This document shows positions 1 to 64,000 of a stretch of DNA of 64,000 nt, one piece after another; position 1 is the first letter of the stretch, and every line of letters begins with the position of its first letter. Under the pieces are notes generated by a model. The model was not told the DNA's origin, did not search any database, and worked only from the letters and a program-made list of their open reading frames with translations. The position numbers were made by a program, and so were the translations under genes. This DNA comes from Escherichia virus TH15. The stretch lies in the sequence record MT446392.1. The stretch is one strand, 5' to 3'.

Positions 1-561
1 AATATGTTGATTGACCTGGAAGCAGGCCTTAAGGCGTTTGCTGACATGCCTATGCCAGATGATAATGAAGGCCTGAGCATTACAGACCTTATCGATGCCG
101 ATGATGAATTGTCTGGTGCTAAATTTGATGGTGATGATTCAGCCAAAGAAGAAGCCAAGCTCTTATTTGATGCTCCAGAAGCACCGGTTGAAGTAGTCGA
201 AGTTACCCAGGAAGTTGTTCCTGAACCAGAAGTTAAACTCGTTGAAATTGAAGTACCATTTGTCTCCAAAGACTTTGAAGAAGCTGTTGCTCAAATCATC
301 GAAGCTGAAACTCTTAAATTTACACTACCTAAAAACTTTAGCCCTAACCTGCTTATGTTGGGCAAAGCTCCTGGATACTGCACTCTCCCTTGGTGGATTT
401 ACCAGTGGATTAAAGAGACTCCAGATTGGAAAGAACGTCCTACCTCTTTTGCTCATGCAAGCGCGCATCAAACTCTGTTTAGTCTGATTTATTATATCAA
501 TCGCGATGGTTCGATTCTTATTCGCGAAACTCGCAACTCTTCTTTTGTTCGTTTAAATTAA
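1..561 (+). CDS. acidic hypothetical protein, probably 5'-truncated at window edge; position immediately upstream of hoc matches T4 inh (prohead protease inhibitor) by synteny only
   Basis: Open frame runs to nt 1 with no stop; 185-aa ORF in track; followed by terminator and hoc. Confidence 0.45.
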   Translation, partial: NMLIDLEAGLKAFADMPMPDDNEGLSITDLIDADDELSGAKFDGDDSAKEEAKLLFDAPEAPVEVVEVTQEVVPEPEVKLVEIEVPFVSKDFEEAVAQIIEAETLKFTLPKNFSPNLLMLGKAPGYCTLPWWIYQWIKETPDWKERPTSFAHASAHQTLFSLIYYINRDGSILIRETRNSSFVRLN

Positions 562-564
562 TAA

Positions 565-586
565 GGGACCCTTCTGGTCCTTTTTA
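565..586 (+). terminator. intrinsic terminator-like hairpin GGGACC-cttct-GGTCC followed by TTTTT
   Basis: Perfect 6-bp stem plus T5 directly after stop of ORF 1-561. Confidence 0.5.
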
Positions 587-595
587 GGAGATAAT

Positions 596-1723
596 ATGGC
601 TTTTATTGTATCTATTGCAGGTTCAGCCTCAATGAAAATTGGCGATAGCGCCAACTATACCGCTACTGCATCAGGAGCAGCGGTGGAAGGAACTGTCACA
701 TATGTATGGACTATTGATGGCGCCTCAAATCCAGAATCAACTAACGTTCTTCGTTATACGGGTACTGCTCCCGCGGGAAAGAAAATTTTAAAAGTAGTCG
801 CGACTTCCACACCGGCTGAAGGTGAGCCTGAAGTAGCCGAAAATACTTTTGAAGTAAATGTATCTAATAAAACTATGAGTATTTCTTTAGCTTTGGACCC
901 AGTTTCTGTATCTAAAGAAATTGGCCAATCTCAAGTTGTTACTGCTAACGTAACAGGTGCTCCTTCTGGAGCCACGATTGCTTATGTTTGGAAACGCAAT
1001 TCTAATGTAATCGCAGGTCAAACTGGTAAAACTATTACCGTAACCGAAGCAGCAGAAGCAAATTATACTTTGAACTGTGAAGTTACGGTTACTGCTCCTG
1101 AATATGATTCAGCTACTGCTACTAAAGGCGCGACGGTAACTTTTGCCAAGAAAACAATGTCAGGTGTTTCTGTTGTTTTAACACCGGAATCAATTAATGT
1201 TCCTAAAGATACACCAGCATCATTTAAGGCCGATGTAGTCGGTGCACCGAGTGAAGCATCCGGTGTTTATACATGGAAAAAAGATGGTTCTCCTGTTGAA
1301 GGTTCAACTTCCACTTTGACAATTGATACAAGTACCGAAGGTTCTCAAGTCATTGAAGTTTCGGTTGTTGTTTCTGCGCCCGATTATAAATCAGTAACAG
1401 TGACAACAACAGGTAATGTTACTATAACAGCTAAAGTTGCGCCGGAACCAGAAGGGGAACTTCCATATATTCATCCATTACCAGTTCGCAATTCAGCATA
1501 TATTTGGGCCGGTTGGTGGGTTATGGATGAGATTCAGAAGATGACTCTTGCTGGTAAAGACTGGAAAACCGATGAACCTGATAGTAATTATTATCTTCAT
1601 CGATACACTCTTGCCAAAATGCTTAATGATTATCCAGAGGTTGATGTACAAGAATCTCGCAATGGTCGAATTATTCATCGCACCGCGCTTGACGCTGGTA
1701 TTATCTACGACTACGTATATTAA
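596..1723 (+). CDS. hoc: Hoc, highly immunogenic outer capsid protein (Ig-like domains plus C-terminal capsid-binding domain)
   Basis: 375 aa; C-terminal block KVAPEPEGELPYIHPLP...WWVMDEIQKMT...YPEVDVQESRNG matches T4 Hoc as remembered; SD present. Confidence 0.9.
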   Translation: MAFIVSIAGSASMKIGDSANYTATASGAAVEGTVTYVWTIDGASNPESTNVLRYTGTAPAGKKILKVVATSTPAEGEPEVAENTFEVNVSNKTMSISLALDPVSVSKEIGQSQVVTANVTGAPSGATIAYVWKRNSNVIAGQTGKTITVTEAAEANYTLNCEVTVTAPEYDSATATKGATVTFAKKTMSGVSVVLTPESINVPKDTPASFKADVVGAPSEASGVYTWKKDGSPVEGSTSTLTIDTSTEGSQVIEVSVVVSAPDYKSVTVTTTGNVTITAKVAPEPEGELPYIHPLPVRNSAYIWAGWWVMDEIQKMTLAGKDWKTDEPDSNYYLHRYTLAKMLNDYPEVDVQESRNGRIIHRTALDAGIIYDYVY

Positions 1724-1728
1724 AAAAG

Positions 1729-1752
1729 AAAGGGCCTTGCGGCCCTTTTTTA
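1729..1752. terminator. bidirectional intrinsic terminator between convergent hoc and hoc-like genes
   Basis: GGGCC-ttgc-GGCCC hairpin flanked by A-run upstream and T6 downstream. Confidence 0.7.
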
Positions 1753-1753
1753 T

Positions 1754-2620
1754 TTACCAAACTAAATCCTTTTTACCTAAAATATATCCGTTTCTTGATT
1801 CCTGTACTTCAATATCAGGATATTTCTCAAGCATTTCTGCTATCTTAGCAAGCTCACATTTGTATTTAAATCTATCGTGCATAGGATTCTTATGCCATTC
1901 AAAGCCTTCTATCAAAGCCTCTAAAATCTCATCATGAACCCACCAGCCAATCCACATATAAACTTTATTTCGACCACCACTTAAATGACTAAGATGCTCA
2001 TACTGATTAAGGTCATGAACATAGATATCTTTACATTCTATAGTAGTAGAAGGAGGAACTAATTGAATGTCAATTAGAGCTGTTGTTTCTTTATATCCAC
2101 CATGACTAAATGCTGTAGTAGATAATGTATAAGTTCCGTAATAAGAATCATCTTCAACAGTAAGACTAAATTGTTCATCAGTTCCTATTTGAATGCCATT
2201 ACGAAGCCAAACACACTTTCTATGAACCCATGTTGGCTCTACTATACACTGAGGAGCAAAATGGACCTGGCCGCCTATAGGAACTTCTATATAAAGTCTA
2301 GTTTTAAACTGTATTGTCGGTTCTCTAAGTTCTTCGCCTATTTCTAATTGAATTCTATTAGTTCTATACATCTCCCCTGTTGACTTAACGCCTAAAAGAG
2401 CGTAATATTCTCCTTCGGCTGGATAACCGACATCCCATAAATTTAGAGTCCATGGGTTTTCAGAATCCAACTTAGGTATAAGAACTACATCTTTATACCA
2501 TGCTACGTGAATATCATCAGGATGTATATTTACAGGCAAAGAAATCTCGGATAAATCAAATGTAATATCTTGACCTATCTGAGCATAATGAGGACCATGC
2601 ATAACGGCATATAATTTCAT
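1754..2620 (-). CDS. Hoc-like capsid decoration protein paralog: divergent N-terminal domains plus conserved Hoc C-terminal capsid-binding module
   Basis: 288 aa; C-terminus YMWIGWWVHDEILEA...YPDIEVQESRNGYIL aligns with Hoc YIWAGWWVMDEIQKM...YPEVDVQESRNGRII in the same window; 9 nt downstream of collagen-like gene. Confidence 0.75.
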   Translation of the reverse strand: MKLYAVMHGPHYAQIGQDITFDLSEISLPVNIHPDDIHVAWYKDVVLIPKLDSENPWTLNLWDVGYPAEGEYYALLGVKSTGEMYRTNRIQLEIGEELREPTIQFKTRLYIEVPIGGQVHFAPQCIVEPTWVHRKCVWLRNGIQIGTDEQFSLTVEDDSYYGTYTLSTTAFSHGGYKETTALIDIQLVPPSTTIECKDIYVHDLNQYEHLSHLSGGRNKVYMWIGWWVHDEILEALIEGFEWHKNPMHDRFKYKCELAKIAEMLEKYPDIEVQESRNGYILGKKDLVW

Positions 2621-2629
2621 GGGTTCTCC

Positions 2630-3949
2630 TTAAGATGCAAATATTATAGGTATACGCCCATGATTATTATTTTTAATAACCTGAATATAGATGTCAGAAT
2701 CAACATAATCATTTAAAGACCCGGTTGGAAGCATTTTTAAAGTATACCAAAAACCTGTGGCTTTATCTATAATTTCTGCAGTTGAACCTTCTCGACACTT
2801 ATCAAAAGAAATGTTATCCCATGTTACCCATGAGCTAGTCAGGTTTAAATTATTATCTGACTTGTTTTCTAAGCCAACCGCGTCATAGTTTGTGGTTCTA
2901 CGATAAGAATATGAAGCTGGCAAAGAGTCATTAAATCTTTTGACACTGATATCAAATGTGTTTTTAGTTGTGACTTTATATTTCATAGAAATATTAGTAT
3001 CAGCTAGTTTGACCGTGGCTTCAGCATTAGGAGAAGACATTGAATTAAAGCTTAAAATAATTTCCCAATATTTCTTAGGTTCAAATGGTTTAAGCTTGTC
3101 ATATAATTCCTCTAATTGAGATTCTGTCAAGCTGCCAATATCAAGAGCAGGGCCTTGAGGGCCTTGTGCACCGTCTATACCATTTTTACCAGGGTCGCCT
3201 TTTAATCCTTGCAGGCCTTGTGGTCCTTGAGGGCCATCTGTTCCAGCAGGACCTTGGTCACCTTTATCTCCTTTATCACCCTTGTCTCCTTTTGCGCCAG
3301 CCGATGCCATTATGGCCCAATCGTCATTTGACGGCAACGGCGGAATACCGGTATGAGTCGTAAGACTAAAATAGGTAGCTCCTTGGTACGCTACGGCGTC
3401 ATTTGGTACATACTCAATAGATATATCATATTCACCTTTCCATATTAATCCTGTTGCTCCTGCGGGGCCCGGGTCGCCTTTAGGACCATCTAGACCATTT
3501 TTACCCGGGTCGCCTTTAGGACCTTGAATACCTTGAATACCTTGAGGGCCGGTAGCCCCATCAATGCCGTTAGTTCCATCAGCCCCTTTAGGACCTTGAA
3601 TACCAGGTGCACCATCCATCCCGTGTACACCTGCCAGGCCTTGGGGACCTTGTAGACCATCTATTCCAGCAGGACCTTGTGGTCCTGGGTCACCTTTTAA
3701 TCCTTGTGGGCCTTGAATGCCCTGGATACCTTGGTCGCCTTTTGGGCCTACTGCGCCATCAGAAATTCCTATAAATGTCTTTGCTTCTTCTGAAGTAGCT
3801 TTAGTTAAAAATTCTAAACTCCAATCGGTAGTTGAACTTGTCGTAATAAGGTCTTCTACTTGTTTTGTATTACCTGCCTCTGGATTTCTAATGGTTTTGC
3901 CAGAAAAGTTACCTCTACCATCATGCCCAAACAATCTTTCGTCAGCCAT
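2630..3949 (-). CDS. collagen-like protein with two Gly-X-Y tracts and a C-terminal globular domain
   Basis: 439 aa; residues ~66-167 and ~217-267 are uninterrupted G-X-Y triplets; late promoter 36 nt upstream. Confidence 0.8.
3149..3301 (-). repeat. collagen Gly-X-Y triplet tract 2 (about 17 triplets, includes [11 protein letters not shown])
   Basis: Read from translation. Confidence 0.8.
3449..3754 (-). repeat. collagen Gly-X-Y triplet tract 1 (about 34 triplets) within collagen-like CDS
   Basis: [22 protein letters not shown]... periodicity read from translation. Confidence 0.8.
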
Positions 3950-3984
3950 TGTATCTTCTCCAATTTATTTGAATAACACAATTG

Positions 3985-3992
3985 TATTTATA
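3985..3992 (-). promoter_or_regulatory. T4-type late promoter TATAAATA for collagen-like/hoc-like operon
   Basis: Plus strand TATTTATA = minus TATAAATA, 36 nt upstream of ATG at 3949. Confidence 0.7.
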
Positions 3993-4041
3993 CTGTTTAC
4001 AAGTTAAAAATTCTATGTTAGGATAGCTTCACTAACTCAAC

Positions 4042-4245
4042 ATGAGAATCATTATGGATAAGGTTAAAGTACATTTTTTACATGAATCGGGTATGACATT
4101 TATTGAAATCGCCAAGGTATTGGGCGGGACTGCTAAAGAAATGGCAAAGGCATGGGTTGATGTAGAACACGCCAAAACCAAATTTAAAGCCAAAGAGAAA
4201 GTTGTGTATCGTAAACGTTTGAATAACAAAAAGGTGAAGAAATGA
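4042..4245 (+). CDS. hypothetical small basic protein
   Basis: 67-aa ORF with ATG; position corresponds to T4 24.3/24.2 region. Confidence 0.4.
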   Translation: MRIIMDKVKVHFLHESGMTFIEIAKVLGGTAKEMAKAWVDVEHAKTKFKAKEKVVYRKRLNNKKVKK

Positions 4246-4505
4246 CATTCGCAGAAGAACTACGCCAAATGGCCAAAGAGTCACAAGATAAAGTTGCAAA
4301 TGACTTTATTGCTATATTTCGCAAAGTGGCTATTGCCGCCGCCGAGAATGGCAAAGATGCTGTTAATATGGCAGTTTCTGAAAAAGAGTATGAAGAAGGA
4401 AACCGCGCAAAGATATCTGAATTTCTGCGAGCAGAAAAATTTACATCTTTTACCTGGAATTATGACTGGCAAGATAACAAACCAATGCTGTATGTAAAAT
4501 TCTGA
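4242..4505 (+). CDS. hypothetical protein
   Basis: 87-aa ORF, ATGA overlap with upstream ORF. Confidence 0.45.
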   Translation: MTFAEELRQMAKESQDKVANDFIAIFRKVAIAAAENGKDAVNMAVSEKEYEEGNRAKISEFLRAEKFTSFTWNYDWQDNKPMLYVKF

Positions 4506-4508
4506 CCT

Positions 4509-4538
4509 TTTTGCTTCAAATAAAATTGTGGTATAATG
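4509..4538 (+). promoter_or_regulatory. T4 middle-type promoter: MotA-box-like TTTGCTTCA plus TATAAT -10
   Basis: TGCTT at 4512-4516, TATAAT at 4533-4538, upstream of rnlB. Confidence 0.5.
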
Positions 4539-4634
4539 GTTCTAGACCCTTTGAGACTATTAATTCCTTTCAGAGAAAGAAAGTATAGTGGGTCTAATTT
4601 ATAATGATATTTATAACATCAAAAGTGAGAGAAT

Positions 4635-5639
4635 ATGTTTAAGAAATATAACAGCCTTGAAAATCACTATAACAACAAGTTCATTGAAAAGATTCGCCTG
4701 CAAGGCTTCACCAGCGGTGAATGGGTAGCTCGTGAGAAAATTCATGGTACCAACTTTTCATTAATTATTGAACAAAATAATGTGACATGTGCGAAACGCA
4801 CTGGACCTATCCTACCTGCAGAAGATTTCTATGGCTACGAAATTGTACTCAAGAACTATGCAGATTCCATTAAAACTGTGCAGAGACTTTTACAGGATAT
4901 TAATTACCAATCATACCAAATTTATGGTGAGTTTGCTGGTACAGGTATCCAGAAGAATGTGGATTATGGCGACAAAGATTTCTATGTGTTTGATATCCGC
5001 GTTACTAAGGAAGATGGCTCTGAATCTGTTTTGACTGATTCATTGATGGAAGCCTTCTGTATTATCCATAAATTTAAGGTTGCCCCACGCCTGGCTACGG
5101 GTAGTTTTGAAGACTTGATTAAGCTCCCTAACGACCTGGATTCTGTGGTTCCTGATTACAATTTTACAGTAGATAATGCGGGTTTGACTACCGCGAATAC
5201 CACCGATTTTGACGCAAAGGTTGAAGGTAAAGTATTCACTGCAGAAGGGTATGTTCTTAAACCTGATACTCCTGCCTGGTTACCTAATGGTGAGCGCGTA
5301 GCGATTAAATGTAAGAACTCTAAATTCAGCGAAAAGAAAAAGTCTGATAAGCCTATCAAGGCTGCTGTTGTGTTGTCCCAGGAAGACCTGGACATTTTAT
5401 GGAAGTTTACCGATTATGTGACTGTTAACCGTATCAATAATGTTATCAGTAAAATTGGGGAAGTAACGCCAAAGGATTTTGGAAAGGTAATGGGTTTGAC
5501 TGTTCAAGATATTTTGGAAGAAGCGGGTCGGGAAGGCCTTGAATTAACCCAAACGGAAAATCCTGTTGAAGTTAAAAAGCAACTCATTGCAAATGTAAGA
5601 GATACATTAAGACATGTTTGGATTGCATTAATTAGTTAA
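4635..5639 (+). CDS. rnlB: RNA ligase 2
   Basis: 334 aa; MFKKY..LENHYN.KFIEK...[18 protein letters not shown]...[16 protein letters not shown] matches T4 Rnl2 as remembered; nucleotidyltransferase KxHG lysine motif. Confidence 0.92.
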
Positions 5640-5644
5640 TAAAA

Positions 5645-5670
5645 AAGGGCCGCAAGGCCCTTATTCTTTT
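5645..5670. terminator. bidirectional intrinsic terminator (GGGCC-gcaa-GGCCC) after rnlB (+) and gp24 paralog (-)
   Basis: Hairpin with A6 upstream and T-rich run downstream. Confidence 0.7.
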
Positions 5671-6944
5671 TCCAGTGGTGGAAGTTTAACACCAAGATAA
5701 GAACTCAATTGGCTTTGGTTAGCCATCTTATCCATATCAGCCCCATCAATAATGCGAGCTTCTTTATCGTCTTTAGCAACGGTATAAGGGTTCGCAGTCA
5801 GTGCATAACGAGCTAACAGTGCAACTGTAGGCTGTAAACTTTCAGGGTCAACGATAACCTTGAATTCCCCAACCGAGGTGTCACCCTCATCATCAACTTC
5901 ACTAAGACCTTCCGTATAAGGCGCATAATACAAAGATGCGACCGTCTGACCTTCACCCATATCGGCATTTACGCCAACAATAACATAATCGCATGGGCTA
6001 TTCATATCTGCATAAAGCGGCAAACCGTTCTTCAGAACGCCATAGGCCAATTCATCCTGGTCGTCCTTTTTCTCAACCCAACCAGAAGCTGCTAAAATAG
6101 CTGCACACCGGGAAGAGGCAACTGCATATGTACCAGCGAACGAAGTCTGACGTTGAACTGCGGAATTCATTTCGCACATATAATAATACAGGGTTCGAGC
6201 CCGGTCTTGCGCATTATCATATCTCGGGTCGGTAAGATTCAATACACCTTTTTCAGAAACACCTTGTACCTTGAAGCGGGAACTAACAGTAATAAGGGAT
6301 TGCAGTACGTCCTTATTAATTTCCTCTGCCATTTGAATGCCAAGGATATTATCAATAAAATCTGTTGCGTCGAAACCATTTGCTTCCAGGTCCTGAGCAA
6401 GCTCAACAGTTAAAGAGGTTTTCAGTTTTCTGGATTTGACTTCGGTCTGCCATTTATCGATACGGAAACCGGCTTCAGCAATTTCAGGATGACCCTGTTC
6501 AAATTTATTAGTGAAAGCTGCATCCGACATCATTCTTATATGGCCAGCAGCAATGGCTTCAGAAATAACTTCACCCAAATCAGTTTCAAGGGTCCCAGCA
6601 AAAGGAGAAGCTTCCAAAACTTTGAATACAACGCTTTCGAACTGGAACATATCGCCGACTGCATAAGCTTCGTCTTTATTTGTAAATTCTGGGATATTCT
6701 TACGCTCGAACATGCCAATCTGGCCTGCAAATGTTGCTCCACCAAGATATGTCATTTTATCATCTGGGTTCAGAACACGAACACCATACAACGCTGCAAC
6801 AGGCTGGGTAGTTTTCTGTTCGGCAACGAGTGCTTTAAAAATTCGTTTATTCGTAGCCTGGGTATAAGAAAGCAAATTAGGACGGGCGACCTGGTTGGCC
6901 GCCGTTAATGTTGATTCGTGAATTAGTGCGTTAATCTTTTGCAT
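5661..6944 (-). CDS. second gp24-like head vertex protein (divergent tandem paralog)
   Basis: 427 aa; shares NKWxxxVKSRKLKTxLTVELAQDxEANGF and INKDVLQSLITVS blocks with adjacent gp24; start ATG abuts gp24 stop (TAAATG). Confidence 0.8.
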   Translation of the reverse strand: MQKINALIHESTLTAANQVARPNLLSYTQATNKRIFKALVAEQKTTQPVAALYGVRVLNPDDKMTYLGGATFAGQIGMFERKNIPEFTNKDEAYAVGDMFQFESVVFKVLEASPFAGTLETDLGEVISEAIAAGHIRMMSDAAFTNKFEQGHPEIAEAGFRIDKWQTEVKSRKLKTSLTVELAQDLEANGFDATDFIDNILGIQMAEEINKDVLQSLITVSSRFKVQGVSEKGVLNLTDPRYDNAQDRARTLYYYMCEMNSAVQRQTSFAGTYAVASSRCAAILAASGWVEKKDDQDELAYGVLKNGLPLYADMNSPCDYVIVGVNADMGEGQTVASLYYAPYTEGLSEVDDEGDTSVGEFKVIVDPESLQPTVALLARYALTANPYTVAKDDKEARIIDGADMDKMANQSQLSSYLGVKLPPLEKE

Positions 6945-8225
6945 TTACGCCTCATAAATGATTGGCGGAAGTTTAACACCGAGCAGATAAGACATATTGC
7001 TCTGGCCGGCCATTAAATCCATATTAGTTGCATCGATAATACGAGCTTCTTTGTCGTCTTTAGCAACGGTGTAAGGGTTAGCTGAAAGTGCATATCGAAC
7101 CATCAGGGAGATAGATGGCTGCAAGCTGTCTGGGTCCACAATGACCTTAAATGCACCTACGTGTTCTTCATCATCTAAGTCCAGGCCTTCGGTATAAGGA
7201 GCATAGAAGATTGAGCCTACGACTTCGTTTCCGCCATAATTTTCTTTAACGCCAACGGTTACATAATCTAATGGACTGTTAACATCACAGAATACAGGAA
7301 GACCATTAATCAAATAACCATACGCGGTTTCCGGGAGCCATTGTTCATCTTCAGGTTTATGTTTCAACCAACCGGAACCGGCGAGCATCGCGGCCACACG
7401 ACTTGAGGCAACAACGAATGTACCAGAGTAAGATGTAGTTTTCTGAATTTCAGAGTTCATTTCGCACACCAGTTCGTACAGTTTACGTGCGCCTTCTGGA
7501 GCTGAATCATATGTCAAATCGATGAAACCTTTATCAGAAACGCCAGTGACTTTATAACGCTTGGAAACGGTAATCAGAGACTGAAGAACATCTTTGTTAA
7601 TTTCATCTGCCATAGTAGTTGCAAGCAGGTCTTCCAGGAAAGCAGGAGCATTAAAACCGTTTGCTTCCATATCCTGTGCAAGTTCAACAGTCAGTGCAGT
7701 TTTCAATTTACGGGATTTAACAGGAGCATTCCATTTATTAACCTGGAATACAGCGTTACTAATTTCAACATCACCAGCTTCAAATTTCTCGGTGTGTGCA
7801 GCATCAGGAACTAAACGAATAGTCGATGCAATAAGACCTTCTTGCAGAACATCAGATAATACTGTTTCTGTAGTCGTTGCAAATGGATTATCCACCAGAG
7901 CTTTGTAAACGATATTTTGATATTTTACATATTCGCCTTTAGCAACAGGTTGAGTAGCTGTAGCTAATTCTGGAATAGTTGTACGGTCTTTAGAACCGAC
8001 TTCACCACCATAAGTAGCACCAGTCTGGAAACTGAATTCATTATCAGGAGTAAGATATTTAACACCGTACAGCGCAGCAACAGGCTGGTTAGTACGTTGT
8101 TCAGCGATGATATCGCGGTAAATCAATTTAGTTGTAGCGCGGGTCAAAGCAACAAGATTCGGGCGGCCTAATGAGTTGCTGGATGTAGTAGTTGACTCGC
8201 GCAGCAGTTCGTTAATCTTTGCCAT
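6945..8225 (-). CDS. 24: gp24 head vertex protein
   Basis: 426 aa; N-terminus MAKINELLRESTTT...GRPNLVALTRATTKLIY matches T4 gp24 as remembered. Confidence 0.9.
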   Translation of the reverse strand: MAKINELLRESTTTSSNSLGRPNLVALTRATTKLIYRDIIAEQRTNQPVAALYGVKYLTPDNEFSFQTGATYGGEVGSKDRTTIPELATATQPVAKGEYVKYQNIVYKALVDNPFATTTETVLSDVLQEGLIASTIRLVPDAAHTEKFEAGDVEISNAVFQVNKWNAPVKSRKLKTALTVELAQDMEANGFNAPAFLEDLLATTMADEINKDVLQSLITVSKRYKVTGVSDKGFIDLTYDSAPEGARKLYELVCEMNSEIQKTTSYSGTFVVASSRVAAMLAGSGWLKHKPEDEQWLPETAYGYLINGLPVFCDVNSPLDYVTVGVKENYGGNEVVGSIFYAPYTEGLDLDDEEHVGAFKVIVDPDSLQPSISLMVRYALSANPYTVAKDDKEARIIDATNMDLMAGQSNMSYLLGVKLPPIIYEA

Positions 8226-8250
8226 TGCGCTTTCCTTTTGTGATATACTT

Positions 8251-8258
8251 TATTTATA
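8251..8258 (-). promoter_or_regulatory. T4-type late promoter TATAAATA upstream of gene 24
   Basis: Minus-strand TATAAATA 26 nt upstream of ATG at 8225. Confidence 0.65.
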
Positions 8259-8264
8259 AAAGTT

Positions 8265-8294
8265 GTTTACACTCTAGTTGAACTGAGTTATAAT
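8265..8294 (+). promoter_or_regulatory. early-type promoter (GTTTAC -35, TATAAT -10) for homing endonuclease gene
   Basis: GTTTAC 8265-8270, 18-nt spacer, TATAAT 8289-8294. Confidence 0.5.
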
Positions 8295-8318
8295 TTTGAT
8301 ATTAGAGGAGACTAAATT

Positions 8319-8978
8319 ATGCATTATTTAATTTACAAAATAACTAACTTGATAAATCATAAAATTTATATTGGGGCGCACGCCACAGAAAACGTGTATG
8401 ACTCCTATATGGGGTCGGGAGTCAACATTGTCAAATCCATCAAAAAACATGGTATTAAGAACTTTAAAAAAGAAATTTTGTTTGTTTTTGATACTTCATA
8501 TGAAATGTATGAGAAAGAAGCTGAACTTGTTAATGAACAATTTGTGCTTAGAGCTGATACATACAATGCAGCTATTGGCGGCAAGGGAAATCCAATTATT
8601 GTTAAACTACAAGACCCTTCATACAGAAAAATGATTTCAGAAAAGACAAAAGCAGGTATGACCGTAGAAGTAAAGCGGAAAATATCAATAGCAAAAACAG
8701 GAGTCAAACAGTCACAAGAGCTTATTGATAAACGTACGGCGGGTGTCAAAAAATATTTAGAAACACACCAGCATCACAACAAAAATAAACCAATAAGCGA
8801 TAGCCACCGCAAAGCAATTTCAGAAAAATTAAAAGGGATTAAAAAACTTATTAAGATTTCAATCAAAGGTAAGACTTTTGATAACCCAGATTTTGCTGCT
8901 GAACATTTTGGCGTTTCTCCAAAAACAATACGCAATTGGATAAATTCAGATAAACACCCAGACTGCTTCAAACAATAA
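8319..8978 (+). CDS. GIY-YIG homing endonuclease (Seg-like) with NUMOD3-type DNA-binding repeats
   Basis: 219 aa; N-terminal [19 protein letters not shown]...GSG GIY-YIG-type motif; inserted between genes 23 and 24 on opposite strand. Confidence 0.8.
8319..8978 (+). mobile_element. free-standing homing endonuclease gene insertion between 24 and 23
   Basis: Same as CDS; opposite strand to flanking late genes. Confidence 0.6.
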
Positions 8979-9002
8979 AAAAGGGACTCCGAAGAGTCCC
9001 TG
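8975..9002 (-). terminator. intrinsic terminator downstream of gene 23 (GGGACTC-cgaa-GAGTCCC)
   Basis: 7-bp stem; T7 run on minus strand. Confidence 0.7.
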
Positions 9003-9016
9003 AAATTTATTAAGGA

Positions 9017-10576
9017 TTAAATTCCCTTAACATATACACGTCTAAAGTAACCGTTCAAGCCGAGGCTGTTAACGATGTCCGGCATACCGTTTTGAATACG
9101 CTTGGTCGGAGCCTGAGCTGCCGGGTCAGCGAACGGGTTAATACCGATACCGTAACGGGTTTTGAAGCCCATAACCGGCTGGAAGTTTTTCGGGTCAGAG
9201 CCACGCAGCGGTGTCAGTGCAACATATGGTGCGTAGTAGATACCAGCATCCATTTCGTTAGCACCTTTGTAACCGATGGTGAAGTAATCTGCGCGAGCAT
9301 ACTGGTCGATATAGACACGGTATTTGCCACCCAGAACACCAGCGAACACAGCTTTAGTGGTGTCAACGTTGAAACCTTTACCCAGACCCTGAGCAGCATA
9401 AGATACGGAGGTATCAACTGCAGCCAGTACGTTAACTACGTTACGGGAAGCGATGATGAAGTTACCTGCACCACGACCGGTCTGACGAGCGATTTCAGCA
9501 GCTTCTTTGTCAATCTGGAACAGTAAAGCTTTGAAGCTTTCACCAGCCCAACGAGCGCCACGGATATCAATCGGGTCCTGGAAGTCAAACACACCAGCTT
9601 TAGCGCCAACGGTGTTGGTCATACCAGATTTACCAACCTGTGCGGAGTAGTTAATCCAATCGATAACTTCGCGGTTGATTTCCAGCATAATTTCAGTAGC
9701 CAGAATACCACTCAATTCAGCATCAGCGTCCATACCGTGAACAGCGCGCAGGTCCTGTGCCAGTTCGATAGAGTAGCTTGCTTTCAGCTGACGGGATTTA
9801 GCTTCGATAACTTGTTTATCGATGCGGAAGCCCATTTCGTTCCACGGGTTATCCTGAGAACCGTTGAAACCTTCCTGCAGTTCGGCGATAGAGGTAGCCA
9901 TACCTTCAGCGATTTCTGCCAGTTTACCAGCTTCGAGCAGTTTGGTAACTTCAGCGTCAAGTTTAGCAGCATCAGTAGCGGCGGCATCAACGGTTACAGC
10001 TTCAACAGCCTGGTAGTGTGCGGAACCGGTTGCTTCGAAGAAGTGAGAATAAATTTTACCAACGGTAAGAACTTTGCTTGCAGCCAGAGCTTCGAAAGCT
10101 TCAGCAGCGCCCTGACCGGAGAACATAGCGTTCGGAGCATACATCGGGTGGAAAGCTTCTTTAGCACCAGCAGCTACAGGGTCTTTACCGTAAACTGCAC
10201 GCAGGGCAAATACCTGGCCAGTCGGGTTGTTCAGAGGCTGGACGCCACAAATATCAAACGCAATCAGATGCGGGATAGCACGACGAACCATACCCATAAC
10301 TGCCGGCCCAATCTGAGTTACTGCACCAGAGGTCTGGCCAGCAGCGATATTGGTAGCATCATAACCATGGTCACCACCGATTTCAGCTTCGGTCAGGAAA
10401 GAACCAAATGCTTCGGAGATTTTTTCGTCACGGTATTCTGGAGCGGTCAGGATATCTTGTTCCTGGTTTTCAAAGATTTTAGCGATGATAGCTTGTTTAG
10501 AAGCACCAACGATTTCAGGAAGAGCTTCATTTTCCAGCAGAGCGGACCATTTTTGTACTAATGCATTCTTTTTCAT
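9017..10576 (-). CDS. 23: gp23 major capsid protein
   Basis: 519 aa; long blocks matching T4 gp23 as remembered (AIIAKIFENQE, GPAVMGMVRRAIP, NPWNEMGFRIDKQVIEAKSRQLKA). Confidence 0.97.
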   Translation of the reverse strand: MKKNALVQKWSALLENEALPEIVGASKQAIIAKIFENQEQDILTAPEYRDEKISEAFGSFLTEAEIGGDHGYDATNIAAGQTSGAVTQIGPAVMGMVRRAIPHLIAFDICGVQPLNNPTGQVFALRAVYGKDPVAAGAKEAFHPMYAPNAMFSGQGAAEAFEALAASKVLTVGKIYSHFFEATGSAHYQAVEAVTVDAAATDAAKLDAEVTKLLEAGKLAEIAEGMATSIAELQEGFNGSQDNPWNEMGFRIDKQVIEAKSRQLKASYSIELAQDLRAVHGMDADAELSGILATEIMLEINREVIDWINYSAQVGKSGMTNTVGAKAGVFDFQDPIDIRGARWAGESFKALLFQIDKEAAEIARQTGRGAGNFIIASRNVVNVLAAVDTSVSYAAQGLGKGFNVDTTKAVFAGVLGGKYRVYIDQYARADYFTIGYKGANEMDAGIYYAPYVALTPLRGSDPKNFQPVMGFKTRYGIGINPFADPAAQAPTKRIQNGMPDIVNSLGLNGYFRRVYVKGI

Positions 10577-10597
10577 GTGTTGTATAACCTTATTAAA

Positions 10598-11416
10598 TTA
10601 AGAAATTCGTGATGCTGCGAGAGCAGACAAGTCCGCGAAGGACAGGGTAGGCTTGGCGCCTTTTTCTTCAACTGCTTCTGAAATGTAATTCAGTGCCGCA
10701 GCATCGTCTACATTTTTATTTATAGCGGCTTCGGTGATTGGTTTTTCGGTGGGTTCTACCTGACCTTTAACCATTTCAACAATAGCGCCAATTTTGGTAC
10801 CGAATGCATCAGAGTAATCCATGCCTTCTACCAGAGAACCAACTTTTTCTTTCTGAGATTCAGTCAGGTCTTTGGTTGCTTCAGTCAACGCAACTTCACG
10901 TTGGACATAATTGATATAAGCATCACGCTTAGAAACTTCTTCGAACAGACTAGCGGTTTCTTCTTTCTGTTCAGCCAGTTCTTCCTGCATTTCTGCAACA
11001 ACATCAACAGATTCTTCTGGAACAACAACGTTGTGCTCAACGAACAGTTCTTTCATGCCGGTAAACATGGATTCGAACAGGTCAGCTTTAATGCCACGGT
11101 CGACAGCCAGTTTGTTTTCAGCAAGCCATTCTTTAGCAACGTGGTCCAGGAATTTAGCTGCAGATTCTTTCAGTTTTTTCTCTGCTTTTTCGTCGGATTC
11201 TTCTTTATTCTTTTCGACTTCTTCTTCAGCTTTTTCAGCGATGGCGTGAATGTGAGATTCTGCCAGTTTGATGGCGTGTTGCTTGACGGTAGCTTCGAAT
11301 ACAGTGCCGAAGGTAGCTTTCGCTTCCGGGGACAAATTAACTGATTCGAAAATACTATCAAGAGCAACGGAAGCATCGATATTCTGAGCTTCAGAAATGA
11401 GTTGTTCTTTAAGCAT
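10598..11416 (-). CDS. 22: gp22 prohead core scaffold protein
   Basis: 272 aa acidic coiled-coil protein between 21 and 23; T4 synteny. Confidence 0.88.
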   Translation of the reverse strand: MLKEQLISEAQNIDASVALDSIFESVNLSPEAKATFGTVFEATVKQHAIKLAESHIHAIAEKAEEEVEKNKEESDEKAEKKLKESAAKFLDHVAKEWLAENKLAVDRGIKADLFESMFTGMKELFVEHNVVVPEESVDVVAEMQEELAEQKEETASLFEEVSKRDAYINYVQREVALTEATKDLTESQKEKVGSLVEGMDYSDAFGTKIGAIVEMVKGQVEPTEKPITEAAINKNVDDAAALNYISEAVEEKGAKPTLSFADLSALAASRIS

Positions 11417-11445
11417 TTTGTAGTCCTGTTGTTAAGATATACATT

Positions 11446-11453
11446 TATTTATA
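11446..11453 (-). promoter_or_regulatory. T4-type late promoter TATAAATA upstream of gene 22
   Basis: 30 nt upstream of ATG at 11416. Confidence 0.65.
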
Positions 11454-12087
11454 ACGTCTTTAAAGCCTCTGCGAGAGCCATAAAGGCGTCATCGGCACTG
11501 GTATCGGCTTCCGCCGTTTGTGATTCTGTAATCTGCTTCGGTTTGACCCAAGCGTCCGGAGCACTCGGCCCCCATACTGCATCCACTCCAACCGTCAATT
11601 TAAAACCTTCGTTGACGATACTATAACCTTTGGCTGATTTAGTCAAGGAACCAAGTCCACGACTAGATACACCCGGAATCCAACCTGCTCTTATATTTGC
11701 GGCAAGTTTATCACCTGGGCCATGGTCGCCTTCAATAATTCGTGCACGTCCATATACATCATTTCCTTTCCACCACATTTCTTCAATAATAATTGCGGCT
11801 TGCATAGGGTCGACGTTCGCACGGGGTGGATGGTTTAATTCTCCAAGTGACTGCTTGGTTTCAACCTGTTCGGCGATATAATCCGCAACGGCTTTTTCCA
11901 AAATATGTTTAGGATAAAGTCGTTTATTACGGTTGACAACTTCAGCTTGTAGGAAAATCCCTTCAATATAAAGTCCAGGTTTTAAACCGCTGCCAGAACC
12001 ATCATGTGATTCCAGCATCGGTACACCATCTTTAATTTCGCCCGGTTGACCCCAGTGTTCGATTAGTAACTCTGGTTTCTGTTCCAT
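11449..12087 (-). CDS. 21: gp21 prohead core protease
   Basis: 212 aa; LLIE.WGQPGEI.DGVPMLESHDG...LGELNHPPRANVDPMQAAIIIE matches T4 gp21 as remembered. Confidence 0.95.
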   Translation of the reverse strand: MEQKPELLIEHWGQPGEIKDGVPMLESHDGSGSGLKPGLYIEGIFLQAEVVNRNKRLYPKHILEKAVADYIAEQVETKQSLGELNHPPRANVDPMQAAIIIEEMWWKGNDVYGRARIIEGDHGPGDKLAANIRAGWIPGVSSRGLGSLTKSAKGYSIVNEGFKLTVGVDAVWGPSAPDAWVKPKQITESQTAEADTSADDAFMALAEALKTL

Positions 12088-12515
12088 TAATTCAGTCCGA
12101 ATGCTTTACGCTTAGCTCGAGCTTTTTTGCGCTTGCGCTCTGCTCTGATTTGCGTTGATGGGTTTGCACGTTTGGTTTTAGTAGCTTTACGGGCAATTTG
12201 ACGACGTTTTGCTTTAGAAAGACCGGTTGTCTGGAAAGCGTTACGGCTACGAGTAGCACGGTCTTTTGTGCGGGTTAATTCACCGCGGGACGATACATGT
12301 TTAACGATAAATTCGTCAAGCTGAATATCTTCATTCAGTGCACCGATAACGATTGCTTTTTCAATCTCACCGTTGGCAAACATGTTTTCTACAATAATAT
12401 TTATATCGTCCGTTTCTAAGGCTTCGGATAATGAGTCAAATTGTCCCTGAGCTGCTTCTGAAATACTTTCGATATTTTCAAGAGTTAATTCGTAACCTTC
12501 AGGGAGAATAAGCAT
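12087..12515 (-). CDS. 68: gp68 prohead core protein
   Basis: 142 aa, basic C-terminus; position between 67 and 21 as in T4. Confidence 0.75.
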
Positions 12516-12778
12516 TATTCGTCGTCCTCATCGTCTTCATCATCGTCGTCGCCTTCATCGGCATCGTCAGAATCTTTTTTATCTTTCTTCTCGTCCTTGG
12601 TATCTTTATCGTCTTCATCATCTTCTTTAGGCTCTTCGCCTTCAATCATGATGGAACGTGCAATTTCAATCTTACGTTCTTGAATCAAACTACCGCATAC
12701 TGGGCCAATGTTTTCAGCAAAATATTTGCGAACGGCTACGAGGTCGTTTGATTTAATGGCTTCAAATAAATCATCCAT
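12515..12778 (-). CDS. 67: gp67 prohead core protein (acidic C-terminal tail)
   Basis: 87 aa with poly-D/E tail; position between 20 and 68 as in T4. Confidence 0.75.
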
Positions 12779-14352
12779 TAGAAATCCTCTTCTTCTTCTT
12801 CAGGGTTTTGGAAACGAGCCTCTTTGGACTCCAACTCAATTTGCTTAGCTTCTTGGTTGATTTCTTCATCAGACATTTGGAGGAAATCCTTCATTGCAGT
12901 TTGATGCGAAATATATTTACCGATAAACGGTTCAGCCATTGTTAGCATATTGATTCTGCGTTCCATGATTTCTGCGTCTTTCATTTCGGTGAAATAGCTA
13001 TCACGGTTGAACGTAACTTTAATATTATTTAGTTCCTTGTCCCACTCATCCTCTGTGATAACTTTCTTAAGGATAAGGTTTGTTTTCAATGGGTCAAGGA
13101 AAACTTCTTCAAATTTATTCTGGAGCTGACGAATCCACTTAGCAAAATTCAACTCATCACGAGTAATTGTTGCCCCGGCATCAAACATAACACCACTGTT
13201 TTGGTCGTTAGGGATACGAGATAATGGAATTCTCAAGGCTTGATATAGGTTGTTCTTAAACCAGCGAACATCGTCCATATCCGACATACCTTGCGCACCT
13301 GGCAATGTATCAACTTCGGTGACTGCTTTACCATCACGACGTTGTAACCAATAGTCTTCTGTCATAGACATGTTATGTTGTTGGTTTTTGATTTTACCTG
13401 TGGTTGCATCATATACGACACGGTTTTTCATCGTGTTCATAATATGTTGCATGTGTGCTGCTGCCTTACGAGACGGCATGTTTCCTGTGTCGATATAAAA
13501 TACACGACGGTCTGGAGCACGAGTAATACGGTAGATAACTAATGCATCTTCTAATAGTTTTAATTGGTTTGCAGGTTTGATTGCTCGTTGCAGGTATCCG
13601 ATGATATTCTTACCGCAACGATCAAGTAATCCGGAATGCGCATATACAATTGCCGCACGAGGAATTTTTATTTTTGTACCTGCTTCATATATACGACCAT
13701 CGGCACAATAACTTTCATGACCTGTATCGTATACAAAATATTCTCTGTAACCGTCAACAATTTTCGTACCATTTTCCATGCGTGTAACGATTTCACGGAT
13801 GAACTGGATTTGTCTTGGGTCAAGGCGACGAAGTTCTTGAACGCCTTCTTTAATTTTTGAAGGGTTGATAATTTTGTGGAAGAAAATTCGAGAATCCACA
13901 TACCAACGTTTAAAATGGTCAGAGCCTTTACGTTCGAAATTAAGGAGGTTATTCACTTCCAAAAATTCTTCAAGGATTCTATCTTTAATATTCTGACTAA
14001 ATTCAGTAGCATCAAGGTTAAGAGCTACAACATCTTTACCGTCTTCAAATACGATGGCATCAGACACAATCTCTTGAACCGCGTTATCAACTTCATAATT
14101 ATTTAGTAGGTTGCGGTATGTGTCAATTAATTCCCTGGTGTTTTTTACTTCCGGTTCGTTGCTCCCGAACATCTGTTGCATCAATGCATTATACGGGACG
14201 TTTTGTTCTTGTGACTCAATTTCGCGAGCCCCATCATCAAACTTCGGCCCGGTCATTGACTCTAAATTATTTTTTTCTTGTTGCTTATATTCTTGTTCAT
14301 CTTCTTTAGCCCAAGGCTTAAGAAAATTTAGTATTGTATTAAAACCTGCCAT
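12778..14352 (-). CDS. 20: gp20 portal vertex protein
   Basis: 524 aa, same length as T4 gp20; synteny. Confidence 0.93.
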
Positions 14353-14400
14353 TAGAGTCTCCGAAGTTTGGGAAATGAGGCCGAAGCCTCATAATAACTT

Positions 14401-14408
14401 TATTTATA
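14401..14408 (-). promoter_or_regulatory. T4-type late promoter TATAAATA upstream of gene 20
   Basis: Minus-strand TATAAATA about 49 nt upstream of ATG at 14352. Confidence 0.6.
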
Positions 14409-14409
14409 C

Positions 14410-14901
14410 TTATTCCCACCAGTCAATTGCAAACGTAGTTTCGAATGTCTCAATCTCATTATTCGAATCCCAATCCATCTGAACTTCCCCAACGTTAGTT
14501 GGCCACATGCCGGTGATAACAACTTCTTTAGTAACGGTCTTGCCATCACGATGGAACTGGCGAACAGTAGCGGTTTTCTTATAATCAGCAGGAGCTGCAC
14601 CGGTAATTTCGTTGGTCATACCGTGACACATATTTTGCCAATCAACAATTGCTTGACGAACTTTATGAGCATCGTCGTTATAAATCGTAATAGTCCAGTC
14701 ATCAAATGTACGGTCTCCCGCAACGTTGATTTTACGGTTCATGTAACCAACTGGTACTTTTTCTACAATGCCTGCTGGCATCGGGGCTGCTTTACAATGG
14801 AAAGCAAAGTTTTTACCCAGGAATGGGATTTCGACTTCGAACAGGTTAGGGCGAGCAAAGTCACCGGATTCGAAAGCGCGTGTGATATCGGTCAACTCCA
14901 T
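14410..14901 (-). CDS. 19: gp19 tail tube protein
   Basis: 163 aa from ATG at 14901 (MELTDITRAFESGDFARPNLFEV matches T4 gp19 N-terminus); track start at 14952 rejected. Confidence 0.93.
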   Translation of the reverse strand: MELTDITRAFESGDFARPNLFEVEIPFLGKNFAFHCKAAPMPAGIVEKVPVGYMNRKINVAGDRTFDDWTITIYNDDAHKVRQAIVDWQNMCHGMTNEITGAAPADYKKTATVRQFHRDGKTVTKEVVITGMWPTNVGEVQMDWDSNNEIETFETTFAIDWWE

Positions 14902-14953
14902 TAAGGAATCCTCTTTATAGACACAGGTCGCGCGTACGCGTCCCTGATGCATG

Positions 14954-14961
14954 TATTTATA
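14954..14961 (-). promoter_or_regulatory. T4-type late promoter TATAAATA upstream of gene 19
   Basis: 53 nt upstream of ATG 14901. Confidence 0.6.
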
Positions 14962-15019
14962 CTAGGTAATATGATTCATCATCTCAAGATAATGGCTTCC
15001 CAGAATCAACCACAGGAGC

Positions 15020-15070
15020 CCGTAGAACCGATTATGCTTTTATTTATAACACTGTATAATGGTTCTACGG
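15020..15070. repeat. 10-bp perfect inverted repeat CCGTAGAACC / GGTTCTACGG with 31-nt spacer in 18-19 intergenic region
   Basis: Read directly; spacer contains TATTTATA and TGTATAAT. Confidence 0.7.
15041..15048 (-). promoter_or_regulatory. second TATAAATA late promoter motif in 18-19 intergenic region
   Basis: Exact octamer inside loop of inverted repeat. Confidence 0.45.
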
Positions 15071-15106
15071 TTTTACTGCTAATTAATTCTTTCTAAGCGA
15101 TGATAA

Positions 15107-17086
15107 TTATTGTGGCCCAATCAGCTCATCAAAATCAGCACCAGTGCTTGTGGCTACGAAATTAAGCGTGATGTAGTTGATGCTGCGCGCAGGTTTAAAA
15201 TAAATGCTAGCAACAAACTCATTTCGGTCTATGACCGACGGGGTGTTGTTAGTAGTATCACAAACCACACGACCTTCATAAATGCCACCAAGCGCGCGAA
15301 TACCATCCAAGTATTGAGAAGTTTCCATACGGAATGATGCACGAGTGAAGTTATCGTTAAGCTCAAACAGTTTATATTTGGATGCGTCACCGATATTTTT
15401 CTTCAGCATATTCGTAAGACGGCGAACGTTAATATGGTCCATCGGAGATGGAACTTTAGTTGCAGTCTTATCACCATACAGAACAAAACCATCACCACCT
15501 GCGAAACCAACAACCGGGTTGATAGCTTCTTGATACATGCGGTCACGCTGGGTCTGACGAGGTTCAACAGCCAATTTCAGAACGTTCAAAATCTGACCAC
15601 GGTTATAACCAGCCGGAGACATCCAAGGCTGAGAAACATCATCAGTACGAGCACACAGACCAGCCATATCAGCTGCCAGAGGAACCCAACGGTTAACGTC
15701 GTTATATTTATCATACTGATATTTATAGTTGCCATCAATCGCTGCATAAGTCGTGCTGATATTCATGTTATCAGTATCGAATGTACCACCGCCTGTACGC
15801 CAGTCAATCAGGTTATCCACTGCACGGGTCAGAGGAACATTAACCAACAGCCCTTTCGGAGGAGAAATGAATGCCAGACAATCCTGACGTTCGTCAGCAA
15901 TAGAAACTACGTGCTTCTGAACAGTGGAAGCAGTTGCATCACCTTCACCAGCTACTGCACCAGCAATAAGCAGGTTAATATGCAGAGCTTCACGGTCAGC
16001 GAACAGGTCCCAACCTTGCATCAAATCACCAGCAGTAATCTTATCGTTTGCAGAAATACCACCCGACAGATTGATAATACCGCTGAAGCCTACAGGCCAG
16101 TTACGAGATGTTGCATAGATGTAGTTGGAAGTACCTTTTGCAAAGTAGTCATCCAGGTAAATATTATTACCGTAAACATCTTTTTCGCCCTGCTTAGTAG
16201 ATAGAACAACGTTTTCGACGATTGCACCATCACGGCGAACGATAATTGCATATTGGTTTTCGGACTGGGGTCCATAGTTAAACAATGCACGAGCTACAGA
16301 AGCACGCGTACCACCACCAGGGAAAATATCCAGATTTGTAGTTGCACCTTTTTCGAATTCAGCTTTAGATACGATTTCAACTTCCAGAGTCGAACCAATT
16401 TCACCAGGATAAAGAGCAACAACACCTGGCATTGCATATTTGGCTAAAGATGCCTGGAATTCCAGAGAAGTAATTACTTCTTCACTGTTTTCTGCTTCGG
16501 TCAACAGAATACCTGAATCGGTAACAATTTTACCTACAGTGATTGTACCGGATACACCAGAAGAAGTGGTCGTAACTTCTGCAGTCCACGCACTACCCAA
16601 ATTAGGATACTGATTAATAGTTTTAGCAAATGCAATAATCTTATTGGTAGGAATAAAGATTGCCAGAATTTTACCATCAACATCAACCTTGGTCACACGG
16701 CCAGCTGGTTCAACGACCGTCTGGTTATGCTTAACCTGGATAACATCACCAACGGCATAGTTTGTACCCGCAGTAACGATGGTAGTTTCAATATTGCCGG
16801 CAACAGGGGATGCGTTTTTAGCTTCGTCGCGGTTAACAACACGTACAGTACGAAGGTCGTTACCATATTGCAGGAAGTTCATCCCACTCATAAAGTAATC
16901 TGCTGTTTCATTATTCGGACCACCAAACAAATCAACAAGTTCAACTTCGTTTGTAATCTGAGTTACCTGGAAAGCTGGGCCCCACTGGAATTTACCAACC
17001 AGCGCCGCACGACCCGTCGCGTTACGAACAACAGTGCTTTGGACCGTTGTTTCTTTGAGCTCAATGCCCGGGGATAATAAAGCCAT
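15107..17086 (-). CDS. 18: gp18 tail sheath protein
   Basis: 659 aa, same length as T4 gp18; synteny. Confidence 0.95.
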   Translation of the reverse strand: MALLSPGIELKETTVQSTVVRNATGRAALVGKFQWGPAFQVTQITNEVELVDLFGGPNNETADYFMSGMNFLQYGNDLRTVRVVNRDEAKNASPVAGNIETTIVTAGTNYAVGDVIQVKHNQTVVEPAGRVTKVDVDGKILAIFIPTNKIIAFAKTINQYPNLGSAWTAEVTTTSSGVSGTITVGKIVTDSGILLTEAENSEEVITSLEFQASLAKYAMPGVVALYPGEIGSTLEVEIVSKAEFEKGATTNLDIFPGGGTRASVARALFNYGPQSENQYAIIVRRDGAIVENVVLSTKQGEKDVYGNNIYLDDYFAKGTSNYIYATSRNWPVGFSGIINLSGGISANDKITAGDLMQGWDLFADREALHINLLIAGAVAGEGDATASTVQKHVVSIADERQDCLAFISPPKGLLVNVPLTRAVDNLIDWRTGGGTFDTDNMNISTTYAAIDGNYKYQYDKYNDVNRWVPLAADMAGLCARTDDVSQPWMSPAGYNRGQILNVLKLAVEPRQTQRDRMYQEAINPVVGFAGGDGFVLYGDKTATKVPSPMDHINVRRLTNMLKKNIGDASKYKLFELNDNFTRASFRMETSQYLDGIRALGGIYEGRVVCDTTNNTPSVIDRNEFVASIYFKPARSINYITLNFVATSTGADFDELIGPQ

Positions 17087-17115
17087 TTTGAGTCCTCTAA
17101 TAGTTTGCTTTACTT

Positions 17116-19422
<2,307 letters not shown>

Positions 19423-19426
<4 letters not shown>

Positions 19427-20298
19427 AATGGTACCTTATTTTGTCGCGGTGCTGGGGGTGCCGGGTCAACCGGTACAGGAATATCCTGCGAATATGTTTG
19501 AATGGATTCACCTTGCCAGTCTTCTTGGTCAACGCCTCGTGGAACGGCTTCCGAGTCAACAGATTCGAAATTACCTTCCGGAGCAAGCTCTCTGGAATTT
19601 GCAAAGAAGTCAAGATAGATAGTACGGATTTCTCCGGCCACTTCTTTAACCGGTGGATATAACCAGCCGTTAACTTCGAACATAATAGACCATTCGAGTC
19701 TACGACGAGTCATTGCATCACCTTCAATTTGCTCATCCATAGCAATGGACTGAAGCACGATTCTTATATCACGTTCGAATGTAATTTCATTCGTGTAAAG
19801 TTCGGTGATAGTTGTATTAAAATGTGGCTGGAAGTATGGCATGATTTGTTCGATAATCTGGAACATATCATCTTGGTGCCTTGTATATATCCCAAGCTCA
19901 AAAATCATTTTGACCGGTACAGGAGAATATTGAGATATCTGCTTGCGAGGGTCGTTATTAGCAAATCGCGCCTGTGTGTGATTCTGGAGAGCCGTTTTAT
20001 ATTGCCCGTTATACATCAAGTCAACAAGATGTAAGTTCATACGGGGCAATACGGTCTCGATTTTAGCCTTCTGAGCAGCACGTTCTTGTGGTGACATGTC
20101 AGGAGTCGGTGTATTCTGAATTGCGGTCCATTTTCCAAGCTGCATCATGAATTTTTCTTTTGATGCATAGGAAATAGGGACCTTAATATATTTAAGTCCA
20201 GTGTCTTCTCTGGTTCTGGCCACTTGTACATGGGAAAATAAATCGCCCATTAAAACGATATAGCGACGCAGAGACGAATTATAAAAATGCCCAAACAA
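19423..20298 (-). CDS. 15: gp15 tail sheath stabilizer / tail terminator
   Basis: 291 aa; MFG.FYNSS.RRY..LMGDLFS matches T4 gp15 N-terminus. Confidence 0.92.
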
Positions 20299-20341
20299 AG
20301 TAACCTCCAGGCGCCCAGTTCGGGCGCATTAATAAATGTAT

Positions 20342-21127
20342 TTATTCATCAAAGAAACTATCGTCAAAGCTATCCTGTTTTGCCTTAGGCGGTGACTCGA
20401 GCCCTCGTCCATTCTGCACAAAATATGGTTTAACATATTCAGCTGCTTCTGCATTAATCTCATCAGATTCTGCATAAGGGATATCACTGATATCTGTAAG
20501 GCCATCGATATTGTGGATTGGTTGCAAATCGAGCTCACTGAATTCTGGAATATTAATACCTTCATTTCGTTGCAATTCAGGTTTAAGCTCTTCTCCGGAG
20601 TAAATGTATTTGCTCGCGGTGATTTTACGGATGGCGTTTTGACCTACCTGATAGAACGGGTCATAAGGCTGTACCCAGGTTATTTCGAACAGACTGTTAT
20701 CGAGAGGGAAATAAATCAAATCCCCTGCAATAGGTTCGGTGCCGTTGCATTGATGTTTAAACAGATTAGGGTTAATCGACACTGTGATTTCATCATTCAC
20801 AGTCATACCAAATTTACTGAAGATGGAACCATCACCCTGATAAGCATCGAACGTATCCAGATAACCAGCAAATTTCCATGCTTTATCAAATTTGCTCTGG
20901 AGGTCTTCGCCGAATAACAAATCTGGTTTAACGAATTGTCTTGGGATGTAATAGAGAGACATTCCGCGCATCTGAATACTTTCAGCAACAATAGCATCGG
21001 CTAAAGTCTGGGTATTTTCATGATGCATAAAGTTTACATAAGGGTTCAATATCTCTGTGGCATTGGTATTGTCATACCCGGTCCCGTCTTCGAGCCGGGC
21101 GAATAAGTTCGCGTCATATGTAGCCAT
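20342..21127 (-). CDS. 14: gp14 neck protein
   Basis: 261 aa; synteny between 13 and 15. Confidence 0.88.
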
Positions 21128-22065
21128 TAGCCCACCAATATAGGAGTCGGTGCATCCAGCAGGTCAAGTTCTTCGCGGAGACGTTCTTTTTCCATACGAG
21201 CTTCTTCGATTAAACGAACACCATCGACCGTAACTCCACCTGGCATCATCATCCCTTGGTGTTTAGCCAATACGTTGCCGTTAACTTCCTTAACAAGCGC
21301 CGTGGCATAGTCTTTCACCCAACGGTTGTTATATGCACCATCTTGAAGCCCAAGGTCCTCGCCAGCTCTCATACCGCTTATTCTGCGTGCCGGGTTATCC
21401 CACTGTGCACCGGCATTCCACGGATTATCACAATCAGCCGAGGTAAAACCATAACCAGCTGTATTGCCAACCATTGAATCCACACCGTTATATGATTTGG
21501 TATAAACTTCAATTACAATCACATCCCCTTGACGGAAGTTGCCCATAATTTTAAGTTGTTCGGTATCATCGTTATACCAGTAATCCGGAAGCGGAACCAT
21601 CAGGTCTTGCATCATCGAACGATATTGCATAAGCTGTGTAAAATAACCAAGGTCTGCACCAAAGGCATTTGGACCAAAGCTATTACATGAGCTACCCATC
21701 CCACCGTTAATCCCGGCAAGTCCCAGAACGAAATCTGTAAACCATGGATATGTGGCTTGCCCGTCCATTGAAGTTAATGAACCGACGTTAGTACGAATAA
21801 TCTGCGTTACTGCAAAAATATTACGTCCTTTTAAATCGAAAACACCATCGCGGAATTTCTGTTGTGAAACTTCATCATGACCGATATAAAAAGCCTGATA
21901 ACCTTTGTTATATCCATTATAATGATATTCACCGTATAATTCTAATGCACGCTGGATGCAATCATAGACTTGGTCGGTCGTAACTTCGATATTCGTGATT
22001 GGAGCACCAAGACGACGAAGGATTGCATCTTTTAATTGTTTCGGGTTGTATGATTCAGTTGCCAT
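21127..22065 (-). CDS. 13: gp13 neck protein
   Basis: 312 aa; [32 protein letters not shown] matches T4 gp13. Confidence 0.93.
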
Positions 22066-22083
22066 ATGTTTTCCTCTTTACTG

Positions 22084-22091
22084 TATTTATA
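22084..22091 (-). promoter_or_regulatory. T4-type late promoter TATAAATA upstream of gene 13
   Basis: 19 nt upstream of ATG at 22065. Confidence 0.6.
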
Positions 22092-22093
22092 CG

Positions 22094-22118
22094 AAAAAAG
22101 GGCCGAAGCCCTTTTGTT
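22094..22118 (-). terminator. intrinsic terminator downstream of wac (GGGC-ttcg-GCCC plus T6 on minus strand)
   Basis: Hairpin read on minus strand directly after wac stop. Confidence 0.65.
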
Positions 22119-24141
22119 ATGGTCCAACAGTCACGAATGTAGACAAAAGAACCCATGCATTATCAACAAGCACGTAAGGGAGACCATCAGCCGCAGGAGC
22201 GACAGGAGGCCTTTTGGTGAGCTCTGTTTCCAAGGCTGATACTTTACCTTCCAAAGTAGTTATCTTCGTCTCGGCTGCATCCAGGCGACCAGGGAGCGGA
22301 GTTACTGTACCTTCAAGAGTTGTCACACGATCAGTTAACGGTGTAATTTTTGCAGTATCGAGTTTAATTGCAGTGATTTCCCCTTCCGCCGAAGTCATTC
22401 GACCGGTCAAGGTTACCAAACCGCCTTTGTTTGTTTCGATATTTGCTTTAATGGTAACCAGCTCACCTTCAACATTGCTAACGTCTAAAGCTAAAGCAGT
22501 GACATCATCATCGGTCGTAGATGTTTTAGTTTCCAATGCGGTTATTTTACCATCAACAGTCGTATCCTTCGTTTCTAATGCAGTAATTCGACCATCTTGT
22601 TCCGTATCTTTATTTTGCAGAGCGAGAACATCTGCCTTAATATTCGTAACGGAAGTGTTCAATGCACCATAACGAGTATCTAACGAACTGATTGCCGTAT
22701 CATTATCATCGACACGACCAGTTAATGTTGTTACGCGTCCATCAGTTGTTACCAATGAAGCTTTAACTGCATCAACTTCGGTTGTGGAATCGATAATTTC
22801 AGACCAGGCACCTTGCTTGCGACCGTATAACTTGTTGTCCAATGGCGCATCGTTCAACTTGGATGCCATCAACATATCCAAGTTAATTACGACTGGAAGA
22901 ACACCACGTTCAGCCACAGTAGCACCGTTAGGGTTAGTCCCGTTCATCTGGCTAGTTAAAGTCAAAATAGAACCTTTCATACCAGTGCTATTTGTACCAA
23001 TTTCAGCCTGCACATCCTGAAGACCTGATGCAGTTTCATTAGCCAGCGTAGTGGTTGCATTCAACTTATACGTGATGGTGTTTGGCTCCGGAGATTGCTC
23101 TGTACCGATTCTCTGAGAAAGCCATGCAGTGGTCCCGCGTAAACCGGAGCTTGAATCCTGACCAACAACAGCCTGCAATCCATTAACATCCGAGCGCAAA
23201 GCACTGATTCGACCATTAATTGTTAATGGTTCCAGAGCGGTGCCGATATCAGCTTCGACCTTAGTAAGTCTTGGTTTGATATTCGCAATATCTGTTTCAT
23301 TGACCGAAACACGCCCACCAAGATTTTCAACGCGAGTTGTAATTGCAAGCCCGGTACCAAAACCGATAGCTTCTTGAATATTGGTAATATCTTCGTCAAT
23401 TTCGACTACTTTGTCATCAAGAGTATTCAGTCGAACAAATACAGCCGGTTTACCTACTGCTAAAGTCGACTCACCCAATTCTTCGCGAATTTTAATTACT
23501 TTTACGTTAAGAGAACCAACATCAGAATCATGGTAATTATCCTCAAGAGTCTTAATACGAACTCCATGGGCAACAATAGCCGAACTGTTATCGAGGATAC
23601 GACGTTTCATGCCTTTTGACGGATTACCAATAACCTGTAGACCATTTATATCCTGGTCAACATACTGACCCAATTCATTTTTAATCCATACAAGGTCATT
23701 ACGAACTGTGCGATAATACGAATCGGTTAACGGGTCATAAACACCAACATCTTCTTTTAACTTTGTAAGACCTTCGGATGTTTCGCTTGACAGCAATTCG
23801 GTATTAAATTGACGTTCATCAAGGTCAAGAATATCCGTACGGTTTTTTTCAATTTGCTTAACAACTTCCGTGTTAGTTGTTATATCCAAAGCTTCCTGGA
23901 TATTATTGACGTTATCAATAATTTCATTGATTTTTTCTTTAGATGTATTTGAGTTGTCGTCGAGTGTATCTACGTTTATTTGAACGCCAACCGCGGCGGC
24001 GTTCAAATTACCATCATGACCATATTTGGTACTGGCCGCAGTCATACAATCGCCGTTTTGTATCCAACGAATTCTCTGTTGACCTTCGTCTGGAATACCG
24101 ATGCTATACGGCAGTTCTTTGAGACTGAGTTTATTAATCAT
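22117..24141 (-). CDS. wac: fibritin (whisker/neck fibre), long coiled coil with C-terminal foldon-like end
   Basis: 674 aa; heptad-rich; C-terminus GLPYVLVDNAWVLLSTF resembles T4 foldon; synteny 12-wac-13. Confidence 0.88.
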   Translation of the reverse strand: MINKLSLKELPYSIGIPDEGQQRIRWIQNGDCMTAASTKYGHDGNLNAAAVGVQINVDTLDDNSNTSKEKINEIIDNVNNIQEALDITTNTEVVKQIEKNRTDILDLDERQFNTELLSSETSEGLTKLKEDVGVYDPLTDSYYRTVRNDLVWIKNELGQYVDQDINGLQVIGNPSKGMKRRILDNSSAIVAHGVRIKTLEDNYHDSDVGSLNVKVIKIREELGESTLAVGKPAVFVRLNTLDDKVVEIDEDITNIQEAIGFGTGLAITTRVENLGGRVSVNETDIANIKPRLTKVEADIGTALEPLTINGRISALRSDVNGLQAVVGQDSSSGLRGTTAWLSQRIGTEQSPEPNTITYKLNATTTLANETASGLQDVQAEIGTNSTGMKGSILTLTSQMNGTNPNGATVAERGVLPVVINLDMLMASKLNDAPLDNKLYGRKQGAWSEIIDSTTEVDAVKASLVTTDGRVTTLTGRVDDNDTAISSLDTRYGALNTSVTNIKADVLALQNKDTEQDGRITALETKDTTVDGKITALETKTSTTDDDVTALALDVSNVEGELVTIKANIETNKGGLVTLTGRMTSAEGEITAIKLDTAKITPLTDRVTTLEGTVTPLPGRLDAAETKITTLEGKVSALETELTKRPPVAPAADGLPYVLVDNAWVLLSTFVTVGP

Positions 24142-24149
24142 TTTGGTCC

Positions 24150-25700
24150 TTAATAGTGAACTTTAATAATATAGTTTAAAGACATATTCCAAGGTCTTGT
24201 TTCATATCCGATAAGGCCTTCACGGTTTAACGTTCCGAGAGAATCACGACCACCACCTAATTCAAATCCATCATTTGTGAAATACGAAGCATTATCCCAG
24301 TCTGAATATTTTCTGGTACCAAGATAACCTTGATAAACTGACGCACCAAATGGAGCTTCATTGCGTTGATATTCGCCCCAACCTCCGGCGTGTTTGTGAT
24401 AAGACATCTGCTGAGCTTGTACACCACCGACCCAAGAACCATCACAACCAACACCCAAGCGGTCTTTACCATAACCATCTTGACCCCGGTTATTCAGAAT
24501 ATGACCGCCTGTACCTGCGCCACGAACGAATAAGCCGCGCATATCAGGAACGCCAGGGTTATTCCAGTCACCACCAAAACGAGCCCCAACAGTATTTCGA
24601 TAGTCAGGGAATTGGTCGCCATTAACAGTACCACCATGACACATAATCCAACCAGGAGGAGCGCTATCACCTGCAAACATCATCACGGTTCCGACAGGAA
24701 CACGTTCGGAAGCATAACGCTGTGTAGAAAGTAATTGACCGCCCATATGAGCCGTAGTGGAGTCAAAATTGCCAGTGGAAATATAATCTAAAGAAAGACT
24801 TCCATTAATTCGTTGACCACCTCGAGTGTTAATTACATCTGCGTTCCAAGCCAGGGCTCCAGCTCCATCACCACCAGGAGCAATCCCAGCCTGAGTAGTT
24901 AATCTAACGACGCCACGAATATCGGTTGTAGCACCACGACCATTAAGAGTTGCACCAGTTACCGCAACACCATCAGCACTGTTATTGATTTCTGACTGAT
25001 TACCCAGACGAATAATCCCTGCGCGGTCTTGTGTTGCTGTACGAGCATTTAAACCAGCCGGAGAAATCGCCACGCCGTCACCCAGAGTTCCTGCTTGTAC
25101 TTCAGCATTTGTAGCAATTCGCACTAAACCGGAAACAGTTTGTGTAGCAGTTGAATAAGTCGGAAGAGCGGCGGTTGCTTTACCAATTGCCAGAGCAACT
25201 TTCAACGGAGACATGGCGGTTGTGTCGTCTGTACCAGCTAAAGCTGCATCTTCGGTGCTAATACGAAGAACACCCAGATTATTTTCGGTACCGACACGAA
25301 CAGTAAAAACATCATCAATTGTTGCTTTTAATGAAGATGGAACAATAGCTGCATCGGTTACTGTCCCTGCTATTGCTTCGGCATTAGTTGCATAACGGGT
25401 AATACCTACATAAGTTTCGGTAGCTTGTGTAGGGATGTCTAAACGAGCTTTTAAGGTCGCCGGAGTAACAGCAGAGTCTGGACTAATACCATCAATAACT
25501 TCTTGTGTGGTGGCTAGTCTGATGAGTCCTGCGGTCGTTTCGGAAGAGGCTGGGATATATCCATCTAACGCAATTTTATTAAGAGACCCCAAAGCCTCTT
25601 GTACGTTGGTAACAGTCGACGGGAAAGCTGTTCCCGTCGGGTCGAATGTTTTATATTCGGATTTATCGCTAATGTGTTTTAGCGTGTTAGTCGTTGTCAT
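24150..25700 (-). CDS. 12: gp12 short tail fibre
   Basis: 516 aa; synteny 11-12-wac. Confidence 0.9.
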   Translation of the reverse strand: MTTTNTLKHISDKSEYKTFDPTGTAFPSTVTNVQEALGSLNKIALDGYIPASSETTAGLIRLATTQEVIDGISPDSAVTPATLKARLDIPTQATETYVGITRYATNAEAIAGTVTDAAIVPSSLKATIDDVFTVRVGTENNLGVLRISTEDAALAGTDDTTAMSPLKVALAIGKATAALPTYSTATQTVSGLVRIATNAEVQAGTLGDGVAISPAGLNARTATQDRAGIIRLGNQSEINNSADGVAVTGATLNGRGATTDIRGVVRLTTQAGIAPGGDGAGALAWNADVINTRGGQRINGSLSLDYISTGNFDSTTAHMGGQLLSTQRYASERVPVGTVMMFAGDSAPPGWIMCHGGTVNGDQFPDYRNTVGARFGGDWNNPGVPDMRGLFVRGAGTGGHILNNRGQDGYGKDRLGVGCDGSWVGGVQAQQMSYHKHAGGWGEYQRNEAPFGASVYQGYLGTRKYSDWDNASYFTNDGFELGGGRDSLGTLNREGLIGYETRPWNMSLNYIIKVHY

Positions 25701-26365
25701 TACGATACTCGCTTATAATGGTAAAGTGAAATTGCGCCATTTGCTGTGCCACCGGATAATGTCTGGGTTGAAGTTCCAAGATATTCCCAGGAACCATAAC
25801 CACCACGCGGTTGCTGTGTAATAGTCTGGCTAAGCGTACAACCATATTGAGCGAAAGGCGCAAAATTATGGTTTTGATAGTCGTTATATGTAATATTTAA
25901 TATAGACTGGTCCACACTATCAATTGCAGAGCTTGACACGATTAAACTATCAGCAACAGCCGTCAACAAAGCATCGTTAACCTTGGAAGCGACCAATACA
26001 GCTGAATCCCCAACAATAACCTCAACAGGAATACCAAAAATGAAAAATAAAACAGTATCACCGACCCCGGCACCAGAAATAGACCCGGTGAATTTAATTT
26101 TATCCGACTGGCTGATTGCTGCCGGAGAAAGGTTATTTGTATTAGTAATTACACTACCAACCGGAAGCTCATATCGAAACGCAATATCATCTATTGCGCT
26201 CTGAACTGTTGGGTAAAAAATACCTTCGGTTGTCTGTGTTGCGGATGGCCCACCGATTGCTCGTTGGCCCATCACAGCCGTAATATTTTTTGATGTATTT
26301 TGAAATTCTAAGTAACTAGCATGGCGGGAAATTACTCCAGCCTTTTTATTCGTTAATGTTTTCAT
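25700..26365 (-). CDS. 11: gp11 baseplate wedge / short tail fibre attachment protein
   Basis: 221 aa; NKKAGVISR N-terminus like T4 gp11; synteny. Confidence 0.9.
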   Translation of the reverse strand: MKTLTNKKAGVISRHASYLEFQNTSKNITAVMGQRAIGGPSATQTTEGIFYPTVQSAIDDIAFRYELPVGSVITNTNNLSPAAISQSDKIKFTGSISGAGVGDTVLFFIFGIPVEVIVGDSAVLVASKVNDALLTAVADSLIVSSSAIDSVDQSILNITYNDYQNHNFAPFAQYGCTLSQTITQQPRGGYGSWEYLGTSTQTLSGGTANGAISLYHYKRVS

Positions 26366-28176
26366 TAAGCAATCCTTACCCAGCGATGAGCAATCAAATA
26401 TGGAGGCATTGTATAAACCGGTTGAGCTTGAGGGTCTTGTGCCTGATTAATGGTGGCTTTATCTTCTCTGTATTTGGTATAAGCTGGACCTTGTGCATCT
26501 GGGTCTACCTGACAACCACCGACGACAATTGGACCATTATCATCAACAACCAAAACTTTCTCATCAGTTTCAAGTTTAGGTACATTTATATCTTTAATAT
26601 GAACTTCAACGCTACCGCCTGTGCCACCTGCCGTCGCTTGTGGGTTACCACCAGAATCCAGGTCGTTATTGTTTGTATGGAAGTTTGAGGCAGGGTCATC
26701 CGACCAGGCAACAATTACGCGTTCTTTAAGACGTTTCCATGAACCAAACCCCATATAAGTAACCGGGTTATTTGGGTTAACCGTATTTTCGTAAATTGTA
26801 CCAACAGGGTAGAATAATTCAAAGATAGCACCAACAGAAGATGGAACAACTTCTTGAAGACCAACTGGCTCAACGTTCGGTGCAAATGGATTATCAAAAT
26901 CTGTAATACGTACACGACCGGTTAGGCTCAATGTATTTCCCTGAGAAACATAAAGAGTATCAGTCTCATCACGGATTTCATCCATGGTCATAGTTGTGCC
27001 GATATCGTTATTGTACCAAATGACCGACAGAATATCACCGTCTTCAAATTCACGATAAATGCTAATACCTTCAATACGGTTGTCATCATCAAATTGTAGC
27101 AAATAATCCTGGGTTGATTCGGACCAACTACCACCATTCGCACTACATTCCGCAGCAGTAGAACCTTGTGCACCTTCACAATAAAATACTGGAGTTCCTG
27201 CAGTACCGGCTTGATGTTGTAAAATACTGTTAATGAATACCTGACATGCGTTTGGGTTAATTGGACTACCTGGAGAAATACCAAGTTCTTCAATTGTAAA
27301 TGTGTGTTTGGATGTCAAATCTGTAACAATCAAAGAACCATTAATTGTTGTTTCTTTAGTCCTGTCCTGGCTACGAACAAGTACATCACGGCGGTTATAT
27401 GAACTACGCCATTGAGCAATACCATCATTAAATGTTCGGATGATAACCGTATCACCTTCAGCACATGGCATTTTTAGACGGATACTTTTACCGTCAAGCG
27501 CAACAATTTCACCGGGGTTTGCACCCGGGGAACCGAATTCAGCATTCGCCGGGTCAAAAATATCGTCTTTACCATAAAACAAGTCGTTACCACGATGTTT
27601 GACTTCTAAGTTCGATACACTATACGGAATAGCACCAAAAACGTTGATAAAGTCAGTTTGACCTTCAGTTGCAATAAACTGTTGGGATGCAACTGTGGCA
27701 ACGTCGTTATTTGAAATTTTATCGACTTGTTTATTATCAATATATTCCCAGCGACCTGGTGAACAATATACAAGTTCGAGGTCAGCCAAGTTGCGTTTAA
27801 TTTCTACTGGGTTTGGTGAGCCTTTAATTGTATCCCCGACTGCAGGAACAATTGTCACTGGGTTGATTTGCCATGTAGCAAACACATCACGCAAACGAAT
27901 TACATAATTGTATTCTTGAGTTGTCCCTTTCGGAAGGACAACTCGAACTGCGCCAGCTGATGTATCGATGGTATAGCTTCGACCCATAACAGCAGACAAC
28001 TCGGTGCCTTCTTGCGTAGTCCAGGTTTTCCATGCCCCGGCCGCGTGAGGATTTTCACCGTCACCCAGCTGATAATAAAGGTCATCAAAGTTATTGTTTA
28101 TTTTTTGACCACCGAGACGAAGGTAATCACCAGTACCATCATCAACCATATTGCCAATTTTTAAATTCTGTTTCAT
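26365..28176 (-). CDS. 10: gp10 baseplate wedge protein
   Basis: 603 aa (T4 602); synteny. Confidence 0.92.
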   Translation of the reverse strand: MKQNLKIGNMVDDGTGDYLRLGGQKINNNFDDLYYQLGDGENPHAAGAWKTWTTQEGTELSAVMGRSYTIDTSAGAVRVVLPKGTTQEYNYVIRLRDVFATWQINPVTIVPAVGDTIKGSPNPVEIKRNLADLELVYCSPGRWEYIDNKQVDKISNNDVATVASQQFIATEGQTDFINVFGAIPYSVSNLEVKHRGNDLFYGKDDIFDPANAEFGSPGANPGEIVALDGKSIRLKMPCAEGDTVIIRTFNDGIAQWRSSYNRRDVLVRSQDRTKETTINGSLIVTDLTSKHTFTIEELGISPGSPINPNACQVFINSILQHQAGTAGTPVFYCEGAQGSTAAECSANGGSWSESTQDYLLQFDDDNRIEGISIYREFEDGDILSVIWYNNDIGTTMTMDEIRDETDTLYVSQGNTLSLTGRVRITDFDNPFAPNVEPVGLQEVVPSSVGAIFELFYPVGTIYENTVNPNNPVTYMGFGSWKRLKERVIVAWSDDPASNFHTNNNDLDSGGNPQATAGGTGGSVEVHIKDINVPKLETDEKVLVVDDNGPIVVGGCQVDPDAQGPAYTKYREDKATINQAQDPQAQPVYTMPPYLIAHRWVRIA

Positions 28177-29045
28177 TATACCGGTACTCCGATTGTTTGG
28201 GCGGAAATTACTTTAATAGCGAGCTTCATGGCAGTGGGTGAGCTTATAGCCGCCTGGATGATGTCCTGATTATCAATTCTAAAATCGATGGCGTATATCT
28301 CATCTTCTTCACTAGCTTGTCCACGTCTGATTACAGCGTATTCTGTGCTATATACCTTGCGGTCTTTAAGGTCGATATAAAGTAATATTTCTGATGCTTT
28401 GTATTTAGTTTCGTCTGTTGAAATAGCTGTCAGCATCAATTTTATAGTTTTATAATCTGCACGGAAAGCGATTGGAATATCACGAACAACCGAGCTCATA
28501 TTATATGTTTTGTCGAGCAATACAGATTGGTTGCCAAACATACTTTCGATTTTGTAGTCCCAGGTCCCTACGCCGTTGGCATCGTCAATACACCACAATG
28601 TAATTTTTGTATAAGGTTGGGTAAATTTCATTTTGTTTGTTGCAGCGGTCAGGAACGAATCTGTGCCTTGCAGTTCAACTTCCAGTGGCATCGAGGTAGA
28701 TAATGAACCGTTGGAGTTAATAAAGATAATGCCTTCACCCGCTTTACCTTTTGCAATTCTTGCAGTAACAACTCCTTCTGCAGTATTGACATCACGCATA
28801 GAGCCGAGAGCAACAGTTGAGTTCCATTCGATGATATTTGTAGCTTTTTGATAGTAGCCAGTCGCATGAAGTACCTGGGAGTTTTCTCCATTGTTCACAG
28901 AGTACAGACGCTGGTCACCGAATGTATTATACAAACTGTCTAAATCCACGTTCAGTTTACGACCGCCTTCATATAGAATATCACCGGTGCTGGCGTTACC
29001 AATCTCGCCGATGTCTACTAATAATTTTGGGGTTTGATTAATCAT
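28176..29045 (-). CDS. 9: gp9 baseplate wedge, long tail fibre socket
   Basis: 289 aa (T4 288); synteny. Confidence 0.92.
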   Translation of the reverse strand: MINQTPKLLVDIGEIGNASTGDILYEGGRKLNVDLDSLYNTFGDQRLYSVNNGENSQVLHATGYYQKATNIIEWNSTVALGSMRDVNTAEGVVTARIAKGKAGEGIIFINSNGSLSTSMPLEVELQGTDSFLTAATNKMKFTQPYTKITLWCIDDANGVGTWDYKIESMFGNQSVLLDKTYNMSSVVRDIPIAFRADYKTIKLMLTAISTDETKYKASEILLYIDLKDRKVYSTEYAVIRRGQASEEDEIYAIDFRIDNQDIIQAAISSPTAMKLAIKVISAQTIGVPV

Positions 29046-29072
29046 AGGTAAGCCTCGTTATTGATATAGCTA

Positions 29073-29080
29073 TATTTATA
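29073..29080 (-). promoter_or_regulatory. T4-type late promoter TATAAATA upstream of gene 9
   Basis: 28 nt upstream of ATG at 29045. Confidence 0.65.
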
Positions 29081-29083
29081 AAA

Positions 29084-29106
29084 TAAAAAAGGGACCCGAA
29101 GGTCCC
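29084..29106 (-). terminator. intrinsic terminator downstream of gene 8 (GGGACC-ttcg-GGTCCC plus T7)
   Basis: Hairpin and T-run on minus strand between genes 8 and 9. Confidence 0.65.
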
Positions 29107-29109
29107 TTG

Positions 29110-30114
29110 TTAGAATTCAAAAATAATATTAACTTCTTCTGTCTGGTCCATTGCACGGATAATCGGCGGACGGTTTTCCATGTAAATCATTTCCCCAGAA
29201 TGACGGTCCAAATCAATCGCATCATAGTATTCTTTGATTGCTTTGATATTTGGGTCATTAGGGTGAACTTTTACTTCCAATGGGTTAGCAATAATCGACA
29301 GCTGACGGAAACCTTTGTTACCTGGTAAACTAAATTCCGGGAAGTAAATGGAATCCATGAATGCTTTAAATCGAATCGTATAACCTTTAATTCGATAAAT
29401 CAATCCATAATCATTTTGCTGCCAGCTGATATTGTCTGCATATCCCCAACGAACAGGGTCTTCCTCAATTTCTTCCGGCCATGGAACAACGATATATTCG
29501 TTTGTGCATCGGTTGATAGACACATCCGGTGGAATCTCATACAAATATTCCCACAGATAACCATCGCCCATATCAACTCTTCCTTCGGTATCACCTGTAC
29601 CTGCGGGGGCACGGGTTGAGTTAAATTCTGCAGTCCAGCGACCACCGAGTTTTAAGCATTCTTCTTTATTGATAATTGAATAAATGGAGCAAGTACCAAC
29701 ATCCGGAACATCAACACAACGATAAACCATCCAACCTTTACCAACATCTGTTCGGTTATATGGTGCGCTGTTAGCTACAACAATTTCACCGACTTGGAAG
29801 TTCAACGGATTAGGATATCTTATATCACCCCAGTCTTTGCGAGGGACAACACAGTCAAGCATTGATTTGTAAACCTTAACGGCGCCCATCATATTTGTCC
29901 ATGTATCTTCAACACCTTGCGCTGTATCAACAGGATAAGGAGGGGCGAACCCCGGGTCATTCTCATTCGATGCCCAGGGTTCAGCGCGACCGAACGTCAC
30001 ATACATAGTGTTTTCGTCCGGTTCGTTGCCAATCATTTTATAGAAATTATACATTTTTTCCGTTCGAAATTTGGAGGTAATTATCGAACGGTAAACTACA
30101 GTTGAATTATTCAT
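29110..30114 (-). CDS. 8: gp8 baseplate wedge protein
   Basis: 334 aa; long blocks matching T4 gp8 (GEMIYMENRPPII, NRCTNEYIVVPWPEE). Confidence 0.95.
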   Translation of the reverse strand: MNNSTVVYRSIITSKFRTEKMYNFYKMIGNEPDENTMYVTFGRAEPWASNENDPGFAPPYPVDTAQGVEDTWTNMMGAVKVYKSMLDCVVPRKDWGDIRYPNPLNFQVGEIVVANSAPYNRTDVGKGWMVYRCVDVPDVGTCSIYSIINKEECLKLGGRWTAEFNSTRAPAGTGDTEGRVDMGDGYLWEYLYEIPPDVSINRCTNEYIVVPWPEEIEEDPVRWGYADNISWQQNDYGLIYRIKGYTIRFKAFMDSIYFPEFSLPGNKGFRQLSIIANPLEVKVHPNDPNIKAIKEYYDAIDLDRHSGEMIYMENRPPIIRAMDQTEEVNIIFEF

Positions 30115-33100
30115 TTACTTTTACCTGTGTCGGGTCTCTAGGGTCACGTGGATTTCCAATATCATCCTTAAGACGTTGATTAACCAAATTGCGCCAGTTA
30201 GAAAATGTAACCGCAGACTGGTCAAACAATGGACTGTACTTTTTACGACGTTCAGAAGGAAGAGTTCCATGGAAATCCGAGAAATCGTTTTCTGCATCGT
30301 AATCGGCCGGTAATGGGAACGGCAATCCAGCATTAGGAGCAATATTATATACTGCTTCACCAGTGACTGGGTTTTTCTCAATATTACCATCAACACCGAT
30401 AACTGCGATACGGTCGCACCATTCAGACGGAATACCAGACGACCAACGATAGTTGTTCAATTTGTTGATGATTGTCTCAGTGTGTTTTAATGACAAACCC
30501 GCGTTAACAAACATCGTCAATAATGTAATTCCAACAAATCCAAATCCAACCGGATGCACAAAACGCAAAACGTCATTGCGATAACGGGAGGTAGGCAGAC
30601 TTGATTTAATAGTCATCACATAATAAGAACGATTTCGGTTGATATAGTCAATATTGTTGCTTAACAATTCTTTACCGCGAACACCCTGAACAATCATACC
30701 TTCGAAAGAAGTTCGTTCGGATTTAATTTCTTGACCGACAATAAAGCGTCCAAGCAAGTTATGGATTGTTATACGCCATCTCAATTTACCCTGTTTATAG
30801 TCACGCTCCATATAAGTTACGTTACTACGGCCAGTTGGGGTGTAAATGGTTTGCCCTACGATATCTTCACTGATATTATCAGATTCAACAATTATGTCGT
30901 ATTCGGTTCCATTCTTGGATTCGATATCAATTTCAACGTCTTCATTGTACAACAATTTAAACAAGAATTTGTAAGACGCTTCAGTCCCCTTGGTTGCCCA
31001 GAAATCTGATTGACGGGCTTCGAAAAACCTTACAACTTCATCACGCTTGGTTTTTGACAAATAAATGTTTCTTTTGTACATCTCACTCCACAAGTATTCC
31101 CATGCATCTTCTTCACGAGGATATTGGTTGCGGATAAGATTTAAAAGGTTGTTGTAATACGTACCAGAGCCATCACTGATAAACTGCAAATAGTATTCAC
31201 AGAATTTTTCAAAGTTGGAATCTTGTAGCAAGTAACTATCCGGTACCATTTTAGTTAACAACGGGCGCAAGTCCGGGTCTTTTTCCTGATTATCATTATC
31301 AGGAGTCCATGGAATATCGTGTTCCTGGTTTTGTAATTCAGCAGTGAACATAATTTCTTTTGGTTTCCAGATAAGGCGAACTTCATCACGCATACGATAG
31401 TCGAATTCAAAATAACCAATAAGTTCCCCTGTATTTTTATGTAACATAATACCGGAAGCATATTTTTTAAAGCCATTAAATTCGATGTTAGGCGCTGTTA
31501 CTGTTACTTGACCTTTGTTCCAATATTCATGCACAATACGTTCCGGGGATGAACCGCCGAATGTATCGATAATTTTTTGATACAACATATCGTTGTACAC
31601 AACCAGAGCTCGGTCAGAAGTCGTAATCCAACAACGAGTATCATCGCGTCTTGACCAGTTGAAAAATGGTTCAGCGTAATAAGTCATTCGACCTGGTTTA
31701 AATTCTTCCCAGCCTGAATCTTTATTTGACCTAAAACTCATCATCAAATAATGCTTGTCATGTATCCATTGTTCGTCGTACACATATTTGACTGCGCTAT
31801 TAACTTCATCAGGGTATTTTTCAGGTAATGCAGTATCTGGTTCCACGGAATAATGGAAGTTACTTGAACTGATAAAAAGTTCAATTCCATCAGTTGACAT
31901 GCTTGTGTAACCATGTTCAATACGGCGACGTTCGTCTTCTGTGTTACCAAAAACTCGTGTCCATGTATCGGTATCAGTATTTAATTTATAAACGCCCTTC
32001 GATAGTGAATCGACAACGTTTTCAGGTTTAGTCGGGTCTTGACGTTCTTCTTGTACTTCACCTGTGATTAATGCAAACACTTCACCATCAATTGAATCCA
32101 TCTTATAACAAACAGCTTTTGGGTTGCCGCTTATTGTGCTAAAACCAGCTTCAAACAATTTTTCACCAAACGTTGGAGAGTTAGGGTCATTATCAATCGG
32201 AGCATCAGAAGATTTAGCTTTGTACACGCGGTCACGGCCAGAAACGTAAATCATGGAATCAGTCGTAGTAATTGCTTCAGCAATTGTTGAGATATAAGCA
32301 GGGAGTCTTGCATACGTGCCAAATATTTCAATATCGAATCCGAGATTGATATCCGAACCAATTTTTGCAAATGTTATATCCTGAGAACTGAATCGAACAT
32401 CATCAGCAGACCATCTTACGTCACTTGATTTACGACCGTAAAAAATTCGGTCATACCCGAGCACATAAGTTGTCGTATCTGATTGATAATAAATTGTGCG
32501 CGATACGGGGTTGCCGATACGGTCATTAAACAATTTCACATAATACCAGTTCTGTCCTTTATCATTGGAGACTTTGACAGTTGTCTGGAATCGTTCAAAC
32601 AAATACAACACGCCACCAAGTTCAGCAATCATCGTACGATTAACATCGTTACACACTGGCTGAATGCTACCCTGAATTTCGTGATATTGGTCTTCCTTTA
32701 ATACATAGTTTGAAATTGAAGACAAATGAGAATATGCAGGAGTAAAGCTAAAATCTTCGGACATCAACGATGCCGTAATCGCATCATTATTAAAGTTAAT
32801 ATAAGCCTGGTTGTTGTTTGCGAATTTTTCTTCAATGAATTTATTTGTTAATGTAAACTCACGCATGTGTTCAAATGTGTATGCGTTAGTTGCAAAGGTT
32901 TCAAATTCTTCGGTATAAACCCAATCAGATTGCTCAAAACCCATTGCTGCAACGGCAACACGCATTTTGTAAAATGATACTGGACGAATAAAATCTTGTT
33001 CGAACCATTCATTGTCTGGAGTATAACCTAAATTCCTCCATAACAGATTTTCTTCTGGAATAGCAACACCATTTTCTTTTGTCGGAGCAATCTCAACAAA

Positions 33101-33205
33101 ATAATAAAAGTTGGCGCCAACATTATCCCATTTTATGCTAACCTGGTTAGCAGATAGTTTATCAATCCGTAAGCTGGTTACATAAGGGGCTTTAACACTC
33201 ATCAT
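30107..33205 (-). CDS. 7: gp7 baseplate wedge initiator protein
   Basis: Start re-set to ATG at 33205 (MMSVKAPYVTSLRI.KLSANQV matches T4 gp7 N-terminus); 1032 aa equals T4 length; SD AAGGAAA. Confidence 0.93.
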   Translation of the reverse strand: MMSVKAPYVTSLRIDKLSANQVSIKWDNVGANFYYFVEIAPTKENGVAIPEENLLWRNLGYTPDNEWFEQDFIRPVSFYKMRVAVAAMGFEQSDWVYTEEFETFATNAYTFEHMREFTLTNKFIEEKFANNNQAYINFNNDAITASLMSEDFSFTPAYSHLSSISNYVLKEDQYHEIQGSIQPVCNDVNRTMIAELGGVLYLFERFQTTVKVSNDKGQNWYYVKLFNDRIGNPVSRTIYYQSDTTTYVLGYDRIFYGRKSSDVRWSADDVRFSSQDITFAKIGSDINLGFDIEIFGTYARLPAYISTIAEAITTTDSMIYVSGRDRVYKAKSSDAPIDNDPNSPTFGEKLFEAGFSTISGNPKAVCYKMDSIDGEVFALITGEVQEERQDPTKPENVVDSLSKGVYKLNTDTDTWTRVFGNTEDERRRIEHGYTSMSTDGIELFISSSNFHYSVEPDTALPEKYPDEVNSAVKYVYDEQWIHDKHYLMMSFRSNKDSGWEEFKPGRMTYYAEPFFNWSRRDDTRCWITTSDRALVVYNDMLYQKIIDTFGGSSPERIVHEYWNKGQVTVTAPNIEFNGFKKYASGIMLHKNTGELIGYFEFDYRMRDEVRLIWKPKEIMFTAELQNQEHDIPWTPDNDNQEKDPDLRPLLTKMVPDSYLLQDSNFEKFCEYYLQFISDGSGTYYNNLLNLIRNQYPREEDAWEYLWSEMYKRNIYLSKTKRDEVVRFFEARQSDFWATKGTEASYKFLFKLLYNEDVEIDIESKNGTEYDIIVESDNISEDIVGQTIYTPTGRSNVTYMERDYKQGKLRWRITIHNLLGRFIVGQEIKSERTSFEGMIVQGVRGKELLSNNIDYINRNRSYYVMTIKSSLPTSRYRNDVLRFVHPVGFGFVGITLLTMFVNAGLSLKHTETIINKLNNYRWSSGIPSEWCDRIAVIGVDGNIEKNPVTGEAVYNIAPNAGLPFPLPADYDAENDFSDFHGTLPSERRKKYSPLFDQSAVTFSNWRNLVNQRLKDDIGNPRDPRDPTQVKVNE

Positions 33206-33233
33206 GGTTTCCTTAAAAAGCCTCCGAAGAGGC

Positions 33234-35180
33234 TTATAGTGTAATTGGTTCGAGGTCAATCTTTGTATATTGGGGACGAAGGTCATTCTCAAATACAATC
33301 AGCGAACCATCTTGCGTGTATATATTATCTTGGTTAGGACTTGCATAAAGTTCGATTGATTGAACCTCAAAGCGGTCGGAGGTCAATCCAATCGCAGCGA
33401 TATCCCAAAAAATATAATCAGAATAATAGTCAATTTCGCCGATTGCGTAATAAACTGTTTGGTCAGCCGGAGCTTCCATTTTATTAAAGTCATCTTGTAG
33501 ATAAGGCTGGATGTTTACGTTTTCGATAACATCGCCTTGACGGAATGGACCAATTACCATTTTACCATCACCACGAGAATCTTTATCGGTTGCAACAATG
33601 CGAACGTTATAGGCTTCACCTGTGGTCGGAACAAATTCAAATTCACTTGATTCGACAGAACGGTTGCCATACTGGTTATAGTATTTAATGCCGGATTCTG
33701 GTGTCTTAAAGAAGTTCAGGACTTCACGCACCATCGAAATAGTTGCAGACGAACCAAGAATACTATGATCAGTATTATCAACATATGTGAGCATTTTTGA
33801 CTTAGCAAAACTTCTGTTAAAGATTTCGACTTCATCGATATAATAACGGTCAATTTGATTAATGATTTGCGCTTGCAACCATTGTTCAGATTCTTGTAAT
33901 TTGTTCAGCGCATAAGATACTTTGATATTATGTCTAAGGAACAAATAATCTGGAGAAATAACCGATGGTGTAATTGTTGATACGTTGAAATCCGCCAGGT
34001 AGTTCTGTATGTCCTCACGCTGCACTGCAGTGAGATATAGGCCCGATTTAGGCTTAACTGATATAAACGCATACCCAGGTTTATTGGCGTCCGTAAACGT
34101 CTGTACGGCTTGCACGATTGAGCCGAATCTTTCAGATACGAAGGTATCATAATCCGTTCCGGTGACAGCACGCATCTGCGCTTCACGTTTAACAACAGCC
34201 AGTTCACGGATTCGTTCGATATCTTCCTGGTCCCCGCCACCATCGGCACCGACATAATCAGGGTCGTCATTGTAGTTTTCGGTAATCTTATCCACTGTGA
34301 TATAAGACAACGTATCAGCATAACTGAAATCTACTGCACCGTTAGCATCCGCTCCTGATGTACGAAGATACTCAATAACAATTGTCGAATCTTGTACAGG
34401 TTTAAGACCGCCAATATAGTTGGCTTCCATAACGCCGCCGGCTACAGATTTAGTAGATTCACCTTCACCGAAGAAAAATTCCGTATAACCATCGATTGTT
34501 TCACGCATATAAAATATGGTGGAAGTCGAACCAGCGTGAACCATTGATTTGTTCGTCCAGTCAACCCACTCAACGCCGTTCACGTATAACTTAACTTCTT
34601 TGCGGTCGATATCCGGGTCACGAATAAGAATAGGTTGTTTCGGGTCATATAAAAGTTCTGTACGAATAATACGACCTTGTGCCAGAGATACAATCGGAAG
34701 GTATTGGTTGTTAATATCTTTAACTGCGATAACATTTTCAGTGGTAACAAAAACATAAGGGTCAGCTGATGTATCCCGAGCATAAGCCAGGAACTTAGTT
34801 CCACGAGGTATTTCAATATTCGATGGTTGCAGAGCATGGGAACACGTCAACATAACAGAAGTCTTTGCAGCTGAGCGAGAAGATGGAAGATAGCCATTAT
34901 CCTGTGCCGCCTGAACAACCGAAGACCTTAAGTTTGCAGTTCCGATGAATGTTTCATAAACCGCTGTATTAGCAAACTGCTGCATATACAATGTATTATA
35001 TGCAAGCATATCAATCAGGATGTTCATTCGCGAACCTACGAAATCATAATCCTTAAATTCATCCTGGCTTGATAACCAGTCGATGATGTTCTTTTTAATT
35101 TCTTCAAACGTAGCTCCCACAAATACTTTTGGGATAGCGTTAACGGTTCTTGTTAATTGGTAATTCGTAGGAGTAGCCAT
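33234..35180 (-). CDS. 6: gp6 baseplate wedge protein
   Basis: 648 aa; synteny between 5.4 and 7. Confidence 0.9.
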   Translation of the reverse strand: MATPTNYQLTRTVNAIPKVFVGATFEEIKKNIIDWLSSQDEFKDYDFVGSRMNILIDMLAYNTLYMQQFANTAVYETFIGTANLRSSVVQAAQDNGYLPSSRSAAKTSVMLTCSHALQPSNIEIPRGTKFLAYARDTSADPYVFVTTENVIAVKDINNQYLPIVSLAQGRIIRTELLYDPKQPILIRDPDIDRKEVKLYVNGVEWVDWTNKSMVHAGSTSTIFYMRETIDGYTEFFFGEGESTKSVAGGVMEANYIGGLKPVQDSTIVIEYLRTSGADANGAVDFSYADTLSYITVDKITENYNDDPDYVGADGGGDQEDIERIRELAVVKREAQMRAVTGTDYDTFVSERFGSIVQAVQTFTDANKPGYAFISVKPKSGLYLTAVQREDIQNYLADFNVSTITPSVISPDYLFLRHNIKVSYALNKLQESEQWLQAQIINQIDRYYIDEVEIFNRSFAKSKMLTYVDNTDHSILGSSATISMVREVLNFFKTPESGIKYYNQYGNRSVESSEFEFVPTTGEAYNVRIVATDKDSRGDGKMVIGPFRQGDVIENVNIQPYLQDDFNKMEAPADQTVYYAIGEIDYYSDYIFWDIAAIGLTSDRFEVQSIELYASPNQDNIYTQDGSLIVFENDLRPQYTKIDLEPITL

Positions 35181-35188
35181 TTTATTTC

Positions 35189-35482
35189 CTATTTTATAAA
35201 GACTTTTGATGAGGCTTGAGCCACAGTATCACCACATGAAATCGGGTCTGCCATCTGGACGGCCTTTTTGCCTGTAACATACACCTTTGATGTTCTAGGT
35301 TGGGTTACTCCACCATGGGTTTCATATGGTTTTTTAATTTCTGTATGTTCGGTAATAGGGTCCCCGGCAACTAACACAGGAATTCCCCCTGTGAATACTT
35401 TACCTTGGGTTGCATTGATTACAGTCGGCGGCCATGCTTCGTGACCTGCTGTAACACATTGATTAAAACTTAATCCAGCCAT
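35189..35482 (-). CDS. 5.4: gp5.4 PAAR-repeat spike tip protein
   Basis: 97 aa, same length and position as T4 gp5.4. Confidence 0.88.
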
Positions 35483-36040
35483 TTAATCCCTCGCGTATAC
35501 GTATGAACGCAATTTATCTGCACATCGGCTCCAGTTACCGACGATAGTTTTTGTGTAAACTTTTGTCATTGTCTTTCTTACTGGGGCCGGAGGTGGGTCT
35601 GTCTCGTTGCCTGCCCGACTATTACTACCACCAGAGTTCCCTGTGTCTCCTCCAGAGCTCTCTTCTTGAAAGTCATAGGTTAGGGTTACTGTGTATGAAA
35701 AGACCTTCTGGAGGCTCGCTGGGGCCCTCCAGAGATACAATTGAGTGCTCTTATCCACAGGAAGTTCTTCCCATGAAGCAGCAGTTTTGAATTCATCATC
35801 AAGCCGATATTTAAGTGCATCATCTGCAAATCCGAACACGGATTCATAAACACCATAAAGATGATTGCCCTCAACATTAACGCCAGGGGTGGCCTCATAT
35901 TCAGTTATATTTATTTCGACTAATGTTTCGTTTGTTTCTAATTGAGCTGTAAACGTAACATCGATTGAGGCTCCTTCCATGGAGTCTCCTAGGTCAGTGC
36001 TCATTGGGGTTATATTAGCCAATGTCAATCCTCGAACCAT
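35483..36040 (-). CDS. hypothetical protein in the 5.1/5.3 position; start uncertain (track ORF begins at non-ATG 36064)
   Basis: ORF between gene 5 and 5.4; first ATG at 36040, another at 36004. Confidence 0.5.
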   Translation of the reverse strand: MVRGLTLANITPMSTDLGDSMEGASIDVTFTAQLETNETLVEINITEYEATPGVNVEGNHLYGVYESVFGFADDALKYRLDDEFKTAASWEELPVDKSTQLYLWRAPASLQKVFSYTVTLTYDFQEESSGGDTGNSGGSNSRAGNETDPPPAPVRKTMTKVYTKTIVGNWSRCADKLRSYVYARD

Positions 36041-37757
36041 CAATAGTATATTGTCCAGATGCAATAGAACTCATTGAAGCCATAGTCTCGGACCAAGCAC
36101 CTGCACAAGTCCAAGATACAGTACCATTTACAGTCCAGTTTAAATTACCATTAGTCGTGCGAGTTTCATTACCTTCTACTAAGGTAGTCGCATCACCCTT
36201 AACAGTAACATCAGCATTTCCTTCAACAATAACAGTAACGTTGCCTTTAACTCTGAGTGTTCCATTACCTTCTACAGTTTTCTCTTCGTTACCACGAATA
36301 TGGATGGTTTCGTTTCCATCGGTCTGACGACGAACGTTAGCCATATTGTAATAGGTTTCATCACCGCCAACGTTGACTTTATTATTACCACCGACATAAG
36401 TACTCGAATCGCCCTGGGTCATATAATAACCATCGGCTACCGTCTTCGAAGTCTTACGACCATCTGGTGCAACTTCCTCGTAGGAGCCAGTCGGGTGAAT
36501 CAGTCGATAACGTTCTTGCCCTGGAGTGTTATCGAATTCCTGAATATGTCCGCCTTCGGTTTGCATTGTCTGCACATAAGGATATTCGCCCTTGTAACTT
36601 GATTCTGGCTCTTTAAATAGAATCCTCGTATCTTCTGGAGTCCACGGGTCGGCCGGGTCAGAATTTGTAGGGGCCGCAAAGGTTTGAATCATCCTATATG
36701 AACGCCCTTTAAATTCCATTTCTTTAGGGGCCATTATACCATATGATTCCATATTACCGGTAAGGATAATCATTGATACCCTTGATGCACGCCCTTTAGT
36801 TTGGTTAAACCATACTGAATTACGAGCTTCCTCAAATGCCTTTTTATAATCGCCTATTAACATTGCACTAAGCATTCCACGGAATTTAGCAAGTCCACCT
36901 AATCCCATTTGGAAAGCCATGTTTTCAAGAGCCATTTGTCTCGAACGGTTTTCTTTATTGTAAACCGGACCTACAACACTATGCCTACCTATATCACTTT
37001 GTACTTTCTTAAGGTCTTCCTGGAATAATTTGGAAGCCTCGTCCATTGATATTGCGCCAGGGTTACCTTTAACTTCACGGCCTATTTGATTAGATAATAT
37101 TTTGTTTATCTGATTCATATCTCTAATAGGTTGTGGTGTAATAAGGTGGCCAATCCCGACAGTCGGATAACCTTCGGTGTCCCAATATACTTTCAGACGA
37201 AGCCCCTCATCACGGTGAAGCATATTTTCAATTGTGAAATTAGGGTTATCGTCTGGCTTAACCTGACTTAAATCAAGACCATCAGGGTTAATACCCAAAT
37301 CAAGGTTTGAATCCTGGATTACGTTTGAAGTGGCATCATAACCAACTTCACCCCCTCGGTTAAGCGCTGCAGCATCATTACCGACATAAAGTGGGTATTG
37401 TCCTGTGGGGTCAGAGAAACCTTCGTTAGGATTTGCTTTTTGCCTTGAGGCTGAACCGTATGTACCAATGACAAGACCGTTGAGCTTCCACTTGTCTAAA
37501 AAGTGACCATACACCTGAGTCCCTGGTACCATACCAGTCATGGCAGTTTGAATTCCAGAAACCGACGCAGATGATGTTGGCATCAGCACAGACATCCATG
37601 GTAGGTCTTCAGTTCTGATACCTTTTACAGGCCCTTGTGATTTCTCATATGGATGCATACCCCATACACGAACACGGACTCTACCTTGCTGAAGCGGGTC
37701 CATTCGGTCTTCAACCACACCGACGAACCAGCTTACACTATCTGACATATTAATCAT
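36015..37757 (-). CDS. 5: gp5 baseplate hub / cell-puncturing device with lysozyme domain
   Basis: 580 aa; internal lysozyme block YWDTEGYPTVGIGHLI similar to e lysozyme; C-terminal beta-helix repeats VxGN. Confidence 0.95.
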   Translation of the reverse strand: MINMSDSVSWFVGVVEDRMDPLQQGRVRVRVWGMHPYEKSQGPVKGIRTEDLPWMSVLMPTSSASVSGIQTAMTGMVPGTQVYGHFLDKWKLNGLVIGTYGSASRQKANPNEGFSDPTGQYPLYVGNDAAALNRGGEVGYDATSNVIQDSNLDLGINPDGLDLSQVKPDDNPNFTIENMLHRDEGLRLKVYWDTEGYPTVGIGHLITPQPIRDMNQINKILSNQIGREVKGNPGAISMDEASKLFQEDLKKVQSDIGRHSVVGPVYNKENRSRQMALENMAFQMGLGGLAKFRGMLSAMLIGDYKKAFEEARNSVWFNQTKGRASRVSMIILTGNMESYGIMAPKEMEFKGRSYRMIQTFAAPTNSDPADPWTPEDTRILFKEPESSYKGEYPYVQTMQTEGGHIQEFDNTPGQERYRLIHPTGSYEEVAPDGRKTSKTVADGYYMTQGDSSTYVGGNNKVNVGGDETYYNMANVRRQTDGNETIHIRGNEEKTVEGNGTLRVKGNVTVIVEGNADVTVKGDATTLVEGNETRTTNGNLNWTVNGTVSWTCAGAWSETMASMSSIASGQYTIDGSRIDIG

Positions 37758-38356
37758 AGCGACTTCTCCATCTCACGAATAAGCGCCGAAATAAAAGATT
37801 CGATATCGTTAGGGTCGATTATCTTTATTTCTCGTTTGTATTCATTTTTGCGAATAGCATCTTCATAGATATCCACTGCGGCTAATGGACCTTCGTATTG
37901 TGGGTATAATTTGTTTTTATCGCCTTTATCGTACCAGGTGTATGGATTATCAGGATAAGAAACAAGGTTCCAGAATTTTTCACCATCTTCATTTACATGA
38001 TAAAGAACCTGATTGCCCCCGACATTCGAATATTTCTGAATTGATGCTTGATAAGATGCTTCTTGGGTACAAAGCCAACCATAATACGGGTCATAGATAT
38101 CATTGAGCATAAGGAGAACCCAATAGAGCTGAGTGTTGCCGTATAGCTGATATGCTAATTCTTCCGGGCGCGGAGCTCCGGCAATGTAATAGGTTTTTGG
38201 TGTATAATTGGCCGCGACTCTATCAAAGTAAGCACGATAATTTCTGAAGATGTCTGTCATTGGAATGCTTAAGACGTCTTCTTTCGTTAATGATGCCGAG
38301 TTTTTTCTGATTGTTTTAGCATCATAATCAATTGGGTTAAAAAATGAAAAAAGCAT
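37754..38356 (-). CDS. 53: gp53 baseplate wedge protein
   Basis: Start re-set to ATG 38356 (MLFSFFNPIDY..KT matches T4 gp53 N-terminus); ~200 aa. Confidence 0.9.
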   Translation of the reverse strand: MLFSFFNPIDYDAKTIRKNSASLTKEDVLSIPMTDIFRNYRAYFDRVAANYTPKTYYIAGAPRPEELAYQLYGNTQLYWVLLMLNDIYDPYYGWLCTQEASYQASIQKYSNVGGNQVLYHVNEDGEKFWNLVSYPDNPYTWYDKGDKNKLYPQYEGPLAAVDIYEDAIRKNEYKREIKIIDPNDIESFISALIREMEKSL

Positions 38357-38368
38357 AAAGCCTCCATT

Positions 38369-38376
38369 TATAAATA
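38369..38376 (+). promoter_or_regulatory. T4-type late promoter TATAAATA for gene 4; near-consensus TATAAATG on the opposite strand for divergent gene 53
   Basis: Exact octamer 29 nt upstream of gene 4 ATG. Confidence 0.65.
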
Positions 38377-38404
38377 AGTATATCAATATTTATTAGGAGG
38401 CTAT

Positions 38405-38854
38405 ATGGCGTACTCCGGGAAATTTAAGCCCACTAATATAGAAAAATATAAGGGCGACTGGAAGAAAATACAATACAGGTCAAGTTGGGAGGCTTGGTTG
38501 ATGAGATGGCTTGACAACCATCCGAACGTTGTTCAATGGGGTTCTGAGACTGTTATCATCCCTTACTTTAGCAATGCTGATGGTAAAAAGCGCAGGTATT
38601 ATATGGATTTCTGGGTTAAGTTTGATACAGGACAACAGTTCTTTTTCGAAGTTAAGCCATTAAAAGAAACAAGGCCTCCAGCCAAACCGGTTAATAATAC
38701 CGCCGCGAGTAAAAAGAGATTTATTAACGAGATGTACACCTGGAGCGTTAACTCTGACAAATGGAAAGCTGCACAAGCTACCGCGGATAAGATGGGTATA
38801 ACGTTCAGGATAATCACTGAAAACTCACTGAAAAAATTAGGATGGAAAGGATGA
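38405..38854 (+). CDS. 4: gp4 head completion protein
   Basis: 149 aa; MAYSGK....N..KY.GD.KKI.YRS.WE matches T4 gp4. Confidence 0.92.
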
Positions 38855-39675
38855 GTATTTTTACATTTATCAATGAATCTGCAGATAAACCGGGTCCGAA
38901 ACCCAGTAAATCCGAACAACAATGGGTTGAGATAGGGGTTGAATTTTATACAGCAAAAGAAAAGGGAATGACCTCGAAGAAGTTTGCTGAAGAGAAGGGA
39001 ATCAACTATTCAACCTTTACCAAAAGCATGTCAAGATATCATTCGAGAATTCAGACTGCTTATAAAGTATCCAAACTCAAAAAGAAACCTGCTGGTAAAC
39101 TTACAAAGGCTGAACGCCAGCTGATAATGGTGAATAGCTTTAGGAAGAGCATAAGAGATAAAATTGCTAACGAAGGTGCTGCAAGCAACACCAAATCTGC
39201 CAGATGGTTCGCTGAGACAATTAAGAAAGCTGTCAGAGGGCACGTAACGGCTAAACCTCAACCAGGTAAGATTTATGCTTATATCTATGATGCAAAGCAT
39301 AAGGATACTCTTCCGTACTGGGACAAATATCCATTAATCATTTATCTTGGGTTAGGTAAGCACAATTTGATGTATGGTTTGAACTTGCACTATATTCCAC
39401 CGAAGGCACGTCAAGAGTTCCTTGAGGAACTTCTTAAGCAATATGCTAATACTCCTACGATTACGAACAAGACTCATCTGAAGATTGATTGGTCAAAGGT
39501 GAAGGGATTTAAAGGGGCTGACCAGATGATTAAAGCATATATACCTGGTAATATAAAAGGCACTATCACTGAAATCAAGCCCAGCGACTGGGCAAATGTG
39601 GTATTACTCCCCCTCCAACAATTTATGTCGAAAGGCAAAAGATTCTCTTCACAAAAAGTATGGAGAAATTCATAA
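38842..39675 (+). CDS. 2: gp2 DNA end protector protein (alternative start at 38851 overlapping gp4 stop)
   Basis: 277 aa; synteny 4-2-3-1. Confidence 0.85.
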
Positions 39676-39760
39676 TCTATTATCGGTCAGTGTTATTGGT
39701 AAGGACAAAAGGTCTAGAACCATTATAACACTGATTGGTTTAAAGCAAACAAGGTGCACT

Positions 39761-40360
39761 ATGTCAGGTTTATATAATCAAACTAACACGACTAACTTTA
39801 TATTAGAGGTAAGCGATTCAAACCTCACACAGACTTTTAAACTCAACGTTCAAGACGTTACCCTCCCAGGAGTTCACATCCCTGTTACAGATGTCCCGGG
39901 TGGAACACAAGGCATAAATCGCTCCAGTCTTCCTGGTAGTACAATAGAATTCGACCCGCTGATTGTTAACTTTCTGTGTGACAAAGACCTAAGGGCATGG
40001 CTTGATATCTATAAATGGATGCTCTCGCTTAACAACTACATCACACACGAATCAAAGGCATGGCATCCAAAGGGTCGTCCCGAAGCGGTCACGCTTCATA
40101 TCTTAGATAACAACAAGGACAAAATTGTCATGTCAATCCATTACTATGGAGCATGGCCGTCCGACCTGTCAGAGATTCAGTATTCATATAAAGAAGATTC
40201 TGACCCTGCTATCAACGCAACAGCAACTTTTAACTTTAAGTCTTTTGCTGTGGAAATTGATGGTATAATAATAGAAGGTAGACCACAGATTGATAGTAAT
40301 GCAGCAATGCAACAGGAAATCAGGTCTAAGTCAATGCATCCATCTATGAGAAACGTATGA
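39761..40360 (+). CDS. 3: gp3 tail completion and sheath stabilizer protein (start set to first ATG with SD)
   Basis: ~199 aa; position between 2 and 1. Confidence 0.7.
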   Translation: MSGLYNQTNTTNFILEVSDSNLTQTFKLNVQDVTLPGVHIPVTDVPGGTQGINRSSLPGSTIEFDPLIVNFLCDKDLRAWLDIYKWMLSLNNYITHESKAWHPKGRPEAVTLHILDNNKDKIVMSIHYYGAWPSDLSEIQYSYKEDSDPAINATATFNFKSFAVEIDGIIIEGRPQIDSNAAMQQEIRSKSMHPSMRNV

Positions 40361-41033
40361 AATTAATTGCGATTGTGGGTAAAAAACGCAGTGGTAAAGA
40401 TACGACTGCTGATTATGTTATTAGTCAAAACGGAACAAAGTGGCAACTTGCTGGTCCAATTAAAGAAGCGCTTTATAAAGCGTGGGTTCGTCAAGACCTG
40501 CCACACAATTTGACCCTGGAAAATTTTGATGGACAAGGTTATGACCGTGAAAAAACATTGATAATGAACAACACCGAAGCTCATATTCTTCTGGTTGATG
40601 CTCTTGAATGGTTAAAACAACAATATAATCTTGACCTTCCGAATCCAGATATGGTTCGTAAAATCATTGAATTTCACACACTAAATAATGTTGAGCCCTG
40701 GACAGTTAGACGTTTCATGCAGACCCTTGGAACTGACATCGTTTGTACAGAGTTCGACAGCATGTTTTGGATTAAAACTTTTGCATGCGATTATCTTGAC
40801 AACCTCTATTCTGGATATAAATATTACGTTGTCCCAGATGTTCGCCAAAAGAACGAACTTGATTCGCTTCGGGCGATGGGTGCTACAATAATCTTTGTAG
40901 AGCGCGATGAAGCAAATCATTCTACTGATACACACATTACGGAAGCTGGACTTCCACCACTAGCTAGTGACATTGTTATTAAAAACGATGGCACACTCGA
41001 AGAACTTTTTGATAAAATTAATAAGGTAATATA

Positions 41034-41034
<1 letters not shown>
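40357..41034 (+). CDS. 1: gp1 deoxynucleoside monophosphate kinase
   Basis: 225 aa; P-loop GKKRSGKDTTADY like T4 gp1. Confidence 0.92.
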
Positions 41035-41723
<689 letters not shown>

Positions 41724-41725
<2 letters not shown>

Positions 41726-41762
41726 TGTACAAATGAGTGTAGGTGCAGTATTATGTTCCTAC
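41724..41762 (+). promoter_or_regulatory. early promoter (GTGTAC -35, TATTAT -10) with -10 inside inverted repeat GTGTAGG/CCTACAC
   Basis: Read directly upstream of first internal-protein-like gene. Confidence 0.5.
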
Positions 41763-41785
41763 ACCAACGAACAAACGGAGTTAAA

Positions 41786-42118
41786 ATGAACATCAAGACT
41801 TATAACGAGTTTTTAGTCGAATCCGCCATCAATGAGACCAAATCAATTGATGATAGTGAAGGCTCTCTGAAATTTGGTTTATCCAAAAATGCAGATGGTG
41901 TTTTCTTTCAGATTGGTAATGAACGTTTTCAAACGTCCAAATATTCCAAAGCTGCAGTTGAAGCTGTCCTGAAATCTGGTGGCAAGTGGAAAGGCAAAGA
42001 AGGTACTAAAGAAATTGGTATCGCTGTTGACGGCGGTATGGCTTATTTCAAAATTGGTGATGAACAATTCATTATGTCTGCTCGCGGACGTAAAGAACTT
42101 GCAAAACTTTATAAATAA
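41786..42118 (+). CDS. internal-protein-like capsid-targeted protein (N-terminal CTS-like MNIKTYNEFLVE)
   Basis: 110 aa from ATG 41786; N-terminus resembles T4 IP capsid targeting sequence MKTYQEFIAE. Confidence 0.65.
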   Translation: MNIKTYNEFLVESAINETKSIDDSEGSLKFGLSKNADGVFFQIGNERFQTSKYSKAAVEAVLKSGGKWKGKEGTKEIGIAVDGGMAYFKIGDEQFIMSARGRKELAKLYK

Positions 42119-42126
42119 GGTTTCTT

Positions 42127-42399
42127 ATGAAAACTTTCAATGAATTTTTCAACGAGTCCCAACTGAATGAAGAAGTAAAAATTAGTAAATCAGTCAAAGC
42201 TATGATTGACAATATCAATCACCTGTATAGCATTGACTTAACTGACCATATAACAATTGGCAACAAACGCAACTTTTTCGCGTTTGACATTTCAGAACTT
42301 GACCAGAACCAAATTAATAACATTGAGCGTTTTGCCAATGATAAGGGTCTCCGCCACGAGACAGCTGGTTATAAAAAATATGCAATTTATCTAAAATAG
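42127..42399 (+). CDS. internal-protein-like protein (CTS-like MKTFNEFFNE)
   Basis: 90 aa. Confidence 0.65.
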   Translation: MKTFNEFFNESQLNEEVKISKSVKAMIDNINHLYSIDLTDHITIGNKRNFFAFDISELDQNQINNIERFANDKGLRHETAGYKKYAIYLK

Positions 42400-42407
42400 G
42401 ATTTCAA

Positions 42408-42707
42408 ATGCAAACTTTTCATGAATTTTTGGTAGAAAACAATTACCTGGCGGAAGCAAAAACCTGGCCTCTGGGCCTTCAGAAGAAAAACACCTACAAA
42501 TGGGTTGACTTCAAAGGCAAAGGCGACGCTGAAGACTTTGACCAGCTGCGTAAAAATGGTTATACCTTCCTTGACTCTAACTATAATAAAATTACCTCAT
42601 TTGGTCAGAAATCCAGCATCGCATATATTGAAACTGGTAAAAACACCCCTAAGAACATCACTGACGACTTCGCAGCTTATGGCGTGATTCGCGGTTCAAA
42701 AATGTAA
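42408..42707 (+). CDS. internal-protein-like protein (CTS-like MQTFHEFLVE)
   Basis: 99 aa. Confidence 0.65.
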   Translation: MQTFHEFLVENNYLAEAKTWPLGLQKKNTYKWVDFKGKGDAEDFDQLRKNGYTFLDSNYNKITSFGQKSSIAYIETGKNTPKNITDDFAAYGVIRGSKM

Positions 42708-42742
42708 TGTACATGATGGGATAACTGCAGTATAATTATCCC
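42708..42742 (+). promoter_or_regulatory. early promoter with -10 TATAAT embedded in inverted repeat GGGATA/TATCCC (PeSL-like cassette)
   Basis: TATAAT at 42731-42736; conserved leader TATCCCATCAACTACTGGAG follows. Confidence 0.5.
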
Positions 42743-42762
42743 ATCAACTACTGGAGCTACTA

Positions 42763-43041
42763 ATGAAAACTTATCAAGAATTTATTAACGAATCAATTAG
42801 TCACCCGGATATGCTGGAAGACCTGAAAGGACATCTGATGGTTAAGGCCAAACCGGTTGATGGTGGCGCATTTGAGTTGTTTCTTGTTAAAGGCGAAAAC
42901 GGTCCTGATAACAAGAAAGTTTCAGCAATGATGTTGACTAAAGGTTACAAAGTCAGTTCTTCCTGGAATGCTCCATTCACTTACGCGGTAAGCCCTCGTG
43001 AACTGAAAAAAGTTAAAGCTGGACAATATACAAAAATTTAG
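42763..43041 (+). CDS. internal-protein-like protein (CTS MKTYQEFINE)
   Basis: 92 aa. Confidence 0.7.
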   Translation: MKTYQEFINESISHPDMLEDLKGHLMVKAKPVDGGAFELFLVKGENGPDNKKVSAMMLTKGYKVSSSWNAPFTYAVSPRELKKVKAGQYTKI

Positions 43042-43076
43042 TGTACGTGATGGGATAGTTGCAGTATAATTATCCC
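43041..43076 (+). promoter_or_regulatory. early promoter GTGTAC / TATAAT within GGGATA/TATCCC inverted repeat (PeSL-like)
   Basis: Near-identical to 42708-42742 cassette. Confidence 0.5.
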
Positions 43077-43096
43077 ATCAACTACTGGAGCTACTA

Positions 43097-43351
43097 ATGA
43101 AAACTTATCAAGAATTTATTAACGAAGCCGCAGATGCAAAAGTTGAGTTTGCTTACGTTGGTTCCCCGCGCGGCAGTTTTTCTAATGAAGAATTCCGTCG
43201 TTCACTGGACAATTTCATGCAGTTAAGTGCTGAAGTATCGCATGATGGCCGTTATGACATCGTTACTATTAGCGGTTCTGAAGACCTTATCAAAAAGTGG
43301 TACAAGCAGAAAGATGTTGAGATGCGTTACTATCGTATCCCTAAAAAATAA
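43097..43351 (+). CDS. internal-protein-like protein (CTS MKTYQEFINE)
   Basis: 84 aa. Confidence 0.7.
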   Translation: MKTYQEFINEAADAKVEFAYVGSPRGSFSNEEFRRSLDNFMQLSAEVSHDGRYDIVTISGSEDLIKKWYKQKDVEMRYYRIPKK

Positions 43352-43386
43352 GTGTACATTTGAATGGGATAGCGTATAATTATCCC
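43352..43386 (+). promoter_or_regulatory. early promoter GTGTAC / TATAAT within GGGATA/TATCCC inverted repeat (PeSL-like)
   Basis: TATAAT 43375-43380. Confidence 0.5.
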
Positions 43387-43408
43387 ATCAACTACTGAGG
43401 AGAATAAA

Positions 43409-43594
43409 ATGAAACGTTGCGAATTAATTAGAAATGTTACTGCCATTGTTGCTGTTACCGCTTTTGGTTTTAGCATGTTTGCTGGCTTTATGTTGAATAT
43501 GCTTTCAACTTCTGAGAATATAATCTCTTTAGTAGTGGCATTCTTAATTGGTTCAATCTCTTTTGTTATGGATAAAATCTCTAAAGGTGAGTAA
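43409..43594 (+). CDS. small membrane protein (two predicted hydrophobic helices)
   Basis: 61 aa; hydrophobic stretches. Confidence 0.5.
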   Translation: MKRCELIRNVTAIVAVTAFGFSMFAGFMLNMLSTSENIISLVVAFLIGSISFVMDKISKGE

Positions 43595-43595
43595 A

Positions 43596-43976
43596 ATGTA
43601 TAAAGTGTACGCGGATTATCAGGCAAACCCATCTGACAAACCAGAATGTCAAATTGGGTGGGCGCATGACACCCTGCTTGAAGCGGTAGATAACGCCCAG
43701 AAATTAGGATATAGTTACGTAGATATTGTTCAACCATCTGGAACGGTTATTACTCTTGAAGAATTCAAGAATATCAAAACAAACTTTTTACTCTTTGCTG
43801 GCGATAGCTATTATCCCCGGGGCGGTTATGCAGACCTAATCGCAAAAGCCGCTACCGAAGATGAACTGCGTGATATCATTAAAGAAAACGAGAATAAGCC
43901 TCAATATGGTTCTAACCGTTTTGACTGGTGGCAGATTGTTAATGCCAATACTCATACTATTGTTGATGAAGGTTGA
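43596..43976 (+). CDS. hypothetical protein
   Basis: 126 aa from ATG 43596 with SD AAAGGTGAG; ATGA coupling to next ORF. Confidence 0.55.
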   Translation: MYKVYADYQANPSDKPECQIGWAHDTLLEAVDNAQKLGYSYVDIVQPSGTVITLEEFKNIKTNFLLFAGDSYYPRGGYADLIAKAATEDELRDIIKENENKPQYGSNRFDWWQIVNANTHTIVDEG

Positions 43977-44455
43977 TTATGAATATTAAATTTGGTCAGA
44001 CCATCCCTAAAGGTTATGTGATTGAAATTGAAACCTGGGAAAATGATGGTGACAACTATAAAACCCAGACAATATTTGGTGTAGAAGAACAAGAAATCCA
44101 GCAGTACAAATATATCCTGGAACTTTTTCAAGGCTCTCATTGTAACTATCCAGATAAATGTGGTAATTCAGAATGGGACGTAGTTAAAGACTTTCTTATC
44201 GCACACATTGAATCTGGTGTAAAATCTGGTCAATTAACTCCTGAATTCATTAACAAAACACTTTGTATTGAAAATCTGGAAAACCTGGTTGAAGGTGACA
44301 ACGGCCAGGAATTTGAATTATTGTGTTCTCTCCAGGAATTGCTGGGCGAGCCGGTGGAATATGATAGCGTTTTGCGCGTAGTTTCGTGGGTAAAATTATA
44401 CATCATCGAAGAAGAAATCCAAATACCAAACGTTAAAGCACTTAATATGCTTTAA
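43973..44455 (+). CDS. hypothetical protein
   Basis: 160 aa. Confidence 0.55.
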   Translation: MIMNIKFGQTIPKGYVIEIETWENDGDNYKTQTIFGVEEQEIQQYKYILELFQGSHCNYPDKCGNSEWDVVKDFLIAHIESGVKSGQLTPEFINKTLCIENLENLVEGDNGQEFELLCSLQELLGEPVEYDSVLRVVSWVKLYIIEEEIQIPNVKALNML

Positions 44456-44533
44456 GAGTTATGTGTTATTATTAATAAGTACCCTCTATTACCAAAGGTT
44501 CTTCCCTCAAAGAACCTCTCATAATAGAATTAA

Positions 44534-44607
44534 GGCCCTGTAGCTGGACGGTCAAGCGAGCGACTCATAATCGCTGGATGGTGGTTCGATTCCACCCAGG
44601 GCCACCA
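44534..44607 (+). tRNA. tRNA with anticodon CAT (Met, or Ile if lysidine-modified as in T4 tRNA-Ile), encoded CCA
   Basis: Manual fold: acceptor GGCCCTG/CAGGGCC, anticodon stem AGCGA/TCGCT, loop CTCATAA, T-arm GGTGG-TTCGATT-CCACC. Confidence 0.8.
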
Positions 44608-44741
44608 AACTTATTTTAAATTATCATGGCGATAGGTATTGTAGATGCGGTTCGATTCCGTCCGGGGTAAGTGCCCTAGCATGCTTGGAGCATGAGTGAC
44701 TTAATATTGGTGGTTCGAGTCCACCCCGCTATGAACAAACA
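44608..44741 (+). other. tRNA-like remnant or small stable RNA candidate (two T-arm-like motifs, no canonical cloverleaf found)
   Basis: GCGGTTCGATTCCGTC and GGTGGTTCGAGTCCACC present; acceptor pairing not found by hand. Confidence 0.3.
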
Positions 44742-44817
44742 CGAGGCATAGCTCAGAAGGAAGAGCAAGGACCTTCTAAGTCCTAGGTCGTAGGTTCGAT
44801 TCCTACTGTCTCGACCA
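44742..44817 (+). tRNA. tRNA-Arg (anticodon TCT), encoded CCA
   Basis: Manual fold: acceptor CGAGGCA/TGTCTCG, D-stem GCTC/GAGC, anticodon stem AGGAC/GTCCT, loop CTTCTAA, T-arm GTAGG-TTCGATT-CCTAC. Confidence 0.85.
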
Positions 44818-44989
44818 AACAAGAAACCGGGTCGCTACCGGTAAGTCGTCGGACTGAAGTTCCCTGTTTAAGGACTGACATTAATAAATCTTTATGTTTT
44901 GTTAATGACCCCTTATCTCACAGCTGAAACGGCGCACCTAATTATCGATTCGAGGAAATATCTTTGCCGTAAGCCGAGTGGCGTTTTTG

Positions 44990-45085
44990 ACGGAACGTTC
45001 GGATATGGTCGAGATATGGCCTTTTAAAAATATTGAGTAGCGTCAACTACTTGATAACCGGGTTCGAATCCCGGCGTATCGTACA
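44990..45085 (+). other. tRNA-like element or stable RNA candidate with canonical T-arm CCGGG-TTCGAAT-CCCGG
   Basis: T-arm seen; matching 5' acceptor not found. Confidence 0.25.
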
Positions 45086-45132
45086 AACACTTGCCTAGCA
45101 GGTGGAACCCCGACAAGGTTACCCTAGGTTAA

Positions 45133-45162
45133 AGCCCCTCCCGAAAGGTTGGGGCTTTTTTA
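45133..45162 (+). terminator. intrinsic terminator closing the tRNA cluster (AGCCCC...GGGGCT plus T6)
   Basis: Hairpin 45133-45156, T-run 45157-45162. Confidence 0.75.
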
Positions 45163-45168
45163 TAAATA
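45161..45168 (+). promoter_or_regulatory. T4-type late promoter TATAAATA on plus strand
   Basis: Exact octamer 27 nt upstream of ATG 45195. Confidence 0.6.
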
Positions 45169-45194
45169 TAACGTACCCATAACTAAGGAAATTT

Positions 45195-45749
45195 ATGAAA
45201 CTTTTAAAATATCTAAGCTGGATTCTGTTAGTGCCACTGGATTTCATTTCAATGATTCTGGCTGTTATCCTTGCACCATTTGTAGTGCCGTTCCATAACA
45301 AAAAGACTGGTAAGCTTCCGTTCGGATTTGACTGGATGATGACATACGATAATCCAATTGATGGTGACCGTGGTCATGTTAAACGTTGGGAAAAAATCAG
45401 AAAATGGCCGTTAGGTGTTTACTTCCAGCGAGTGGCCTGGCTCTGGCGAAATAAAGCCTACAATTTTGCTTATCATAAGCTGGGTCGCGATTGCGATTCT
45501 AAATTCCATTATAAAGGTAATCCTGATGTTGAATCGGGCTCCCCGGATAAAGCTCACCATGGCTGGCTCTGGATGTGGAATGATAATGCATGGGGCGTGT
45601 TCGCTTCCGTACCTTATCTTAAAGTTGGTGGAATCACCTTTTATCTGCGCGTGTATTGCGGTTGGAAGCTCAAAAGTCTTCTGTCCCGTCCTATCCCGAA
45701 AGCTATGTTAGCCTTTCATATCAATCCCTTCCGTTTTTATAAGAACTAA
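45195..45749 (+). CDS. hypothetical membrane-anchored Trp-rich protein, apparently late-expressed
   Basis: 184 aa; N-terminal hydrophobic segment; late promoter upstream; terminator downstream. Confidence 0.55.
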   Translation: MKLLKYLSWILLVPLDFISMILAVILAPFVVPFHNKKTGKLPFGFDWMMTYDNPIDGDRGHVKRWEKIRKWPLGVYFQRVAWLWRNKAYNFAYHKLGRDCDSKFHYKGNPDVESGSPDKAHHGWLWMWNDNAWGVFASVPYLKVGGITFYLRVYCGWKLKSLLSRPIPKAMLAFHINPFRFYKN

Positions 45750-45754
45750 TCGAA

Positions 45755-45778
45755 CCCGCTCCGGCGGGTTTATTTTTA
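45755..45778 (+). terminator. intrinsic terminator (ACCCGC-tccg-GCGGGT plus T-run)
   Basis: Read directly. Confidence 0.6.
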
Positions 45779-45796
45779 ATATTTCTTCAAAAAGTA

Positions 45797-45826
45797 GTGT
45801 ACATCCGGATTGACCGGGTGCATAAT
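45797..45826 (+). promoter_or_regulatory. early promoter GTGTAC / CATAAT
   Basis: 18-nt spacer; leader CCATACTGAGTTAC shared with 46345 and 46876. Confidence 0.45.
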
Positions 45827-45876
45827 GATTCCATACTGAGTTACACACTGAATCACAAAAACTTTGGAGAAATAAA

Positions 45877-46302
45877 ATGAACTTTCTGACCCTGACCTCT
45901 GCATTCTCTGTTACCCGCATCACTAACAAAATGGTTGCTGATGAAGTATGTGAAATCTGCATTCGTGAAGATGCACTTATCCATCTGACTTCAACCCAAA
46001 TTGTTGCCATCGCCAAGTCCCTTAATTCTGAACTGAAGGTAAACACCAAACAGTCAAAAGAATCCATCATTGAATTAATCCAAGCTGAAATGATTGAATT
46101 CCCAATTGAAGAAGTTAAAGAAGAAAAAATCCAGTCCAAATCTGGTAACGCCCGTGACATTTGCTTCCAGGCATTTGCAGAAATTGATATGAATGATAAT
46201 GCAGCTCGTCGCGCTCTGATTGATGACCTGGTTACTACCCATGATATCAAAAAGACTGTTGTTCAGTCTTATGCTTCCAACTTCCGCAAAGCTCAAAAAT
46301 AA
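45877..46302 (+). CDS. hypothetical protein, paralog of 46386-46829 (shared C-terminal motif QSYASNFRK)
   Basis: 141 aa. Confidence 0.55.
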   Translation: MNFLTLTSAFSVTRITNKMVADEVCEICIREDALIHLTSTQIVAIAKSLNSELKVNTKQSKESIIELIQAEMIEFPIEEVKEEKIQSKSGNARDICFQAFAEIDMNDNAARRALIDDLVTTHDIKKTVVQSYASNFRKAQK

Positions 46303-46313
46303 TTGAGAAAAGT

Positions 46314-46350
46314 GTTTTACTTCCAAGTGGGATAGTGTATAATTATCCCA
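46314..46350 (+). promoter_or_regulatory. early promoter with TATAAT inside GGGATA/TATCCC inverted repeat (PeSL-like)
   Basis: TATAAT 46338-46343. Confidence 0.5.
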
Positions 46351-46385
46351 TACTGAGTTACCAAATAAACAAACGGGATAATAAA

Positions 46386-46829
46386 ATGAAAACTTCAAAA
46401 CTGGTTAAGTACGTTAAACTGGCATTAAACAACTCTTCTGAAGCTGAAGCGCAATCCGCAGCGCGTATGTTCTTCAAACGTCTGACAGCTGAAGGTATTT
46501 CATTTAACCCGGCAGTATTTGGTATCACTCGTGGCGAAGCTGCTAAACTGGCAACTCTGGCAGGTAAAATTTTTAAAGGTCTGAATGATGGACAGGTTAA
46601 ACCAGAAGTTAAACCTACTCCTAAAGCTGAACCAAAAGCTGAGTGTAAGGCACCTAAACGCTCCGGTATGAGCAACAAAGATTTATGCTATGATATGTTC
46701 AAAACTGTTAATATGTCTAATGGTGCTGCTCGCAGAGCTGTTATTGATATGATTGTGCGTGAGTTTGGATTCAACAAAGCATCAGTTCAATCTTATGCTT
46801 CCAACTTCCGCAAAGAATTTGAAATTTAA
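46386..46829 (+). CDS. hypothetical protein, paralog of 45877-46302
   Basis: 147 aa from ATG 46386; C-terminus ...ASVQSYASNFRKEFEI. Confidence 0.55.
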   Translation: MKTSKLVKYVKLALNNSSEAEAQSAARMFFKRLTAEGISFNPAVFGITRGEAAKLATLAGKIFKGLNDGQVKPEVKPTPKAEPKAECKAPKRSGMSNKDLCYDMFKTVNMSNGAARRAVIDMIVREFGFNKASVQSYASNFRKEFEI

Positions 46830-46841
46830 TTCAAAAAGGGG

Positions 46842-46871
46842 GTATACAAGCCCCCTGCTTTAAGGCATAAT
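46842..46871 (+). promoter_or_regulatory. early promoter GTATAC / CATAAT overlapping a G5/C5 hairpin
   Basis: Read directly. Confidence 0.4.
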
Positions 46872-46910
46872 GATTCCATACTGAGTTACCAAATAAAACT
46901 GGAGAATAAA

Positions 46911-47216
46911 ATGAAATTCATCATCAACCTGGCGCTTGTTGACTTTGATAAAACTGGTAATTTCGCATCTGCTGAAAATATGATTCGCAACACTAAGTTC
47001 AAAGTGCAAGTCCAGCAGGCGGTAGCAAAAGAGTTCTTTACTGATAAATTAACCCACGTTGTCAATCACCTGAATGTGCAAGTTAAATTCACTCGTAAAG
47101 CAGAAACTACAGTTGAATTTGATTTTGAATGTCGTTACCATGATGAATATGTTCGCCGCATCCTTAATATTGTATCTGATGAACTTTACTATGGTGTGCA
47201 GGAAAACAAAATCTAA
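46911..47216 (+). CDS. hypothetical protein
   Basis: 101 aa. Confidence 0.5.
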   Translation: MKFIINLALVDFDKTGNFASAENMIRNTKFKVQVQQAVAKEFFTDKLTHVVNHLNVQVKFTRKAETTVEFDFECRYHDEYVRRILNIVSDELYYGVQENKI

Positions 47217-47220
47217 ATCA

Positions 47221-47256
47221 GTGTACGCTTTAACGGGAACATGATAGTATGTTCCC
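47221..47256 (+). promoter_or_regulatory. early promoter GTGTAC / TAGTAT with -10 inside 8-bp inverted repeat GGGAACAT/ATGTTCCC
   Basis: Read directly. Confidence 0.45.
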
Positions 47257-47292
47257 TGGATAATAAAACATTAACCAACTGAAGGAAATACC

Positions 47293-47886
47293 ATGAATAC
47301 TTTAAAGAAACTTGTTGAATTCATCCGCTCCAAACTGGGTACTGCAATGGCACAAAACCTGTCTATTGAAGACCAATATACTAAAGCGGCAACAACCCTG
47401 ATTGACAAGATTACTGAGCTCCAGACTGCCCACGTTAAGTCTGTTAATGAAGAAAAACGCATCCGCGAGTTAGCGAATGAAAAAGACCAGCTCGCTGCTT
47501 CAAAAGAGCGTGAAATCCGTAAACTGATTGCTGATGGTGCTGATGTTCAGGTCCATGCTAAACTAGGTCTCCTGTATCGCCACACGGCTAAACAACTTCG
47601 TAAGAAGGCAGATGATTATGTTGAAATGCGTAATGAAATTAAATTGAAAGTTAAAGAGCTGGATGATTCTCGTCAGGAACTAGCTGTTAAACTGGAATAC
47701 ATCCGCGAAACTCGTAAGGTATCTGCCCTGGGTATTGCGACTGCAGATGATGTTGTTGAAATCGCTGCATTGACTAAGATTGATATTGAAGACACTCTGA
47801 TGCGTGTTGAAACCTTCAAAGGCCCACAGGTTGGTGTGGATACCACATCCGCTGACATTGAAGAATACATCAATTCACTTAAGTAA
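47293..47886 (+). CDS. hypothetical coiled-coil protein
   Basis: 197 aa, charged heptad-rich. Confidence 0.55.
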
Positions 47887-47929
47887 GATAAAAGGGGGCT
47901 TTGCCCCCTAATTGGGAGAGGAGAATATT

Positions 47930-48484
47930 ATGACTTCATACGATAATCTTATATCAAATGTAGAATGGTTTGGCGGCAGTGGTCTTGCCACTGAAACTAA
48001 TACAGTTCTTTATAGAATCCGTGGTGACCTAGGTTATTCCAATGATTTCTTAAGAAGAACAACTAGTCGGGGCGATACTACCAAATTACCTTTTATTTTT
48101 GCTTTGGCTGAAGACCTTTCTTTCGCAGATGCCTTGGAAATTATTGACGTGAATCTGGGCATTCAACGAGTGGAATTCGCTGGACTACGTTATTCAGTGT
48201 ATGCATTAAACGACCCTAGCGATTATAGACAACTTATTGATGCAGACGATGATTATCATTTAGTGTGTTATTTGATGTTAGAAAATGGTGACCACTTTGG
48301 AATGGTTGACCGCCGTCCAACTTACTCTGATATTAAAAATTATGATAAAGATGAGCTTACTATTTTGGCTGCTGAGTATACATCAGAGAGTCGTAAGCAA
48401 CAACGGAAGCTTAATCGTTTTATTACTGAATGTCGTGAATATGCTAAAGGGGTTCAAAATGCGAACGCTATATCTGCCAAGTAA
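47930..48484 (+). CDS. hypothetical protein with C-terminal F-I-x-E-C motif
   Basis: 184 aa from ATG 47930, SD GGGAGAGGAG. Confidence 0.5.
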   Translation: MTSYDNLISNVEWFGGSGLATETNTVLYRIRGDLGYSNDFLRRTTSRGDTTKLPFIFALAEDLSFADALEIIDVNLGIQRVEFAGLRYSVYALNDPSDYRQLIDADDDYHLVCYLMLENGDHFGMVDRRPTYSDIKNYDKDELTILAAEYTSESRKQQRKLNRFITECREYAKGVQNANAISAK

Positions 48485-48818
48485 ACCAGAAAAATTTGTA
48501 TACGCGGACAAGATTGATAAAGACCTTATGCCTCCATTTGGAGCTTTGTCCATGTGCATCGTTGGGGTTATAATGATGGTGCTTTGTGGGGATATGGATA
48601 TCATTAGTGTCGGAGTCGCCTGGACACTAATAATCGCAACTCCTTTTATTACAGTCCTGAGTATGATTTTGATAAATGTGTGGCATCAAAATCATATGAA
48701 TAAAGGATATCGTGGACGAGTTAAAGAGTGGGAACAAAAATGTGTTTCCCTACAAAAAGAGCACAAAATTAAATGTGCAGAAGAATTTATCAAGGAGGTT
48801 CGCAATGGAACGGCCTAG
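48459..48818 (+). CDS. small membrane protein (F-I-K-E motif at C-terminus)
   Basis: 119 aa from ATG 48459; hydrophobic helices. Confidence 0.5.
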   Translation: MRTLYLPSKPEKFVYADKIDKDLMPPFGALSMCIVGVIMMVLCGDMDIISVGVAWTLIIATPFITVLSMILINVWHQNHMNKGYRGRVKEWEQKCVSLQKEHKIKCAEEFIKEVRNGTA

Positions 48819-49158
48819 TCTTGCACTACATGTTTATCAATTGGCTGAATATGATATTGGTGCCAATTTATTATTAGGGATTGTTACCGCTATGCTCGGG
48901 GGCTTGGTTGGCCTGGTAATGACCACAGTTATGGCTGCAATCGAGGGAGTCATGCCTATTGAGATGGGCTTCTTTATGATAATTGCTCCGGCTGTTGTAG
49001 CCTATTTTATCCCGGTTGTGTATGATATCTGTCACACAAACACCTTGAATGCTCCCATCCGTAAGAGATACGCTTTGGCAATGGCTGAGTATAATAAGTT
49101 CCTGGACAAAACAAAACGTAATGAACTTGAAACCTTTATTAAGGAATGTAAATCATGA
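48805..49158 (+). CDS. small membrane protein ending FIKECKS
   Basis: 117 aa from ATG 48805, SD AAGGAGG. Confidence 0.5.
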   Translation: MERPSLALHVYQLAEYDIGANLLLGIVTAMLGGLVGLVMTTVMAAIEGVMPIEMGFFMIIAPAVVAYFIPVVYDICHTNTLNAPIRKRYALAMAEYNKFLDKTKRNELETFIKECKS

Positions 49159-49445
49159 ATAAAATTGAAATCGCTATCCCTAAGTATTATGATGAGAAAT
49201 CTGCAGAAAAAGCTATCTATTCTCTTCTAAATAAGACTTCTGAAATTGAAACACATTGTGAAGAAATCGCTGATGAATATGGCATTGAATTCAGCACCGG
49301 CGATTACGGCACAGGTCGTACATACCACCCAGTCGGTTATGAATGCTCTGAATGGTTTACCCATCATATTGAAGCCAATGGCGGTCGGGTTGAAAATGGT
49401 GTTGTTACCGTTGGTGCTTGGGTCTCCTCTTCTGAGATGTGTTAA
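49155..49445 (+). CDS. small acidic protein, member 1 of tandem W-x-SS-x-x-C family (ends WVSSSEMC)
   Basis: 96 aa. Confidence 0.55.
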   Translation: MNKIEIAIPKYYDEKSAEKAIYSLLNKTSEIETHCEEIADEYGIEFSTGDYGTGRTYHPVGYECSEWFTHHIEANGGRVENGVVTVGAWVSSSEMC

Positions 49446-49454
49446 GGAAATGGT

Positions 49455-49736
49455 ATGATGAACGATTACAGTAAAAATAAAGAACTGGCCAACGCAGTAA
49501 ACGAAATCCATAAAGCTATTCGGCGCGCCGAGGAAATTGCAGACAAATATGAGACTCATTTTAATATATACCCTGCTCGCGGTATGGGCGGTGACTATTA
49601 TTCTCCTGGCGCCTTGAAAGCTGACCTTGCTCATTGGGAAAACTACGGTGAAGCCCAATACGCCATTGTTAACCAACATGACTACACAACGGACCTTGAA
49701 AAAGGTGGTTGGGTTTCCTCTTCTTCTGAATGTTAA
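49455..49736 (+). CDS. small acidic protein, family member 2 (ends WVSSSSEC)
   Basis: 93 aa. Confidence 0.55.
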   Translation: MMNDYSKNKELANAVNEIHKAIRRAEEIADKYETHFNIYPARGMGGDYYSPGALKADLAHWENYGEAQYAIVNQHDYTTDLEKGGWVSSSSEC

Positions 49737-49744
49737 GGAATTAT

Positions 49745-49942
49745 ATGTCCCGTGAATTAGATTGTGCAATCCGTACTGCTGCGGCAGCTATTGAAAACGT
49801 TATCCAGATTTGCAAAGAAGAACGCGAAGAAGCTGATATCTATATTGACGGTCAGCGTAATCTGGAACAACATATTACGCTTTATAATGGTTGTATTACT
49901 ATTAGTGGTACCTCTTGGGTGTCCTCCTCTTACGAATGCTAA
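49745..49942 (+). CDS. small acidic protein, family member 3 (ends WVSSSYEC)
   Basis: 65 aa from ATG 49745 with SD TAAGGAA. Confidence 0.5.
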   Translation: MSRELDCAIRTAAAAIENVIQICKEEREEADIYIDGQRNLEQHITLYNGCITISGTSWVSSSYEC

Positions 49943-49950
49943 GGAAATAA

Positions 49951-50178
49951 ATGACTACTAAAACTGTTAAAGAAATTGAAGACCAAATCCGTGCACTAAT
50001 CTGTGAAGGTGAACAGCTGGCCGATAAAACTGGTGAATACTTTCATGTATATGCTGACAGTCTTCAACGATATATTCCTGCGGGCTGTCCAGAATATGAA
50101 GAATATGACTGGATTCGCGGTGATTATGGTATCCCAGAAGGTAAAGGTTTCTGGTACACCTCCTCTATGTCTTGCTAA
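49951..50178 (+). CDS. small acidic protein, family member 4 (ends WYTSSMSC)
   Basis: 75 aa. Confidence 0.55.
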   Translation: MTTKTVKEIEDQIRALICEGEQLADKTGEYFHVYADSLQRYIPAGCPEYEEYDWIRGDYGIPEGKGFWYTSSMSC

Positions 50179-50187
50179 GGAATAAAA

Positions 50188-50412
50188 ATGTCTGATATTA
50201 ATGAATTAGAAAAAGCAGCTCTTGAACTGGCTGCGCTGTATAAGAAAGTTAAAGATATGGCTTCTGCTCAAGATTTCGGTATTGAGCTCGATGATTATGA
50301 TGGCGAAGTTCGTCTTGAAGACTGGTTGAACAGCTCTTGTTATGGTGAAGAAGCTGGTCGAACCTTCGTTGCTCACCCGGATGGTAAAATCTGGTACCCG
50401 AGCAGCTGCTAA
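50188..50412 (+). CDS. small acidic protein, family member 5 (ends WYPSSC)
   Basis: 74 aa. Confidence 0.55.
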   Translation: MSDINELEKAALELAALYKKVKDMASAQDFGIELDDYDGEVRLEDWLNSSCYGEEAGRTFVAHPDGKIWYPSSC

Positions 50413-50514
50413 AATTATCACAAGGATGTGATAGGAGGACTTATGCACAAGATTTAGTATACAAGTCTAAAGAAACATAGTATCATTATCTCGTCAACTA
50501 ATGAGGAAATCAAT

Positions 50515-50745
50515 ATGTGGTATTACGCCCCAATGGCTGATGAGCCTGTGAAAATTAGTCGCGCTAAGTTTACAAAGATTTACGGCCTCGTTTATAAGAA
50601 GTCTGATTACGGTGTTCGTTTTGAAGATGCACACTGTATCAACGACCCTTATAATGAAGACCTCTATGGCAAATTGGTTCCTATCGTTAAGGGGTCCGCC
50701 TCTGAGATGATAGATGAATCTAATATCTCTGCTGCTGAAATTTAA
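50515..50745 (+). CDS. hypothetical protein
   Basis: 76 aa. Confidence 0.45.
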   Translation: MWYYAPMADEPVKISRAKFTKIYGLVYKKSDYGVRFEDAHCINDPYNEDLYGKLVPIVKGSASEMIDESNISAAEI

Positions 50746-50763
50746 GTTACTGAGGAAAATATT

Positions 50764-51723
50764 ATGATGTTAGTTATTGGCTCTCGCGCATTACATAACG
50801 CCGGTCTGATTGAAAGTAAGAAAATTGAAAACTCTGATTGGGATTTTATCGCTGACCAGGGTTCCTGGAACAGCTTTAAAACCCAGATGATGGGGCAGCA
50901 TGTTCATGTGGATAACCCAGATGTGCAAGCTTTTAAATGTATGCACAATGGTAAAGAAACTTATTTTGAAGCGTACATCGTCCGCGCACTGACAAGTGTT
51001 CGTGAGTTGACTGATGAGTTGCAAGAGGAAGATTTTACTTCCAGTTATCGTCTGCTCAAATATGCAAAGGCAAATATTCAGAAAGACCGTCTATCTGGTT
51101 TTTACTGGGCGACCCCTGATATTTGTCTGGCAATTAAATTGTCTCATCGTTACCTGAAGAACAATCCATTCTTCCTGAAGACAATGAGCCATATTAATTA
51201 CCTTCGTAATAAGGGTGTTGTTCTTAATGATGAACTACAAAAAATCATGCAACAACGACAGGCAGAAACACTGTCATATAGTCACCCTAAACTAGACGTG
51301 GGCAAGAAAACTTTCTTTAATGATACAATCTATACCCTTGACCATGACTCCATCCACGAGGCCGTGGCGCTTGCTGATAAGCCTGCATATAAGTTCTATA
51401 TGAAGGATGATTCAGAAGTCATGACCTCACGTGAAAAATTTGAAGCACTCCCTGATGTTATTAAACTGGCAGGGGTTTATGAAGAAGCATGTGTGCTCGC
51501 TCTGGAGCGTTCGCAGGTTCCTAACGAGTTTAGTATCCCGGCCAGTCATAGCTTCCATATGGCTCTGGAAAAAGTCTGCACCTCCATTACTTCTGGATGG
51601 TTTCGTGAGTATGCCTGGGAACATTACCAGGATGTGGTTAATATGTACAACACCCTGGGTCGCGAAGACTATGTTAAACGTTTCAAGGCTAACCAGCATT
51701 TAATTCGTCCTTTTTCAAAATAA
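50764..51723 (+). CDS. hypothetical protein (largest uncharacterised early ORF; weak GS...DxD nucleotidyltransferase-like motif near N-terminus)
   Basis: 319 aa; motif VIGSRALH...SDWDFI. Confidence 0.55.
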   Translation: MMLVIGSRALHNAGLIESKKIENSDWDFIADQGSWNSFKTQMMGQHVHVDNPDVQAFKCMHNGKETYFEAYIVRALTSVRELTDELQEEDFTSSYRLLKYAKANIQKDRLSGFYWATPDICLAIKLSHRYLKNNPFFLKTMSHINYLRNKGVVLNDELQKIMQQRQAETLSYSHPKLDVGKKTFFNDTIYTLDHDSIHEAVALADKPAYKFYMKDDSEVMTSREKFEALPDVIKLAGVYEEACVLALERSQVPNEFSIPASHSFHMALEKVCTSITSGWFREYAWEHYQDVVNMYNTLGREDYVKRFKANQHLIRPFSK

Positions 51724-51725
51724 GT

Positions 51726-51755
51726 GTGTACAACCAAATGGGGCTATGACATAAT
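51726..51755 (+). promoter_or_regulatory. early promoter GTGTAC / CATAAT
   Basis: 18-nt spacer. Confidence 0.4.
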
Positions 51756-51782
51756 GGTCCCACAATCAATGAGGAAAATATT

Positions 51783-52469
51783 ATGAACGGTCCTAAAACT
51801 TTTAATAGTCAAGCTCGTGCAGTTGGTGGTTTTGCACATAACGTACAAAATGACCAAATCAAAAATGAACCAATGTTCTTTAACTGTGATTTGAGTTTTG
51901 CTTGGGATAATGGTGGTCCAATCACTCGTAGCTTTATTGCCAATCTCCCAATTGATTGGACTAATCAACATGTTGTGTTTGATTCACGTGCGCATATGTT
52001 AATGCCAGGTTGGTATCCAGCTATCCCTGGCTATCATCATGATGATGTTCCTCGTCCACCCATTCCAACAGGACAACATTTTATTACTGCAGGACAACCT
52101 GATTATGACAATCCTCGCTATTTGTCTGAACACATTCTTGGTCTTGTTAACGCTGATGTGTGCCCTACCCATTTTGCTACAGGCGAAGCCACCTTTAGTG
52201 AAATCCCAGAAGGTGAACTGATTTATCGCCAATGGCATAAAGAAGTTCTGGCTAAAATTGAATCAGGTGAATTAGAGCAATGGGAAGCTCCTGACCGCAC
52301 ACTCCTGCAGTTTAATTGTCATACCTGGCATACTGGTTCCCAGACAGTGCGCAATGGCTGGCGTTGGTTTGGTCGTGTATCTCGTAACACTGACCGTGTT
52401 AAAAATATTACCAATGAAATCCGCGTTAATGCCCAAGTATATCTGGAATTCCCTATGGAGGGATGGTAA
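51783..52469 (+). CDS. hypothetical protein
   Basis: 228 aa. Confidence 0.55.
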   Translation: MNGPKTFNSQARAVGGFAHNVQNDQIKNEPMFFNCDLSFAWDNGGPITRSFIANLPIDWTNQHVVFDSRAHMLMPGWYPAIPGYHHDDVPRPPIPTGQHFITAGQPDYDNPRYLSEHILGLVNADVCPTHFATGEATFSEIPEGELIYRQWHKEVLAKIESGELEQWEAPDRTLLQFNCHTWHTGSQTVRNGWRWFGRVSRNTDRVKNITNEIRVNAQVYLEFPMEGW

Positions 52470-53044
52470 TGATGTATGAACCCGGTTGCATGGGTGATAT
52501 GAAAGGTCCACAAGGATGTGCAGGTATTCCAGTTCCAAGAGATGAATTTATGATTACCAAAAGATATTGGGCAAACCTTGATGATGGTGATGAAGGAATC
52601 AAGGTGGAAAACGTTGATTGGTCGCACTGTAACCGTCATATGAAAGAGCTTTTGATTGAGGAATATAAAATGAAGCACATCGTTAAAGGTTGGCAACCAG
52701 AACCACATAAAGAACAAACACCTGACCCATTGATTTGTTATAGTGAAAAATATGGTTTTCGTACATGGAGCGATGAATATGACAAGTTGGTGTGCTCCAG
52801 GTTCTATGTTTGGATGGGAATACTATTTTTTCCAATCCTGTGGTTTTTCCTGACAACGAAAAATGACTTGCCAATTTGCGTATTCGGGGCAGCAGTATCT
52901 GCGGCCATTGCAGGTATTATCGCATCATTTTTGTGGACCTCTGTTATTGAAGTACCTTTTCGTATTTCTAAAGTTAAAAAGGTATATGACAATATCACAA
53001 AGAAAAATACATTAAACTCTTTTATTGAGGAATGTCGTAAATGA
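52463..53044 (+). CDS. hypothetical membrane protein ending FIEECRK
   Basis: 193 aa; C-terminal hydrophobic helices. Confidence 0.5.
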   Translation: MVMMYEPGCMGDMKGPQGCAGIPVPRDEFMITKRYWANLDDGDEGIKVENVDWSHCNRHMKELLIEEYKMKHIVKGWQPEPHKEQTPDPLICYSEKYGFRTWSDEYDKLVCSRFYVWMGILFFPILWFFLTTKNDLPICVFGAAVSAAIAGIIASFLWTSVIEVPFRISKVKKVYDNITKKNTLNSFIEECRK

Positions 53045-53277
53045 GTATTGCAATTTATATTAAATCAGAGTCATGTGATTCTTACCTGTATTCCTATGAT
53101 AAAGGTACGCCCGAAGTTGAAATCAAAGATGATTTAGAAATTGACCTGGACTTGTTCCGCCCGATTTCTGAATACAGAGTTCAAACTTCTAGTAGTGAAT
53201 CGCCATCAACAGAAACACGTATTGAAATTATTATGGCCGAAATCTTTAAAAAATCTTGGGAACGTGATGATGAGTAA
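53041..53277 (+). CDS. hypothetical small acidic protein
   Basis: 78 aa; ATGA overlap upstream. Confidence 0.4.
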   Translation: MSIAIYIKSESCDSYLYSYDKGTPEVEIKDDLEIDLDLFRPISEYRVQTSSSESPSTETRIEIIMAEIFKKSWERDDE

Positions 53278-53728
53278 GAAAAACGTGGTGAAAGAATTAT
53301 CTGCTGGCATTATTTTCATGACTGAAGATAAAGAGTTATTCATGGGTCGTGTGACTGGTTCTCGCAAACCGGGTATGCCTGCACATAAATGGGATATCCC
53401 TAAGGGTCATGTTGAAGCCGGCGAATCCCCGATTGAAGCGGCTATGCGTGAATGTGAAGAAGAAACAGGCTTTACCCAGTATGACCCGGCATTCTTAAAA
53501 GACCTAGGCGAGTTCCGTTATTCAGATAACAAAAACCTTCACCTGTTTTTGTACACGGTCCCGGTCGAGCATGAGCAATTCAGACATAGTAAATGCTCCG
53601 CATATCATACATTCCCGGATGGTAGTTCGGTCCCAGAGTTTGATGCATTTGCTCTGATTAAACCGAGTCAATGGCAATACGTAATGGGTAAATCGATGTA
53701 TAAGGTTTTGACTCAAATTTTCGGATAA
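53267..53728 (+). CDS. nudE: NudE Nudix hydrolase
   Basis: Nudix box GHVEAGESPIEAAMRECEEETGF; precedes e as T4 e.1/nudE. Confidence 0.8.
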   Translation: MMSKKNVVKELSAGIIFMTEDKELFMGRVTGSRKPGMPAHKWDIPKGHVEAGESPIEAAMRECEEETGFTQYDPAFLKDLGEFRYSDNKNLHLFLYTVPVEHEQFRHSKCSAYHTFPDGSSVPEFDAFALIKPSQWQYVMGKSMYKVLTQIFG

Positions 53729-53739
53729 TAAATACACAT

Positions 53740-54495
53740 ATGAATTATCTAAAAATATATGAATCTTTAATAGTATCTGCTATTAAAAGACCTCTTACAC
53801 AAGGATACACCGAAAAACATCATATTTTACCGAAATCGATGGGTGGTAATGATTCTATTGATAATTTAGTTACCCTTACCGCCCGTGAACATTTTATTGC
53901 ACACTTATTATTGGCAAGAATTTTTAAGAATCGCGAAATGTGGTCCGCTGCATATATGATGGCTTCAACAAGTCTAACTAACTCGGATAGACATAGATGC
54001 TCGTCACATTTATATGAATTATTGCGTAAACAAGCGTCGGTATATAATTCAGGTGAAAATTCTCCAAATTGGGGAATAAAACGTTCTGAAGAAACACGAT
54101 TAAAAATGTCAATTTCAAAAATGGGTATCAGGAATCCAATGTACGGTATTCCACAATGTTTGGAACACTCTCATAAAATTAGCCTTGGTGTTACCGAAGC
54201 TTTTAAAAATCCAGAAATGAAAGAACGCCACCGTCAAAGTGTTTCTGGAGAGAATAATGGGTTTTATGGAAAAAAACATTCCGAAAAAAGTTTGGAAAAA
54301 CAGCGGAATACAAAACGGAAAGGATTTCCTTGGGACAATTATTTGGAATTGTACCCAATTTGGGTTTCATTAAATTGCCCCAAGCATCCAACATTCACAA
54401 ATGAACTTGTTAAATTGGGATACCCCAAAAAGAAGCTTGTTCGAATAGTGGAAGAGTTTAAAAATGAATATATTCGAAATGCTACGCATAGATGA
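53740..54495 (+). CDS. HNH homing endonuclease (Mob-like) with NUMOD3 repeats
   Basis: 251 aa; [34 protein letters not shown] motif; ENSPNWG / NPMYG / [11 protein letters not shown] repeats; overlaps e start by 32 nt. Confidence 0.8.
53740..54495 (+). mobile_element. free-standing HNH homing endonuclease gene inserted between nudE and e
   Basis: Same as CDS. Confidence 0.6.
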
Positions 54496-54952
54496 AGGTT
54501 GTAAATTAGATTTGTATAAAGATACCGAGGGGTACTATACCATTGGTATCGGGCAACTGATAACTAAGAACCCATCGAAAGATGTTGCTCGTGCCGAGCT
54601 CGACAAGCTCATGGGTCGCGTCTGTAATGGTCGCATAACCCAGCACGAAGCTGAAACATTGTTTAACCGTTCGGTCGAAAAAGCTAAAGCCGGAATATTG
54701 AGGCATCCTGTCTTAAAACCTGTTTATGATGTACTGGATGAAGTTCGTCGTTGTGCACTCATTAATATGGTATTCCAGATGGGTGTTGCCGGGGTTGCTG
54801 GTTTTCCTAAGGGACTGCGATTGCTCAAGGCCAAATCGTGGGAAGCTGCTGCTAAGGAACTGGCGGACTCAAGATGGTATAAAGTCCAGACTCCAAACCG
54901 GGCCAAACGAGTTATTGAAACTTTCCGTACTGGAACTTTTGACGCTTATTAG
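54464..54952 (+). CDS. e: endolysin (T4 lysozyme)
   Basis: 162 aa; [12 protein letters not shown]...[13 protein letters not shown]...[12 protein letters not shown]...NRAKRVI.TFRTGT.DAY matches T4 E. Confidence 0.97.
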
Positions 54953-54989
54953 TTTACATCTCCAAACGATAGGGTTATAATGACCCTAT
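54952..54989 (+). promoter_or_regulatory. early promoter GTTTAC / TATAAT with -10 inside inverted repeat ATAGGGT/ACCCTAT
   Basis: Upstream of denV. Confidence 0.5.
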
Positions 54990-55007
54990 CAACTACGGAG
55001 AACAAAC

Positions 55008-55424
55008 ATGACTCGCATTAATTTAACCCTGGTATCTGAACTTGCTGACCAACACCTTATGGCTGAATACCGCGAGCTTCCTCGCGTGTTTGGTGCTGTT
55101 CGTAAGCATGTGCAAAATGGTAAAAAGGTGTCTGACTTTAAAATCCCATCATCTTTTCTTTTAGGAACTGGTCATGTCACCTTCTTTTATGATAAGCTTT
55201 TGTTCCTTAAAAACCGTCATCAAGAACTTATTGCTGAATGTTTAAAGCGAGGGTTTAATATAAAAGATATTTCTACCCAAGATTTAAATGATATTCCTGA
55301 TGAATGGAAGAATGATTATCAACCATCAATCTGGTCAATTGAAATCAGTCAATCCAGACTGAATGAGAAAATTTCTCAAAAGCCTACCTGGTACAAATAC
55401 TATGGGAAAGCTGTGTACGCTTAA
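55008..55424 (+). CDS. denV: DenV endonuclease V (pyrimidine dimer DNA glycosylase)
   Basis: 138 aa; [34 protein letters not shown] matches T4 DenV nearly throughout. Confidence 0.97.
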
Positions 55425-55442
55425 CTAAAAAGGTTGTATAAT
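55413..55442 (+). promoter_or_regulatory. early promoter GTGTAC / TATAAT
   Basis: Overlaps denV 3' end. Confidence 0.45.
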
Positions 55443-55472
55443 GATTTTATCAACCAAACAATGGAATATAAA

Positions 55473-55736
55473 ATGAAAACTTATCAAGAATTTATTACTG
55501 AATCTGCCAAAGCTCCTGCTGGTTCCTTTAAAGTCCGTGCCTTCGCTGGTGATGCTGAAGACTTTGGCTCACTGAAGCGCAACGGTTATTCTTTCTTTGG
55601 TGGTGATGGTAAAGAAATTGTTACCTATGCAAAACGTCGCGAAATCGCATTCGTGGTTGCTGGTAAGAAAGTATCCCCAGAAGATATTGAAGTTGACTTT
55701 GAGACCTTTGGTATTGTTTCTGGCGGTAAAGCTTAA
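55473..55736 (+). CDS. internal-protein-like protein (CTS MKTYQEFITE)
   Basis: 87 aa from ATG 55473. Confidence 0.65.
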   Translation: MKTYQEFITESAKAPAGSFKVRAFAGDAEDFGSLKRNGYSFFGGDGKEIVTYAKRREIAFVVAGKKVSPEDIEVDFETFGIVSGGKA

Positions 55737-55738
55737 CT

Positions 55739-55767
55739 GTTTACTTTATGATGGGATAGTGTATAAT
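55739..55767 (+). promoter_or_regulatory. early promoter GTTTAC-17-TATAAT whose -10 box contains the ATG of the next IP-like ORF
   Basis: GTTTAC 55739-55744, TATAAT 55762-55767. Confidence 0.45.
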
Positions 55768-56065
55768 GTTAACTTATCAAGAATTTATCACAGAAGCCAA
55801 AGTTCCTAAAGCATTTCAAATTGGGGTTCAAGGCAATTTAGACCAACAATATGTTGATGCTATTGTAGCAAGCCTCGGTAAACAAGGGGTGCAAGTGGAT
55901 TTGGTTGATTTTACCAAAGGCAATACTTTTAATATTGTTACATCTAAAGGTTCTTTAGCTAAAGTTAAAAAGGCCTTTGGCGTAGCACAAGCATACGAAA
56001 TCGACCATTCTGAATTCGAAAATAAAGGTCGCCAGAACACAATTAAAGGCTCTGGTTCTTTTTAA
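55766..56065 (+). CDS. internal-protein-like protein (degenerate CTS MLTYQEFITE); expression context unusual
   Basis: 99 aa; only possible ATG lies inside promoter -10. Confidence 0.45.
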   Translation: MLTYQEFITEAKVPKAFQIGVQGNLDQQYVDAIVASLGKQGVQVDLVDFTKGNTFNIVTSKGSLAKVKKAFGVAQAYEIDHSEFENKGRQNTIKGSGSF

Positions 56066-56229
56066 TAAAGGCAAACCGACCCTCTCCTCATGAACGTCGT
56101 GTCCTCTGAGTGATGGACCTTTCCCTACCTGTAATAAGGTCGAGCCCGAGTGCGGTAAGGGGTTTACATTCGGATACATGGATGAATTAATGTGCCAAGG
56201 AATGGCCCCAAAACCTTAAGAGAAACAAT

Positions 56230-56775
56230 ATGAGAACTTTTTTAACTGGACCTTATCTATCCCTGATGAATGCTTTTACCCACCATTCTGATGCTCGAAT
56301 AGAAGAACTTTGTAAGACCGATTGTTATATTCCTCCAATGGAAGTCTTGCTCAAAGAATACTGCACACTCCGTATGGATGGCGGGCGACAATCAGGTAAA
56401 TCTACTGCAGTAACTAATTTTGCTGCTAACTGGATTTATGACGGAGGTACAGTAATTGTCCTGTCTAATACCTCGGCTTATGCAAGAATTTCATCCGATT
56501 CTATCAAAAATGATTTTATTCGTTTTAGCGCGGAAGATATTCGTTACCGGCTTTTCCATGATTCATTACGTAGCTTTATCGGTAATAAAGGTTCTAAATT
56601 CCGTGGCCTTGCGCTTTCACGCGTATTGTATATAATTGATGAACCTATTAAAGCTCCTGATATGGACAAGATTTACGATATCCATATGAAAACTGTACAA
56701 CACTGCTGCCATGCTCATTGTTTTAAAACGGGTGAAACAGTTCGTCCTCAATTTTTTGTGATTGGAATGCAATGA
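56230..56775 (+). CDS. small P-loop NTPase-like protein (Walker A GGRQSGKST, Walker B LYIIDE)
   Basis: 181 aa. Confidence 0.5.
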   Translation: MRTFLTGPYLSLMNAFTHHSDARIEELCKTDCYIPPMEVLLKEYCTLRMDGGRQSGKSTAVTNFAANWIYDGGTVIVLSNTSAYARISSDSIKNDFIRFSAEDIRYRLFHDSLRSFIGNKGSKFRGLALSRVLYIIDEPIKAPDMDKIYDIHMKTVQHCCHAHCFKTGETVRPQFFVIGMQ

Positions 56776-57128
56776 TGAATACTATCGAAGTTTTTGAATA
56801 TTGTTATAGCAGCTCCGCTTGTAATAAAAAGGCCCTCGTAGAAAACTATGAGATATTCCATTTTAAACCTAAACGGTATCGTTTGACTAAAGGTCCATTC
56901 AAGGGACAACAGGTTCTCTGTACCGCACCAAATGAACGTCTGATGAATATCATTCCATATTTCAAAATGGAATTCATTGGCAGACGTTATAAAGGGCTAA
57001 TCACTCAAAGCCTGATGGCTTATGGCTCTGATCCGATTTTGATGGAACAAACCGAATTTAAAAAGTTTTATACAGGTTCAGCCGTTTTAGCTGAACCTAA
57101 AGGCTTTACGGTGGCCCATCATGGCTAA
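56772..57128 (+). CDS. hypothetical protein
   Basis: 118 aa, ATGA overlap. Confidence 0.45.
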   Translation: MMNTIEVFEYCYSSSACNKKALVENYEIFHFKPKRYRLTKGPFKGQQVLCTAPNERLMNIIPYFKMEFIGRRYKGLITQSLMAYGSDPILMEQTEFKKFYTGSAVLAEPKGFTVAHHG

Positions 57129-57339
57129 ATTGATTATCGAAGGTTCTGATGAAGCCTTGAAAAGATTCGTTGAATGGTTTAATGGCCCGGGCGAACAAGA
57201 CTTTCTGGAAGTCTGGGACGGTGGTCAATGGAATGGTAAAGAAATGGTTTACCCAACTACCTATATCTCCGTGCAAGGGTGGACTGACAGACTTCGTTTG
57301 GTAGAATATGATATCGCAACTGGCGAGGAAGTGAAATGA
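57121..57339 (+). CDS. hypothetical protein
   Basis: 72 aa. Confidence 0.45.
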   Translation: MAKLIIEGSDEALKRFVEWFNGPGEQDFLEVWDGGQWNGKEMVYPTTYISVQGWTDRLRLVEYDIATGEEVK

Positions 57340-57599
57340 TTGAAGATATCAAAGGTTACAAGCCACATACCGACGATAAAATCGGTAAAGTGAACGCTAT
57401 TAAAGATGCAGAAGTTCGTCTTGGATTGATGTTTGATGCTCTGATTGAAGAAGCATATATCTTGAAAGAAAATGAAACAGAGCAACAAACCAAAGAAGAT
57501 ATGGATGCAGTGCAGGCTCTTAAGTATGCTAAGCAACATCTAAAAGAAGCCAGCATGTGGGCATGTCGTGCAGTATTTCGACCCGAGGAAAAATACTAA
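57336..57599 (+). CDS. hypothetical protein
   Basis: 87 aa. Confidence 0.45.
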
Positions 57600-57904
57600 T
57601 GGCGCAGATTAATTCTGGTTTTGGTTATGAGTTATCAACCGCTTCTCATCGCCGCATAAATGATTCCAATCCGTTTGGATTCACATCGAAACAGCCAAAA
57701 ATTCAAAGTCTAGACGATTTCCAGGAAGTTATTCGTAAGGCCTTTCAGGACTACGGGAACTATCTTAAAGAAGATTCAAACGACTGTCTTGAAGAAGATG
57801 AAATTGCTTACTACGAGCAACGCCTTGAACAGCTTAAGAATTTGCACGCTGTTCGTGCCGAAGTCTCACAATCATTAAATAAGCTAATTCGTTTTAAAGA
57901 ATAG
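57599..57904 (+). CDS. hypothetical protein (start at ATG overlapping upstream stop)
   Basis: 101 aa. Confidence 0.4.
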
Positions 57905-57940
57905 TGTACAAGCAGGTTGAAATGAGTTATGATTATCCCA
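57904..57940 (+). promoter_or_regulatory. early promoter GTGTAC / TATGAT followed by TATCCCATCAAAC leader
   Basis: Read directly. Confidence 0.4.
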
Positions 57941-57960
57941 TCAAACAAAAGGAGATAATC

Positions 57961-58419
57961 ATGACTACTATCGATTCAAGTGTTTACATTCGCCGCAATA
58001 AACTTCGTCGTATTTTTGAAACGGAGTTCCTCAAAATTAATAATGCTATCAACAAGGCTTGTAAAGAAGCAGGCCTTGAAGCATTCTTCATTAAGTACAG
58101 TCCACACCTGTTGGACCGTGCAATCCAACGTGAAATTGACGAACAATATGTTTTTGACTTGTTTGGAAAAATCACACCACATGTAAAAGAAATTGTTGAA
58201 TTCCTGGAGATGAAACCACTCCCGGAAGTTGAAGCACAAATTGACCCGAATGTGAACTACCGTCCACTTCGTCTGGAAATCACAGACAAGAACCTATGGT
58301 TAGGAATGACAGTTAACCCAGCTCTTCCTGGGAAGTCTCCAACCATGTGTTGTCGTATGGCGTTTGTTAACTCTAATCGTCTGGAAGGAAAAATTAGCAC
58401 AAAAGTGATTTATATCTAA
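57961..58419 (+). CDS. hypothetical protein
   Basis: 152 aa from ATG 57961, SD AAGGAG. Confidence 0.5.
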   Translation: MTTIDSSVYIRRNKLRRIFETEFLKINNAINKACKEAGLEAFFIKYSPHLLDRAIQREIDEQYVFDLFGKITPHVKEIVEFLEMKPLPEVEAQIDPNVNYRPLRLEITDKNLWLGMTVNPALPGKSPTMCCRMAFVNSNRLEGKISTKVIYI

Positions 58420-58429
58420 TGGGGAATTC

Positions 58430-58972
58430 ATGAAAAAAGTAATAGCCACTTTACTATTGACAGTTAGTATGTCTGCCCATAGCGTAGAGCCTACTTTCAG
58501 TAATGAACAGATGGAAAATCTTCAATATGCGTATGCATTTGGAGAACAGTTCCAGAAAAATGGTAAGTACAAAGAAAATCCGCACCAACATAATGGTTTG
58601 GGATATATCATGGCTGGATTAACCTGGCAGGAAAGTTCTGCCGGGGTTAATACAGGATTAAATAAAGATAAGCATCATGCATATGGTATATTCCAAAATT
58701 ATCTTCCAACCGTGCGCGAGCGCGTAAAACAGGTTGGGTGGACAATGACAGATAAAGAAATAATCAAGATGATAAGCAAGAGAGAGAACAGTGCACGCTG
58801 GGCTTATATTGAGCTTTCATACTGGTTGAACATTCACAAGGGGGACATAAGAAAAACACTATCATCATATAACGCAGGGTGGAATGTGAAAGCTGGAAAT
58901 ACGTATGCTTCACAGGTCCTAGAAAAAGCTAACTACTTAAAATCACGAGGCCTATTAAAAACGGTGGATTAA
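58430..58972 (+). CDS. secreted lytic transglycosylase-like (SLT domain) protein with signal peptide
   Basis: 180 aa; N-terminal signal MKKVIATLLLTVSMSAHS; motifs QESS, YGIFQ, SYNAG typical of SLT family. Confidence 0.55.
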   Translation: MKKVIATLLLTVSMSAHSVEPTFSNEQMENLQYAYAFGEQFQKNGKYKENPHQHNGLGYIMAGLTWQESSAGVNTGLNKDKHHAYGIFQNYLPTVRERVKQVGWTMTDKEIIKMISKRENSARWAYIELSYWLNIHKGDIRKTLSSYNAGWNVKAGNTYASQVLEKANYLKSRGLLKTVD

Positions 58973-59332
58973 ATGGTAAGAGTCATAACTTTAGCCATAG
59001 GGTTAGTATTCAGCACGGGAGGAATAGCTTCAGTACAGAGCGATGATAATAATAGCATCATAGAATATGCAACGAGGACGGCCAAAGATTATTGTGCATC
59101 AAGCAATGTGGATTGTGTAATCCAGTTTAGTGCCAAACTCACTGCTGCATATAAAGACGGTCAAAATGATGTTGAACACACTCTTATGAAAAAGAGTATT
59201 TTATCCAACAAATATGAAAAGAAACTATTTGAAATGGATTGTATTCTGTCGAGTGCCAAATATAAAGCGGCCTGCACCAGTATGGTTGACAGGTTAGTCG
59301 ATTCCTATAACAGAGGATTGAACTCTAAATGA
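58973..59332 (+). CDS. small secreted protein (signal peptide, 4 Cys)
   Basis: 119 aa; translationally coupled to upstream gene. Confidence 0.45.
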   Translation: MVRVITLAIGLVFSTGGIASVQSDDNNSIIEYATRTAKDYCASSNVDCVIQFSAKLTAAYKDGQNDVEHTLMKKSILSNKYEKKLFEMDCILSSAKYKAACTSMVDRLVDSYNRGLNSK

Positions 59333-59793
59333 TTGTTAACTATATTAAGGGCGATATTGTCGCCCTTTTTCTCGAAGGAAACATCATAGCTCATGGCTGT
59401 AATTGTTTCCATACAATGGGTTCAGGCGTTGCTGGCCAACTGGCAAAGGCTTACCCAAAAATTTTAGAAATGGATAAGACATCAACTGAATACGGTTCCC
59501 GAGAAAAACTCGGTGATATGTCTATCGTTTTTAAACATAAACCAACTGGATTTGGTATGTGCTATAACCTTTATACCCAGTATGAACCGGGTCCAAATCT
59601 GGATTATGGTGCTTTAGTAAATTGCATGATAGAATTAAATCGACAAGCAGAATCCCTTTTGTTCAAGCCTGTGATTTATATTCCCAGGATTGGATGTGGT
59701 ATTGCAGGTGGTGATTGGGATAAGGTTTCCCGGTTAATTGATATGTTTACTCCTGACATTGATTTGATAGTGGTGGATTATGAGTCAAACTAG
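59329..59793 (+). CDS. TARG1/OARD1-like macro domain protein (ADP-ribose processing)
   Basis: 154 aa; blocks YIKGDIVA, IIAHGCNCFHTMGSGVAGQLAKAY and IPRIGCGIAGGDWDKVSRLIDMF resemble TARG1-type macro domains as remembered. Confidence 0.65.
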   Translation: MIVNYIKGDIVALFLEGNIIAHGCNCFHTMGSGVAGQLAKAYPKILEMDKTSTEYGSREKLGDMSIVFKHKPTGFGMCYNLYTQYEPGPNLDYGALVNCMIELNRQAESLLFKPVIYIPRIGCGIAGGDWDKVSRLIDMFTPDIDLIVVDYESN

Positions 59794-59986
59794 TATTCTT
59801 AAAAATGCTCACTGTGAAAAGTGTAAATGGCCAGTTGTTTTTGCTTTATGCAACGATGAAATGATATGTGATTTTGATTATTGGTGCTATTGTTCTAATA
59901 AAGGGTGTGTGAATCATGCAGGCGCCGGTTTCTATTCCGGGTTTCAACCGTATCCAGACTTTGTAAAACAAGGTGAACCGAAATGA
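59780..59986 (+). CDS. small Cys-rich (putative zinc-binding) protein
   Basis: 68 aa with 8 Cys. Confidence 0.45.
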   Translation: MSQTSILKNAHCEKCKWPVVFALCNDEMICDFDYWCYCSNKGCVNHAGAGFYSGFQPYPDFVKQGEPK

Positions 59987-60168
59987 GTTTAAGTATTAGT
60001 CAGAAAAGTAGATTGTTTGAGCTTATCCATGAGCTTTTGGACGAGCATACGGAAGCGAACGCTTTTTATGATGAATACGGCCCGATAGATGCCGAACATC
60101 AGGAAGAATTTGCTAATCGGTTTGATGAGAAAGAAAACGAATTAATTGCTTATGTGAATACTCTTTAA
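59983..60168 (+). CDS. hypothetical small acidic protein
   Basis: 61 aa. Confidence 0.4.
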   Translation: MSLSISQKSRLFELIHELLDEHTEANAFYDEYGPIDAEHQEEFANRFDEKENELIAYVNTL

Positions 60169-60177
60169 GAAGGTGAT

Positions 60178-60750
60178 ATGGCGAGTTTAATTTATCATTA
60201 CGCAGCAATGAATGCAGGCAAAACAGCTTCATTGCTGACTGCAGCTTATTCCTATAAAGAGCGTGGAATGAGTGTGCTTTTGCTAAAACCTGTTATTGAT
60301 AATCGGGACTCGGAATCTGAAATTAAATCACGTATTGGTATTAGCCAGGAAGCAAACCTGGTAACGGCCGACATGAACCTGTTTGAATTCTATAAATGGG
60401 CCGAGTCTCAAAAGGATATCCATTGTGTCCTGGTTGATGAAGCTCAATTTTTGTTACCAGAGCAAATTGACCAGTTAGCACGAGTGGTTGATAATTACAA
60501 TATCCCCGTTATGTGTTACGGGTTAAGAACAGATTTTCGGGGTCAATTATTTCCCGGTTCAGCCAGACTTCTGGCTATTTCGGATAAACTGGTTGAATTA
60601 AAGGGCGTCTGCCATTGCGGCCGGAAAGCAACCATGACCGCTCGAGTAATCGACGGTGCTGCTGTAAAGGACGGCGAGCAAGTGTTAGTCGGTGGGAATG
60701 AATCGTACGTATCTTTATGCAGGAAACATTGGCTCGAATTGACAAGCTGA
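60178..60750 (+). CDS. tk: thymidine kinase
   Basis: 190 aa; MASLI..YAAMNAGK.ASLL.AA..YKERGMSVL.LKP.ID.RDS matches T4 Tk. Confidence 0.96.
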   Translation: MASLIYHYAAMNAGKTASLLTAAYSYKERGMSVLLLKPVIDNRDSESEIKSRIGISQEANLVTADMNLFEFYKWAESQKDIHCVLVDEAQFLLPEQIDQLARVVDNYNIPVMCYGLRTDFRGQLFPGSARLLAISDKLVELKGVCHCGRKATMTARVIDGAAVKDGEQVLVGGNESYVSLCRKHWLELTS

Positions 60751-60757
60751 GGTCCTT

Positions 60758-61033
60758 ATGATATATAAGATTTGGACGTATATCTCTATTTTTGTTATTG
60801 CTGGAATTGCATTTATCCCCACACAAACAGATAGCGAGAGATATGAAAGGGAAATTGAAATAGTAGCAAGCACGTACCATTCTGTTAATAAAGAATGCCC
60901 GAATAAAAATGGAATAAATTTACAAAAAGCACATTATATGCTGACTGTTACTAGCCCAGTGCAAAGAATATGGGTTGATAGACATTTTTCTGATTTATTT
61001 GCAATATATTGTTTCAAGTTTAAAAGATTATAA
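60758..61033 (+). CDS. hypothetical small membrane protein
   Basis: 91 aa, N-terminal hydrophobic helix. Confidence 0.4.
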   Translation: MIYKIWTYISIFVIAGIAFIPTQTDSERYEREIEIVASTYHSVNKECPNKNGINLQKAHYMLTVTSPVQRIWVDRHFSDLFAIYCFKFKRL

Positions 61034-61036
61034 ATA
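61029..61036 (+). promoter_or_regulatory. T4-type late promoter TATAAATA on plus strand
   Basis: Exact octamer 72 nt upstream of lipoprotein ATG 61108. Confidence 0.45.
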
Positions 61037-61107
61037 CAGTTACTAACTAGTATTCCGCTATGTTAAGGCTGCAAAGCGTAATCATGACCAACAATAAGGA
61101 GTCCTTT

Positions 61108-61404
61108 ATGGACCTTATTCGAGGACTTTCTCTAAGTCTATTACTAATGGGCTGTTTAGGCCCAAATCTGTCCTCTGCTACAGATGGTAAATTTACCCAG
61201 TATGCAGATAGTGCGATGCAAATCTATTCGCAATTCAAAGAACCCAGCGTCGAGCAGTCCGAACAATTTTGGGCTTTTATTAAAACCGAATGGAACAATA
61301 AGAGTCAATGTGTAAATGAAATCACATGTCAAATTGATGGCCGGGCTGCTGCAGTCGAATACGCTAAATTAATGAAGGTAAAATTGGAAGATGAAATTCG
61401 ATGA
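61108..61404 (+). CDS. putative lipoprotein (lipobox LLMGC)
   Basis: 98 aa from ATG 61108 with strong SD TAAGGAG; signal plus Cys. Confidence 0.5.
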   Translation: MDLIRGLSLSLLLMGCLGPNLSSATDGKFTQYADSAMQIYSQFKEPSVEQSEQFWAFIKTEWNNKSQCVNEITCQIDGRAAAVEYAKLMKVKLEDEIR

Positions 61405-61774
61405 TTTCGTAACAGGTCGTGGGTCTGAGGTGGATTCATACATTGGGTGGCTATTAACCTCTTTAGCATATTTTAAGTCCGCCCATCTTGAAACCAAAAG
61501 TTACGCCCGCCATAAAGCTTATGATTTCTACTTCACAGAAATCCAAGGTCCACTCGACCAGTTCAGTGAGCAATGGTTAGGTTACAGCGGGAAACAATAC
61601 AAAGCTGCATTACCGTCCGCCTCGGACTTGCCGAAAGATACAATTTTGTTTTTAGATGAAATGATTAAAAGCTCGGAAAGAGTCTATAAAGTTGTACCCA
61701 AGGCTATTCAATCGACTCTGGACGATATCGTTGGAGTTTTCTTTCAGACTAAGTATCTGTTAACACTAGAGTAA
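61391..61774 (+). CDS. hypothetical protein
   Basis: 127 aa. Confidence 0.5.
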   Translation: MKFDDFVTGRGSEVDSYIGWLLTSLAYFKSAHLETKSYARHKAYDFYFTEIQGPLDQFSEQWLGYSGKQYKAALPSASDLPKDTILFLDEMIKSSERVYKVVPKAIQSTLDDIVGVFFQTKYLLTLE

Positions 61775-61780
61775 TTCAAA

Positions 61781-61808
61781 AGGTCTGCCTTCGGGTGGAC
61801 CTTTTTTC
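61781..61808 (+). terminator. intrinsic terminator (GGTC...GACC hairpin plus T6)
   Basis: Read directly. Confidence 0.6.
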
Positions 61809-61816
61809 ATTTAGGG

Positions 61817-61852
61817 GTTTACATCCTCATAAAAAGGGTGTACTATTATCCC
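61817..61852 (+). promoter_or_regulatory. early promoter region (GTTTAC, GTGTAC) with TATCCCATCAACTACTGAGG leader
   Basis: -10 assignment ambiguous. Confidence 0.35.
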
Positions 61853-61874
61853 ATCAACTACTGAGGAGAACACA

Positions 61875-62078
61875 ATGAGAATTAAAAATATCAAGATTGA
61901 TGCAGTTAATACTGGTGATGAGGTTGTTATCTATCTTAATGATTATGCAATCTTTATGGACAGTGCCACTGATGAAGAAGTGGTTGAACTCTTACAGAAA
62001 GCTCCATTTGAACTGTGTGAAGAAGATGCTACTCATCTTTCATCAGCAATTTTCTCATTATCATATGTGGTGGAATAA
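61875..62078 (+). CDS. hypothetical small acidic protein
   Basis: 67 aa. Confidence 0.45.
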   Translation: MRIKNIKIDAVNTGDEVVIYLNDYAIFMDSATDEEVVELLQKAPFELCEEDATHLSSAIFSLSYVVE

Positions 62079-62314
62079 TGAAACTTACAAATACCATGGT
62101 TTCATTGGAATATGAAACCAATAATCATATTCTTGAAATTAAGATATTTGATGACAGAAGCATATTTGCTGATTACAGGGGGTACAGAATCCGCTTGGAA
62201 AAGGAACAGCTTAAAGATGTTGAGCTTTTTAAAGAAACATTAAAAAGTTGCGGGTGTAAACTGAAAAATACTCAAGTCCAAGAATTAATTTCTACCATTA
62301 TCAAATACTGGTGA
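62078..62314 (+). CDS. hypothetical protein
   Basis: 78 aa. Confidence 0.45.
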   Translation: MKLTNTMVSLEYETNNHILEIKIFDDRSIFADYRGYRIRLEKEQLKDVELFKETLKSCGCKLKNTQVQELISTIIKYW

Positions 62315-62317
62315 TAT

Positions 62318-62500
62318 ATGATTACTTTAGAACAAATTGAAAAAATTATTAAACTCGCTCGCGATATTGAAATTGACTCATATGAACTAGCTGTTGAACA
62401 TTGCGAAGGATATTCATATTCTGGGATAGAGCAGTGCAAACGTGATTTAAATGGTTCTAAAGAAAAATTAGTCGCTTATCTAAACGAGTTGAAAGCATAA
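62318..62500 (+). CDS. hypothetical protein
   Basis: 60 aa. Confidence 0.4.
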   Translation: MITLEQIEKIIKLARDIEIDSYELAVEHCEGYSYSGIEQCKRDLNGSKEKLVAYLNELKA

Positions 62501-62757
62501 TGGCTGTTGGATTTGCAAAAGATGGTGCTGAACAGTTAGAGATGGAAGCGGTTGTACAAGCCGCTATCACCCATGCGAGAGCACAGGTTTCAGTTGAAAG
62601 GGAGTCTGCTAAATTCTGTTTTGACTGCGATGAAAAAATTCCTGAAGCGCGGAGACAAGCGATTAAAGGTGTGATATATTGTGTTGGTTGCCAATCAATG
62701 CATGATAAAGTTTTTAAACGTGAGCCACGTAACTGTTGGCATAGGAGCATGAGATGA
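62500..62757 (+). CDS. TraR/DksA-like C4 zinc-finger protein
   Basis: 85 aa; CFDC...17 aa...CVGC. Confidence 0.5.
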   Translation: MAVGFAKDGAEQLEMEAVVQAAITHARAQVSVERESAKFCFDCDEKIPEARRQAIKGVIYCVGCQSMHDKVFKREPRNCWHRSMR

Positions 62758-62848
62758 TTTACTATCTTGAACCTTGGGCTTGGTTAATAATGGCTGTAGG
62801 GCCTGTTTTAATTGGTTTATTCTTTTCATGGTTAGCGAGGAAACTGTA

Positions 62849-63064
62849 ATGTTATACGACCCTAGTGGTAATTCTGAAAATGGTGTGATTGTTCTGGAGC
62901 CTGAGCATCCGACTGGTGATGTATACCGTACCGTTGAAGTGTGTGAATGTAATTTCGTTGAAGGAAATACCGGTGGGATTTCCATTGAGCAAGATGATGA
63001 TGTTATTTACCTGGATGCAAGCCAAGTAGAAGCTCTTTATAGTATTTTAAAACATAACCGTTAA
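62849..63064 (+). CDS. hypothetical small acidic protein
   Basis: 71 aa from ATG 62849 with SD GAGGAAA. Confidence 0.45.
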   Translation: MLYDPSGNSENGVIVLEPEHPTGDVYRTVEVCECNFVEGNTGGISIEQDDDVIYLDASQVEALYSILKHNR

Positions 63065-63076
63065 GAGGAAATTAAA

Positions 63077-63631
63077 ATGATTATTGAAAAATCTGGGTTG
63101 TTTGGTGACCTGACTGCCGATGTAATTGATAATGCAATCGTGCTTAAACAAGAAGATGATACAGTCGTTTTGACCATTCAAGATATTCAGAACCTGTACG
63201 AGTTGTCTGTTATTGATGCAGAGCAGTATATTCGAACTCGTAATCGTGTCTTTAAAATTAACGATGAAGTTGTGGCTTGGTTGTATCGAGGTGAAAATGG
63301 CTTTAATCTGGAAACCGAATGGGCTTGTTTATCCATTAAAAACCGTTCAGAATTTTTAGAGAAAATTTTTAAACTCTTCCAAGAAGAGTGTGTACCTGAG
63401 CTCGAATGGAAAATCCCCGGTTGTGATGCTATTATACATTCAAGCGAAACCTTTGAAGGTGATGAAGAAGGTGATTATAATACTGAATTCAGTGTCTACC
63501 AATATCAAGGTCGCGATATGTTATCTATCATCCAGACCCACGGTGGTGAAGCTGAAGTAGTATTCACTAAAGACGAATTAAAAGTTCTGGTAAAATACCT
63601 GAACACTGTTATCCCAACTATGAACCCTTAA
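63077..63631 (+). CDS. hypothetical protein
   Basis: 184 aa. Confidence 0.5.
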   Translation: MIIEKSGLFGDLTADVIDNAIVLKQEDDTVVLTIQDIQNLYELSVIDAEQYIRTRNRVFKINDEVVAWLYRGENGFNLETEWACLSIKNRSEFLEKIFKLFQEECVPELEWKIPGCDAIIHSSETFEGDEEGDYNTEFSVYQYQGRDMLSIIQTHGGEAEVVFTKDELKVLVKYLNTVIPTMNP

Positions 63632-63641
63632 GGAAAATATT

Positions 63642-64000
63642 ATGATTATCAATACAAACTCTTGGCACGCTAAATTACACGACCGTTTTTATGACCGTCA
63701 TTCTCGACCACACTCTTTGTGTGCTTACTTCTGGAAAATTGTATGGGCCTGTTTTGTTTGTGCAGGTTTTATTGGCAGTACAGTCTTCTGCTTAACTGTT
63801 GCAGGTGCTGGTGTATTGGAGCAGTTCTTTGTATTAAGTATTCCGGTTGGTTTAGGGCTAGGGTTTATTTTAGGACTGGCTACAATGGCTATTATTCTGG
63901 CGGTAGTATTTGGTTTAATGTATGGTCTAATGAATTTATGGTCCTGGTATGATTTACGTAAAGAAGAAAAAGAATGGGAACGAATTAAAGCTGGGCGTGA
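63642..64000 (+). CDS. hypothetical membrane protein, 3'-truncated at window edge
   Basis: My own translation from ATG 63642 gives MIINTNSWHAKLH... with two hydrophobic helices and no stop to window end; not in ORF track. Confidence 0.45.
   Translation, partial: MIINTNSWHAKLHDRFYDRHSRPHSLCAYFWKIVWACFVCAGFIGSTVFCLTVAGAGVLEQFFVLSIPVGLGLGFILGLATMAIILAVVFGLMYGLMNLWSWYDLRKEEKEWERIKAGR

Follow-up and report, generated by a model that had tools for sequence, protein, structure and literature searches.

The rnaC and rnaD genes of T4 have been known since the 1970s. Both specify stable late RNAs whose function is still given as unknown in reviews from 2010 to 2025 (PMC3014915, PMC9697503, PMC12685909). 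Species 1 RNA accumulates in infected cells as a stable RNA of ~140 nt, as demonstrated for T4 (PMC9697503). The multimeric tRNA precursors of T4 are processed by RNase P (PMC11143913).

We analyzed a 64-kb window, by which we mean the whole stretch of DNA under study. It is from a T4-like Dhakavirus, and the closest records are TH22, VR25, and VR5. Its tRNA operon (44534 to 45161) encodes five small RNAs on the plus strand, in the order tRNA(CAT), RNA X, tRNA-Arg(TCT), rnaD, and rnaC, with one terminator at the end (Table 1). Besides the two tRNAs, the cluster carries three non-decoding tRNA-like or stable RNAs. A first-pass annotation had described a cluster reduced to two genes, which is misleading because these three further RNAs are encoded. 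We assign a probability of about 0.72 to the joint explanation that the five genes form one operon, that its last two are orthologues of T4 rnaD and rnaC, and that RNA X is a structured, tRNA-like stable RNA.

Table 1. Features of the tRNA operon, with positions in the 64-kb window
Feature	Position	Strand	Basis and remarks
tRNA, anticodon CAT	44534..44607	+	ARAGORN; Rfam tRNA, 62.6 bits
RNA X, tRNA-like, two T-arms, unannotated	44625..44733	+	CM R1, 114 bits, E ~3e-24; ends quoted are closing-stem ends
RNA X closing stem, 5' strand CAUGGCG, acceptor-like	44625..44631	+	Helix 1; pairs with 44727-44733; double-sided change in 5/7 pairs across lineages
RNA X mini hairpin, 2 bp, AU[AGGU]AU, invariant GG	44632..44639	+	Helix 2; RNAalifold
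RNA X T-arm 1, GCGG-UUCGAUU-CCGU	44647..44661	+	Helix 3; second pair C-G, G-C, or U-A by lineage (three)
RNA X hairpin B, closed acceptor-like stem abutting T-arm 1	44662..44679	+	Helix 4; 5/7 pairs change both sides
RNA X hairpin C, CAUGC-UUGGA-GCAUG, D-arm-like, loop UUGG invariant	44680..44694	+	Helix 5; RNAalifold
RNA X single-stranded GACUUAAUA, near-invariant	44698..44706	+	Alignments A4 and A6
RNA X T-arm 2, GGUGG-UUCGAGU-CCACC	44709..44725	+	Helix 6; GGUGG/CCACC becomes GUAGG/CCUAC in Kaypoctavirus
RNA X closing stem, 3' strand CGCUAUG	44727..44733	+	Followed by ACAAACAC, a motif also 3' of rnaC
tRNA-Arg (TCT), CCA encoded	44742..44817	+	ARAGORN; Rfam, 68.4 bits
rnaD orthologue (species 2 RNA)	44819..44938	+	T4 NC_000866 71171-71053, 100/118 identical (85%); same place after tRNA-Arg
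rnaC orthologue (species 1 RNA)	44945..45083	+	T4 NC_000866 71046-70908, 135/139 identical (97%), gapless
3' trailer, rnaC to terminator	45084..45132	+	Conserved in T4 (39/49) and JS98
Intrinsic terminator, GCCCCUCC-CGAAA-GGUUGGGGC + U6	45134..45161	+	Terminator scan; conserved in T4 and JS98

The operon and its rnaD and rnaC orthologues

ARAGORN and Rfam at the gathering threshold called the same two tRNAs, and no others, in the whole window. This agrees with the first-pass annotation, which had folded only these two by hand. The tRNA with anticodon CAT was labelled Met by the tools. It is probably a tRNA-Ile2 of the lysidine type. The KLB31 record annotates a tRNA-Ile2 at the matching position, just upstream of its RNA X copy. 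The anticodon arm of the window tRNA presumably resembles that of E. coli ileX.

The sequence GGTTCRANTCC occurs five times in the 64 kb, every time on the plus strand and between 44583 and 45071. The chance expectation is 0.24 per 64 kb (100 shuffles), and none of the 100 shuffles reached five. The three extra T-arm-like motifs that had been pointed out earlier were recovered at 44647-44662, 44709-44725, and 45058-45074. Neither ARAGORN nor Rfam folded the extra segments into canonical tRNAs. The strong terminator seen at the end of the region was also borne out, with a stem at 45134-45155 and a T-run at 45156-45161.

By sequence, the ~315 nt 3' of tRNA-Arg are direct orthologues of T4 rnaD and rnaC and not decayed tRNAs. 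The earlier suggestion of small stable RNAs akin to T4 species 1 and 2 holds literally for this 3' part. The T4 synteny of tRNA-Arg, rnaD, rnaC, trailer, and terminator is kept in the window. The alignment of rnaD with T4 contains three gap columns, and its start at 44819 is one nt past the CCA at 44815-44817. rnaD is also present in JS98. rnaC is held by 741 phage records and is annotated as rnaC in RB27. Recording both genes in the window is routine annotation.

rnaC has a tRNA-like fold composed of a closing stem, a long arm, a hairpin, and a T-arm (45058-45074). Its MFE structure is cloverleaf-like (z = -3.9). The closing stem pairs CGTATCG, located 3' of the T-arm, with CGATTCG (44946-44952) and contains one U-U mismatch. 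One of its pairs changes from A-U to G-C in CIP9 and LC53. Decayed tRNA genes had been offered as the other possible identity of the extra segments. That reading is unsupported because rnaC outconserves the adjacent tRNA-Arg (97% against 49% identity to T4) and because RNA X, the spacer RNA, has compensatory changes across five genera.

Architecture and covariation of RNA X

RNA X is the new element at this locus. It is compact and strongly covarying, has an unusual double-T-arm design, and is absent from Rfam, where it matched no family. It is a separate, conserved, structured RNA of 109 nt in the 134-nt Met-Arg spacer. Model R1 defines the family by seven features in a fixed order, from the closing stem through the GG mini hairpin, T-arm 1, hairpin B, hairpin C with its UUGG, and GACUUAAUA to T-arm 2, and the window copy has all seven.

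The outer part is a tRNA minihelix, in which an acceptor-like stem of 7 to 8 bp is stacked on a canonical T-arm. As in a canonical tRNA, an acceptor stem is stacked on a T-stem of 5 bp whose loop is UUCRANU, and both helices covary (helices 1 and 6). One C separates T-arm 2 from CGCUAUG of the closing stem. The junction contains a mismatch or bulge, A-C or U-C. A second canonical T-arm abuts a closed acceptor-like hairpin. RNA X does not contain an anticodon arm or an encoded CCA, and in its 3' flank a G/A precedes AAC, CCC, and similar sequences.

The mini hairpin is a candidate D-loop equivalent. T4-like copies have AU/UA as its pairs, G7C-like copies UA/CG, and KP8 CG; because the helix is short, these constitute moderate evidence. 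A C-A mismatch is conserved in hairpin B, which varies in its loop and in the length of its distal part. No pairing partner for GACUUAAUA was supported in alignments A4 and A6. Every position of a candidate pairing between UAGAU and ACUUA is invariant.

Alignment A4 was made with MAFFT without fitting to the model. Alignment A6 was model fitted and adds the Kaypoctavirus copies found by CM. In A4, 96.8% of cells were paired and nine pairs changed on both sides. The A4 covariation score was 0.355, against 0.10 or less for slid partners, and none of 500 shuffles scored as high. In A6, 97.7% of cells were paired for the true partners (39 to 58% for slid partners) and 17 of the 30 pairs changed on both sides, counts that are inflated because A6 was fitted to the model. 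Its score was 0.518, again against 0.10 or less. With only three sequence lineages in existence, fewer independent substitutions lie behind such cell counts than the numbers imply. Thermodynamics alone do not single RNA X out (MFE z-score, -1.0). The single-sequence MFE usually breaks T-arm 2 and is lower than the consensus structure by 5 to 9 kcal/mol.

The first-pass annotation had reported no pairing acceptor stems in these segments. This was incorrect: CGCTATG pairs with CATGGCG and covaries, and the rnaC stem also pairs.

Several known identities were considered and rejected. Rfam was run at the gathering threshold on the window and, with E values up to 10 allowed, on the segments 44400-45250 and 44620-44740. 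The permissive runs returned the two tRNAs and noise only (T-arms against tmRNA models, and a YrlA match). As a canonical tRNA, RNA X had no ARAGORN call, no RF00005 match at E up to 10 when searched as an isolated segment, and no supported anticodon stem. As a tmRNA or permuted tmRNA, it had no ARAGORN tmRNA call, and the models touched bare T-arms only (5 to 9 bits). The YrlA model (RF02553) gave 14.5 bits, against a gathering threshold of 69, on T-arm 2 plus tRNA-Arg and not on the inner module. A G3-U70 alanine identity is not conserved between lineages: G-U is found in 4/5 T4-like copies (in one numbering), A-U in CkP1, and C-G or U-A in N4-like copies. A pseudoknot between GGU (44635-37) and ACU (44699-701) does not covary and is broken by changes in KP8 and VLCpiP4a. 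The sole overlapping open reading frame encodes 48 aa from a TTG start on the minus strand and spans RNA X and tRNA-Arg. Protein coding was rejected, and the substitution pattern of RNA X is that of RNA helices.

Distribution and relatives of RNA X

RNA X was found in three T4-like and two N4-like genera and occurs in both Straboviridae and Schitoviridae. It is unannotated in every record examined. Identity to the window copy is 100% in VR5, VR25, and TH22, 95 to 98% in PEi20, KLB31, and CkP1, and 76 to 80% in Gamaleyavirus. The Kaypoctavirus copies were detected by CM with 93 to 99 bits. Pattern scans of IMG/VR and metagenomes retrieved the same three lineages only, and loose-pattern matches were mostly unrelated. 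Outside phages, 185,579 species genomes were scanned twice with exact patterns and yielded no match, and blastn found none in 5,426 E. coli genomes. RNA X is confined to virulent phages of Enterobacteriaceae. It is nevertheless shared by two unrelated phage families, between which it has moved horizontally.

In PEi20, KLB31, and CkP1, RNA X begins 2 to 3 nt past the CCA of the preceding tRNA, a spacing typical of tRNA clusters. Its site in N4-like phages is the gp47-gp48/gp50 non-coding tRNA region. JS98 has a tRNA-Asn in the slot that RNA X takes in the window lineage. No conserved protein gene was found beside RNA X, and the neighbours differ in every lineage. Our literature search found no paper that connects N4-like phages with RNAs of tRNA-like form, nor any describing a phage RNA with a double T-arm.

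(a) T4 rnaC and rnaD. RNA X resembles these in kind, as a putative non-decoding stable-RNA gene in a phage tRNA cluster with a T-arm and a closing stem. The motif ACAAACAC follows both RNA X and rnaC. RNA X is not homologous to either gene, and CM R1 gave no match on T4 rnaC or rnaD. A single T-arm and a long irregular arm characterize rnaC; RNA X contains two T-arms and, further inside, a closed acceptor-like hairpin. Unlike rnaC and rnaD, RNA X occurs in only a few T4-like phages, and N4-like podophages carry it as well.

(b) The N4 mini tRNA-like gene. This gene is 68 nt long (N4 32867-32934) and is annotated as tRNA-OTHER or tRNA-Undet in KP8 and AL25. It is located in the same N4-like non-coding tRNA region, about 100 to 300 nt upstream of RNA X in the loci read. 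The two RNAs share a motif order of acceptor strand, UAGGUA..., 5-bp hairpin, AGUG, T-arm, and acceptor strand. The mini RNA is the top non-X match of the RNA X model (19 bits; ordinary tRNAs, 12 to 16 bits). It differs from RNA X in its single T-arm, its encoded CCA, and its invariant GUGCAC(A) loop, and it contains neither hairpin B nor GACUUAAUA. Homology between the two is suggestive only.

N4-like phages hold several more such non-decoding tRNA mimics.

(c) YrlA. The inner module of RNA X runs from a variable-like linker through a T-arm and a closed acceptor-like hairpin to a D-like GG hairpin. We take this to be the permuted order of YrlA and treat it as a lead only. RNA X does not contain the Ro-binding helix of YrlA, has no rsr neighbour, and has an extra open tRNA-like minihelix. 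RF02553 did not match isolated RNA X, and no rsr-like gene was found near it.

(d) The tRNA-like domain of tmRNA. Both RNAs combine an acceptor stem with a T-arm, their D region is reduced, and they lack an anticodon arm. Unlike tmRNA, RNA X has no tag reading frame, no pseudoknots, and no conserved G3-U70.

Proposed role and rival explanations

In the joint explanation, RNA X, rnaD, and rnaC would be cotranscribed with the tRNAs. The host tRNA maturation machinery would excise all three because they present tRNA-like acceptor/T-arm helices. RNase P would form their 5' ends, and endo- or exonucleolytic trimming, possibly with CCA addition, would form their 3' ends. For RNA X, the steps of RNase P cleavage and CCA addition are suggested by its shape only. 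T4 dimeric tRNA precursors are handled likewise. The excised RNAs would then accumulate as stable non-decoding RNAs.

Each T-loop of RNA X probably docks on one GG loop, a prediction that draws on invariant bases. Docking of both T-loops would produce two tRNA-like elbows in one molecule. RNA X would then act not by decoding but by mimicry, on a factor with affinity for the elbow or the acceptor arm of tRNA.

RNA X might serve as a decoy or sponge for a putative host tRNA-directed factor, with two elbows and no cleavable anticodon loop. Candidates for the factor include a tRNA-cleaving or -modifying defence toxin, RNase P, a T-loop modification enzyme, the CCA-adding enzyme, and the ribosomal elbow-binding site. 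The two canonical T-loops, the two invariant GG loops, and the missing anticodon arm are in keeping with a decoy. So are its occurrence in virulent Enterobacteriaceae phages only, its absence from the species and E. coli genomes scanned, and its horizontal spread between unrelated phage families, as is often seen for counter-defence cargo. Phage tRNAs reportedly neutralize tRNA-targeting defence (PMC11464382), which is a precedent. The lack of a neighbouring protein gene conserved with RNA X speaks against a decoy. We hold this explanation only tentatively and consider it unlikely. It is compatible with the joint explanation and not exclusive of it.

Alternatively, RNA X may act purely in cis, as a processing or punctuation element. 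The tRNA-like shape would then serve only to recruit RNase P or RNase E for the separation of adjacent RNAs or mRNAs, or to protect their ends, and the excised piece would be functionless. RNA X does bear a tRNA-like minihelix. A tRNA directly adjoins it on one side, and on the other side is a second tRNA (the window) or a coding sequence (CkP1, PEi20, and KLB31); in those three phages the ribosome-binding site of the coding sequence starts about 8 to 20 nt 3' of RNA X. An outer stem and one T-arm would suffice for such an element, however, and the inner module (T-arm 1, hairpins B and C, GACUUAAUA, the GG loops, and the C-A mismatch) is conserved and covarying across Straboviridae and Schitoviridae. 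The flanks also differ entirely between lineages. We consider a punctuation role improbable.

It is very unlikely that RNA X represents two tandem decayed tRNA genes kept by chance. It has tandem T-arms with an acceptor-like strand after each, it was called by neither ARAGORN nor Rfam, and 44695-44725 resembles the anticodon/variable/T region of the JS98 tRNA-Asn with deletions. The compensated helices, however, join the 5' end of the first supposed remnant to the 3' end of the second, and also the 3' strand of the former to the 5' strand of the latter. Such pairing has no reason to persist in pseudogenes and counts against decay. The same architecture occurs in all three lineages, and conservation is 95 to 100% among the three T4-like genera despite differing flanks. 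Pseudogenes would show no selection on structure, and compensatory changes were found at 17/30 pairs.

A decoding tRNA of odd form (intron-containing, split, or permuted) that the software missed is the least credible identity: the acceptor stem and T-arm have tRNA geometry and CUUAAUA superficially resembles an anticodon loop (C32, U33, UAA), but CUUAAUA has no 5-bp stem and was rejected as a UAA loop (closing pairs not conserved, A-U/G-U in T4-like and A-C in G7C-like copies; position 37 would be U), no D-arm occupies the canonical place, neither ARAGORN nor the Rfam tRNA model found anything on RNA X, and it has no intron-like or bulge-helix-bulge features.

The working model for the function of RNA X is tRNA mimicry. 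A speculative and rather unlikely extension is that RNA X is a bivalent tRNA mimic, with two elbows, one open acceptor end, and no anticodon, that has been swapped between T4-like myophages and N4-like podophages and titrates or misdirects a host factor that recognizes tRNA shape. Possible targets include a tRNA-targeting defence nuclease or transferase, RNase P, and the ribosomal elbow-binding site. If true, a bivalent mimic would also provide the first functional clue to the purpose of the tRNA-like phage RNAs of the species 1/2 type, a puzzle of 50 years' standing. The repertoire of non-decoding tRNA mimics in phage tRNA clusters is wider than annotation suggests, and RNA X is a small, well-defined molecule for asking what such mimics do.

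Architecture and conservation of the spacer RNA

The Met-Arg spacer holds a member of a tRNA-like RNA family that was unannotated until now and whose double-T-arm architecture is unusual. Across the whole window, ARAGORN and Rfam (gathering threshold) both found two tRNA genes and no other gene, in agreement with the first-pass annotation. Five copies of the motif GGTTCRANTCC are present in 64 kb, every one of them on the plus strand between 44583 and 45071 (0.24 expected by chance; 0 of 100 shuffles reached five). Two copies lie within the tRNAs. The other three are the orphan T-arms reported earlier, and the clustering of the motif is far above chance. A terminator closes the region, as had been noticed. 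The orphan T-arms had been said to have no pairing acceptor stems, and this was wrong. X, the 109-nt RNA segment of the spacer, is closed by CAUGGCG/CGCUAUG (by eye and RNAalifold), and rnaC (T4 species 1 RNA) is closed by CGAUUCG/CGUAUCG with one U-U mismatch.

Features of the tRNA operon and of X in the window
Feature	Position	Strand	Detail	Identity to T4
tRNA(CAT)	44534-44607	+	ARAGORN, Rfam	
X	44625-44733			
X, 2-bp hairpin			loop AGGU	
X, T-arm 1	44647-44661			
X, hairpin B	44662-44679		closed, abuts T-arm 1	
X, hairpin C	44680-44694		loop UUGGA	
X, single strand	44698-44706		GACUUAAUA	
X, T-arm 2	44709-44725			
Octamer 3' of X	44734-44741		ACAAACAC	
tRNA-Arg(TCT)	44742-44817	+	ARAGORN, Rfam	37/75
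rnaD	44819-44938			100/118
rnaC	44945-45083		no gaps	135/139
rnaC, T-arm	45058-45074			
Trailer	45084-45132			39/49
Octamer 3' of rnaC	45084-45091		ACAAACAC	
Terminator	from 45133			26/28
Terminator hairpin	45134-45155		GCCCCUCC-CGAAA-GGUUGGGGC, then six T	
Late-promoter consensus (T4)	45161-45168		TATAAATA	
DUF7338 gene	45195-45749			

A single C lies between T-arm 2 and the closing stem's 3' strand. The outer stem and T-arm 2 copy the tRNA acceptor/T minihelix, and T-arm 1 against a closed acceptor-like hairpin makes a second such stack. In tRNA, G18 and G19 dock on the T-loop. By analogy, the two GG loops of X would be available to dock on its two T-loops.

The structure of X is conserved and under selection, and X is found in tRNA clusters of phages from two unrelated families. 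Pairing was scored in A4, a MAFFT alignment of 17 copies not fitted to structure, and in A6, 20 copies fitted to the covariance model of X and so somewhat favorable. Standard pairs filled 96.8% (A4) and 97.7% (A6) of the cells, versus 40-56% and 39-58% with partners slid 1-3 columns. Nine pairs changed on both sides in A4 and 17 of 30 in A6. The covariation score was 0.355 and 0.518, respectively; with slid partners it was at most 0.10 in both, and 0 of 500 shuffles reached the score of X in either. In A6, no helix was without a compensatory pair. The closing stem also occurs as GACGGG/CCCGUU, GGUGGG/CCCACU, and GGCAAG/CUUGCC. T-arm 1 has GCGG, GGGG, or GUGG with matching 3' strands, and hairpin B has GGGG/CCCU, GUGG/CCAC, GUAG/CUAC, or GUGAAG/CUUCAC. 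Hairpin C changes from C-G to A-U at the top pair and from A-U to G-C at the second, and T-arm 2 from GGUGG/CCACC to GUAGG/CCUAC. Little or no variation is seen in the GG of both small loops, both T-loops, UAGAU before T-arm 1, CUUA.UA, and the C-A mismatch at the base of hairpin B. Single-sequence thermodynamics was uninformative (z = -1.0), with the consensus structure 5-9 kcal/mol above the MFE. This is common in tRNA-like folds that rely on tertiary contacts.

The main mundane rival, that X is purely cis-acting punctuation, appears quite unlikely, as its inner module is conserved. A pair of pseudogenes was rejected given the conserved, selected structure. A canonical tRNA was also rejected: ARAGORN and Rfam made no call, and X has no anticodon arm.

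Distribution of the spacer RNA

The closest records to the operon (megablast, 44400-45250) were T4-like phages of the genus Dhakavirus: TH22 (96.9% over 100% of the query), then VR25, VR5, and TH40, with JS98 more distant. By blastn, X was 100% identical in VR5, VR25, and TH22 and 98.6% in TH40. The element alone was 95-98% identical in Kanagawavirus KLB31, PEi20, and PEi26 and in Karamvirus CkP1. In Gamaleyavirus, N4-like podophages (G7C, EC1-UPM, pSb-1, St11Ph5, PhAPEC5/7, and others), it was 76-80% identical over ~90 nt. X was unannotated in all of these records. The T4-like copies in PEi20, KLB31, and CkP1 start 2-3 nt past the CCA of the upstream tRNA. The Gamaleyavirus copies lie between gp47.x and the gene for the virion RNA polymerase, in a long non-coding, tRNA-bearing stretch. 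A search with the covariance model built from A4, with filters off, recovered a third, more divergent lineage missed by blastn, in the Klebsiella N4-like Kaypoctavirus phages KP8, phi1_146050, and VLCpiP4a (93-99 bits).

X was absent from the gp42-gp50 region of N4 itself. Pattern scans of IMG/VR and metagenomes gave no lineage beyond the same three. Scanned twice by pattern, 185,579 species genomes of bacteria and archaea gave no copy, nor did 5,426 complete E. coli genomes searched by blastn. The isolated element matched no Rfam family, even at E up to 10.

rnaD, rnaC, and the modular operon

The T4 reference record has the order tRNA-Arg, rnaD (71053-71171; "small, stable RNA; species 2 RNA"), rnaC (70908-71046; "species 1 RNA"), and e.8. 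Positions 44742-45170 align to the matching T4 stretch with a mean column identity of 90%. The suggestion of T4 species 1- and 2-like stable RNAs was thus correct, and for 44819-45083 it is literal orthology; the decayed-tRNA reading fails on this orthology and on the selected structure of X. The presence of these two RNAs is real and already known. Both RNAs were classed as late stable RNAs, with roles "unknown" in 2010 (PMC3014915), 2022 (PMC9697503), and 2025 (PMC12685909).

The segment identities show that rnaD and rnaC are better conserved than the neighboring tRNA-Arg. At 97% versus 49% identity, rnaC is either more tightly constrained or more recently exchanged than the tRNA-Arg beside it. 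It has homologues in 741 phage records; the RB27 copy is annotated rnaC. The fold is tRNA-like (z = -3.9), with a long irregular arm and a 10-bp hairpin besides the closing stem and T-arm. One closing pair changes from A-U to G-C in the divergent copies of Enterobacter phage CIP9 and Serratia phage LC53. Their rnaC (L100:400-543 and L101:400-544) has a non-canonical "T-loop," UGCAUCC or UGCAUGC versus UUCGAAU. The LC53 rnaC lies between tRNA-Phe and tRNA-Trp, not after tRNA-Arg and rnaD.

The RNA content of the operon is modular between close relatives. JS98 (L001:1950-2440 versus window 44534-45200) has a normal tRNA-Asn in the slot of X, flanked by an identical tRNA(CAT) and a near-identical tRNA-Arg; the 134-nt segment of the window is unrelated. 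JS98 is without rnaC, by a clean 146-nt deletion, and keeps rnaD, trailer, and terminator.

The tRNA(CAT), called as Met, is probably a tRNA-Ile2 that reads AUA: KLB31 has an annotated tRNA-Ile2 at the matching position, upstream of its X copy, and the anticodon arm (AGCGA-CUCAUAA-UCGCU) and GGCCC acceptor of the window tRNA resemble E. coli ileX. The octamer 3' of X and rnaC may serve both as a 3' processing signal or may mark a recombination junction; in KLB31, ACAAACAA follows X. The late-promoter consensus directly follows the terminator T-run, 27 nt upstream of the DUF7338 gene.

Possible origin and action of X

N4 and many N4-like phages contain a "mini" RNA gene of 68 nt that is tRNA-like but lacks a D-arm; its CCA is encoded and its GUGCAC(A) loop is invariant. 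It was found in 65 records, mostly unannotated, with some labeled tRNA-OTHER or tRNA-Undet (N4 NC_008720 32867-32934, L085:5868-5935; also L018:307-374 and L086:909-977). Its stem covaries (N4 UGUC/GGCA, KP8 CGUU/AACG, cp20 ACCCU/AGGGU). It lies ~100-300 nt upstream of X in the loci read that have both. The two share the order acceptor strand, UAGGUA, 5-bp hairpin, AGUG, T-arm, and acceptor strand, so X looks like a "mini" RNA into which T-arm 1, hairpin B, and CUUAAUA were inserted. The "mini" RNA may be related to X. With the X model it reaches 19 bits and ordinary tRNAs reach 12-16; a score this weak does not prove homology.

Other structured segments with T-arms, uncalled by tRNA finders, densely fill the gp47-gp48/gp50 "non-coding" region of N4-like phages (G7C L003:1466-2655, UE-S5a L018:1-1291, N4 L085:5114-6632). 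One (G7C L003:~1880-1975) has a long closing stem around AGGUUCAACUCCU and is conserved in N4 (L085:~5944-6040). Another (UE-S5a L018:375-500) has the 3' end ...CUGAUAACCA.

Across three genera with unrelated flanks, the T4-like copies of X are near-identical, which suggests that X and the tRNA(CAT) 3' end upstream of it recently spread by horizontal transfer within tRNA clusters. CkP1 has a homing-endonuclease-like ORF directly upstream of X. Within L006:828-1493, this ORF encodes 211 aa, and its NUMOD3 and endonuclease I-like matches are weak and below threshold. One nucleotide past its end lies the solitary 3' half of a tRNA (~1465-1493), comprising the T-arm, the acceptor 3' strand, and CCA, and X begins 3 nt later. 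Such an arrangement suggests that a homing-endonuclease gene, or an intron, invaded or split a tRNA gene.

X belongs with the known stable RNAs of phage tRNA clusters. It would be transcribed together with its neighbors and freed by RNase P and 3' trimming, as are T4 multimeric tRNA precursors (PMC11143913). It would then stay as a stable, non-decoding RNA that mimics the tRNA shape at two elbows. The most interesting possibility, although an unlikely one, is that X is a decoy or sponge for a host factor recognizing tRNA shape.

Follow-up and report, generated by a model that had tools for sequence, protein, structure and literature searches.

A DUF7338 gene cassette with a late-type promoter motif next to the rnaC terminator of a T4-like Escherichia phage

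Lambdoid phages carry morons (a concept of Juhala and Hendrix), which are promoter–gene–terminator cassettes inserted between conserved genes. Phages also encode exclusion proteins, and those that are known are usually early and lineage-specific. Among the envelope-located accessory proteins, Llp of phage T5 and Cor of T1 and phi80 are encoded by genes that adjoin receptor-binding or tail genes. The T4 holin T has a cytoplasmic tail of roughly 30 residues. Finally, clusters of tRNA genes are known to be hot spots for mobile DNA.

Here we describe a cassette in a 64,000-nt stretch of the genome of Escherichia virus TH15 (MT446392.1; hereafter, the window), which carries a single gene of the DUF7338 family. 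The cassette is an ordinary accessory gene of an already known family and not a new kind of system. It has its own promoter and terminator and lies between elements that are contiguous in T4, and it resembles the lambdoid morons in being an autonomous unit with a precise insertion point, a slightly different GC content, a patchy distribution and signs of cross-family transfer. It differs from them in that it resides in a strictly lytic phage and has a late-phage promoter, as opposed to one that is active in the lysogen. Judging from its sequence elements, the cassette is apparently switched on late in infection, and we consider it very probable that it is a genuine late-biased unit encoding a bitopic inner-membrane protein.

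Layout of the cassette and its insertion point

The DUF7338 segment is a self-contained unit on the + strand that consists of the motif TATAAATA, a Shine–Dalgarno sequence, a 184-codon ORF and an intrinsic terminator. Upstream of it, 3' of a tRNA-Arg gene, positions 44818–45160 align almost base for base with T4 rnaD and rnaC (T4 71171–70908, annotated rnaD/rnaC), and the homologues of rnaD (species 2) and rnaC (species 1) themselves occupy 44818–45130 (+ strand). Neither was called by ARAGORN or Rfam; the Rfam scan of 44300–45900 returned two tRNAs and nothing else. They are followed by the intrinsic terminator of rnaC and the tRNA operon (45131–45160, + strand; stem 45131–45138/45151–45158, then a T-run), which is conserved with T4 and JS10 and whose hairpin (45131–45158) folds with –16.9 kcal/mol (z –2.5), in agreement with the terminator scan. 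The preliminary description had placed a tRNA terminator here. There is a terminator, but it belongs to the stable RNA rnaC, which comes after tRNA-Arg and rnaD, and it should be annotated as the terminator of rnaC and not simply of the tRNAs.

The T4-type late promoter motif (45161–45168, + strand), an exact match to the gp55-type –10 element, overlaps the T-run of the rnaC terminator, and 26 nt separate it from the start codon (ATG, 45195), so that the reported exact late motif upstream of a 184-aa ORF was recovered. A Shine–Dalgarno sequence, AAGGA, was read at 45185–45189, 5 nt 5' of the ATG. The CDS (45195–45749, stop codon included, + strand) encodes 184 aa and belongs to DUF7338/phrog_2143 (Pfam, PHROG, AlphaFold). 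It is indeed closed by its own terminator at 45752–45778, which comprises a hairpin (45752–45771; –14.4 kcal/mol, z –4.0, again in agreement with the terminator scan) and a T-run. The right-hand boundary is formed by sigma-70-like (early-type) promoter-like sites found by the promoter scan at 45798–45837 (+ strand), which are outside the cassette itself and serve the next ORF (45877–46302). This promoter-like region aligns with the sequence 5' of T4 e.8, in keeping with the early-type surroundings that had been reported.

In T4, 284 nt of non-coding DNA separate the rnaC terminator from e.8, with an early promoter-like site at the e.8 end. The order in the window is rnaC terminator, TATAAATA, ORF, terminator and a promoter-like site homologous to that of T4. 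Alignment of the window to T4 revealed no DUF7338 gene in the T4 slot and no TATAAATA at the matching place, where no gene follows the rnaC terminator. On this alignment, the cassette is seen to be inserted, relative to T4, exactly between the rnaC terminator and the next early-type promoter, which makes it a clean case of a moron-like insertion under late control in a strictly lytic T4-like phage. The GC content of the DUF7338 gene is slightly higher than that of its neighbours. The absence from the T4 slot, this GC shift and the ~60% identity between the copies of T4-like and Felix O1-like phages suggest an accessory, mobile character.

Late promoter motif and control of the gene

The window contains 19 copies of TATAAATA, compared with 5.4 ± 2.1 expected, and none of 100 shuffles reached 19. 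Eight other intergenic copies lie 18–35 nt before an ORF start, a range that includes the 26 nt seen here. The motif is kept at the gene in six of eight close relatives despite differences in the flanking bases: it is exact in the window, VR20, JS10, L008, L010 and L011 (L numbers are our designations of loci) and weakened to TATAAATC in UPEC07 and P479. A second weakened form, CATAAATA, is found in L013–L017, and the motif is absent at the gene in L009/L012 and in RB43/KP15-type phages. Since the motif is degraded or missing in some relatives, late-promoter control is, on these sequences, a feature of the lineage and not of the DUF7338 family.

If the motif works as it does in T4-type late promoters, RNA polymerase with gp55, gp33 and gp45 would initiate ~6 nt past it after the start of DNA replication. 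We infer a transcription start at ~45174–45176 and, from there, a monocistronic mRNA of ~0.6 kb; the upstream terminator would block early tRNA/rnaC transcription, so that the protein would be made mainly late. A late promoter on this strand would not be unusual, because the rI-like antiholin gene and the internal-head-protein gene of the same region also have one. A reading of TATAAATA as a sigma-70 promoter was rejected: by eye there is no acceptable –35 element at 17 ± 1 bp, since the G+C-rich hairpin occupies that position, and no site was listed there by the promoter scan.

Control of the gene differs from lineage to lineage. The window has a late promoter, Felix O1-like phages embed the gene in a tRNA operon, RB43 and phiR1-37 have just a terminator in front of it, and small phages carry it in tail-fibre operons; in several lineages terminators tightly insulate the gene. 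The homologues for which expression has been reported also differ: phiR1-37 g263 was classed as LATE by RNA-seq, with only ~2-fold variation over time, and YerA41 g185 (YerA41_123), which was detected as a protein, was classed as 'middle'.

These data bear on the alternative that TATAAATA is not the main driver and that the gene is expressed mostly by read-through of the rnaC terminator from early/middle transcription of the tRNA operon, the motif being a by-product of the A/T-rich tail. Such a mode would fit the 'middle' YerA41 homologue, the limited variation of phiR1-37 g263 over time and the arrangement in phiR1-37, RB43/KP15-type phages and L009/L012, where the gene is directly preceded by a hairpin and a T-run but by neither a late motif nor an annotated promoter. 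It would also fit Felix O1-like phages, in which the gene lies 19–20 nt after one tRNA and 9–15 nt before the next and must therefore be co-transcribed with them. Against it stand the retention of the exact 8-mer in six relatives despite changed neighbouring bases, a motif-to-ATG distance that matches the eight other intergenic sites, the lack of the motif after the same terminator in T4 and the upstream hairpin itself, which is a strong terminator common to T4. We regard read-through as the main source of expression as rather unlikely. The late expression claimed in the preliminary description is plausible for the window gene, given the spacing, the conservation in six of eight relatives, the LATE class of the phiR1-37 homologue and the predicted co-transcription with tail-fibre genes in small phages, but it does not extend to control of the family as a whole.

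The DUF7338 protein and the holin alternative

The window ORF matches DUF7338 (PF24027) over residues 1–183 of 184 with an E-value of 1.4e-62 (211 bits, cut-off 27) and phrog_2143 with an E-value of 1.2e-79. Family members, which include Felix O1 ORF48, phiR1-37 g263, YerA41 g185, RB43 ORF080w and JS10 EpJS10_0132, show full-length homology (E-values from 1e-62 to 1e-80), equal length and the same N-terminal anchor, and share with the window protein the motifs TYDNPIDGD, WLWRN and GWK. DUF7338 comprises 929 clusters at 50% identity, almost all of them single-domain proteins of 160–215 aa. At E ≤ 1, Pfam returned only DUF7338 and a spurious zf-CCHC match (0.096), PADLOC (PADLOC-DB) and NCBIfam returned no family, including known anti-phage defence and exclusion models, and the PDB sequence-profile search yielded only designed coiled coils and a reductase (E ≥ 0.087). 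Our literature search found nothing on DUF7338, PF24027 or phrog_2143.

The N-terminal transmembrane segment and Trp-rich body noted earlier are both present. The window protein has 11 Trp residues (6.0%), a pI of 9.9 and a single, strongly hydrophobic segment at residues ~7–33 (Kyte–Doolittle 19-residue mean up to 2.47). Codons 7–33 (45213–45293, + strand) correspond to a predicted signal-anchor (transmembrane) helix and codons 41–184 (45315–45746, + strand) to a basic Trp-rich alpha+beta domain, delineated by conservation, secondary structure and covariation. The AlphaFold model (pLDDT 93.7) consists of helix 2–33, short helices and then long antiparallel strands, and has no relative among solved structures.

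Analysis of 176 family members (median identity 30%) showed an N-terminal hydrophobic segment in 96% of them. The charge bias amounts to +1.05 for the N flank of this segment and –0.30 for the C flank; the N flank is the more positive one in 73% of members, the bias is opposite in 12.5% and it is opposite or neutral in ~27%. With the positive-inside rule as the sole basis of the topology call, the protein would be N-in/C-out and the basic Trp-rich domain would face the periplasm. Covariation between the anchor and the domain is depleted (8 of the top 100 pairs versus ~30 expected), and the pairs 134–154, 136–152 and 138–150 covary as in a hairpin. The near-invariant residues T50, D52, W82, R85, N86, G156, W157 and K158 form the T-x-D, W-L-W-R-N and G-W-K motifs, all of which are found in the window protein and are 94–99% conserved over the 176 members; they suggest a periplasmic ligand-binding or catalytic domain. 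We also considered a hot-dog arrangement, with the N-terminal helix as a buried core helix, and rejected it, as the segment is extremely hydrophobic and shows little covariation with the domain.

The architecture of the protein, with a length of ~200 aa, a single transmembrane domain near the N-terminus and a large, predicted-periplasmic C-terminal domain, together with late expression, resembles that of T4 T (PF11031). It could accordingly be a holin-like or lysis-timing protein that accumulates late in the inner membrane and makes or regulates the hole. Orthologues in Felix O1-like phages have been labelled class III holins by the Center for Phage Technology, and the Mushroom genome paper describes one as N-in/C-out (PMC4392139); no holin was found beside the Felix O1 lysin (PMC3185647). 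Endolysin cassettes lie directly 3' of the gene in L058 and L076, and in several lineages the gene is under late-type control and tightly insulated by terminators, as would be expected of a membrane protein whose dose or timing is critical. However, the class III label is based on topology alone, and our literature search found no experimental work on the proteins so named in Felix O1-like phages.

Several observations point away from a holin. There is no sequence, profile or fold similarity to T: Pfam returned only DUF7338, with no match to Phage_holin_T, and hhalign gave 0.3% probability against T of JS10, a phage that has a canonical t gene (PF11031 match) besides a DUF7338 copy 92% identical to the window protein. 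L076 and L058 each have a small ORF of their own beside the endolysin (89 and 84 aa), which by its sequence would be a membrane protein and possible holin and which had no match in PHROGs, and most DUF7338 loci are away from lysis genes. The cytoplasmic N-tail of DUF7338 proteins is only ~5 residues long, unlike that of T, and conservation is concentrated in a polar cluster of the extramembrane domain, not in the transmembrane helix. A holin-like role is thus unlikely in our estimate, as is a function as a T-specific partner, since DUF7338 is also present in phages outside the T4-like group (Felix O1-like and P2/Mu-like). Because T-holin homology is lacking and the gene coexists with t, DUF7338 should not be named a holin, and a holin label based on topology is unwarranted for this family.

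The RI antiholin (PF24205), encoded in the window at 61060–61404, offers another comparison. Its gene likewise follows a late TATAAATA by 23 nt, the protein combines a membrane segment at the N-terminus with a periplasmic domain, and the two genes, which share a strand, are both accessory and directed at the envelope. Homology to RI was rejected, as hhalign gave 0.1% against the RI-like ORF of the window.

Genomic contexts and possible role

DUF7338 genes were found in tRNA clusters of large phages and at tail-fibre/lysis junctions of small ones, where the gene is, by its position, co-transcribed with tail-fibre genes. Co-oriented tRNA genes lie within 1.1 kb at 58 of 86 loci, representing about ten sequence-distinct lineages, and in about half of the lineages there is no tRNA nearby and the gene is located in a tail-fibre module. 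Tail-fibre genes adjoin it in L064, L076, L089 and L097. The gene is patchy among T4-like phages, and all cultured hosts of DUF7338-carrying phages belong to Gram-negative genera.

The proximity to tRNA genes could mean that the domain is cytoplasmic (N-out/C-in), with a basic/aromatic patch that binds RNA or nucleotides and a function linked to the tRNA cluster. Binding to nucleic acid would be equally compatible with the near-invariant R85, K158 and W82/W157, and ~27% of members lack the charge bias expected for the opposite orientation. Even so, 73% are biased towards N-in/C-out, the protein shows no similarity to any RNA-binding family (Pfam, PADLOC, PDB profile search) and the lineages with tail-fibre contexts have no tRNA to be linked to. 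The T4 tRNA cluster contains segB and that of Felix O1 contains HNH genes; as such clusters attract mobile DNA, the association is explained without a functional link. We therefore regard an RNA-linked function as highly improbable.

The tail-fibre contexts raise the possibility of a virion-associated or tail-fibre-assembly protein whose hydrophobic N-terminus ties assembly to the membrane or enters that of the host upon infection. In at least six lineages the gene is found among tail-fibre, chaperone and baseplate genes, its timing appears to be late, and the YerA41 homologue, annotated 'structural protein', was found by LC-MS/MS in purified particles. Polymerases, helicases and further non-structural proteins were, however, present in that preparation as well. 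The RNA-seq gene table of phiR1-37, which draws on a deep virion proteome, does not label the homologue as virion-structural, Gp48 was not among the structural proteins identified for Felix O1 (PMC3185647), and T4 lacks the gene, which is patchy in T4-like phages although they share the same virion design. A virion component is, in our view, quite improbable.

The preliminary description had named lysis timing, superinfection exclusion and envelope remodelling as possible roles; only homology to the T holin and to the RI antiholin could be excluded, and we treat all three roles as candidates. The best overall explanation, to which we assign about an even chance, is a late, inner-membrane-anchored accessory protein that acts on the envelope. 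Residues 7–33 would insert as an uncleaved signal anchor, N-in/C-out, so that the ~150-residue alpha+beta domain, basic and rich in Trp, would lie on the periplasmic side of the inner membrane. There, the cluster of T50, D52, W82, R85, N86 and GWK156–158 might bind, or act chemically on, a conserved and probably anionic envelope component, and the protein would presumably not form the lysis hole. In what is the least certain step, this horizontally mobile factor would condition the envelope late in infection. It may be tied to the tail-fibre/receptor side and limit how far progeny or secondary phages engage the infected or lysed cell.

We treat a specific role in exclusion or receptor conditioning as doubtful. 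The protein shares with Llp, Cor, Sp and Imm (the last two from T4) a small size, an envelope location and an accessory character, and in small phages its gene lies next to tail genes, as do those for Llp and Cor. It has no homology to any of the four (Pfam returned only DUF7338), and whereas these are lineage-specific and made early or in lysogens, DUF7338 is late-biased, conserved and has near-invariant polar residues. Late bias and broad conservation, unlike those of the usual exclusion proteins, speak against such a role. In L058 and L076 the tail-fibre neighbourhood is also that of the lysis cassette, and context therefore cannot separate exclusion from lysis roles. The placement in tRNA clusters in about half of the lineages is not accounted for by envelope conditioning.

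A more far-reaching reading, which we offer tentatively, is that DUF7338 proteins make up a class of phage envelope effectors not recognised before: anchored in the inner membrane, with a fold that differs from all solved structures, they would work in the periplasm as enzymes or by binding a ligand. Lytic phages of Gram-negative bacteria might make such a protein late to alter a conserved part of the envelope, such as a lipid-linked glycan or an anionic lipid, and so govern re-adsorption, superinfection or how lysis proceeds; the recurrence of the gene in tRNA clusters and at tail-fibre/lysis junctions would reflect gene mobilisation and timing. The family merits experiment, being large and phage-restricted, with a confident fold that has no solved relative and a near-invariant polar cluster, and if its target were found, it would be a new late-acting envelope function for phage biology. 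The window locus alone adds little to the databases, because an identical protein exists in phage TH22.

Sequence searches indicate that DUF7338 is a widespread phage-only family. A bacterial origin or context was rejected: there were only six matches in 185,579 bacterial and archaeal genomes, and one of these (L088) is a 178-kb contig resembling a T4-like phage. A prophage copy, seen in a separate look-up, starts 10 nt after a tail-fibre chaperone gene.

A probable late-promoter cassette behind the stable RNA genes

The 2-kb surroundings of the DUF7338 gene match T4-like phages of Gaprivervirus and Dhakavirus, most closely phage TH22 (97.6%). On the plus strand of the window, which runs in the counter-clockwise direction of T4, the gene order is 57A/57B, ipI-like genes, trna.4-like ORFs, tRNAs and then e.6/e.8-like ORFs. 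The cassette noted in the preliminary description is present on this strand with each element in its place: terminator scans gave a hairpin with a T-run upstream (45131–45158; RNA fold −16.9 kcal/mol) and another downstream (45752–45771; −14.4 kcal/mol, z −4.0), a motif search located the exact late motif TATAAATA at 45161–45168, and ORF calling returned 184 codons beginning with the ATG at 45195 (45195–45749). A Shine-Dalgarno sequence, AAGGA, can be read at 45185–45189.

The upstream hairpin had been taken for a tRNA terminator. It is a terminator but not simply that of the tRNAs: nearly every base of window 44818–45160 aligns with T4 rnaD (species 2) and rnaC (species 1), terminal hairpin included, and the hairpin is therefore the rnaC terminator. 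These homologues, located 3' of tRNA-Arg, were not reported by ARAGORN or Rfam. Of two close T4-like relatives, JS10 lacks ∼ 150 nt of the rnaD/rnaC element and VR20 carries a ∼ 400-nt insertion at the same point. Between tRNA-Met and tRNA-Arg (44608–44741), two tRNA-like T-arm motifs (GGTTCGATTCC and GGTTCGAGTCC) that were not called as tRNAs look like tRNA genes that have degenerated or been rearranged, since JS10 has an intact tRNA-Asn there.

In T4, 284 nt of non-coding DNA separate the rnaC terminator from e.8, and their last part contains an early promoter-like sequence. In the window, TATAAATA begins within the T-run of the rnaC terminator, and the DNA 3' of the ORF and its terminator aligns with the A/T-rich GTTTACA promoter-like stretch and Shine-Dalgarno region of T4, where a promoter scan was also positive. 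The alignment shows the DUF7338 slot to be empty in T4; lying between two elements conserved there, the cassette is therefore an insertion relative to T4. As read from the sequence, its anatomy is that of a moron, with its own promoter, ORF and terminator inserted between conserved elements. The GC content of the gene is 43–44% vs 37–41% for the flanking ORFs. Downstream, the adjacent ORFs 45877–46302 (141 aa) and 46335–46829 (164 aa) look like paralogues with a common C-terminal motif, ...ARRA(L/V)ID...VQSYASNFRK. Each has an early-type promoter-like site upstream and neither has a Pfam match; in another record they are named rho-N and H15 domain proteins.

The 19 TATAAATA sites in the window exceed the 5.4 ± 2.1 seen in shuffles, and the majority of them lie directly upstream of ORF starts. 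The 26-nt gap between motif and ATG at the DUF7338 ORF is typical of the recurring intergenic gaps (18–35 nt). A late promoter on the plus strand is not exceptional, because three other ORFs on this strand also follow TATAAATA. The rI-like antiholin ORF (PF24205, E 5e-30) starts 23 nt downstream of the motif, the two together spanning 61029–61404. In 42110–42399, only 9 nt separate the end of the motif from the ATG of an internal-head-protein-like ORF, too few for a normal leader; either the start codon is wrongly set or the motif belongs to an ORF farther downstream. The third ORF (149 aa, within 38369–38854) encodes a TnsA-like endonuclease N-terminal domain (PF08722) and is divergent from the minus-strand ORFs on its left, which were taken as baseplate/late genes.

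Overall, the cassette is very probably a real, insulated, late-biased transcription unit that encodes a bitopic inner-membrane protein and constitutes a mobile accessory gene. Though correct, the finding is an ordinary one: databases already contain the gene, its family and an identical protein (phage TH22), and its regulatory elements are those usual in T4.

The DUF7338 family and its predicted fold

The window protein is a full-length member of DUF7338 (211 bits, Pfam) and of phrog_2143; neither name occurred in the papers searched. Among 1.84 billion representatives, a profile search yielded 929 clusters (E ≤ 0.001), nearly all of them single-domain proteins of 160–215 aa. With tblastn, the gene was found in 569 of 50,697 phage records, including Gaprivervirus, Dhakavirus, S16/STP4-a-like, RB43-like, KP15-like and Felix O1-like phages, YerA41, phiR1-37 and Aeromonas and Pseudomonas phages. 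Just six loci were found across 185,579 bacterial and archaeal genomes, one of them a 178-kb contig resembling a T4-like phage; a separate look-up added a homologue in a Chitinivorax prophage. DUF7338 is a phage family. In one 121-kb viral contig (locus L056, 2917–3554) the gene is broken into two overlapping ORFs, apparently by a frameshift or as a pseudogene, unless the sequence contains an error.

The membrane segment and Trp-rich body of the preliminary description were borne out: the protein (pI 9.9) has one very hydrophobic segment at residues ∼ 7–33 and 11 Trp (6.0%). An AlphaFold2 model built from an alignment of 36 sequences (mean pLDDT 93.7, pTM 0.83) predicts a helix at 2–33, short helices at 43–95 and a sheet of long antiparallel strands at 105–183. 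Simple covariation in 176 members (median identity to the query 30%) recovers the predicted hairpin register (134–154, 136–152, 138–150) and helix contacts. Pairs linking the N-terminal helix to the rest are depleted (8 of the top 100 vs about 30% expected), which fits an independent membrane anchor and not a buried core helix. The hydrophobic segment occurs in 96% of these members, with a mean charge of +1.05 on its N flank and −0.30 on its C flank; by the positive-inside rule, this favours an N-in/C-out topology that would place the domain in the periplasm.

Residues T50, D52, W82, R85, N86, G156, W157 and K158 are 94–99% conserved. In strand 147–159, the conserved R152, Y154, G156 and K158 alternate with hydrophobic residues and hence would lie on one face of the sheet, in what looks like a putative site that would bind or act on an anionic ligand. 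The remaining interest is in the family itself, which is large, phage-only and unlike any solved structure, with near-invariant putative site residues.

Genomic context and timing of expression

DUF7338 genes recur in two contexts, tRNA clusters and, in smaller phages, tail-fibre modules. Co-oriented tRNA genes lie within 1.1 kb in 58 of 86 loci (among them the window and the homologue-bearing loci L004, L013–L017, L024–L047, L068, L069, L071–L079). Many of these phages are unrelated, and the loci represent about ten sequence-distinct lineages, namely several groups of T4-like phages, Felix O1-like phages, a 121-kb contig, a 183-kb contig, 237-kb jumbo contigs and small contigs. Often a tRNA lies within 15–20 nt of the gene on either side; in Felix O1-like phages it starts 19–20 nt after one tRNA and ends 9–15 nt before the next. 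Either tRNA clusters carry the gene along when they move, or the two are coupled in expression, although the link may merely reflect such clusters being insertion hot spots, and other mobile genes reside in them (segB in T4, HNH genes in Felix O1). A cytoplasm-facing, RNA-linked role would suit these neighbours; set beside the favoured periplasmic topology, it is highly improbable.

Tail-fibre modules hold the gene at L058, L064, L076, L089, L094 and L097; at L086 it adjoins a baseplate wedge gene. In the Chitinivorax prophage it starts 10 nt 3' of a tail-fibre chaperone gene and is the final prophage gene; in the small phages it directly adjoins tail-fibre genes. YerA41 g185 was found by LC-MS/MS in a particle preparation, which also held polymerases and helicases, and the published gene table gives phiR1-37 g263 no virion-structural label. 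A role in the virion or in tail-fibre assembly appears very improbable.

Exact TATAAATA is retained in the window and five close relatives despite differing bases on both sides; in two relatives the motif reads TATAAATC and the leader is shortened, and in a group at 67% identity it reads CATAAATA. Nothing but a hairpin and a T-run, ending 15–21 nt before the start codon, stands ahead of the gene in L009/L012 and in every RB43/KP15-type phage. At L006, L016, L018–L023 and L052 (RB43/KP15-type) and L102 (phiR1-37), a strong hairpin with a T-run ends 15–32 nt ahead of the DUF7338 start codon, and the interval contains no recognisable promoter; expression there seems to depend on read-through of the terminator, unless the hairpin serves another purpose, e.g. 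in RNA processing or stability. That most expression of the window gene, whatever its function, comes from read-through and not from TATAAATA is rather unlikely. In published data, phiR1-37 g263 is classed as late (normalised counts 698, 485 and 950) and YerA41 g185 as middle; the phiR1-37 genome record annotates terminators on both sides of g263 and no promoter. The overall picture is one of non-early, often late expression via different regulatory routes.

Surface conditioning and lysis as candidate roles

The DUF7338 protein might act on the envelope and condition the cell surface late in infection, in an exclusion-like or receptor-conditioning manner. We favour this role, tentatively, because a domain that is probably periplasmic bears the conserved polar, basic and aromatic patch, because genes of the family have tail-fibre neighbours and because separate holins coexist with them. 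In Center for Phage Technology records of Felix O1-like genomes the orthologue is labelled 'holin', and the holin candidates of the Felix O1 paper do not include this ORF (PMC3185647). Membership of known holin or antiholin families was ruled out: a Pfam search of the window protein gave no match to Phage_holin_T, hhalign against the JS10 T protein returned a probability of 0.3%, and profile comparison revealed no similarity to the RI-like antiholin of the window. DUF7338 is mislabelled as a holin. In JS10, a DUF7338 gene with 92% identity occupies the same slot, and a canonical t gene lies 3' of gene 38.

DUF7338 may still have a role in lysis, and in two small phages its gene lies just upstream of the endolysin gene; a holin-like or lysis-timing function is nevertheless unlikely. 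Both endolysin cassettes hold their own small ORF beside the endolysin, with no PHROG match, and one also has an Rz-like spanin. From their sequences, these small ORFs read as membrane proteins. The DUF7338 protein is not the only holin candidate.

Follow-up and report, generated by a model that had tools for sequence, protein, structure and literature searches.

Short C-terminal helices serve as modular docking elements, as in the MIM-MIT docking of ESCRT-III. In the Psp and Lia systems, membrane proteins are known to recruit or regulate a protein of the PspA family (reviewed in PMC5333519, PMC11237479, and PMC7619361). For phages, passages of one study propose phrog_1203, with Kuttervirus SeF3a gp125, as a PspA homolog and an anti-abortive-infection candidate (Int J Mol Sci 2022;23:8917, PMC9409062). 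Here we analyzed a 64-kb stretch of DNA, referred to as the window, from the genome of a T4-like phage of the genus Gaprivervirus. It holds a homolog of T4 e.6, followed by homologs of T4 e.5, e.4, e.3, and e.2. A full-text literature search for T4 e.2 to e.6 by gene name gave nothing usable.

The four genes and their setting

A preliminary description of the window had singled out four ORFs, which we call O1 to O4, and gave their positions and C-terminal sequences correctly. All are on the + strand and are homologs of T4 e.5, e.4, e.3, and e.2, respectively. O1 (47930..48484) encodes a soluble protein of 184 aa that has diverged from e.5, O2 (48459..48818) a protein of 119 aa, O3 (48805..49158) a protein of 117 aa, and O4 (52463..53044) a full-length e.2 homolog of 193 aa. 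Their location between e.6 and nudE, in one orientation, is conserved, and in T4 e.5 to e.2 follow the same order and carry the same tail. In BLASTP against a small database, O2 matched T4 e.4 (E 2e-16), O3 matched e.3 (E 2e-8), and O4 matched e.2 (34% identity over 102 aa, E 1e-14). O1 is beyond BLAST recognition as an e.5 homolog except in the tail; with hhalign, the e.5 profile aligned to the O1 family over 126 columns (95%, E 3e-8). The start of O4 at 52463 is backed by a conserved N-terminus, YEPGCMG, and the gene is intact at 193 aa, whereas the T4 reference e.2 is broken by two in-frame stops.

We then looked for known functions. The ortholog groups of O1 to O4 matched PHROGs 2604, 2330, 2203, and 8788, and phrog_2203 is described as "membrane protein" and nothing more. 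A word-indexed protein search returned close relatives only. Searches of O1 to O4 against Pfam, NCBIfam, and PADLOC gave no significant match, and with the PADLOC models of two-TM abortive-infection and defense effectors the best E values, 0.013 to 0.014, were not significant. Homologs of e.2 bear a precomputed PF26896 label. One record, PQ341120, names an e.2 homolog a holin; we rejected this label, having found no holin match in Pfam, PHROGs, or NCBIfam. The labels VirB3, MotA-ExbB, and ubiquitinyl hydrolase in the same record were not reproduced, and we dismissed them.

The four ORFs had been presented as membrane-protein paralogs, three of them with hydrophobic helices. By hydropathy analysis, O2, O3, and O4 have two TM segments apiece; O1 and e.6 have none. 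Positive-inside charge counts place the termini of O2 to O4 in the cytoplasm (N-in/C-in), so that their tails are on the cytoplasmic side, the compartment of e.6 and O1, which have no hydrophobic segments. In O4, a cytoplasmic N-domain precedes the two TM segments and the tail. An AlphaFold2 (AF2) model of O1 on a 26-sequence alignment reached a pLDDT of only 38. Paralogy holds for O2 and O3 only: e.3 and e.4 aligned with hhalign as full-length paralogs (94% probability, 101 columns), whereas e.2, e.5/O1, and a family labeled C17 align with other families over 13 to 35 tail columns only. With O1 soluble and O4 matching in the tail alone, the four ORFs do not form one paralogous membrane family.

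The genes are tightly packed. O1 and O2 overlap by 26 nt, O2 and O3 by 14 nt, and O3 and the first gene of the array described below by 4 nt (ATGA), in line with the overlapping stop and start codons reported earlier. From 47930 to 50412, genes overlap or are spaced by ≤9 nt, and promoter- and terminator-like matches across this interval are no more than background. From this layout, the earlier proposal of a single co-transcribed membrane plus soluble module is plausible. A GC-rich hairpin, AGGGGGC..GCCCCCT, lies between e.6 and O1 (47893..47909, no strand assigned); it is not followed by a T-run on the + strand and has a terminator-like score on the − strand only. The array (49155..50412, + strand) consists of five tandem genes for small soluble proteins of phrog_899 that end in W-x-S-S-x-x-C. 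Relative to T4, it belongs to a 3.3-kb insert between e.3 and e.2, together with a DUF7275/7277 gene and others. Co-occurrence of the array with the tail-bearing genes, which the preliminary description had named as a check, is only partial. In 27 of 28 array-containing loci, the start of the array is directly preceded by a tail-bearing gene, but the array is missing from 13 of 41 loci and from T4, all of which keep tail genes. The array is therefore a separable, dispensable insert. Past the insert, O4 is translationally coupled through ATGA to a gene for a 78-aa protein with an acidic tail (53041..53277, + strand), and this gene (cluster C3) is kept 3′ of an e.2-like gene in 7 of 12 annotated genomes compared.

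A C-terminal tail under protein-level selection

The feature that had linked the four ORFs was a C-terminal F-I-x-E-C motif. It occurs above chance and is kept in T4, but it does not describe all four: O2 has FIKEV, and the motif of O1 is not at the very C-terminus, since 15 residues come after it. We find the true motif to be Φ-[E/N/D]-x-[F/W]-[I/V]-x-x-C-[R/K]. It reads LNRFITECR in O1 (nt 48410-48436), where the residues 3′ of it overlap the start of O2, LETFIKECK in O3 (nt 49126-49152), and LNSFIEECRK in O4 (nt 53012-53041). O2 has the variant EEFIKEVR (nt 48780-48803), with Val in place of Cys, and its tail codons AAGGAGGT double as the SD of O3. The T4 orthologs end in FVKECR (e.5), FVKESR (e.4), and FVIDCR (e.3). 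We counted [FW][IV]xxC[RK] at ≤20 residues from the C-terminus of six-frame ORFs of ≥50 aa in the 64-kb window. There were 3 matches against 0.43 expected from residue shuffles, all three among the four ORFs, and in the window the tail motif is restricted to these ORFs.

Beyond the window, a logo of 111 nonredundant tails reaches positions −3 and −2, outside the search pattern. Across 13 aligned sequences of the e.5-position family, nothing is invariant apart from Met1 and the tail residues F164 and C168. Members of the e.2 family with as little as 41% identity still have an unchanged tail, although their TM segments have diverged. The tail forms a short helix, polar apart from a narrow hydrophobic stripe. 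It is unlikely to insert into the membrane as an amphipathic helix, being net polar with a modest hydrophobic moment (p 0.04 to 0.36). An essential redox or metal role of the tail Cys is also unlikely because this position is Val, Ile, or Ser in e.4, Ile, Leu, or Met in another TM family, and Ala in Ackermannviridae.

This conservation bears on two simpler explanations. According to the first, the four genes are independent accessory ORFans (superinfection-exclusion, holin-like, or toxin-like), and the tail is a relic of tandem duplication with no common function. The pair e.3/e.4 does consist of true tandem paralogs, T4 tolerates an interrupted e.2, and annotations read hypothetical or membrane protein apart from the single holin. 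However, a relic is expected to decay, yet among families that are otherwise unlike no segment is better conserved than the tail, and no holin, toxin, or defense-effector model matched significantly. We regard a relic as improbable.

According to the second, the motif is a by-product of nucleotide constraint: an AU-rich element, an SD, the spacer of a coupled next gene (TTTATTAAGGAATGT...ATGA), or a junction for recombinational shuffling of cassettes. The motif often lies 17 to 26 nt 5′ of the next start, with codons 3 and 4 forming AAGGA, GAGGA, or AAGGAGG, and SD-like cores are present in 61% of tails with ≤2 residues after the motif. With ≥5 residues after the motif, this figure drops to 8%, but F, I/V, C, and R are still there. 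Across all tails, the next start codon is 17 to 238 nt past the motif, which is retained even at 40 to 238 nt. Synonymous codons are free to vary (TTT/TTC, ATT/ATC/ATA, TGT/TGC, and all six Arg codons), and substitutions, F to W and C to V, I, M, or L, are conservative in the protein but not in the DNA (TTT to TGG; TGT to GTT, ATT, or ATG). Finally, no other part of the e.5 and e.2 proteins is as conserved as the tail. An RBS or translational-coupling origin of the conserved positions, tested in this way, is largely refuted, and nucleotide constraint as a whole seems to us highly improbable. Since synonymous codons vary and the motif persists however far away the next start codon lies, the tail is conserved by protein-level selection.

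The upstream gene e.6 encodes a PspA/Vipp1 homolog

The tail genes are linked more strongly to e.6, immediately upstream, than to the array, a link that the preliminary description had overlooked. In the window, e.6 (47293..47886, + strand) encodes a 197-aa protein of the PspA/Vipp1 (IM30, ESCRT-III-like) family that is 74% identical to T4 e.6 and matches phrog_1203 with an E value of 2e-83. A profile of the family (26 members) matched 8 distinct Vipp1/PspA PDB chains with E values of 1e-4 to 6.5e-3, all colinear over 1-141. Pfam PspA_IM30 (PF04012) was matched by 4 of the 26 members (best E 8.9e-10), and a Pseudotevenvirus homolog scored 23.6 bits against it, with a cut-off of 33.9. The e.6 protein of the window itself had no Pfam match, and hhalign of a 10-sequence e.6 profile against one E. 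coli PspA sequence gave no significant match. The AF2 model of e.6 (pLDDT 84; helices 2-22, 25-80, 86-145, and 151-159) has an ESCRT-III-type fold: an N-terminal helix, a long alpha1-alpha2/3 hairpin, and short C-terminal helices. In Foldseek, the top 8 hits of this model were all Vipp1/PspA (best E 9e-4), and it superimposed on 6zvs_A with an rmsd of 3.2 over 122 columns. Family profiles, Pfam matches of intermediate sequences, and the predicted fold together identify e.6 as a homolog of PspA/Vipp1 (ESCRT-III-like).

Tail genes accompany PspA-like genes in two phage families

We examined 41 related viral loci, all selected for containing e.6; among phages without e.6, tails were looked for in Kuttervirus. 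The tail motif was found in 0 of 685 ORFs upstream of e.6 and in 134 of 744 downstream, and the first ORF past e.6 bears a tail in 39 of the 41 loci. The restriction of the tail to genes directly downstream of the phage PspA-like gene suggests an undescribed phage membrane-maintenance module. The adjacency could also come from inherited gene order instead of interaction.

A similar arrangement exists in Ackermannviridae, where a PspA-like gene is followed by 1 to 4 genes for TM proteins ending in Φ-[D/E]-x-I-[I/V]-x-x-A-R. This tail gave 6 matches, in those TM genes only; control ORFs gave 8/1335. Homology of the Ackermannviridae partner to e.5 is not supported: hhalign against the e.5/O1 profiles gave only 2.5%, and the likeness of the tails across phage families therefore holds at the pattern level only. 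In Kuttervirus, a 1,410-bp indel removes precisely two genes, the PspA-like gene and the TM gene that bears the tail. These two genes are gained and lost together as a 1.4-kb cassette.

A further alternative leaves e.6 as a mere neighbor. The tail would then be a helix for homo- or heterotypic oligomerization, a dock for a host factor (FtsH/HflKC, an insertase, or a protease), or a C-terminal tag for degradation or regulation. The motif is carried by 1 to 8 proteins per genome, which would suit any shared recognition element, as would a short polar helix with a hydrophobic stripe. In addition, a comparison of e.6 residues with tail position +5 revealed no convincing co-variation. What this alternative leaves unexplained is that the tail occurs only beside a PspA-like gene, in two phage families, and that both genes are gained or lost jointly in Kuttervirus. 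We consider it unlikely, though deserving more weight than a duplication relic.

Proposed function and comparison with known systems

The reading we prefer, and put forward tentatively as a real possibility, is that the tail acts as a cytoplasmic docking helix by which partners, soluble or two-TM, attach to the PspA-like protein of the phage. The tail-bearing set is made up of early proteins that are not otherwise related: a soluble one, encoded at the e.5 position, and small two-TM proteins of N-in/C-in topology, whose number varies. Their tails would serve as docking peptides that bind the PspA-like protein, the putative hub of the module, or one shared complex containing it. The two-TM proteins might be membrane anchors or adaptors, as LiaI is for LiaH and PspB/PspC for PspA; the soluble e.5-type protein might be an adaptor or regulator. 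Such a module may stabilize the host inner membrane and the proton-motive force early in infection, and possibly counter membrane-depolarizing abortive-infection effectors.

A broader proposal is that T4-like and Ackermannviridae phages carry a self-contained ESCRT-III/PspA membrane-remodeling system. Diversifying adaptors (two-TM anchors and soluble e.5-type proteins) would direct an e.6 core through one docking helix, keeping the inner membrane energized as a broad counter-defense against membrane-disrupting abortive-infection effectors. This is speculative, and we think it unlikely to hold in full.

T4 e.2 to e.6, which have lacked an assigned function ever since the T4 genome annotation, gain a testable organization: a PspA/Vipp1-type protein and candidate partners that share a signature of 9 residues at the C-terminus. 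Conservation of the module extends to at least two phage families, and in Kuttervirus it behaves like a mobile cassette. Should the tail prove to be a PspA-docking element, it would be the first motif defined for partner recognition by a viral ESCRT-III-like protein and a simple sequence handle on such partners in other phages. It would also explain how a lytic phage protects the membrane against depolarizing defenses, with relevance to host range and phage therapy.

The tails resemble MIM-MIT docking in concept, by analogy only: the phage module has neither a MIT-domain protein nor any similarity in sequence, and the direction is opposite because it is the partners, rather than the ESCRT-III-like protein, that carry the phage motif. 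The phrog_1203 of PMC9409062 is the same family as e.6 of the window, and the inference of PspA homology in its passages is identical to ours; these passages consider the PspA-like gene alone and leave the adjacent tail-bearing membrane gene, the motif, and T4 e.6 and e.2 to e.5 unmentioned. There is a likeness to PspA-PspB/PspC of E. coli and LiaH-LiaI of B. subtilis, in which a PspA/IM30 gene also stands beside genes for small inner-membrane proteins with cytoplasmic C-termini. O2 to O4 differ from PspB, PspC, and LiaI in having no Pfam match (PF06667, PF04024, or LiaI-type) at E ≤ 0.1. LiaI-LiaF-TM has 4 TM segments against 2 in O2 to O4, and E. coli PspB, PspC, and PspD do not have the phage tail. 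Compared with Psp/Lia, the phage module is without a PspF-like regulator and has an extra soluble tail-bearing protein, with up to about 8 putative tail-bearing partners per genome.

Gene order and orthology

By DNA sequence, the phage is T4-like and nearest to Gaprivervirus, with 88-94% identity to VR26, SP18, and TH40 across 47000-54000. Comparison with annotated relatives and with reference T4 assigns all four ORFs to the early block bounded by e.6 and nudE. The first (47930-48484) occupies the e.5 position and matches JS98 gp131; the second (48459-48818), third (48805-49158), and fourth (52463-53044) correspond to e.4, e.3, and e.2 (BLASTP against the T4 proteins, E = 2e-16, 2e-8, and 1e-14, respectively). 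In T4, e.6, e.5, e.4, e.3, e.2, and nudE are contiguous, whereas here 3.3 kb separates e.3 from e.2, a spacer made up of a five-gene array, a DUF7275/DUF7277 gene, and others.

Several neighboring features were also observed. The DUF7277 plus DUF7275 protein (50764-51723; E = 1e-27 and 3e-76) and a phrog_1843 protein (51783-52469) form a conserved pair in the array-e.2 interval of several genera, and in one record the pair carries the putative labels nucleotidyltransferase and phytanoyl-CoA dioxygenase. A 78-aa protein with an acidic C terminus, ...SWERDDE (53041-53277), is translationally coupled to e.2 through ATGA and lies directly behind an e.2-like gene in 7 of 12 genomes compared. Between nudE and lysozyme gene e, overlapping the start of e, is a 251-aa ORF with an HNH-type motif (53740-54495); since SP18 and VR26 lack it at the equivalent position, it is probably a homing-endonuclease insertion. 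Near-identical GC-rich intergenic hairpins, AGGGGGC...GCCCCCT (46837-46856 and 47893-47909), flank the e.6 region. On the coding strand, no T-run comes after either hairpin, and the two may be RNA processing/stability or recombination elements.

Reference T4 e.2 (NC_000866, 3492-3961, minus strand) has two in-frame stops, TAG after codon 102 and TAA six codons on. Because the frame continues past them into a well-conserved C-terminal part ending ...NLNNFITECRKLK, the gene looks, from its sequence, recently interrupted. Its last 36 codons (MFIEMPW...) make an ORF equal in length to phrog_35580, and the nudE ATG sits within the e.2 Glu-Cys codons (GAATGC).

A C-terminal tail shared by otherwise dissimilar proteins

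The preliminary description gave the coordinates, C-terminal sequences, and overlaps of the four ORFs correctly, and the hydrophobic helices that it reported in three of them are borne out: Kyte-Doolittle analysis finds two transmembrane (TM) segments each in e.4, e.3, and e.2, and zero in the e.5-position ORF. Charge counts of the three TM proteins conform to the positive-inside rule and thereby place both ends of each protein, tails included, in the cytoplasm. The motif F-I-x-E-C, said to close all four, needs amending. It is present, but the e.5-position ORF has 15 residues beyond it, e.4 carries Val in place of Cys, and the Glu is not conserved. Written as C-terminal [FW][IV]xxC[RK], it is found 3 times when every six-frame ORF in the 64-kb window is scanned, against 0.43 expected, and each occurrence belongs to this set of four.

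T4 retains the tail (e.5, FVKECR; e.3, FVIDCR; e.4, FVKESR). We compared annotated e.6-to-nudE regions from ten further genera (Dhakavirus, Mosigvirus, Marfavirus, a Klebsiella Jiaodavirus-like phage, Winklervirus, Karamvirus, Biquartavirus, Ceceduovirus, Pseudotevenvirus, and SP18), where at least 15 protein clusters unlinked by BLAST, soluble proteins among them, end in tails of the same type. The logo of 111 nonredundant tails is Φ(-3)-[E/N/D](-2)-x-[F/W]-[I/V]-x-x-C-[R/K], in which positions -3 and -2 lie outside the search pattern.

The four had been taken for membrane-protein paralogs. Profile-profile alignment upholds this for e.3 and e.4, which match at full length (94%, 101 columns), and identifies the e.5-position ORF as a diverged e.5 (95%, 126 columns). 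When e.2, e.5, and a further TM family (C17) are aligned with e.3 or one another, alignment is confined to 13-35 tail columns, at 46-91% probability for informative pairs; the control families (e.6, the array, and the 78-aa family) stay below 3%. The only invariant residues of the e.5-position family are Met1 and the tail F and C. Even e.2 members at 41-46% identity, with their TM segments almost wholly replaced, keep the tail LNxFIEECRK unchanged. That these are unrelated ORFans carrying the tail as a relic of duplication is, in our estimate, improbable.

e.6 is a predicted PspA/Vipp1 homolog

The gene just upstream of the e.5-position ORF, e.6 (47293-47886), belongs to phrog_1203. A phmmer search of 1.84 billion representatives delineated a compact family of ~200-aa e.6-like proteins. 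Pfam PspA_IM30 matches 4 of 26 family representatives (best E = 8.9e-10), and the family profile matches eight distinct Vipp1/PspA chains in the PDB (E = 1e-4 to 6.5e-3), each aligned colinearly over residues 1 to ~141. In the confident AF2 model (pLDDT 84), a short helix at the N terminus precedes a long hairpin (25-80, 86-145), and the C-terminal helices are short; without exception, the eight best Foldseek hits to this model are Vipp1/PspA, and CdvB2 and Synechocystis PspA rank lower. The e.6 of the window on its own matches no Pfam model, and a shallow e.6 profile against a single E. coli PspA sequence falls below significance. By profile, Pfam intermediates, and predicted fold, e.6 is a PspA/Vipp1 (ESCRT-III-like) homolog. 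It is found in ~1,110 phage records, annotated so far as a conserved hypothetical or mislabeled "host specificity protein."

Tail genes follow the PspA-like gene

We examined 41 IMG/VR loci anchored on e.6, with e.6 identities from 50% to 99%. Among plus-strand ORFs, the tail closes 0 of the 685 that lie within 8 kb upstream of e.6 and 134 of the 744 downstream, counts that are nonindependent events since the loci are phylogenetically related. Each locus has 1-5 tail genes, and the first ORF past e.6 carries the tail in 39 of 41.

Ackermannviridae allowed the association to be tested independently, beyond Straboviridae. In Kuttervirus GEC_vB_GOT, Agtrevirus pSal-SNUABM-02, and Klebsiella phage RCIP0012, 1-4 TM proteins directly follow a PspA-like gene, ending in VESIVDRARTR, IESIIRRARGK, IDSIIKQARSR, IYAIVENARGRRR, IDHIVNKARGRRK, and IDIIVSQARSRRQ. 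The pattern is that of the T4-like tail, with F replaced by I and C by A. At these loci, a generalized 9-mer has 6 matches, only in TM genes after the PspA-like gene, against 8 of 1,335 six-frame control ORFs. The PspA-like gene is found in some Kutterviruses but not in others; GEC_vB_GOT and bering differ by a clean 1,410-bp indel consisting of exactly this gene and the tail-bearing TM gene (L057 3969-5378 versus L062 2043-2056 in that comparison), with conserved flanks and an adjoining DNA ligase gene. This two-gene cassette, present in GEC_vB_GOT, is missing from bering and many other Kutterviruses. Against the e.5-type profiles, the Ackermannviridae partner scores a nonsignificant 2.5%, and only the tails align in register. 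The similarity between the two groups is therefore at the motif level, and may be convergent.

Selection acts on the peptide

The motif often lies 17-26 nt upstream of the next start codon, and its two variable codons frequently spell that gene's Shine-Dalgarno (SD) sequence (AAGGA, GAGGA, or AAGGAGG), as a nucleotide-level artifact would predict. But SD-like cores fall off with distance, from 61% of tails with at most 2 residues after the motif to 22% with 3-4 and 8% with 5 or more, while the F, I/V, C, and R positions are kept in every class. The motif is spelled with different synonymous codons (TTT/TTC, ATT/ATC/ATA, TGT/TGC, and six Arg codons), and the substitutions F to W and C to V/I/M/L are conservative for protein, not DNA. 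Because of these three features, we judge such an artifact very improbable; on this sequence evidence, the motif is selected as a peptide, and translational coupling recruits only free positions.

The small-protein array

The five tandem array genes (49155-50412) belong to phrog_899, end in W-x-S-S-x-x-C, and have a terminal Cys; relatives in many genera almost always follow a tail gene directly. The suggested co-occurrence holds in one direction: the first array gene directly follows a tail gene in 27 of 28 loci with an array, and likewise in Providencia phage PSTCR6, but tail genes occur without an array in 13 of 41 loci, T4, and Klebsiella phage Roth16. Genes across 47930-50412 overlap or lie at most 9 nt apart, and promoter- and terminator-like sites there are at background (29 versus 24.9 and 8 versus 5.7). 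Cotranscription of this interval, as proposed, is plausible from its layout.

A possible docking tail

The analysis shows a cytoplasmic tail conserved at the peptide level, its strict association with a PspA-like gene, and cassette behavior. The tails are polar overall and their hydrophobic stripe is narrow, which suits protein docking better than membrane insertion. Because several families have V/I/S/M/L/A in place of the tail Cys, a redox or metal role of this residue is unlikely to be essential. Our leading, still tentative, reading is that the tail docks its carriers onto the PspA-like protein or a complex containing it. Recognition of a common tail by something other than e.6 we hold to be unlikely, if less so than a duplication relic. 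Under docking to e.6, the two-TM proteins would be membrane anchors or adaptors, like those of LiaI-LiaH or PspBC-PspA, and the e.5-type protein a soluble adaptor.

The e.2-e.5-type genes themselves are already known as ORFans. A resemblance of phrog_1203 to PspA has been noted once before: PspA homology, with an anti-abortive-infection hypothesis, was proposed for Kuttervirus SeF3a gp125 (PMC9409062), the only member of this PHROG for which we found such a suggestion. A term search of a comparative Psp paper gave zero occurrences of "virus" or "bacteriophage" (PMC11237479), and the passages of an ESCRT-III review retrieved by term search describe no phage-encoded homologs (PMC7619361). In the searchable literature we found no description of the shared C-terminal signature, of its restriction to genes after a PspA-like gene, of the two-gene cassette, or of a recurrence of the signature in Ackermannviridae. 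The phage system may be a variant of the Psp/Lia-type arrangement of PspA plus membrane partner.

Follow-up and report, generated by a model that had tools for sequence, protein, structure and literature searches.

Small Cys-terminal proteins of T4-type and other large phages as candidate partners of an adjacent nucleotidyltransferase-like enzyme

The window analysed here is the 64,000-nucleotide stretch of Escherichia virus TH15 (MT446392.1), a VR7-like (Gaprivervirus) phage of the T4 type. Positions 49155–50412 hold five closely packed ORFs on the + strand, named W1 to W5 (Table 1), which occupy the plastic interval from e.3 to e.2; the same interval is empty in T4. Around the array lie genes for a nucleotidyltransferase-like protein, for membrane proteins and for products of unknown function. 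The ORF coordinates and translations bear out the original prediction of an array of five ORFs that share a W...SS...C ending. Its further proposal, that each ORF has its own TAAGGAA-type ribosome-binding site, holds for W2 to W5, where the TAA stop of the preceding gene overlaps the TAAGGAA Shine–Dalgarno site of the next, and has to be amended for W1, which is served by an AAGGAA sequence within the 3′ end of the e.3-like gene. The TGA of the e.3-like gene overlaps the ATG of W1, so translation of the two is probably coupled. All five proteins are acidic, with a pI of 4.27–5.04 and a net charge of −6 to −10.

Table 1. Features of the array and its surroundings (positions in the 64,000-nucleotide window)
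Feature	Coordinates	Strand	Description	Matches
e.3-like gene	48805–49158	+	Membrane-protein gene directly upstream of W1	VR7 ortholog annotated e.3; blastp to T4 e.3
W1	49155–49445	+	96 aa, long type; IADEYG, GDYGTGRTYHP; tail WVSSSEMC	phrog_899, E 2e-22; family HMM, E 1e-26
W2	49455–49736	+	93 aa, long type; tail WVSSSSEC	phrog_899, E 1e-21; family HMM, E 9e-26
W3	49745–49942	+	65 aa (70 aa from alternative ATG at 49730), short type, remote member; tail WVSSSYEC	phrog_4882, E 4e-36; phrog_899, E 0.19; family HMM, E 0.0017
W4	49951–50178	+	75 aa; tail WYTSSMSC	phrog_899, E 2e-15; family HMM, E 3e-21
W5	50188–50412	+	74 aa, double-motif type; internal DWLNSSCYGE, terminal WYPSSC	phrog_899, E 6e-10
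Hairpin	50415–50434	+	Perfect 8-bp stem (AUCACAag..gAUGUGAU region), just 3′ of the array	
Sigma-70-like site	50458–50486		Promoter-like, between array and enzyme gene	
76-aa gene	50515–50745	+	Between array and enzyme gene; not a member of the array family	phrog_3723
319-aa gene	50764–51723	+	Predicted MenT/AbiEii-like pol-beta nucleotidyltransferase	phrog_2141; DUF7277+DUF7275

The hairpin that follows the array is not succeeded by a T-run and is of uncertain function, the fold z-score of the whole spacer being only −1.0. The 76-aa gene is lineage-specific and was found in only 13 related loci. With this gene, the hairpin and the promoter-like site lying in between, co-transcription of the array with the enzyme gene is not assured.

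The shared ending, W-x-x-S-S-(0 or 2 residues)-C-stop, forms the final residues of all five array ORFs and of no other ORF in the window. W5 carries the variant with zero residues between SS and C, and its double-motif subtype recurs in Aeromonas, Phapecoctavirus and Xanthomonas phages. Across 80 related loci, the strict tail ends 184 ORFs that lie upstream of, and on the same strand as, the enzyme gene, and none of about 10,000 control ORFs (on the opposite strand, inside the gene or downstream of it). Among 150 different DNA segments that encode the tail, every one of the six serine codons (TCN and AGY) occurs at each of the two invariant serines; the cysteine codon is TGT in some and TGC in others, and TAA, TGA and TAG all serve as stop. 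This codon usage excludes a DNA-repeat or overlapping-frame artefact, the latter having been raised in the original prediction as a case to check; judging from these segments, the tail is conserved as amino acids, under selection on the protein. The wider family, whose members we call tail-Cys proteins, ends in cysteine in 87 of 91 cases, with the tryptophan and the two serines invariant or nearly so. Its most conserved parts are the tail and an IAD motif at the end of a helix, and W, S, S and C rank highest together with the glycine-rich loops, whereas acidic positions do not; the aromatic residues F46, Y51, Y57 and W89 are also conserved. Because the only conserved cysteine is the terminal one, a self-contained metal site, which had been suggested for it, is unlikely. 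We also rejected the idea that the tail is a portable tag on unrelated bodies, as tail-bearing proteins of 140–170 aa keep the helix–hairpin–tail unit.

That the five ORFs are paralogs, as first proposed, is firm for W1, W2 and W4, which are mutually homologous (hhalign, 99.7% for W1 with W2 and 99.5–99.6% for W4 with either; E 1e-23 to 1e-26). W3 and W5 are remote members that lack the central YGxGxTYYP segment and align piecewise, through the N-terminal helix (88–91%) and the tail (47–69%); the matches of W3 are limited to its helix (90.7%) and tail (68.7%). PHROGs places W3 in a family separate from that of the other four. The family as a whole is strongly acidic (median pI 4.4); of the acidic aromatic core once attributed to all five ORFs, the segment put forward as its equivalent in W3 fails to align in the way suggested. 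The bodies have diverged while the C-terminal tail has been retained, and tail-Cys orthologs diverge faster than the flanking genes in a mosaic pattern, both as had been anticipated. The AlphaFold2 (AF2) model of W1 (pLDDT 89.3, with two of five models at only about 51) shows a long helix at residues 14–42 and a five-stranded sheet, with the tail following the last strand. The best explanation of these predictions is that the array encodes small, folded, acidic cytoplasmic proteins, each with an amphipathic N-terminal helix, a small beta-sheet and the invariant tail.

The family is widespread in large virulent phages and uncharacterised. Searches of Pfam, NCBIfam, PADLOC and the PDB returned no match for the small proteins, and no relevant paper on phrog_899, DUF7275, the RB69 ORF names or phage DUF1814 came up in the literature library searched, in agreement with the initial impression of an unrecognised family. 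A word-indexed protein search with a single paralog retrieved close orthologs only; an alignment query combined with an exhaustive profile search reached further. Membership in a characterised T4 gene family, the other check that had been proposed, was examined with a six-frame scan of the full T4 genome using HMMs of the family, W3, W5 and the enzyme. The best E values were 0.05–0.5, no T4 ORF ends in the tail motif, and we therefore rejected a T4 homolog; T4 has neither the tail-Cys gene nor the enzyme gene.

The downstream 319-aa protein is a predicted nucleotidyltransferase, distantly related in structure to the MenT/AbiEii enzymes. MenT/AbiEii nucleotidyltransferases are known as toxins of bacteria, which add to the 3′ ends of tRNAs and in this way stop translation; AbiE serves in defence by abortive infection. 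The phage protein has the pol-beta signature, with G6 and S7 (hG[GS]), D25 and D27 ([DE]x[DE]) and E69 as third carboxylate, all invariant in 41 sequences and placed by AF2 on strand 2–5/helix 6–12, strand 26–31 and strand 64–73. Its modelled two-lobed nucleotidyltransferase fold resembles MenT structures; the relatives nearest to it in structure act on the 3′ ends of tRNAs, and the structural neighbours include the O-nucleotidylyltransferases ANT(2″) and LnuA. Sequence searches did not recover this relationship. Pfam at E values up to 10 returned DUF7275, DUF7277 and one chance match, with no AbiEii/DUF1814; PADLOC gave no match; and MenT was absent from the results of a profile search of the PDB. 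The enzyme is conserved in more than 700 phage genomes. Of 87 loci, only 8 have a tRNA gene within 4 kb, and we rejected tRNA-gene adjacency as a general feature; it is a weak lead.

We examined the association between the two gene families in both directions. In 80 IMG/VR loci picked by the enzyme gene alone (39–97% identity, contigs of 8–371 kb), one to seven same-strand genes with the strict tail lie upstream of the enzyme gene in 73. Conversely, a degenerate DNA pattern for the tail recovered 29 true members, and the enzyme gene lies downstream in all 19 loci that had enough DNA. The pairing survives relocation and a change of lineage: it adjoins e.3 in Tevenvirinae and nrdD in Aeromonas phage 25, and Phapecoctavirus phiWec181 and Acinetobacter Acj9 carry it as well. 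Xanthomonas phage X1 has the reverse order, with the small gene directly after the enzyme gene. Such two-way linkage across unrelated lineages and genome positions is not explained by chance co-location. A nearby partner is absent in about 5 of the 80 enzyme loci, and none was found near distant homologs of the enzyme from Gordonia and Limnohabitans phages, so the enzyme can exist alone. The residues D193, Y209 and W279 are DYW in 74 of 79 partner-bearing enzymes and are replaced in three independent partner-less lineages, a covariation that rests on these three losses only. The best explanation of the gene arrangement is that the small proteins form one half of a conserved module with the adjacent nucleotidyltransferase-like enzyme, rather than the free-standing diversifying array envisaged at the outset. 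This linkage is new: the PHROG and Pfam entries record neither the link nor a function. A 228-aa downstream ORF was rejected as a third member of the module, as its co-occurrence is confined to T4-type phages (25 loci).

We think there is about an even chance that the small proteins are partners of the enzyme whose tail docks in the catalytic cleft as a pseudo-substrate or acceptor. The 68-aa protein MenA1, encoded upstream of MenT1, offers a precedent, in that its long helix blocks the electropositive active-site face of the toxin (PMC10435456). By analogy, the helix and acidic body of a tail-Cys protein would bind the substrate face of the phage enzyme and the invariant tail would enter the cleft, where the serine hydroxyls or the terminal cysteine could serve as a pseudo-substrate or a true NMP acceptor. 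The small proteins might thereby gate, redirect or receive nucleotidyl transfer, acting as inhibitor, adaptor or substrate, and the diverged bodies of the one to seven paralogs may confer differing affinities, timing or secondary targets. Two-way synteny, the pairing that persists after relocation, the lack of both genes in T4, acidity, the DYW covariation and the MenA1 precedent all point towards such a partnership. Against an antitoxin-like partner, one to seven paralogs per enzyme would be unusual, and we found no sequence or fold similarity of the small proteins to MenA1 or AbiEi. A tail that serves for docking or as an acceptor would represent a new mode of nucleotidyltransferase-based protein regulation or modification, and one by which phages might control host tRNA or tRNA-based immunity.

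Several other accounts share part of this evidence. The same invariant hydroxyl and thiol residues, selected at the amino-acid level, might mark the small proteins as true substrates that receive an NMP on a tail serine or on the terminal cysteine and are active as conjugates, comparable to GlnD–PII or MntA–HepT. Pol-beta nucleotidyltransferases that modify proteins do exist (GlnD, GlnE and MntA), ANT(2″) and LnuA are among the structural neighbours, and several tandem, precursor-like genes precede a single enzyme gene. We nevertheless consider this rather unlikely, given that the enzyme's nearest relatives in structure act on tRNA 3′ ends and that a spacing of either 0 or 2 residues between SS and Cys argues against a single rigid acceptor geometry. 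A row of short genes beside an enzyme gene, with Ser and Cys in the conserved end of their products, would also fit RiPP-like precursor peptides whose tail is processed to a small natural product; this is extremely improbable, as the proteins are predicted to be folded (pLDDT 89), conservation extends to the helix of the body, unlike a leader/core layout, and genes for a protease, dehydratase, cyclase or exporter are absent from the neighbourhood. The glycine-rich loops and aromatics might instead belong to a sponge or carrier for a nucleotide or small ligand, taking up the product or substrate of the enzyme through the YGxGxTYYP loop, the aromatics and the SSS tail, and known phage nucleotide sponges are about the same size as the tail-Cys proteins. 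However, neither the short nor the double-motif type has the glycine-rich core, yet both retain tail and linkage, and no fold match to a known sponge or nucleotide-binding domain was found, which makes a sponge very unlikely.

The original prediction favoured host-takeover or anti-defence factors, a role that our results do not support. As stand-alone early factors, the proteins might be acidic nucleic-acid mimics or decoys against host tRNA-targeting or AbiE-type toxins, with the enzyme merely sharing an accessory or early cassette. Small size, acidity, variable copy number, mosaic divergence and the plastic e.3–e.2 location would fit such factors, as would the lack of a late-promoter motif near the array on the + strand and the hairpin and promoter-like site that set the enzyme gene apart. 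The linkage in unrelated lineages and at differing genome positions speaks against them, as does the ranking of the tail and glycine-rich loops above acidic residues in conservation; the lack of a PADLOC match is a weak test, as PADLOC collects defence proteins and not those that counter defence. On balance we regard stand-alone factors as doubtful. At a similarly low level of confidence, large virulent phages may possess a hitherto unrecognised protein-nucleotidylylation system, in which the MenT-like enzyme loads nucleotides on the Ser–Ser–Cys tails of small acidic carriers, or the small proteins may retarget the enzyme to different host tRNAs or proteins; if true, the module would be a tunable phage tool for reprogramming host translation or neutralising tRNA-directed immunity.

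Among characterised systems, the closest are MenAT1 of Mycobacterium tuberculosis and the MenAT/AbiE (DUF1814) toxin–antitoxin systems in general; MenAT1 resembles the phage module in having a small gene upstream of a nucleotidyltransferase gene. The phage enzyme, by contrast, belongs to neither Pfam AbiEii/DUF1814 nor a PADLOC family by sequence, and at 300–330 aa it has a large, highly conserved extra C-terminal region. Its partners are unrelated to MenA1 and AbiEi, with a beta-sheet, the invariant Cys-ending tail and one to seven copies; no antitoxin of the AbiEi/COG5340 or MenA1 type was found upstream of the enzyme, the position being held by tail-Cys genes with a different predicted fold. 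The phage module is also found in virulent phages, whereas those systems reside in bacterial chromosomes or plasmids, and toxicity and a tRNA target are putative here. Phages may themselves use the MenT/AbiEii enzyme class, with a new kind of protein partner.

HEPN–MNT (HepT–MntA) and GlnD–PII likewise combine a minimal nucleotidyltransferase with a small partner that has an invariant hydroxyl-bearing residue. The residue modified in those systems is a tyrosine within a folded loop, whereas the invariant residues here are Ser–Ser and a C-terminal Cys, and the small proteins have no HEPN or PII homology. By sequence, the window genes are members of phrog_899, phrog_4882 and phrog_2141/DUF7277+DUF7275, entries that carry no function; through their pairing, genes so far called ‘hypothetical’ in both sets become a two-component system open to testing. 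The early inhibitors of T4 that are small and acidic, Arn among them, and the ORFans of hyperplastic regions of T4-type phages, are alike in size, acidity and location in a plastic region between conserved genes; no homology to the tail-Cys family was found, and the family differs from them in having a fixed enzyme partner.

The window, from a VR7-like T4-type phage (Gaprivervirus) with about 90–97% identity to VR25, VR7 and TH55, carries five consecutive small genes (W1–W5, in gene order) whose products share a C-terminal tail: W-x-x-S-S, zero or two residues, a cysteine and the stop. The original prediction of five small acidic open reading frames (ORFs) with TAAGGAA-type ribosome sites and a common ending was confirmed for the ORFs, the endings and the isoelectric points (pI 4.27–5.04; net charge −6 to −10), and no further ORF in the 64-kb window ends in the tail. 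In each of genes 1–4 the TAA stop codon overlaps the next gene's TAAGGAA ribosome site, and the ATG of W1 overlaps the stop codon of the e.3-like gene before it, so that the array is a tightly packed and probably translationally coupled block. The array is thus real, but it is more structured than was first supposed, being one half of a module with an adjacent nucleotidyltransferase gene.

Features of the array region and of related loci
Feature	Record	Position	Strand	Details
W1	Window	First ORF of array 49155–50412	+	96 aa, ending WVSSSEMC; long type
W2	Window	Second ORF of array	+	93 aa, ending WVSSSSEC; long type
W3	Window	Third ORF of array	+	65 aa (70 from alternative ATG), ending WVSSSYEC; short type
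W4	Window	Fourth ORF of array	+	75 aa, ending WYTSSMSC; short type
W5	Window	Fifth ORF of array	+	74 aa, ending WYPSSC; double-motif type
Hairpin	Window	50415–50434		Between array and next gene
Sigma-70-like site	Window	50458–50486		Between array and next gene
Enzyme gene	Window	50764–51723	+	319 aa; DUF7277 and DUF7275; predicted nucleotidyltransferase
228-aa protein gene	Window	51783–52469		phrog_1843
Second local paralog set	Window	47912–48484, 48805–49158, 52463–53044		e.3-like and e.2-like membrane proteins, 190-aa protein
HNH/NUMOD3 homing-endonuclease gene	Window	53740–54495		Inserted between e.2 and nudE
TATAAATA, 14 copies	Window	3985–29080	−	First 29 kb
TATAAATA, 5 copies	Window	38369–61036	+	After 38 kb
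Split W1 ortholog	RB69 (L005)	4989–5295		ORF139c (71 aa, body) and ORF138c (33 aa, tail WVSSPALC)
Seven-tRNA cluster	L032	2615–3567		Exactly at the array's position
tRNA-adjoining enzyme homologs	L147; L149	4850–6384; 4073–4147		Toniann and DC31
140–150-aa members	L043, L046, L072	About 2250–3332		Extra N-terminal domain

By sequence and gene order, the tail-Cys small proteins and this nucleotidyltransferase, MenT-like by predicted fold, are a conserved phage module. Among 80 IMG/VR loci picked by the enzyme gene alone (39–97% identity, contigs of 8–371 kb), 73 have one to seven strict-tail ORFs upstream on the same strand and most of the others have variant tails; four loci of a single lineage (L056, L057, L062 and L085) have no tail-Cys gene within 2.6 kb of the enzyme gene. 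In the reverse direction, a degenerate DNA pattern for the tail gave 58 matches, 29 of them genuine in-frame tails, and the enzyme gene lay downstream at all 19 tail loci whose sequence continued for 2 kb or more beyond the tail. RB69 has a three-member array at the same place, upstream of ORF134c; its W1 ortholog is split by what looks like a frameshift, probably reflecting a pseudogene or sequencing error. In Aeromonas phage 25 the module adjoins nrdD, with long-type and double-motif members preceding ORF057c, and in the unrelated Phapecoctavirus phiWec181 three tail-Cys members directly precede a 312-aa gene; ORF134c, ORF057c, the 312-aa gene and the window gene all share DUF7277 and DUF7275. 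Tail-Cys members also lie upstream of the enzyme gene in Acinetobacter phage Acj9, and a double-motif member immediately follows it in Xanthomonas phage X1. Distant, shorter enzyme homologs in Limnohabitans phage DC31 and Gordonia phage Toniann have no small partner and adjoin tRNA genes; overall, a tRNA gene lies within about 4 kb in only 8 of 87 loci.

The tail itself is neither sporadic nor a by-product of the DNA. Across the 80 loci, 184 ORFs that lie upstream of the enzyme gene and share its strand close with the strict ending; of about 10,000 ORFs located on the other strand, within the enzyme gene or downstream of it, not one does. In 150 distinct tail DNA segments, both invariant serine positions use all six codons, from both codon boxes, the cysteine is TGT or TGC and the stop varies, so selection on the tail is at the amino-acid level. 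This codon variety excludes a DNA repeat or overlapping reading frame as its source, the latter being the artefact against which the motif was originally to be checked. Two residues separate the serines from the cysteine in 120 cases and none in 29.

Searches of W1–W5 against Pfam, NCBIfam, PADLOC and PDB sequences gave no match; in PHROGs, W1, W2, W4 and W5 fall in phrog_899 and W3 in phrog_4882, both catalogued without function. When 1.84 billion cluster representatives were searched exhaustively with a profile, 60 clusters matched, all of 71–136 aa and all with the domain at the very C-terminal end. In an alignment of 91 family sequences (median pI 4.4), the tail tryptophan and first serine are invariant, the second serine and the cysteine are 97–99% conserved, and cysteine is the last residue in 87; an [IL]-A-D motif closing a long helix, G43, F46 and a YGxGxTYxP loop are also conserved. 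An AF2 model of W1 from 31 aligned sequences (pLDDT 89.3, pTM 0.75; two of five models reached only about 51) predicts a helix (14–42), a five-stranded sheet with W-V-S in its last strand, and a short helix. Profile–profile comparison upheld the proposed paralogy firmly for W1, W2 and W4 (99.5–99.7%); W3 and W5 matched only at the N-terminal helix and tail. Three architectures recur across phages: long, with a Gly-rich core; short, without it; and double-motif, with an internal W-x-x-S-S-C-Y-G-E and a terminal W-x-x-S-S-C. Some arrays also hold longer members with variant endings, such as WISSSICW, in which a tryptophan follows the cysteine.

The protein collection contains 2041 homologs of the enzyme, which is present in 731 phage records. 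Invariant in 41 aligned sequences are G6-S7, D25-x-D27 and E69, together with K125, H128, K139, H174, D193-H194-D195, H198, C272 and a long C-terminal block. Its AF2 model (pLDDT 90.6, pTM 0.84) places the GS, DxD and E residues on the strand–helix–strand elements expected of a pol-beta nucleotidyltransferase. The structural neighbours are MenT1 (score 10.4), ANT(2'') and TglT/MenT3 (8.8 each), MenT4 (8.0), TM1012 and JHP933 (7.7) and LnuA (7.4), whereas sequence searches found no membership in AbiEii/DUF1814 or another named family; we therefore name the enzyme by predicted fold only, as MenT/AbiEii-like but not a member of that family. Both families are already catalogued, but solely as unknowns, and the literature searched held nothing on either or on their linkage.

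MenT toxins extend tRNAs by adding nucleotides at their 3′ ends, and the 68-aa MenA1, encoded upstream, neutralises MenT1 through a long helix lying across its electropositive active-site face (PMC10435456). The phage module has the layout of MenAT1, but its partners are unrelated to MenA1 and combine a conserved helix and small sheet with an invariant tail bearing hydroxyl and thiol groups. We propose that the small proteins are binding partners of the enzyme and that the tail would insert into its catalytic cleft, acting there as pseudo-substrate or acceptor; the diverged paralog bodies would tune affinity, timing or targets. The module would then be a variant, predicted from sequence and fold, of the known pairing of a nucleotidyltransferase with a small upstream partner. 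Of 79 enzymes that have small partners, 74 carry D, Y and W at residues 193, 209 and 279, and three independent partner-less lineages carry QFR/EFR, NYW and VYR there; with only three such events the covariation is suggestive and no more, and it makes D193, Y209 and W279 candidate partner-contact residues. In the IMG/VR relative L032, which has tRNAs in place of the array and looks like a recent loss of the partners, the enzyme keeps DYW. Divergence between orthologs is faster for the small proteins than for the enzyme, and it is mosaic (identity of the related locus L011 to the window: W2 98%, W1 61%, W4 65%, enzyme 84%), which fits an adaptable partner set around a conserved catalytic core.

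Were the small proteins stand-alone anti-defence or takeover factors, their two-way linkage to the enzyme across lineages and genome positions would be left unexplained. That they are true NMP-acceptor substrates is compatible with all findings on the array and enzyme, and differs from the preferred binding-partner reading only in outcome. A role as nucleotide sponges is weakened by the short types, which lack the Gly-rich core, and one as RiPP precursors by the folded model predicted for W1 and by the lack of nearby genes for tailoring or export.

Gene order in the window runs tRNA-Met/Arg, e.6-like, e.4/e.3, the array, a 76-aa gene, the enzyme gene, a 228-aa gene, e.2, an HNH endonuclease, nudE and e; in T4, e.3 directly adjoins e.2. 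When all six frames of the complete T4 genome were scanned with HMMs, no tail-Cys family member, tail-ending ORF or enzyme homolog was found, so membership in a characterised T4 family, the other outcome set against the original prediction, proved negative. No T4-type late promoter motif lies on the + strand at 45168–61029 and the block is early in T4, so early or middle expression of the array is likely. Given the intervening hairpin and sigma-70-like site, the array and enzyme gene may be on separate transcripts in this lineage.

In 25 T4-type loci the gene after that of the enzyme encodes the 228-aa protein, which has no Pfam match and does not occupy this place in other lineages. VR7 has no gene of the size of the HNH/NUMOD3 gene at that position. 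The second paralog set shares N-x-L-x-x-F-I-x-E-C-[KR] at or near the C terminus (RNELETFIKECKS, KNTLNSFIEECRK, RKLNRFITECREY) and matches phrog_2203 ('membrane protein') weakly to strongly. The window has 19 copies of the T4 late-promoter motif TATAAATA, where 5.4 would be expected, and their distribution marks a strand switch between a late structural block and the array region.
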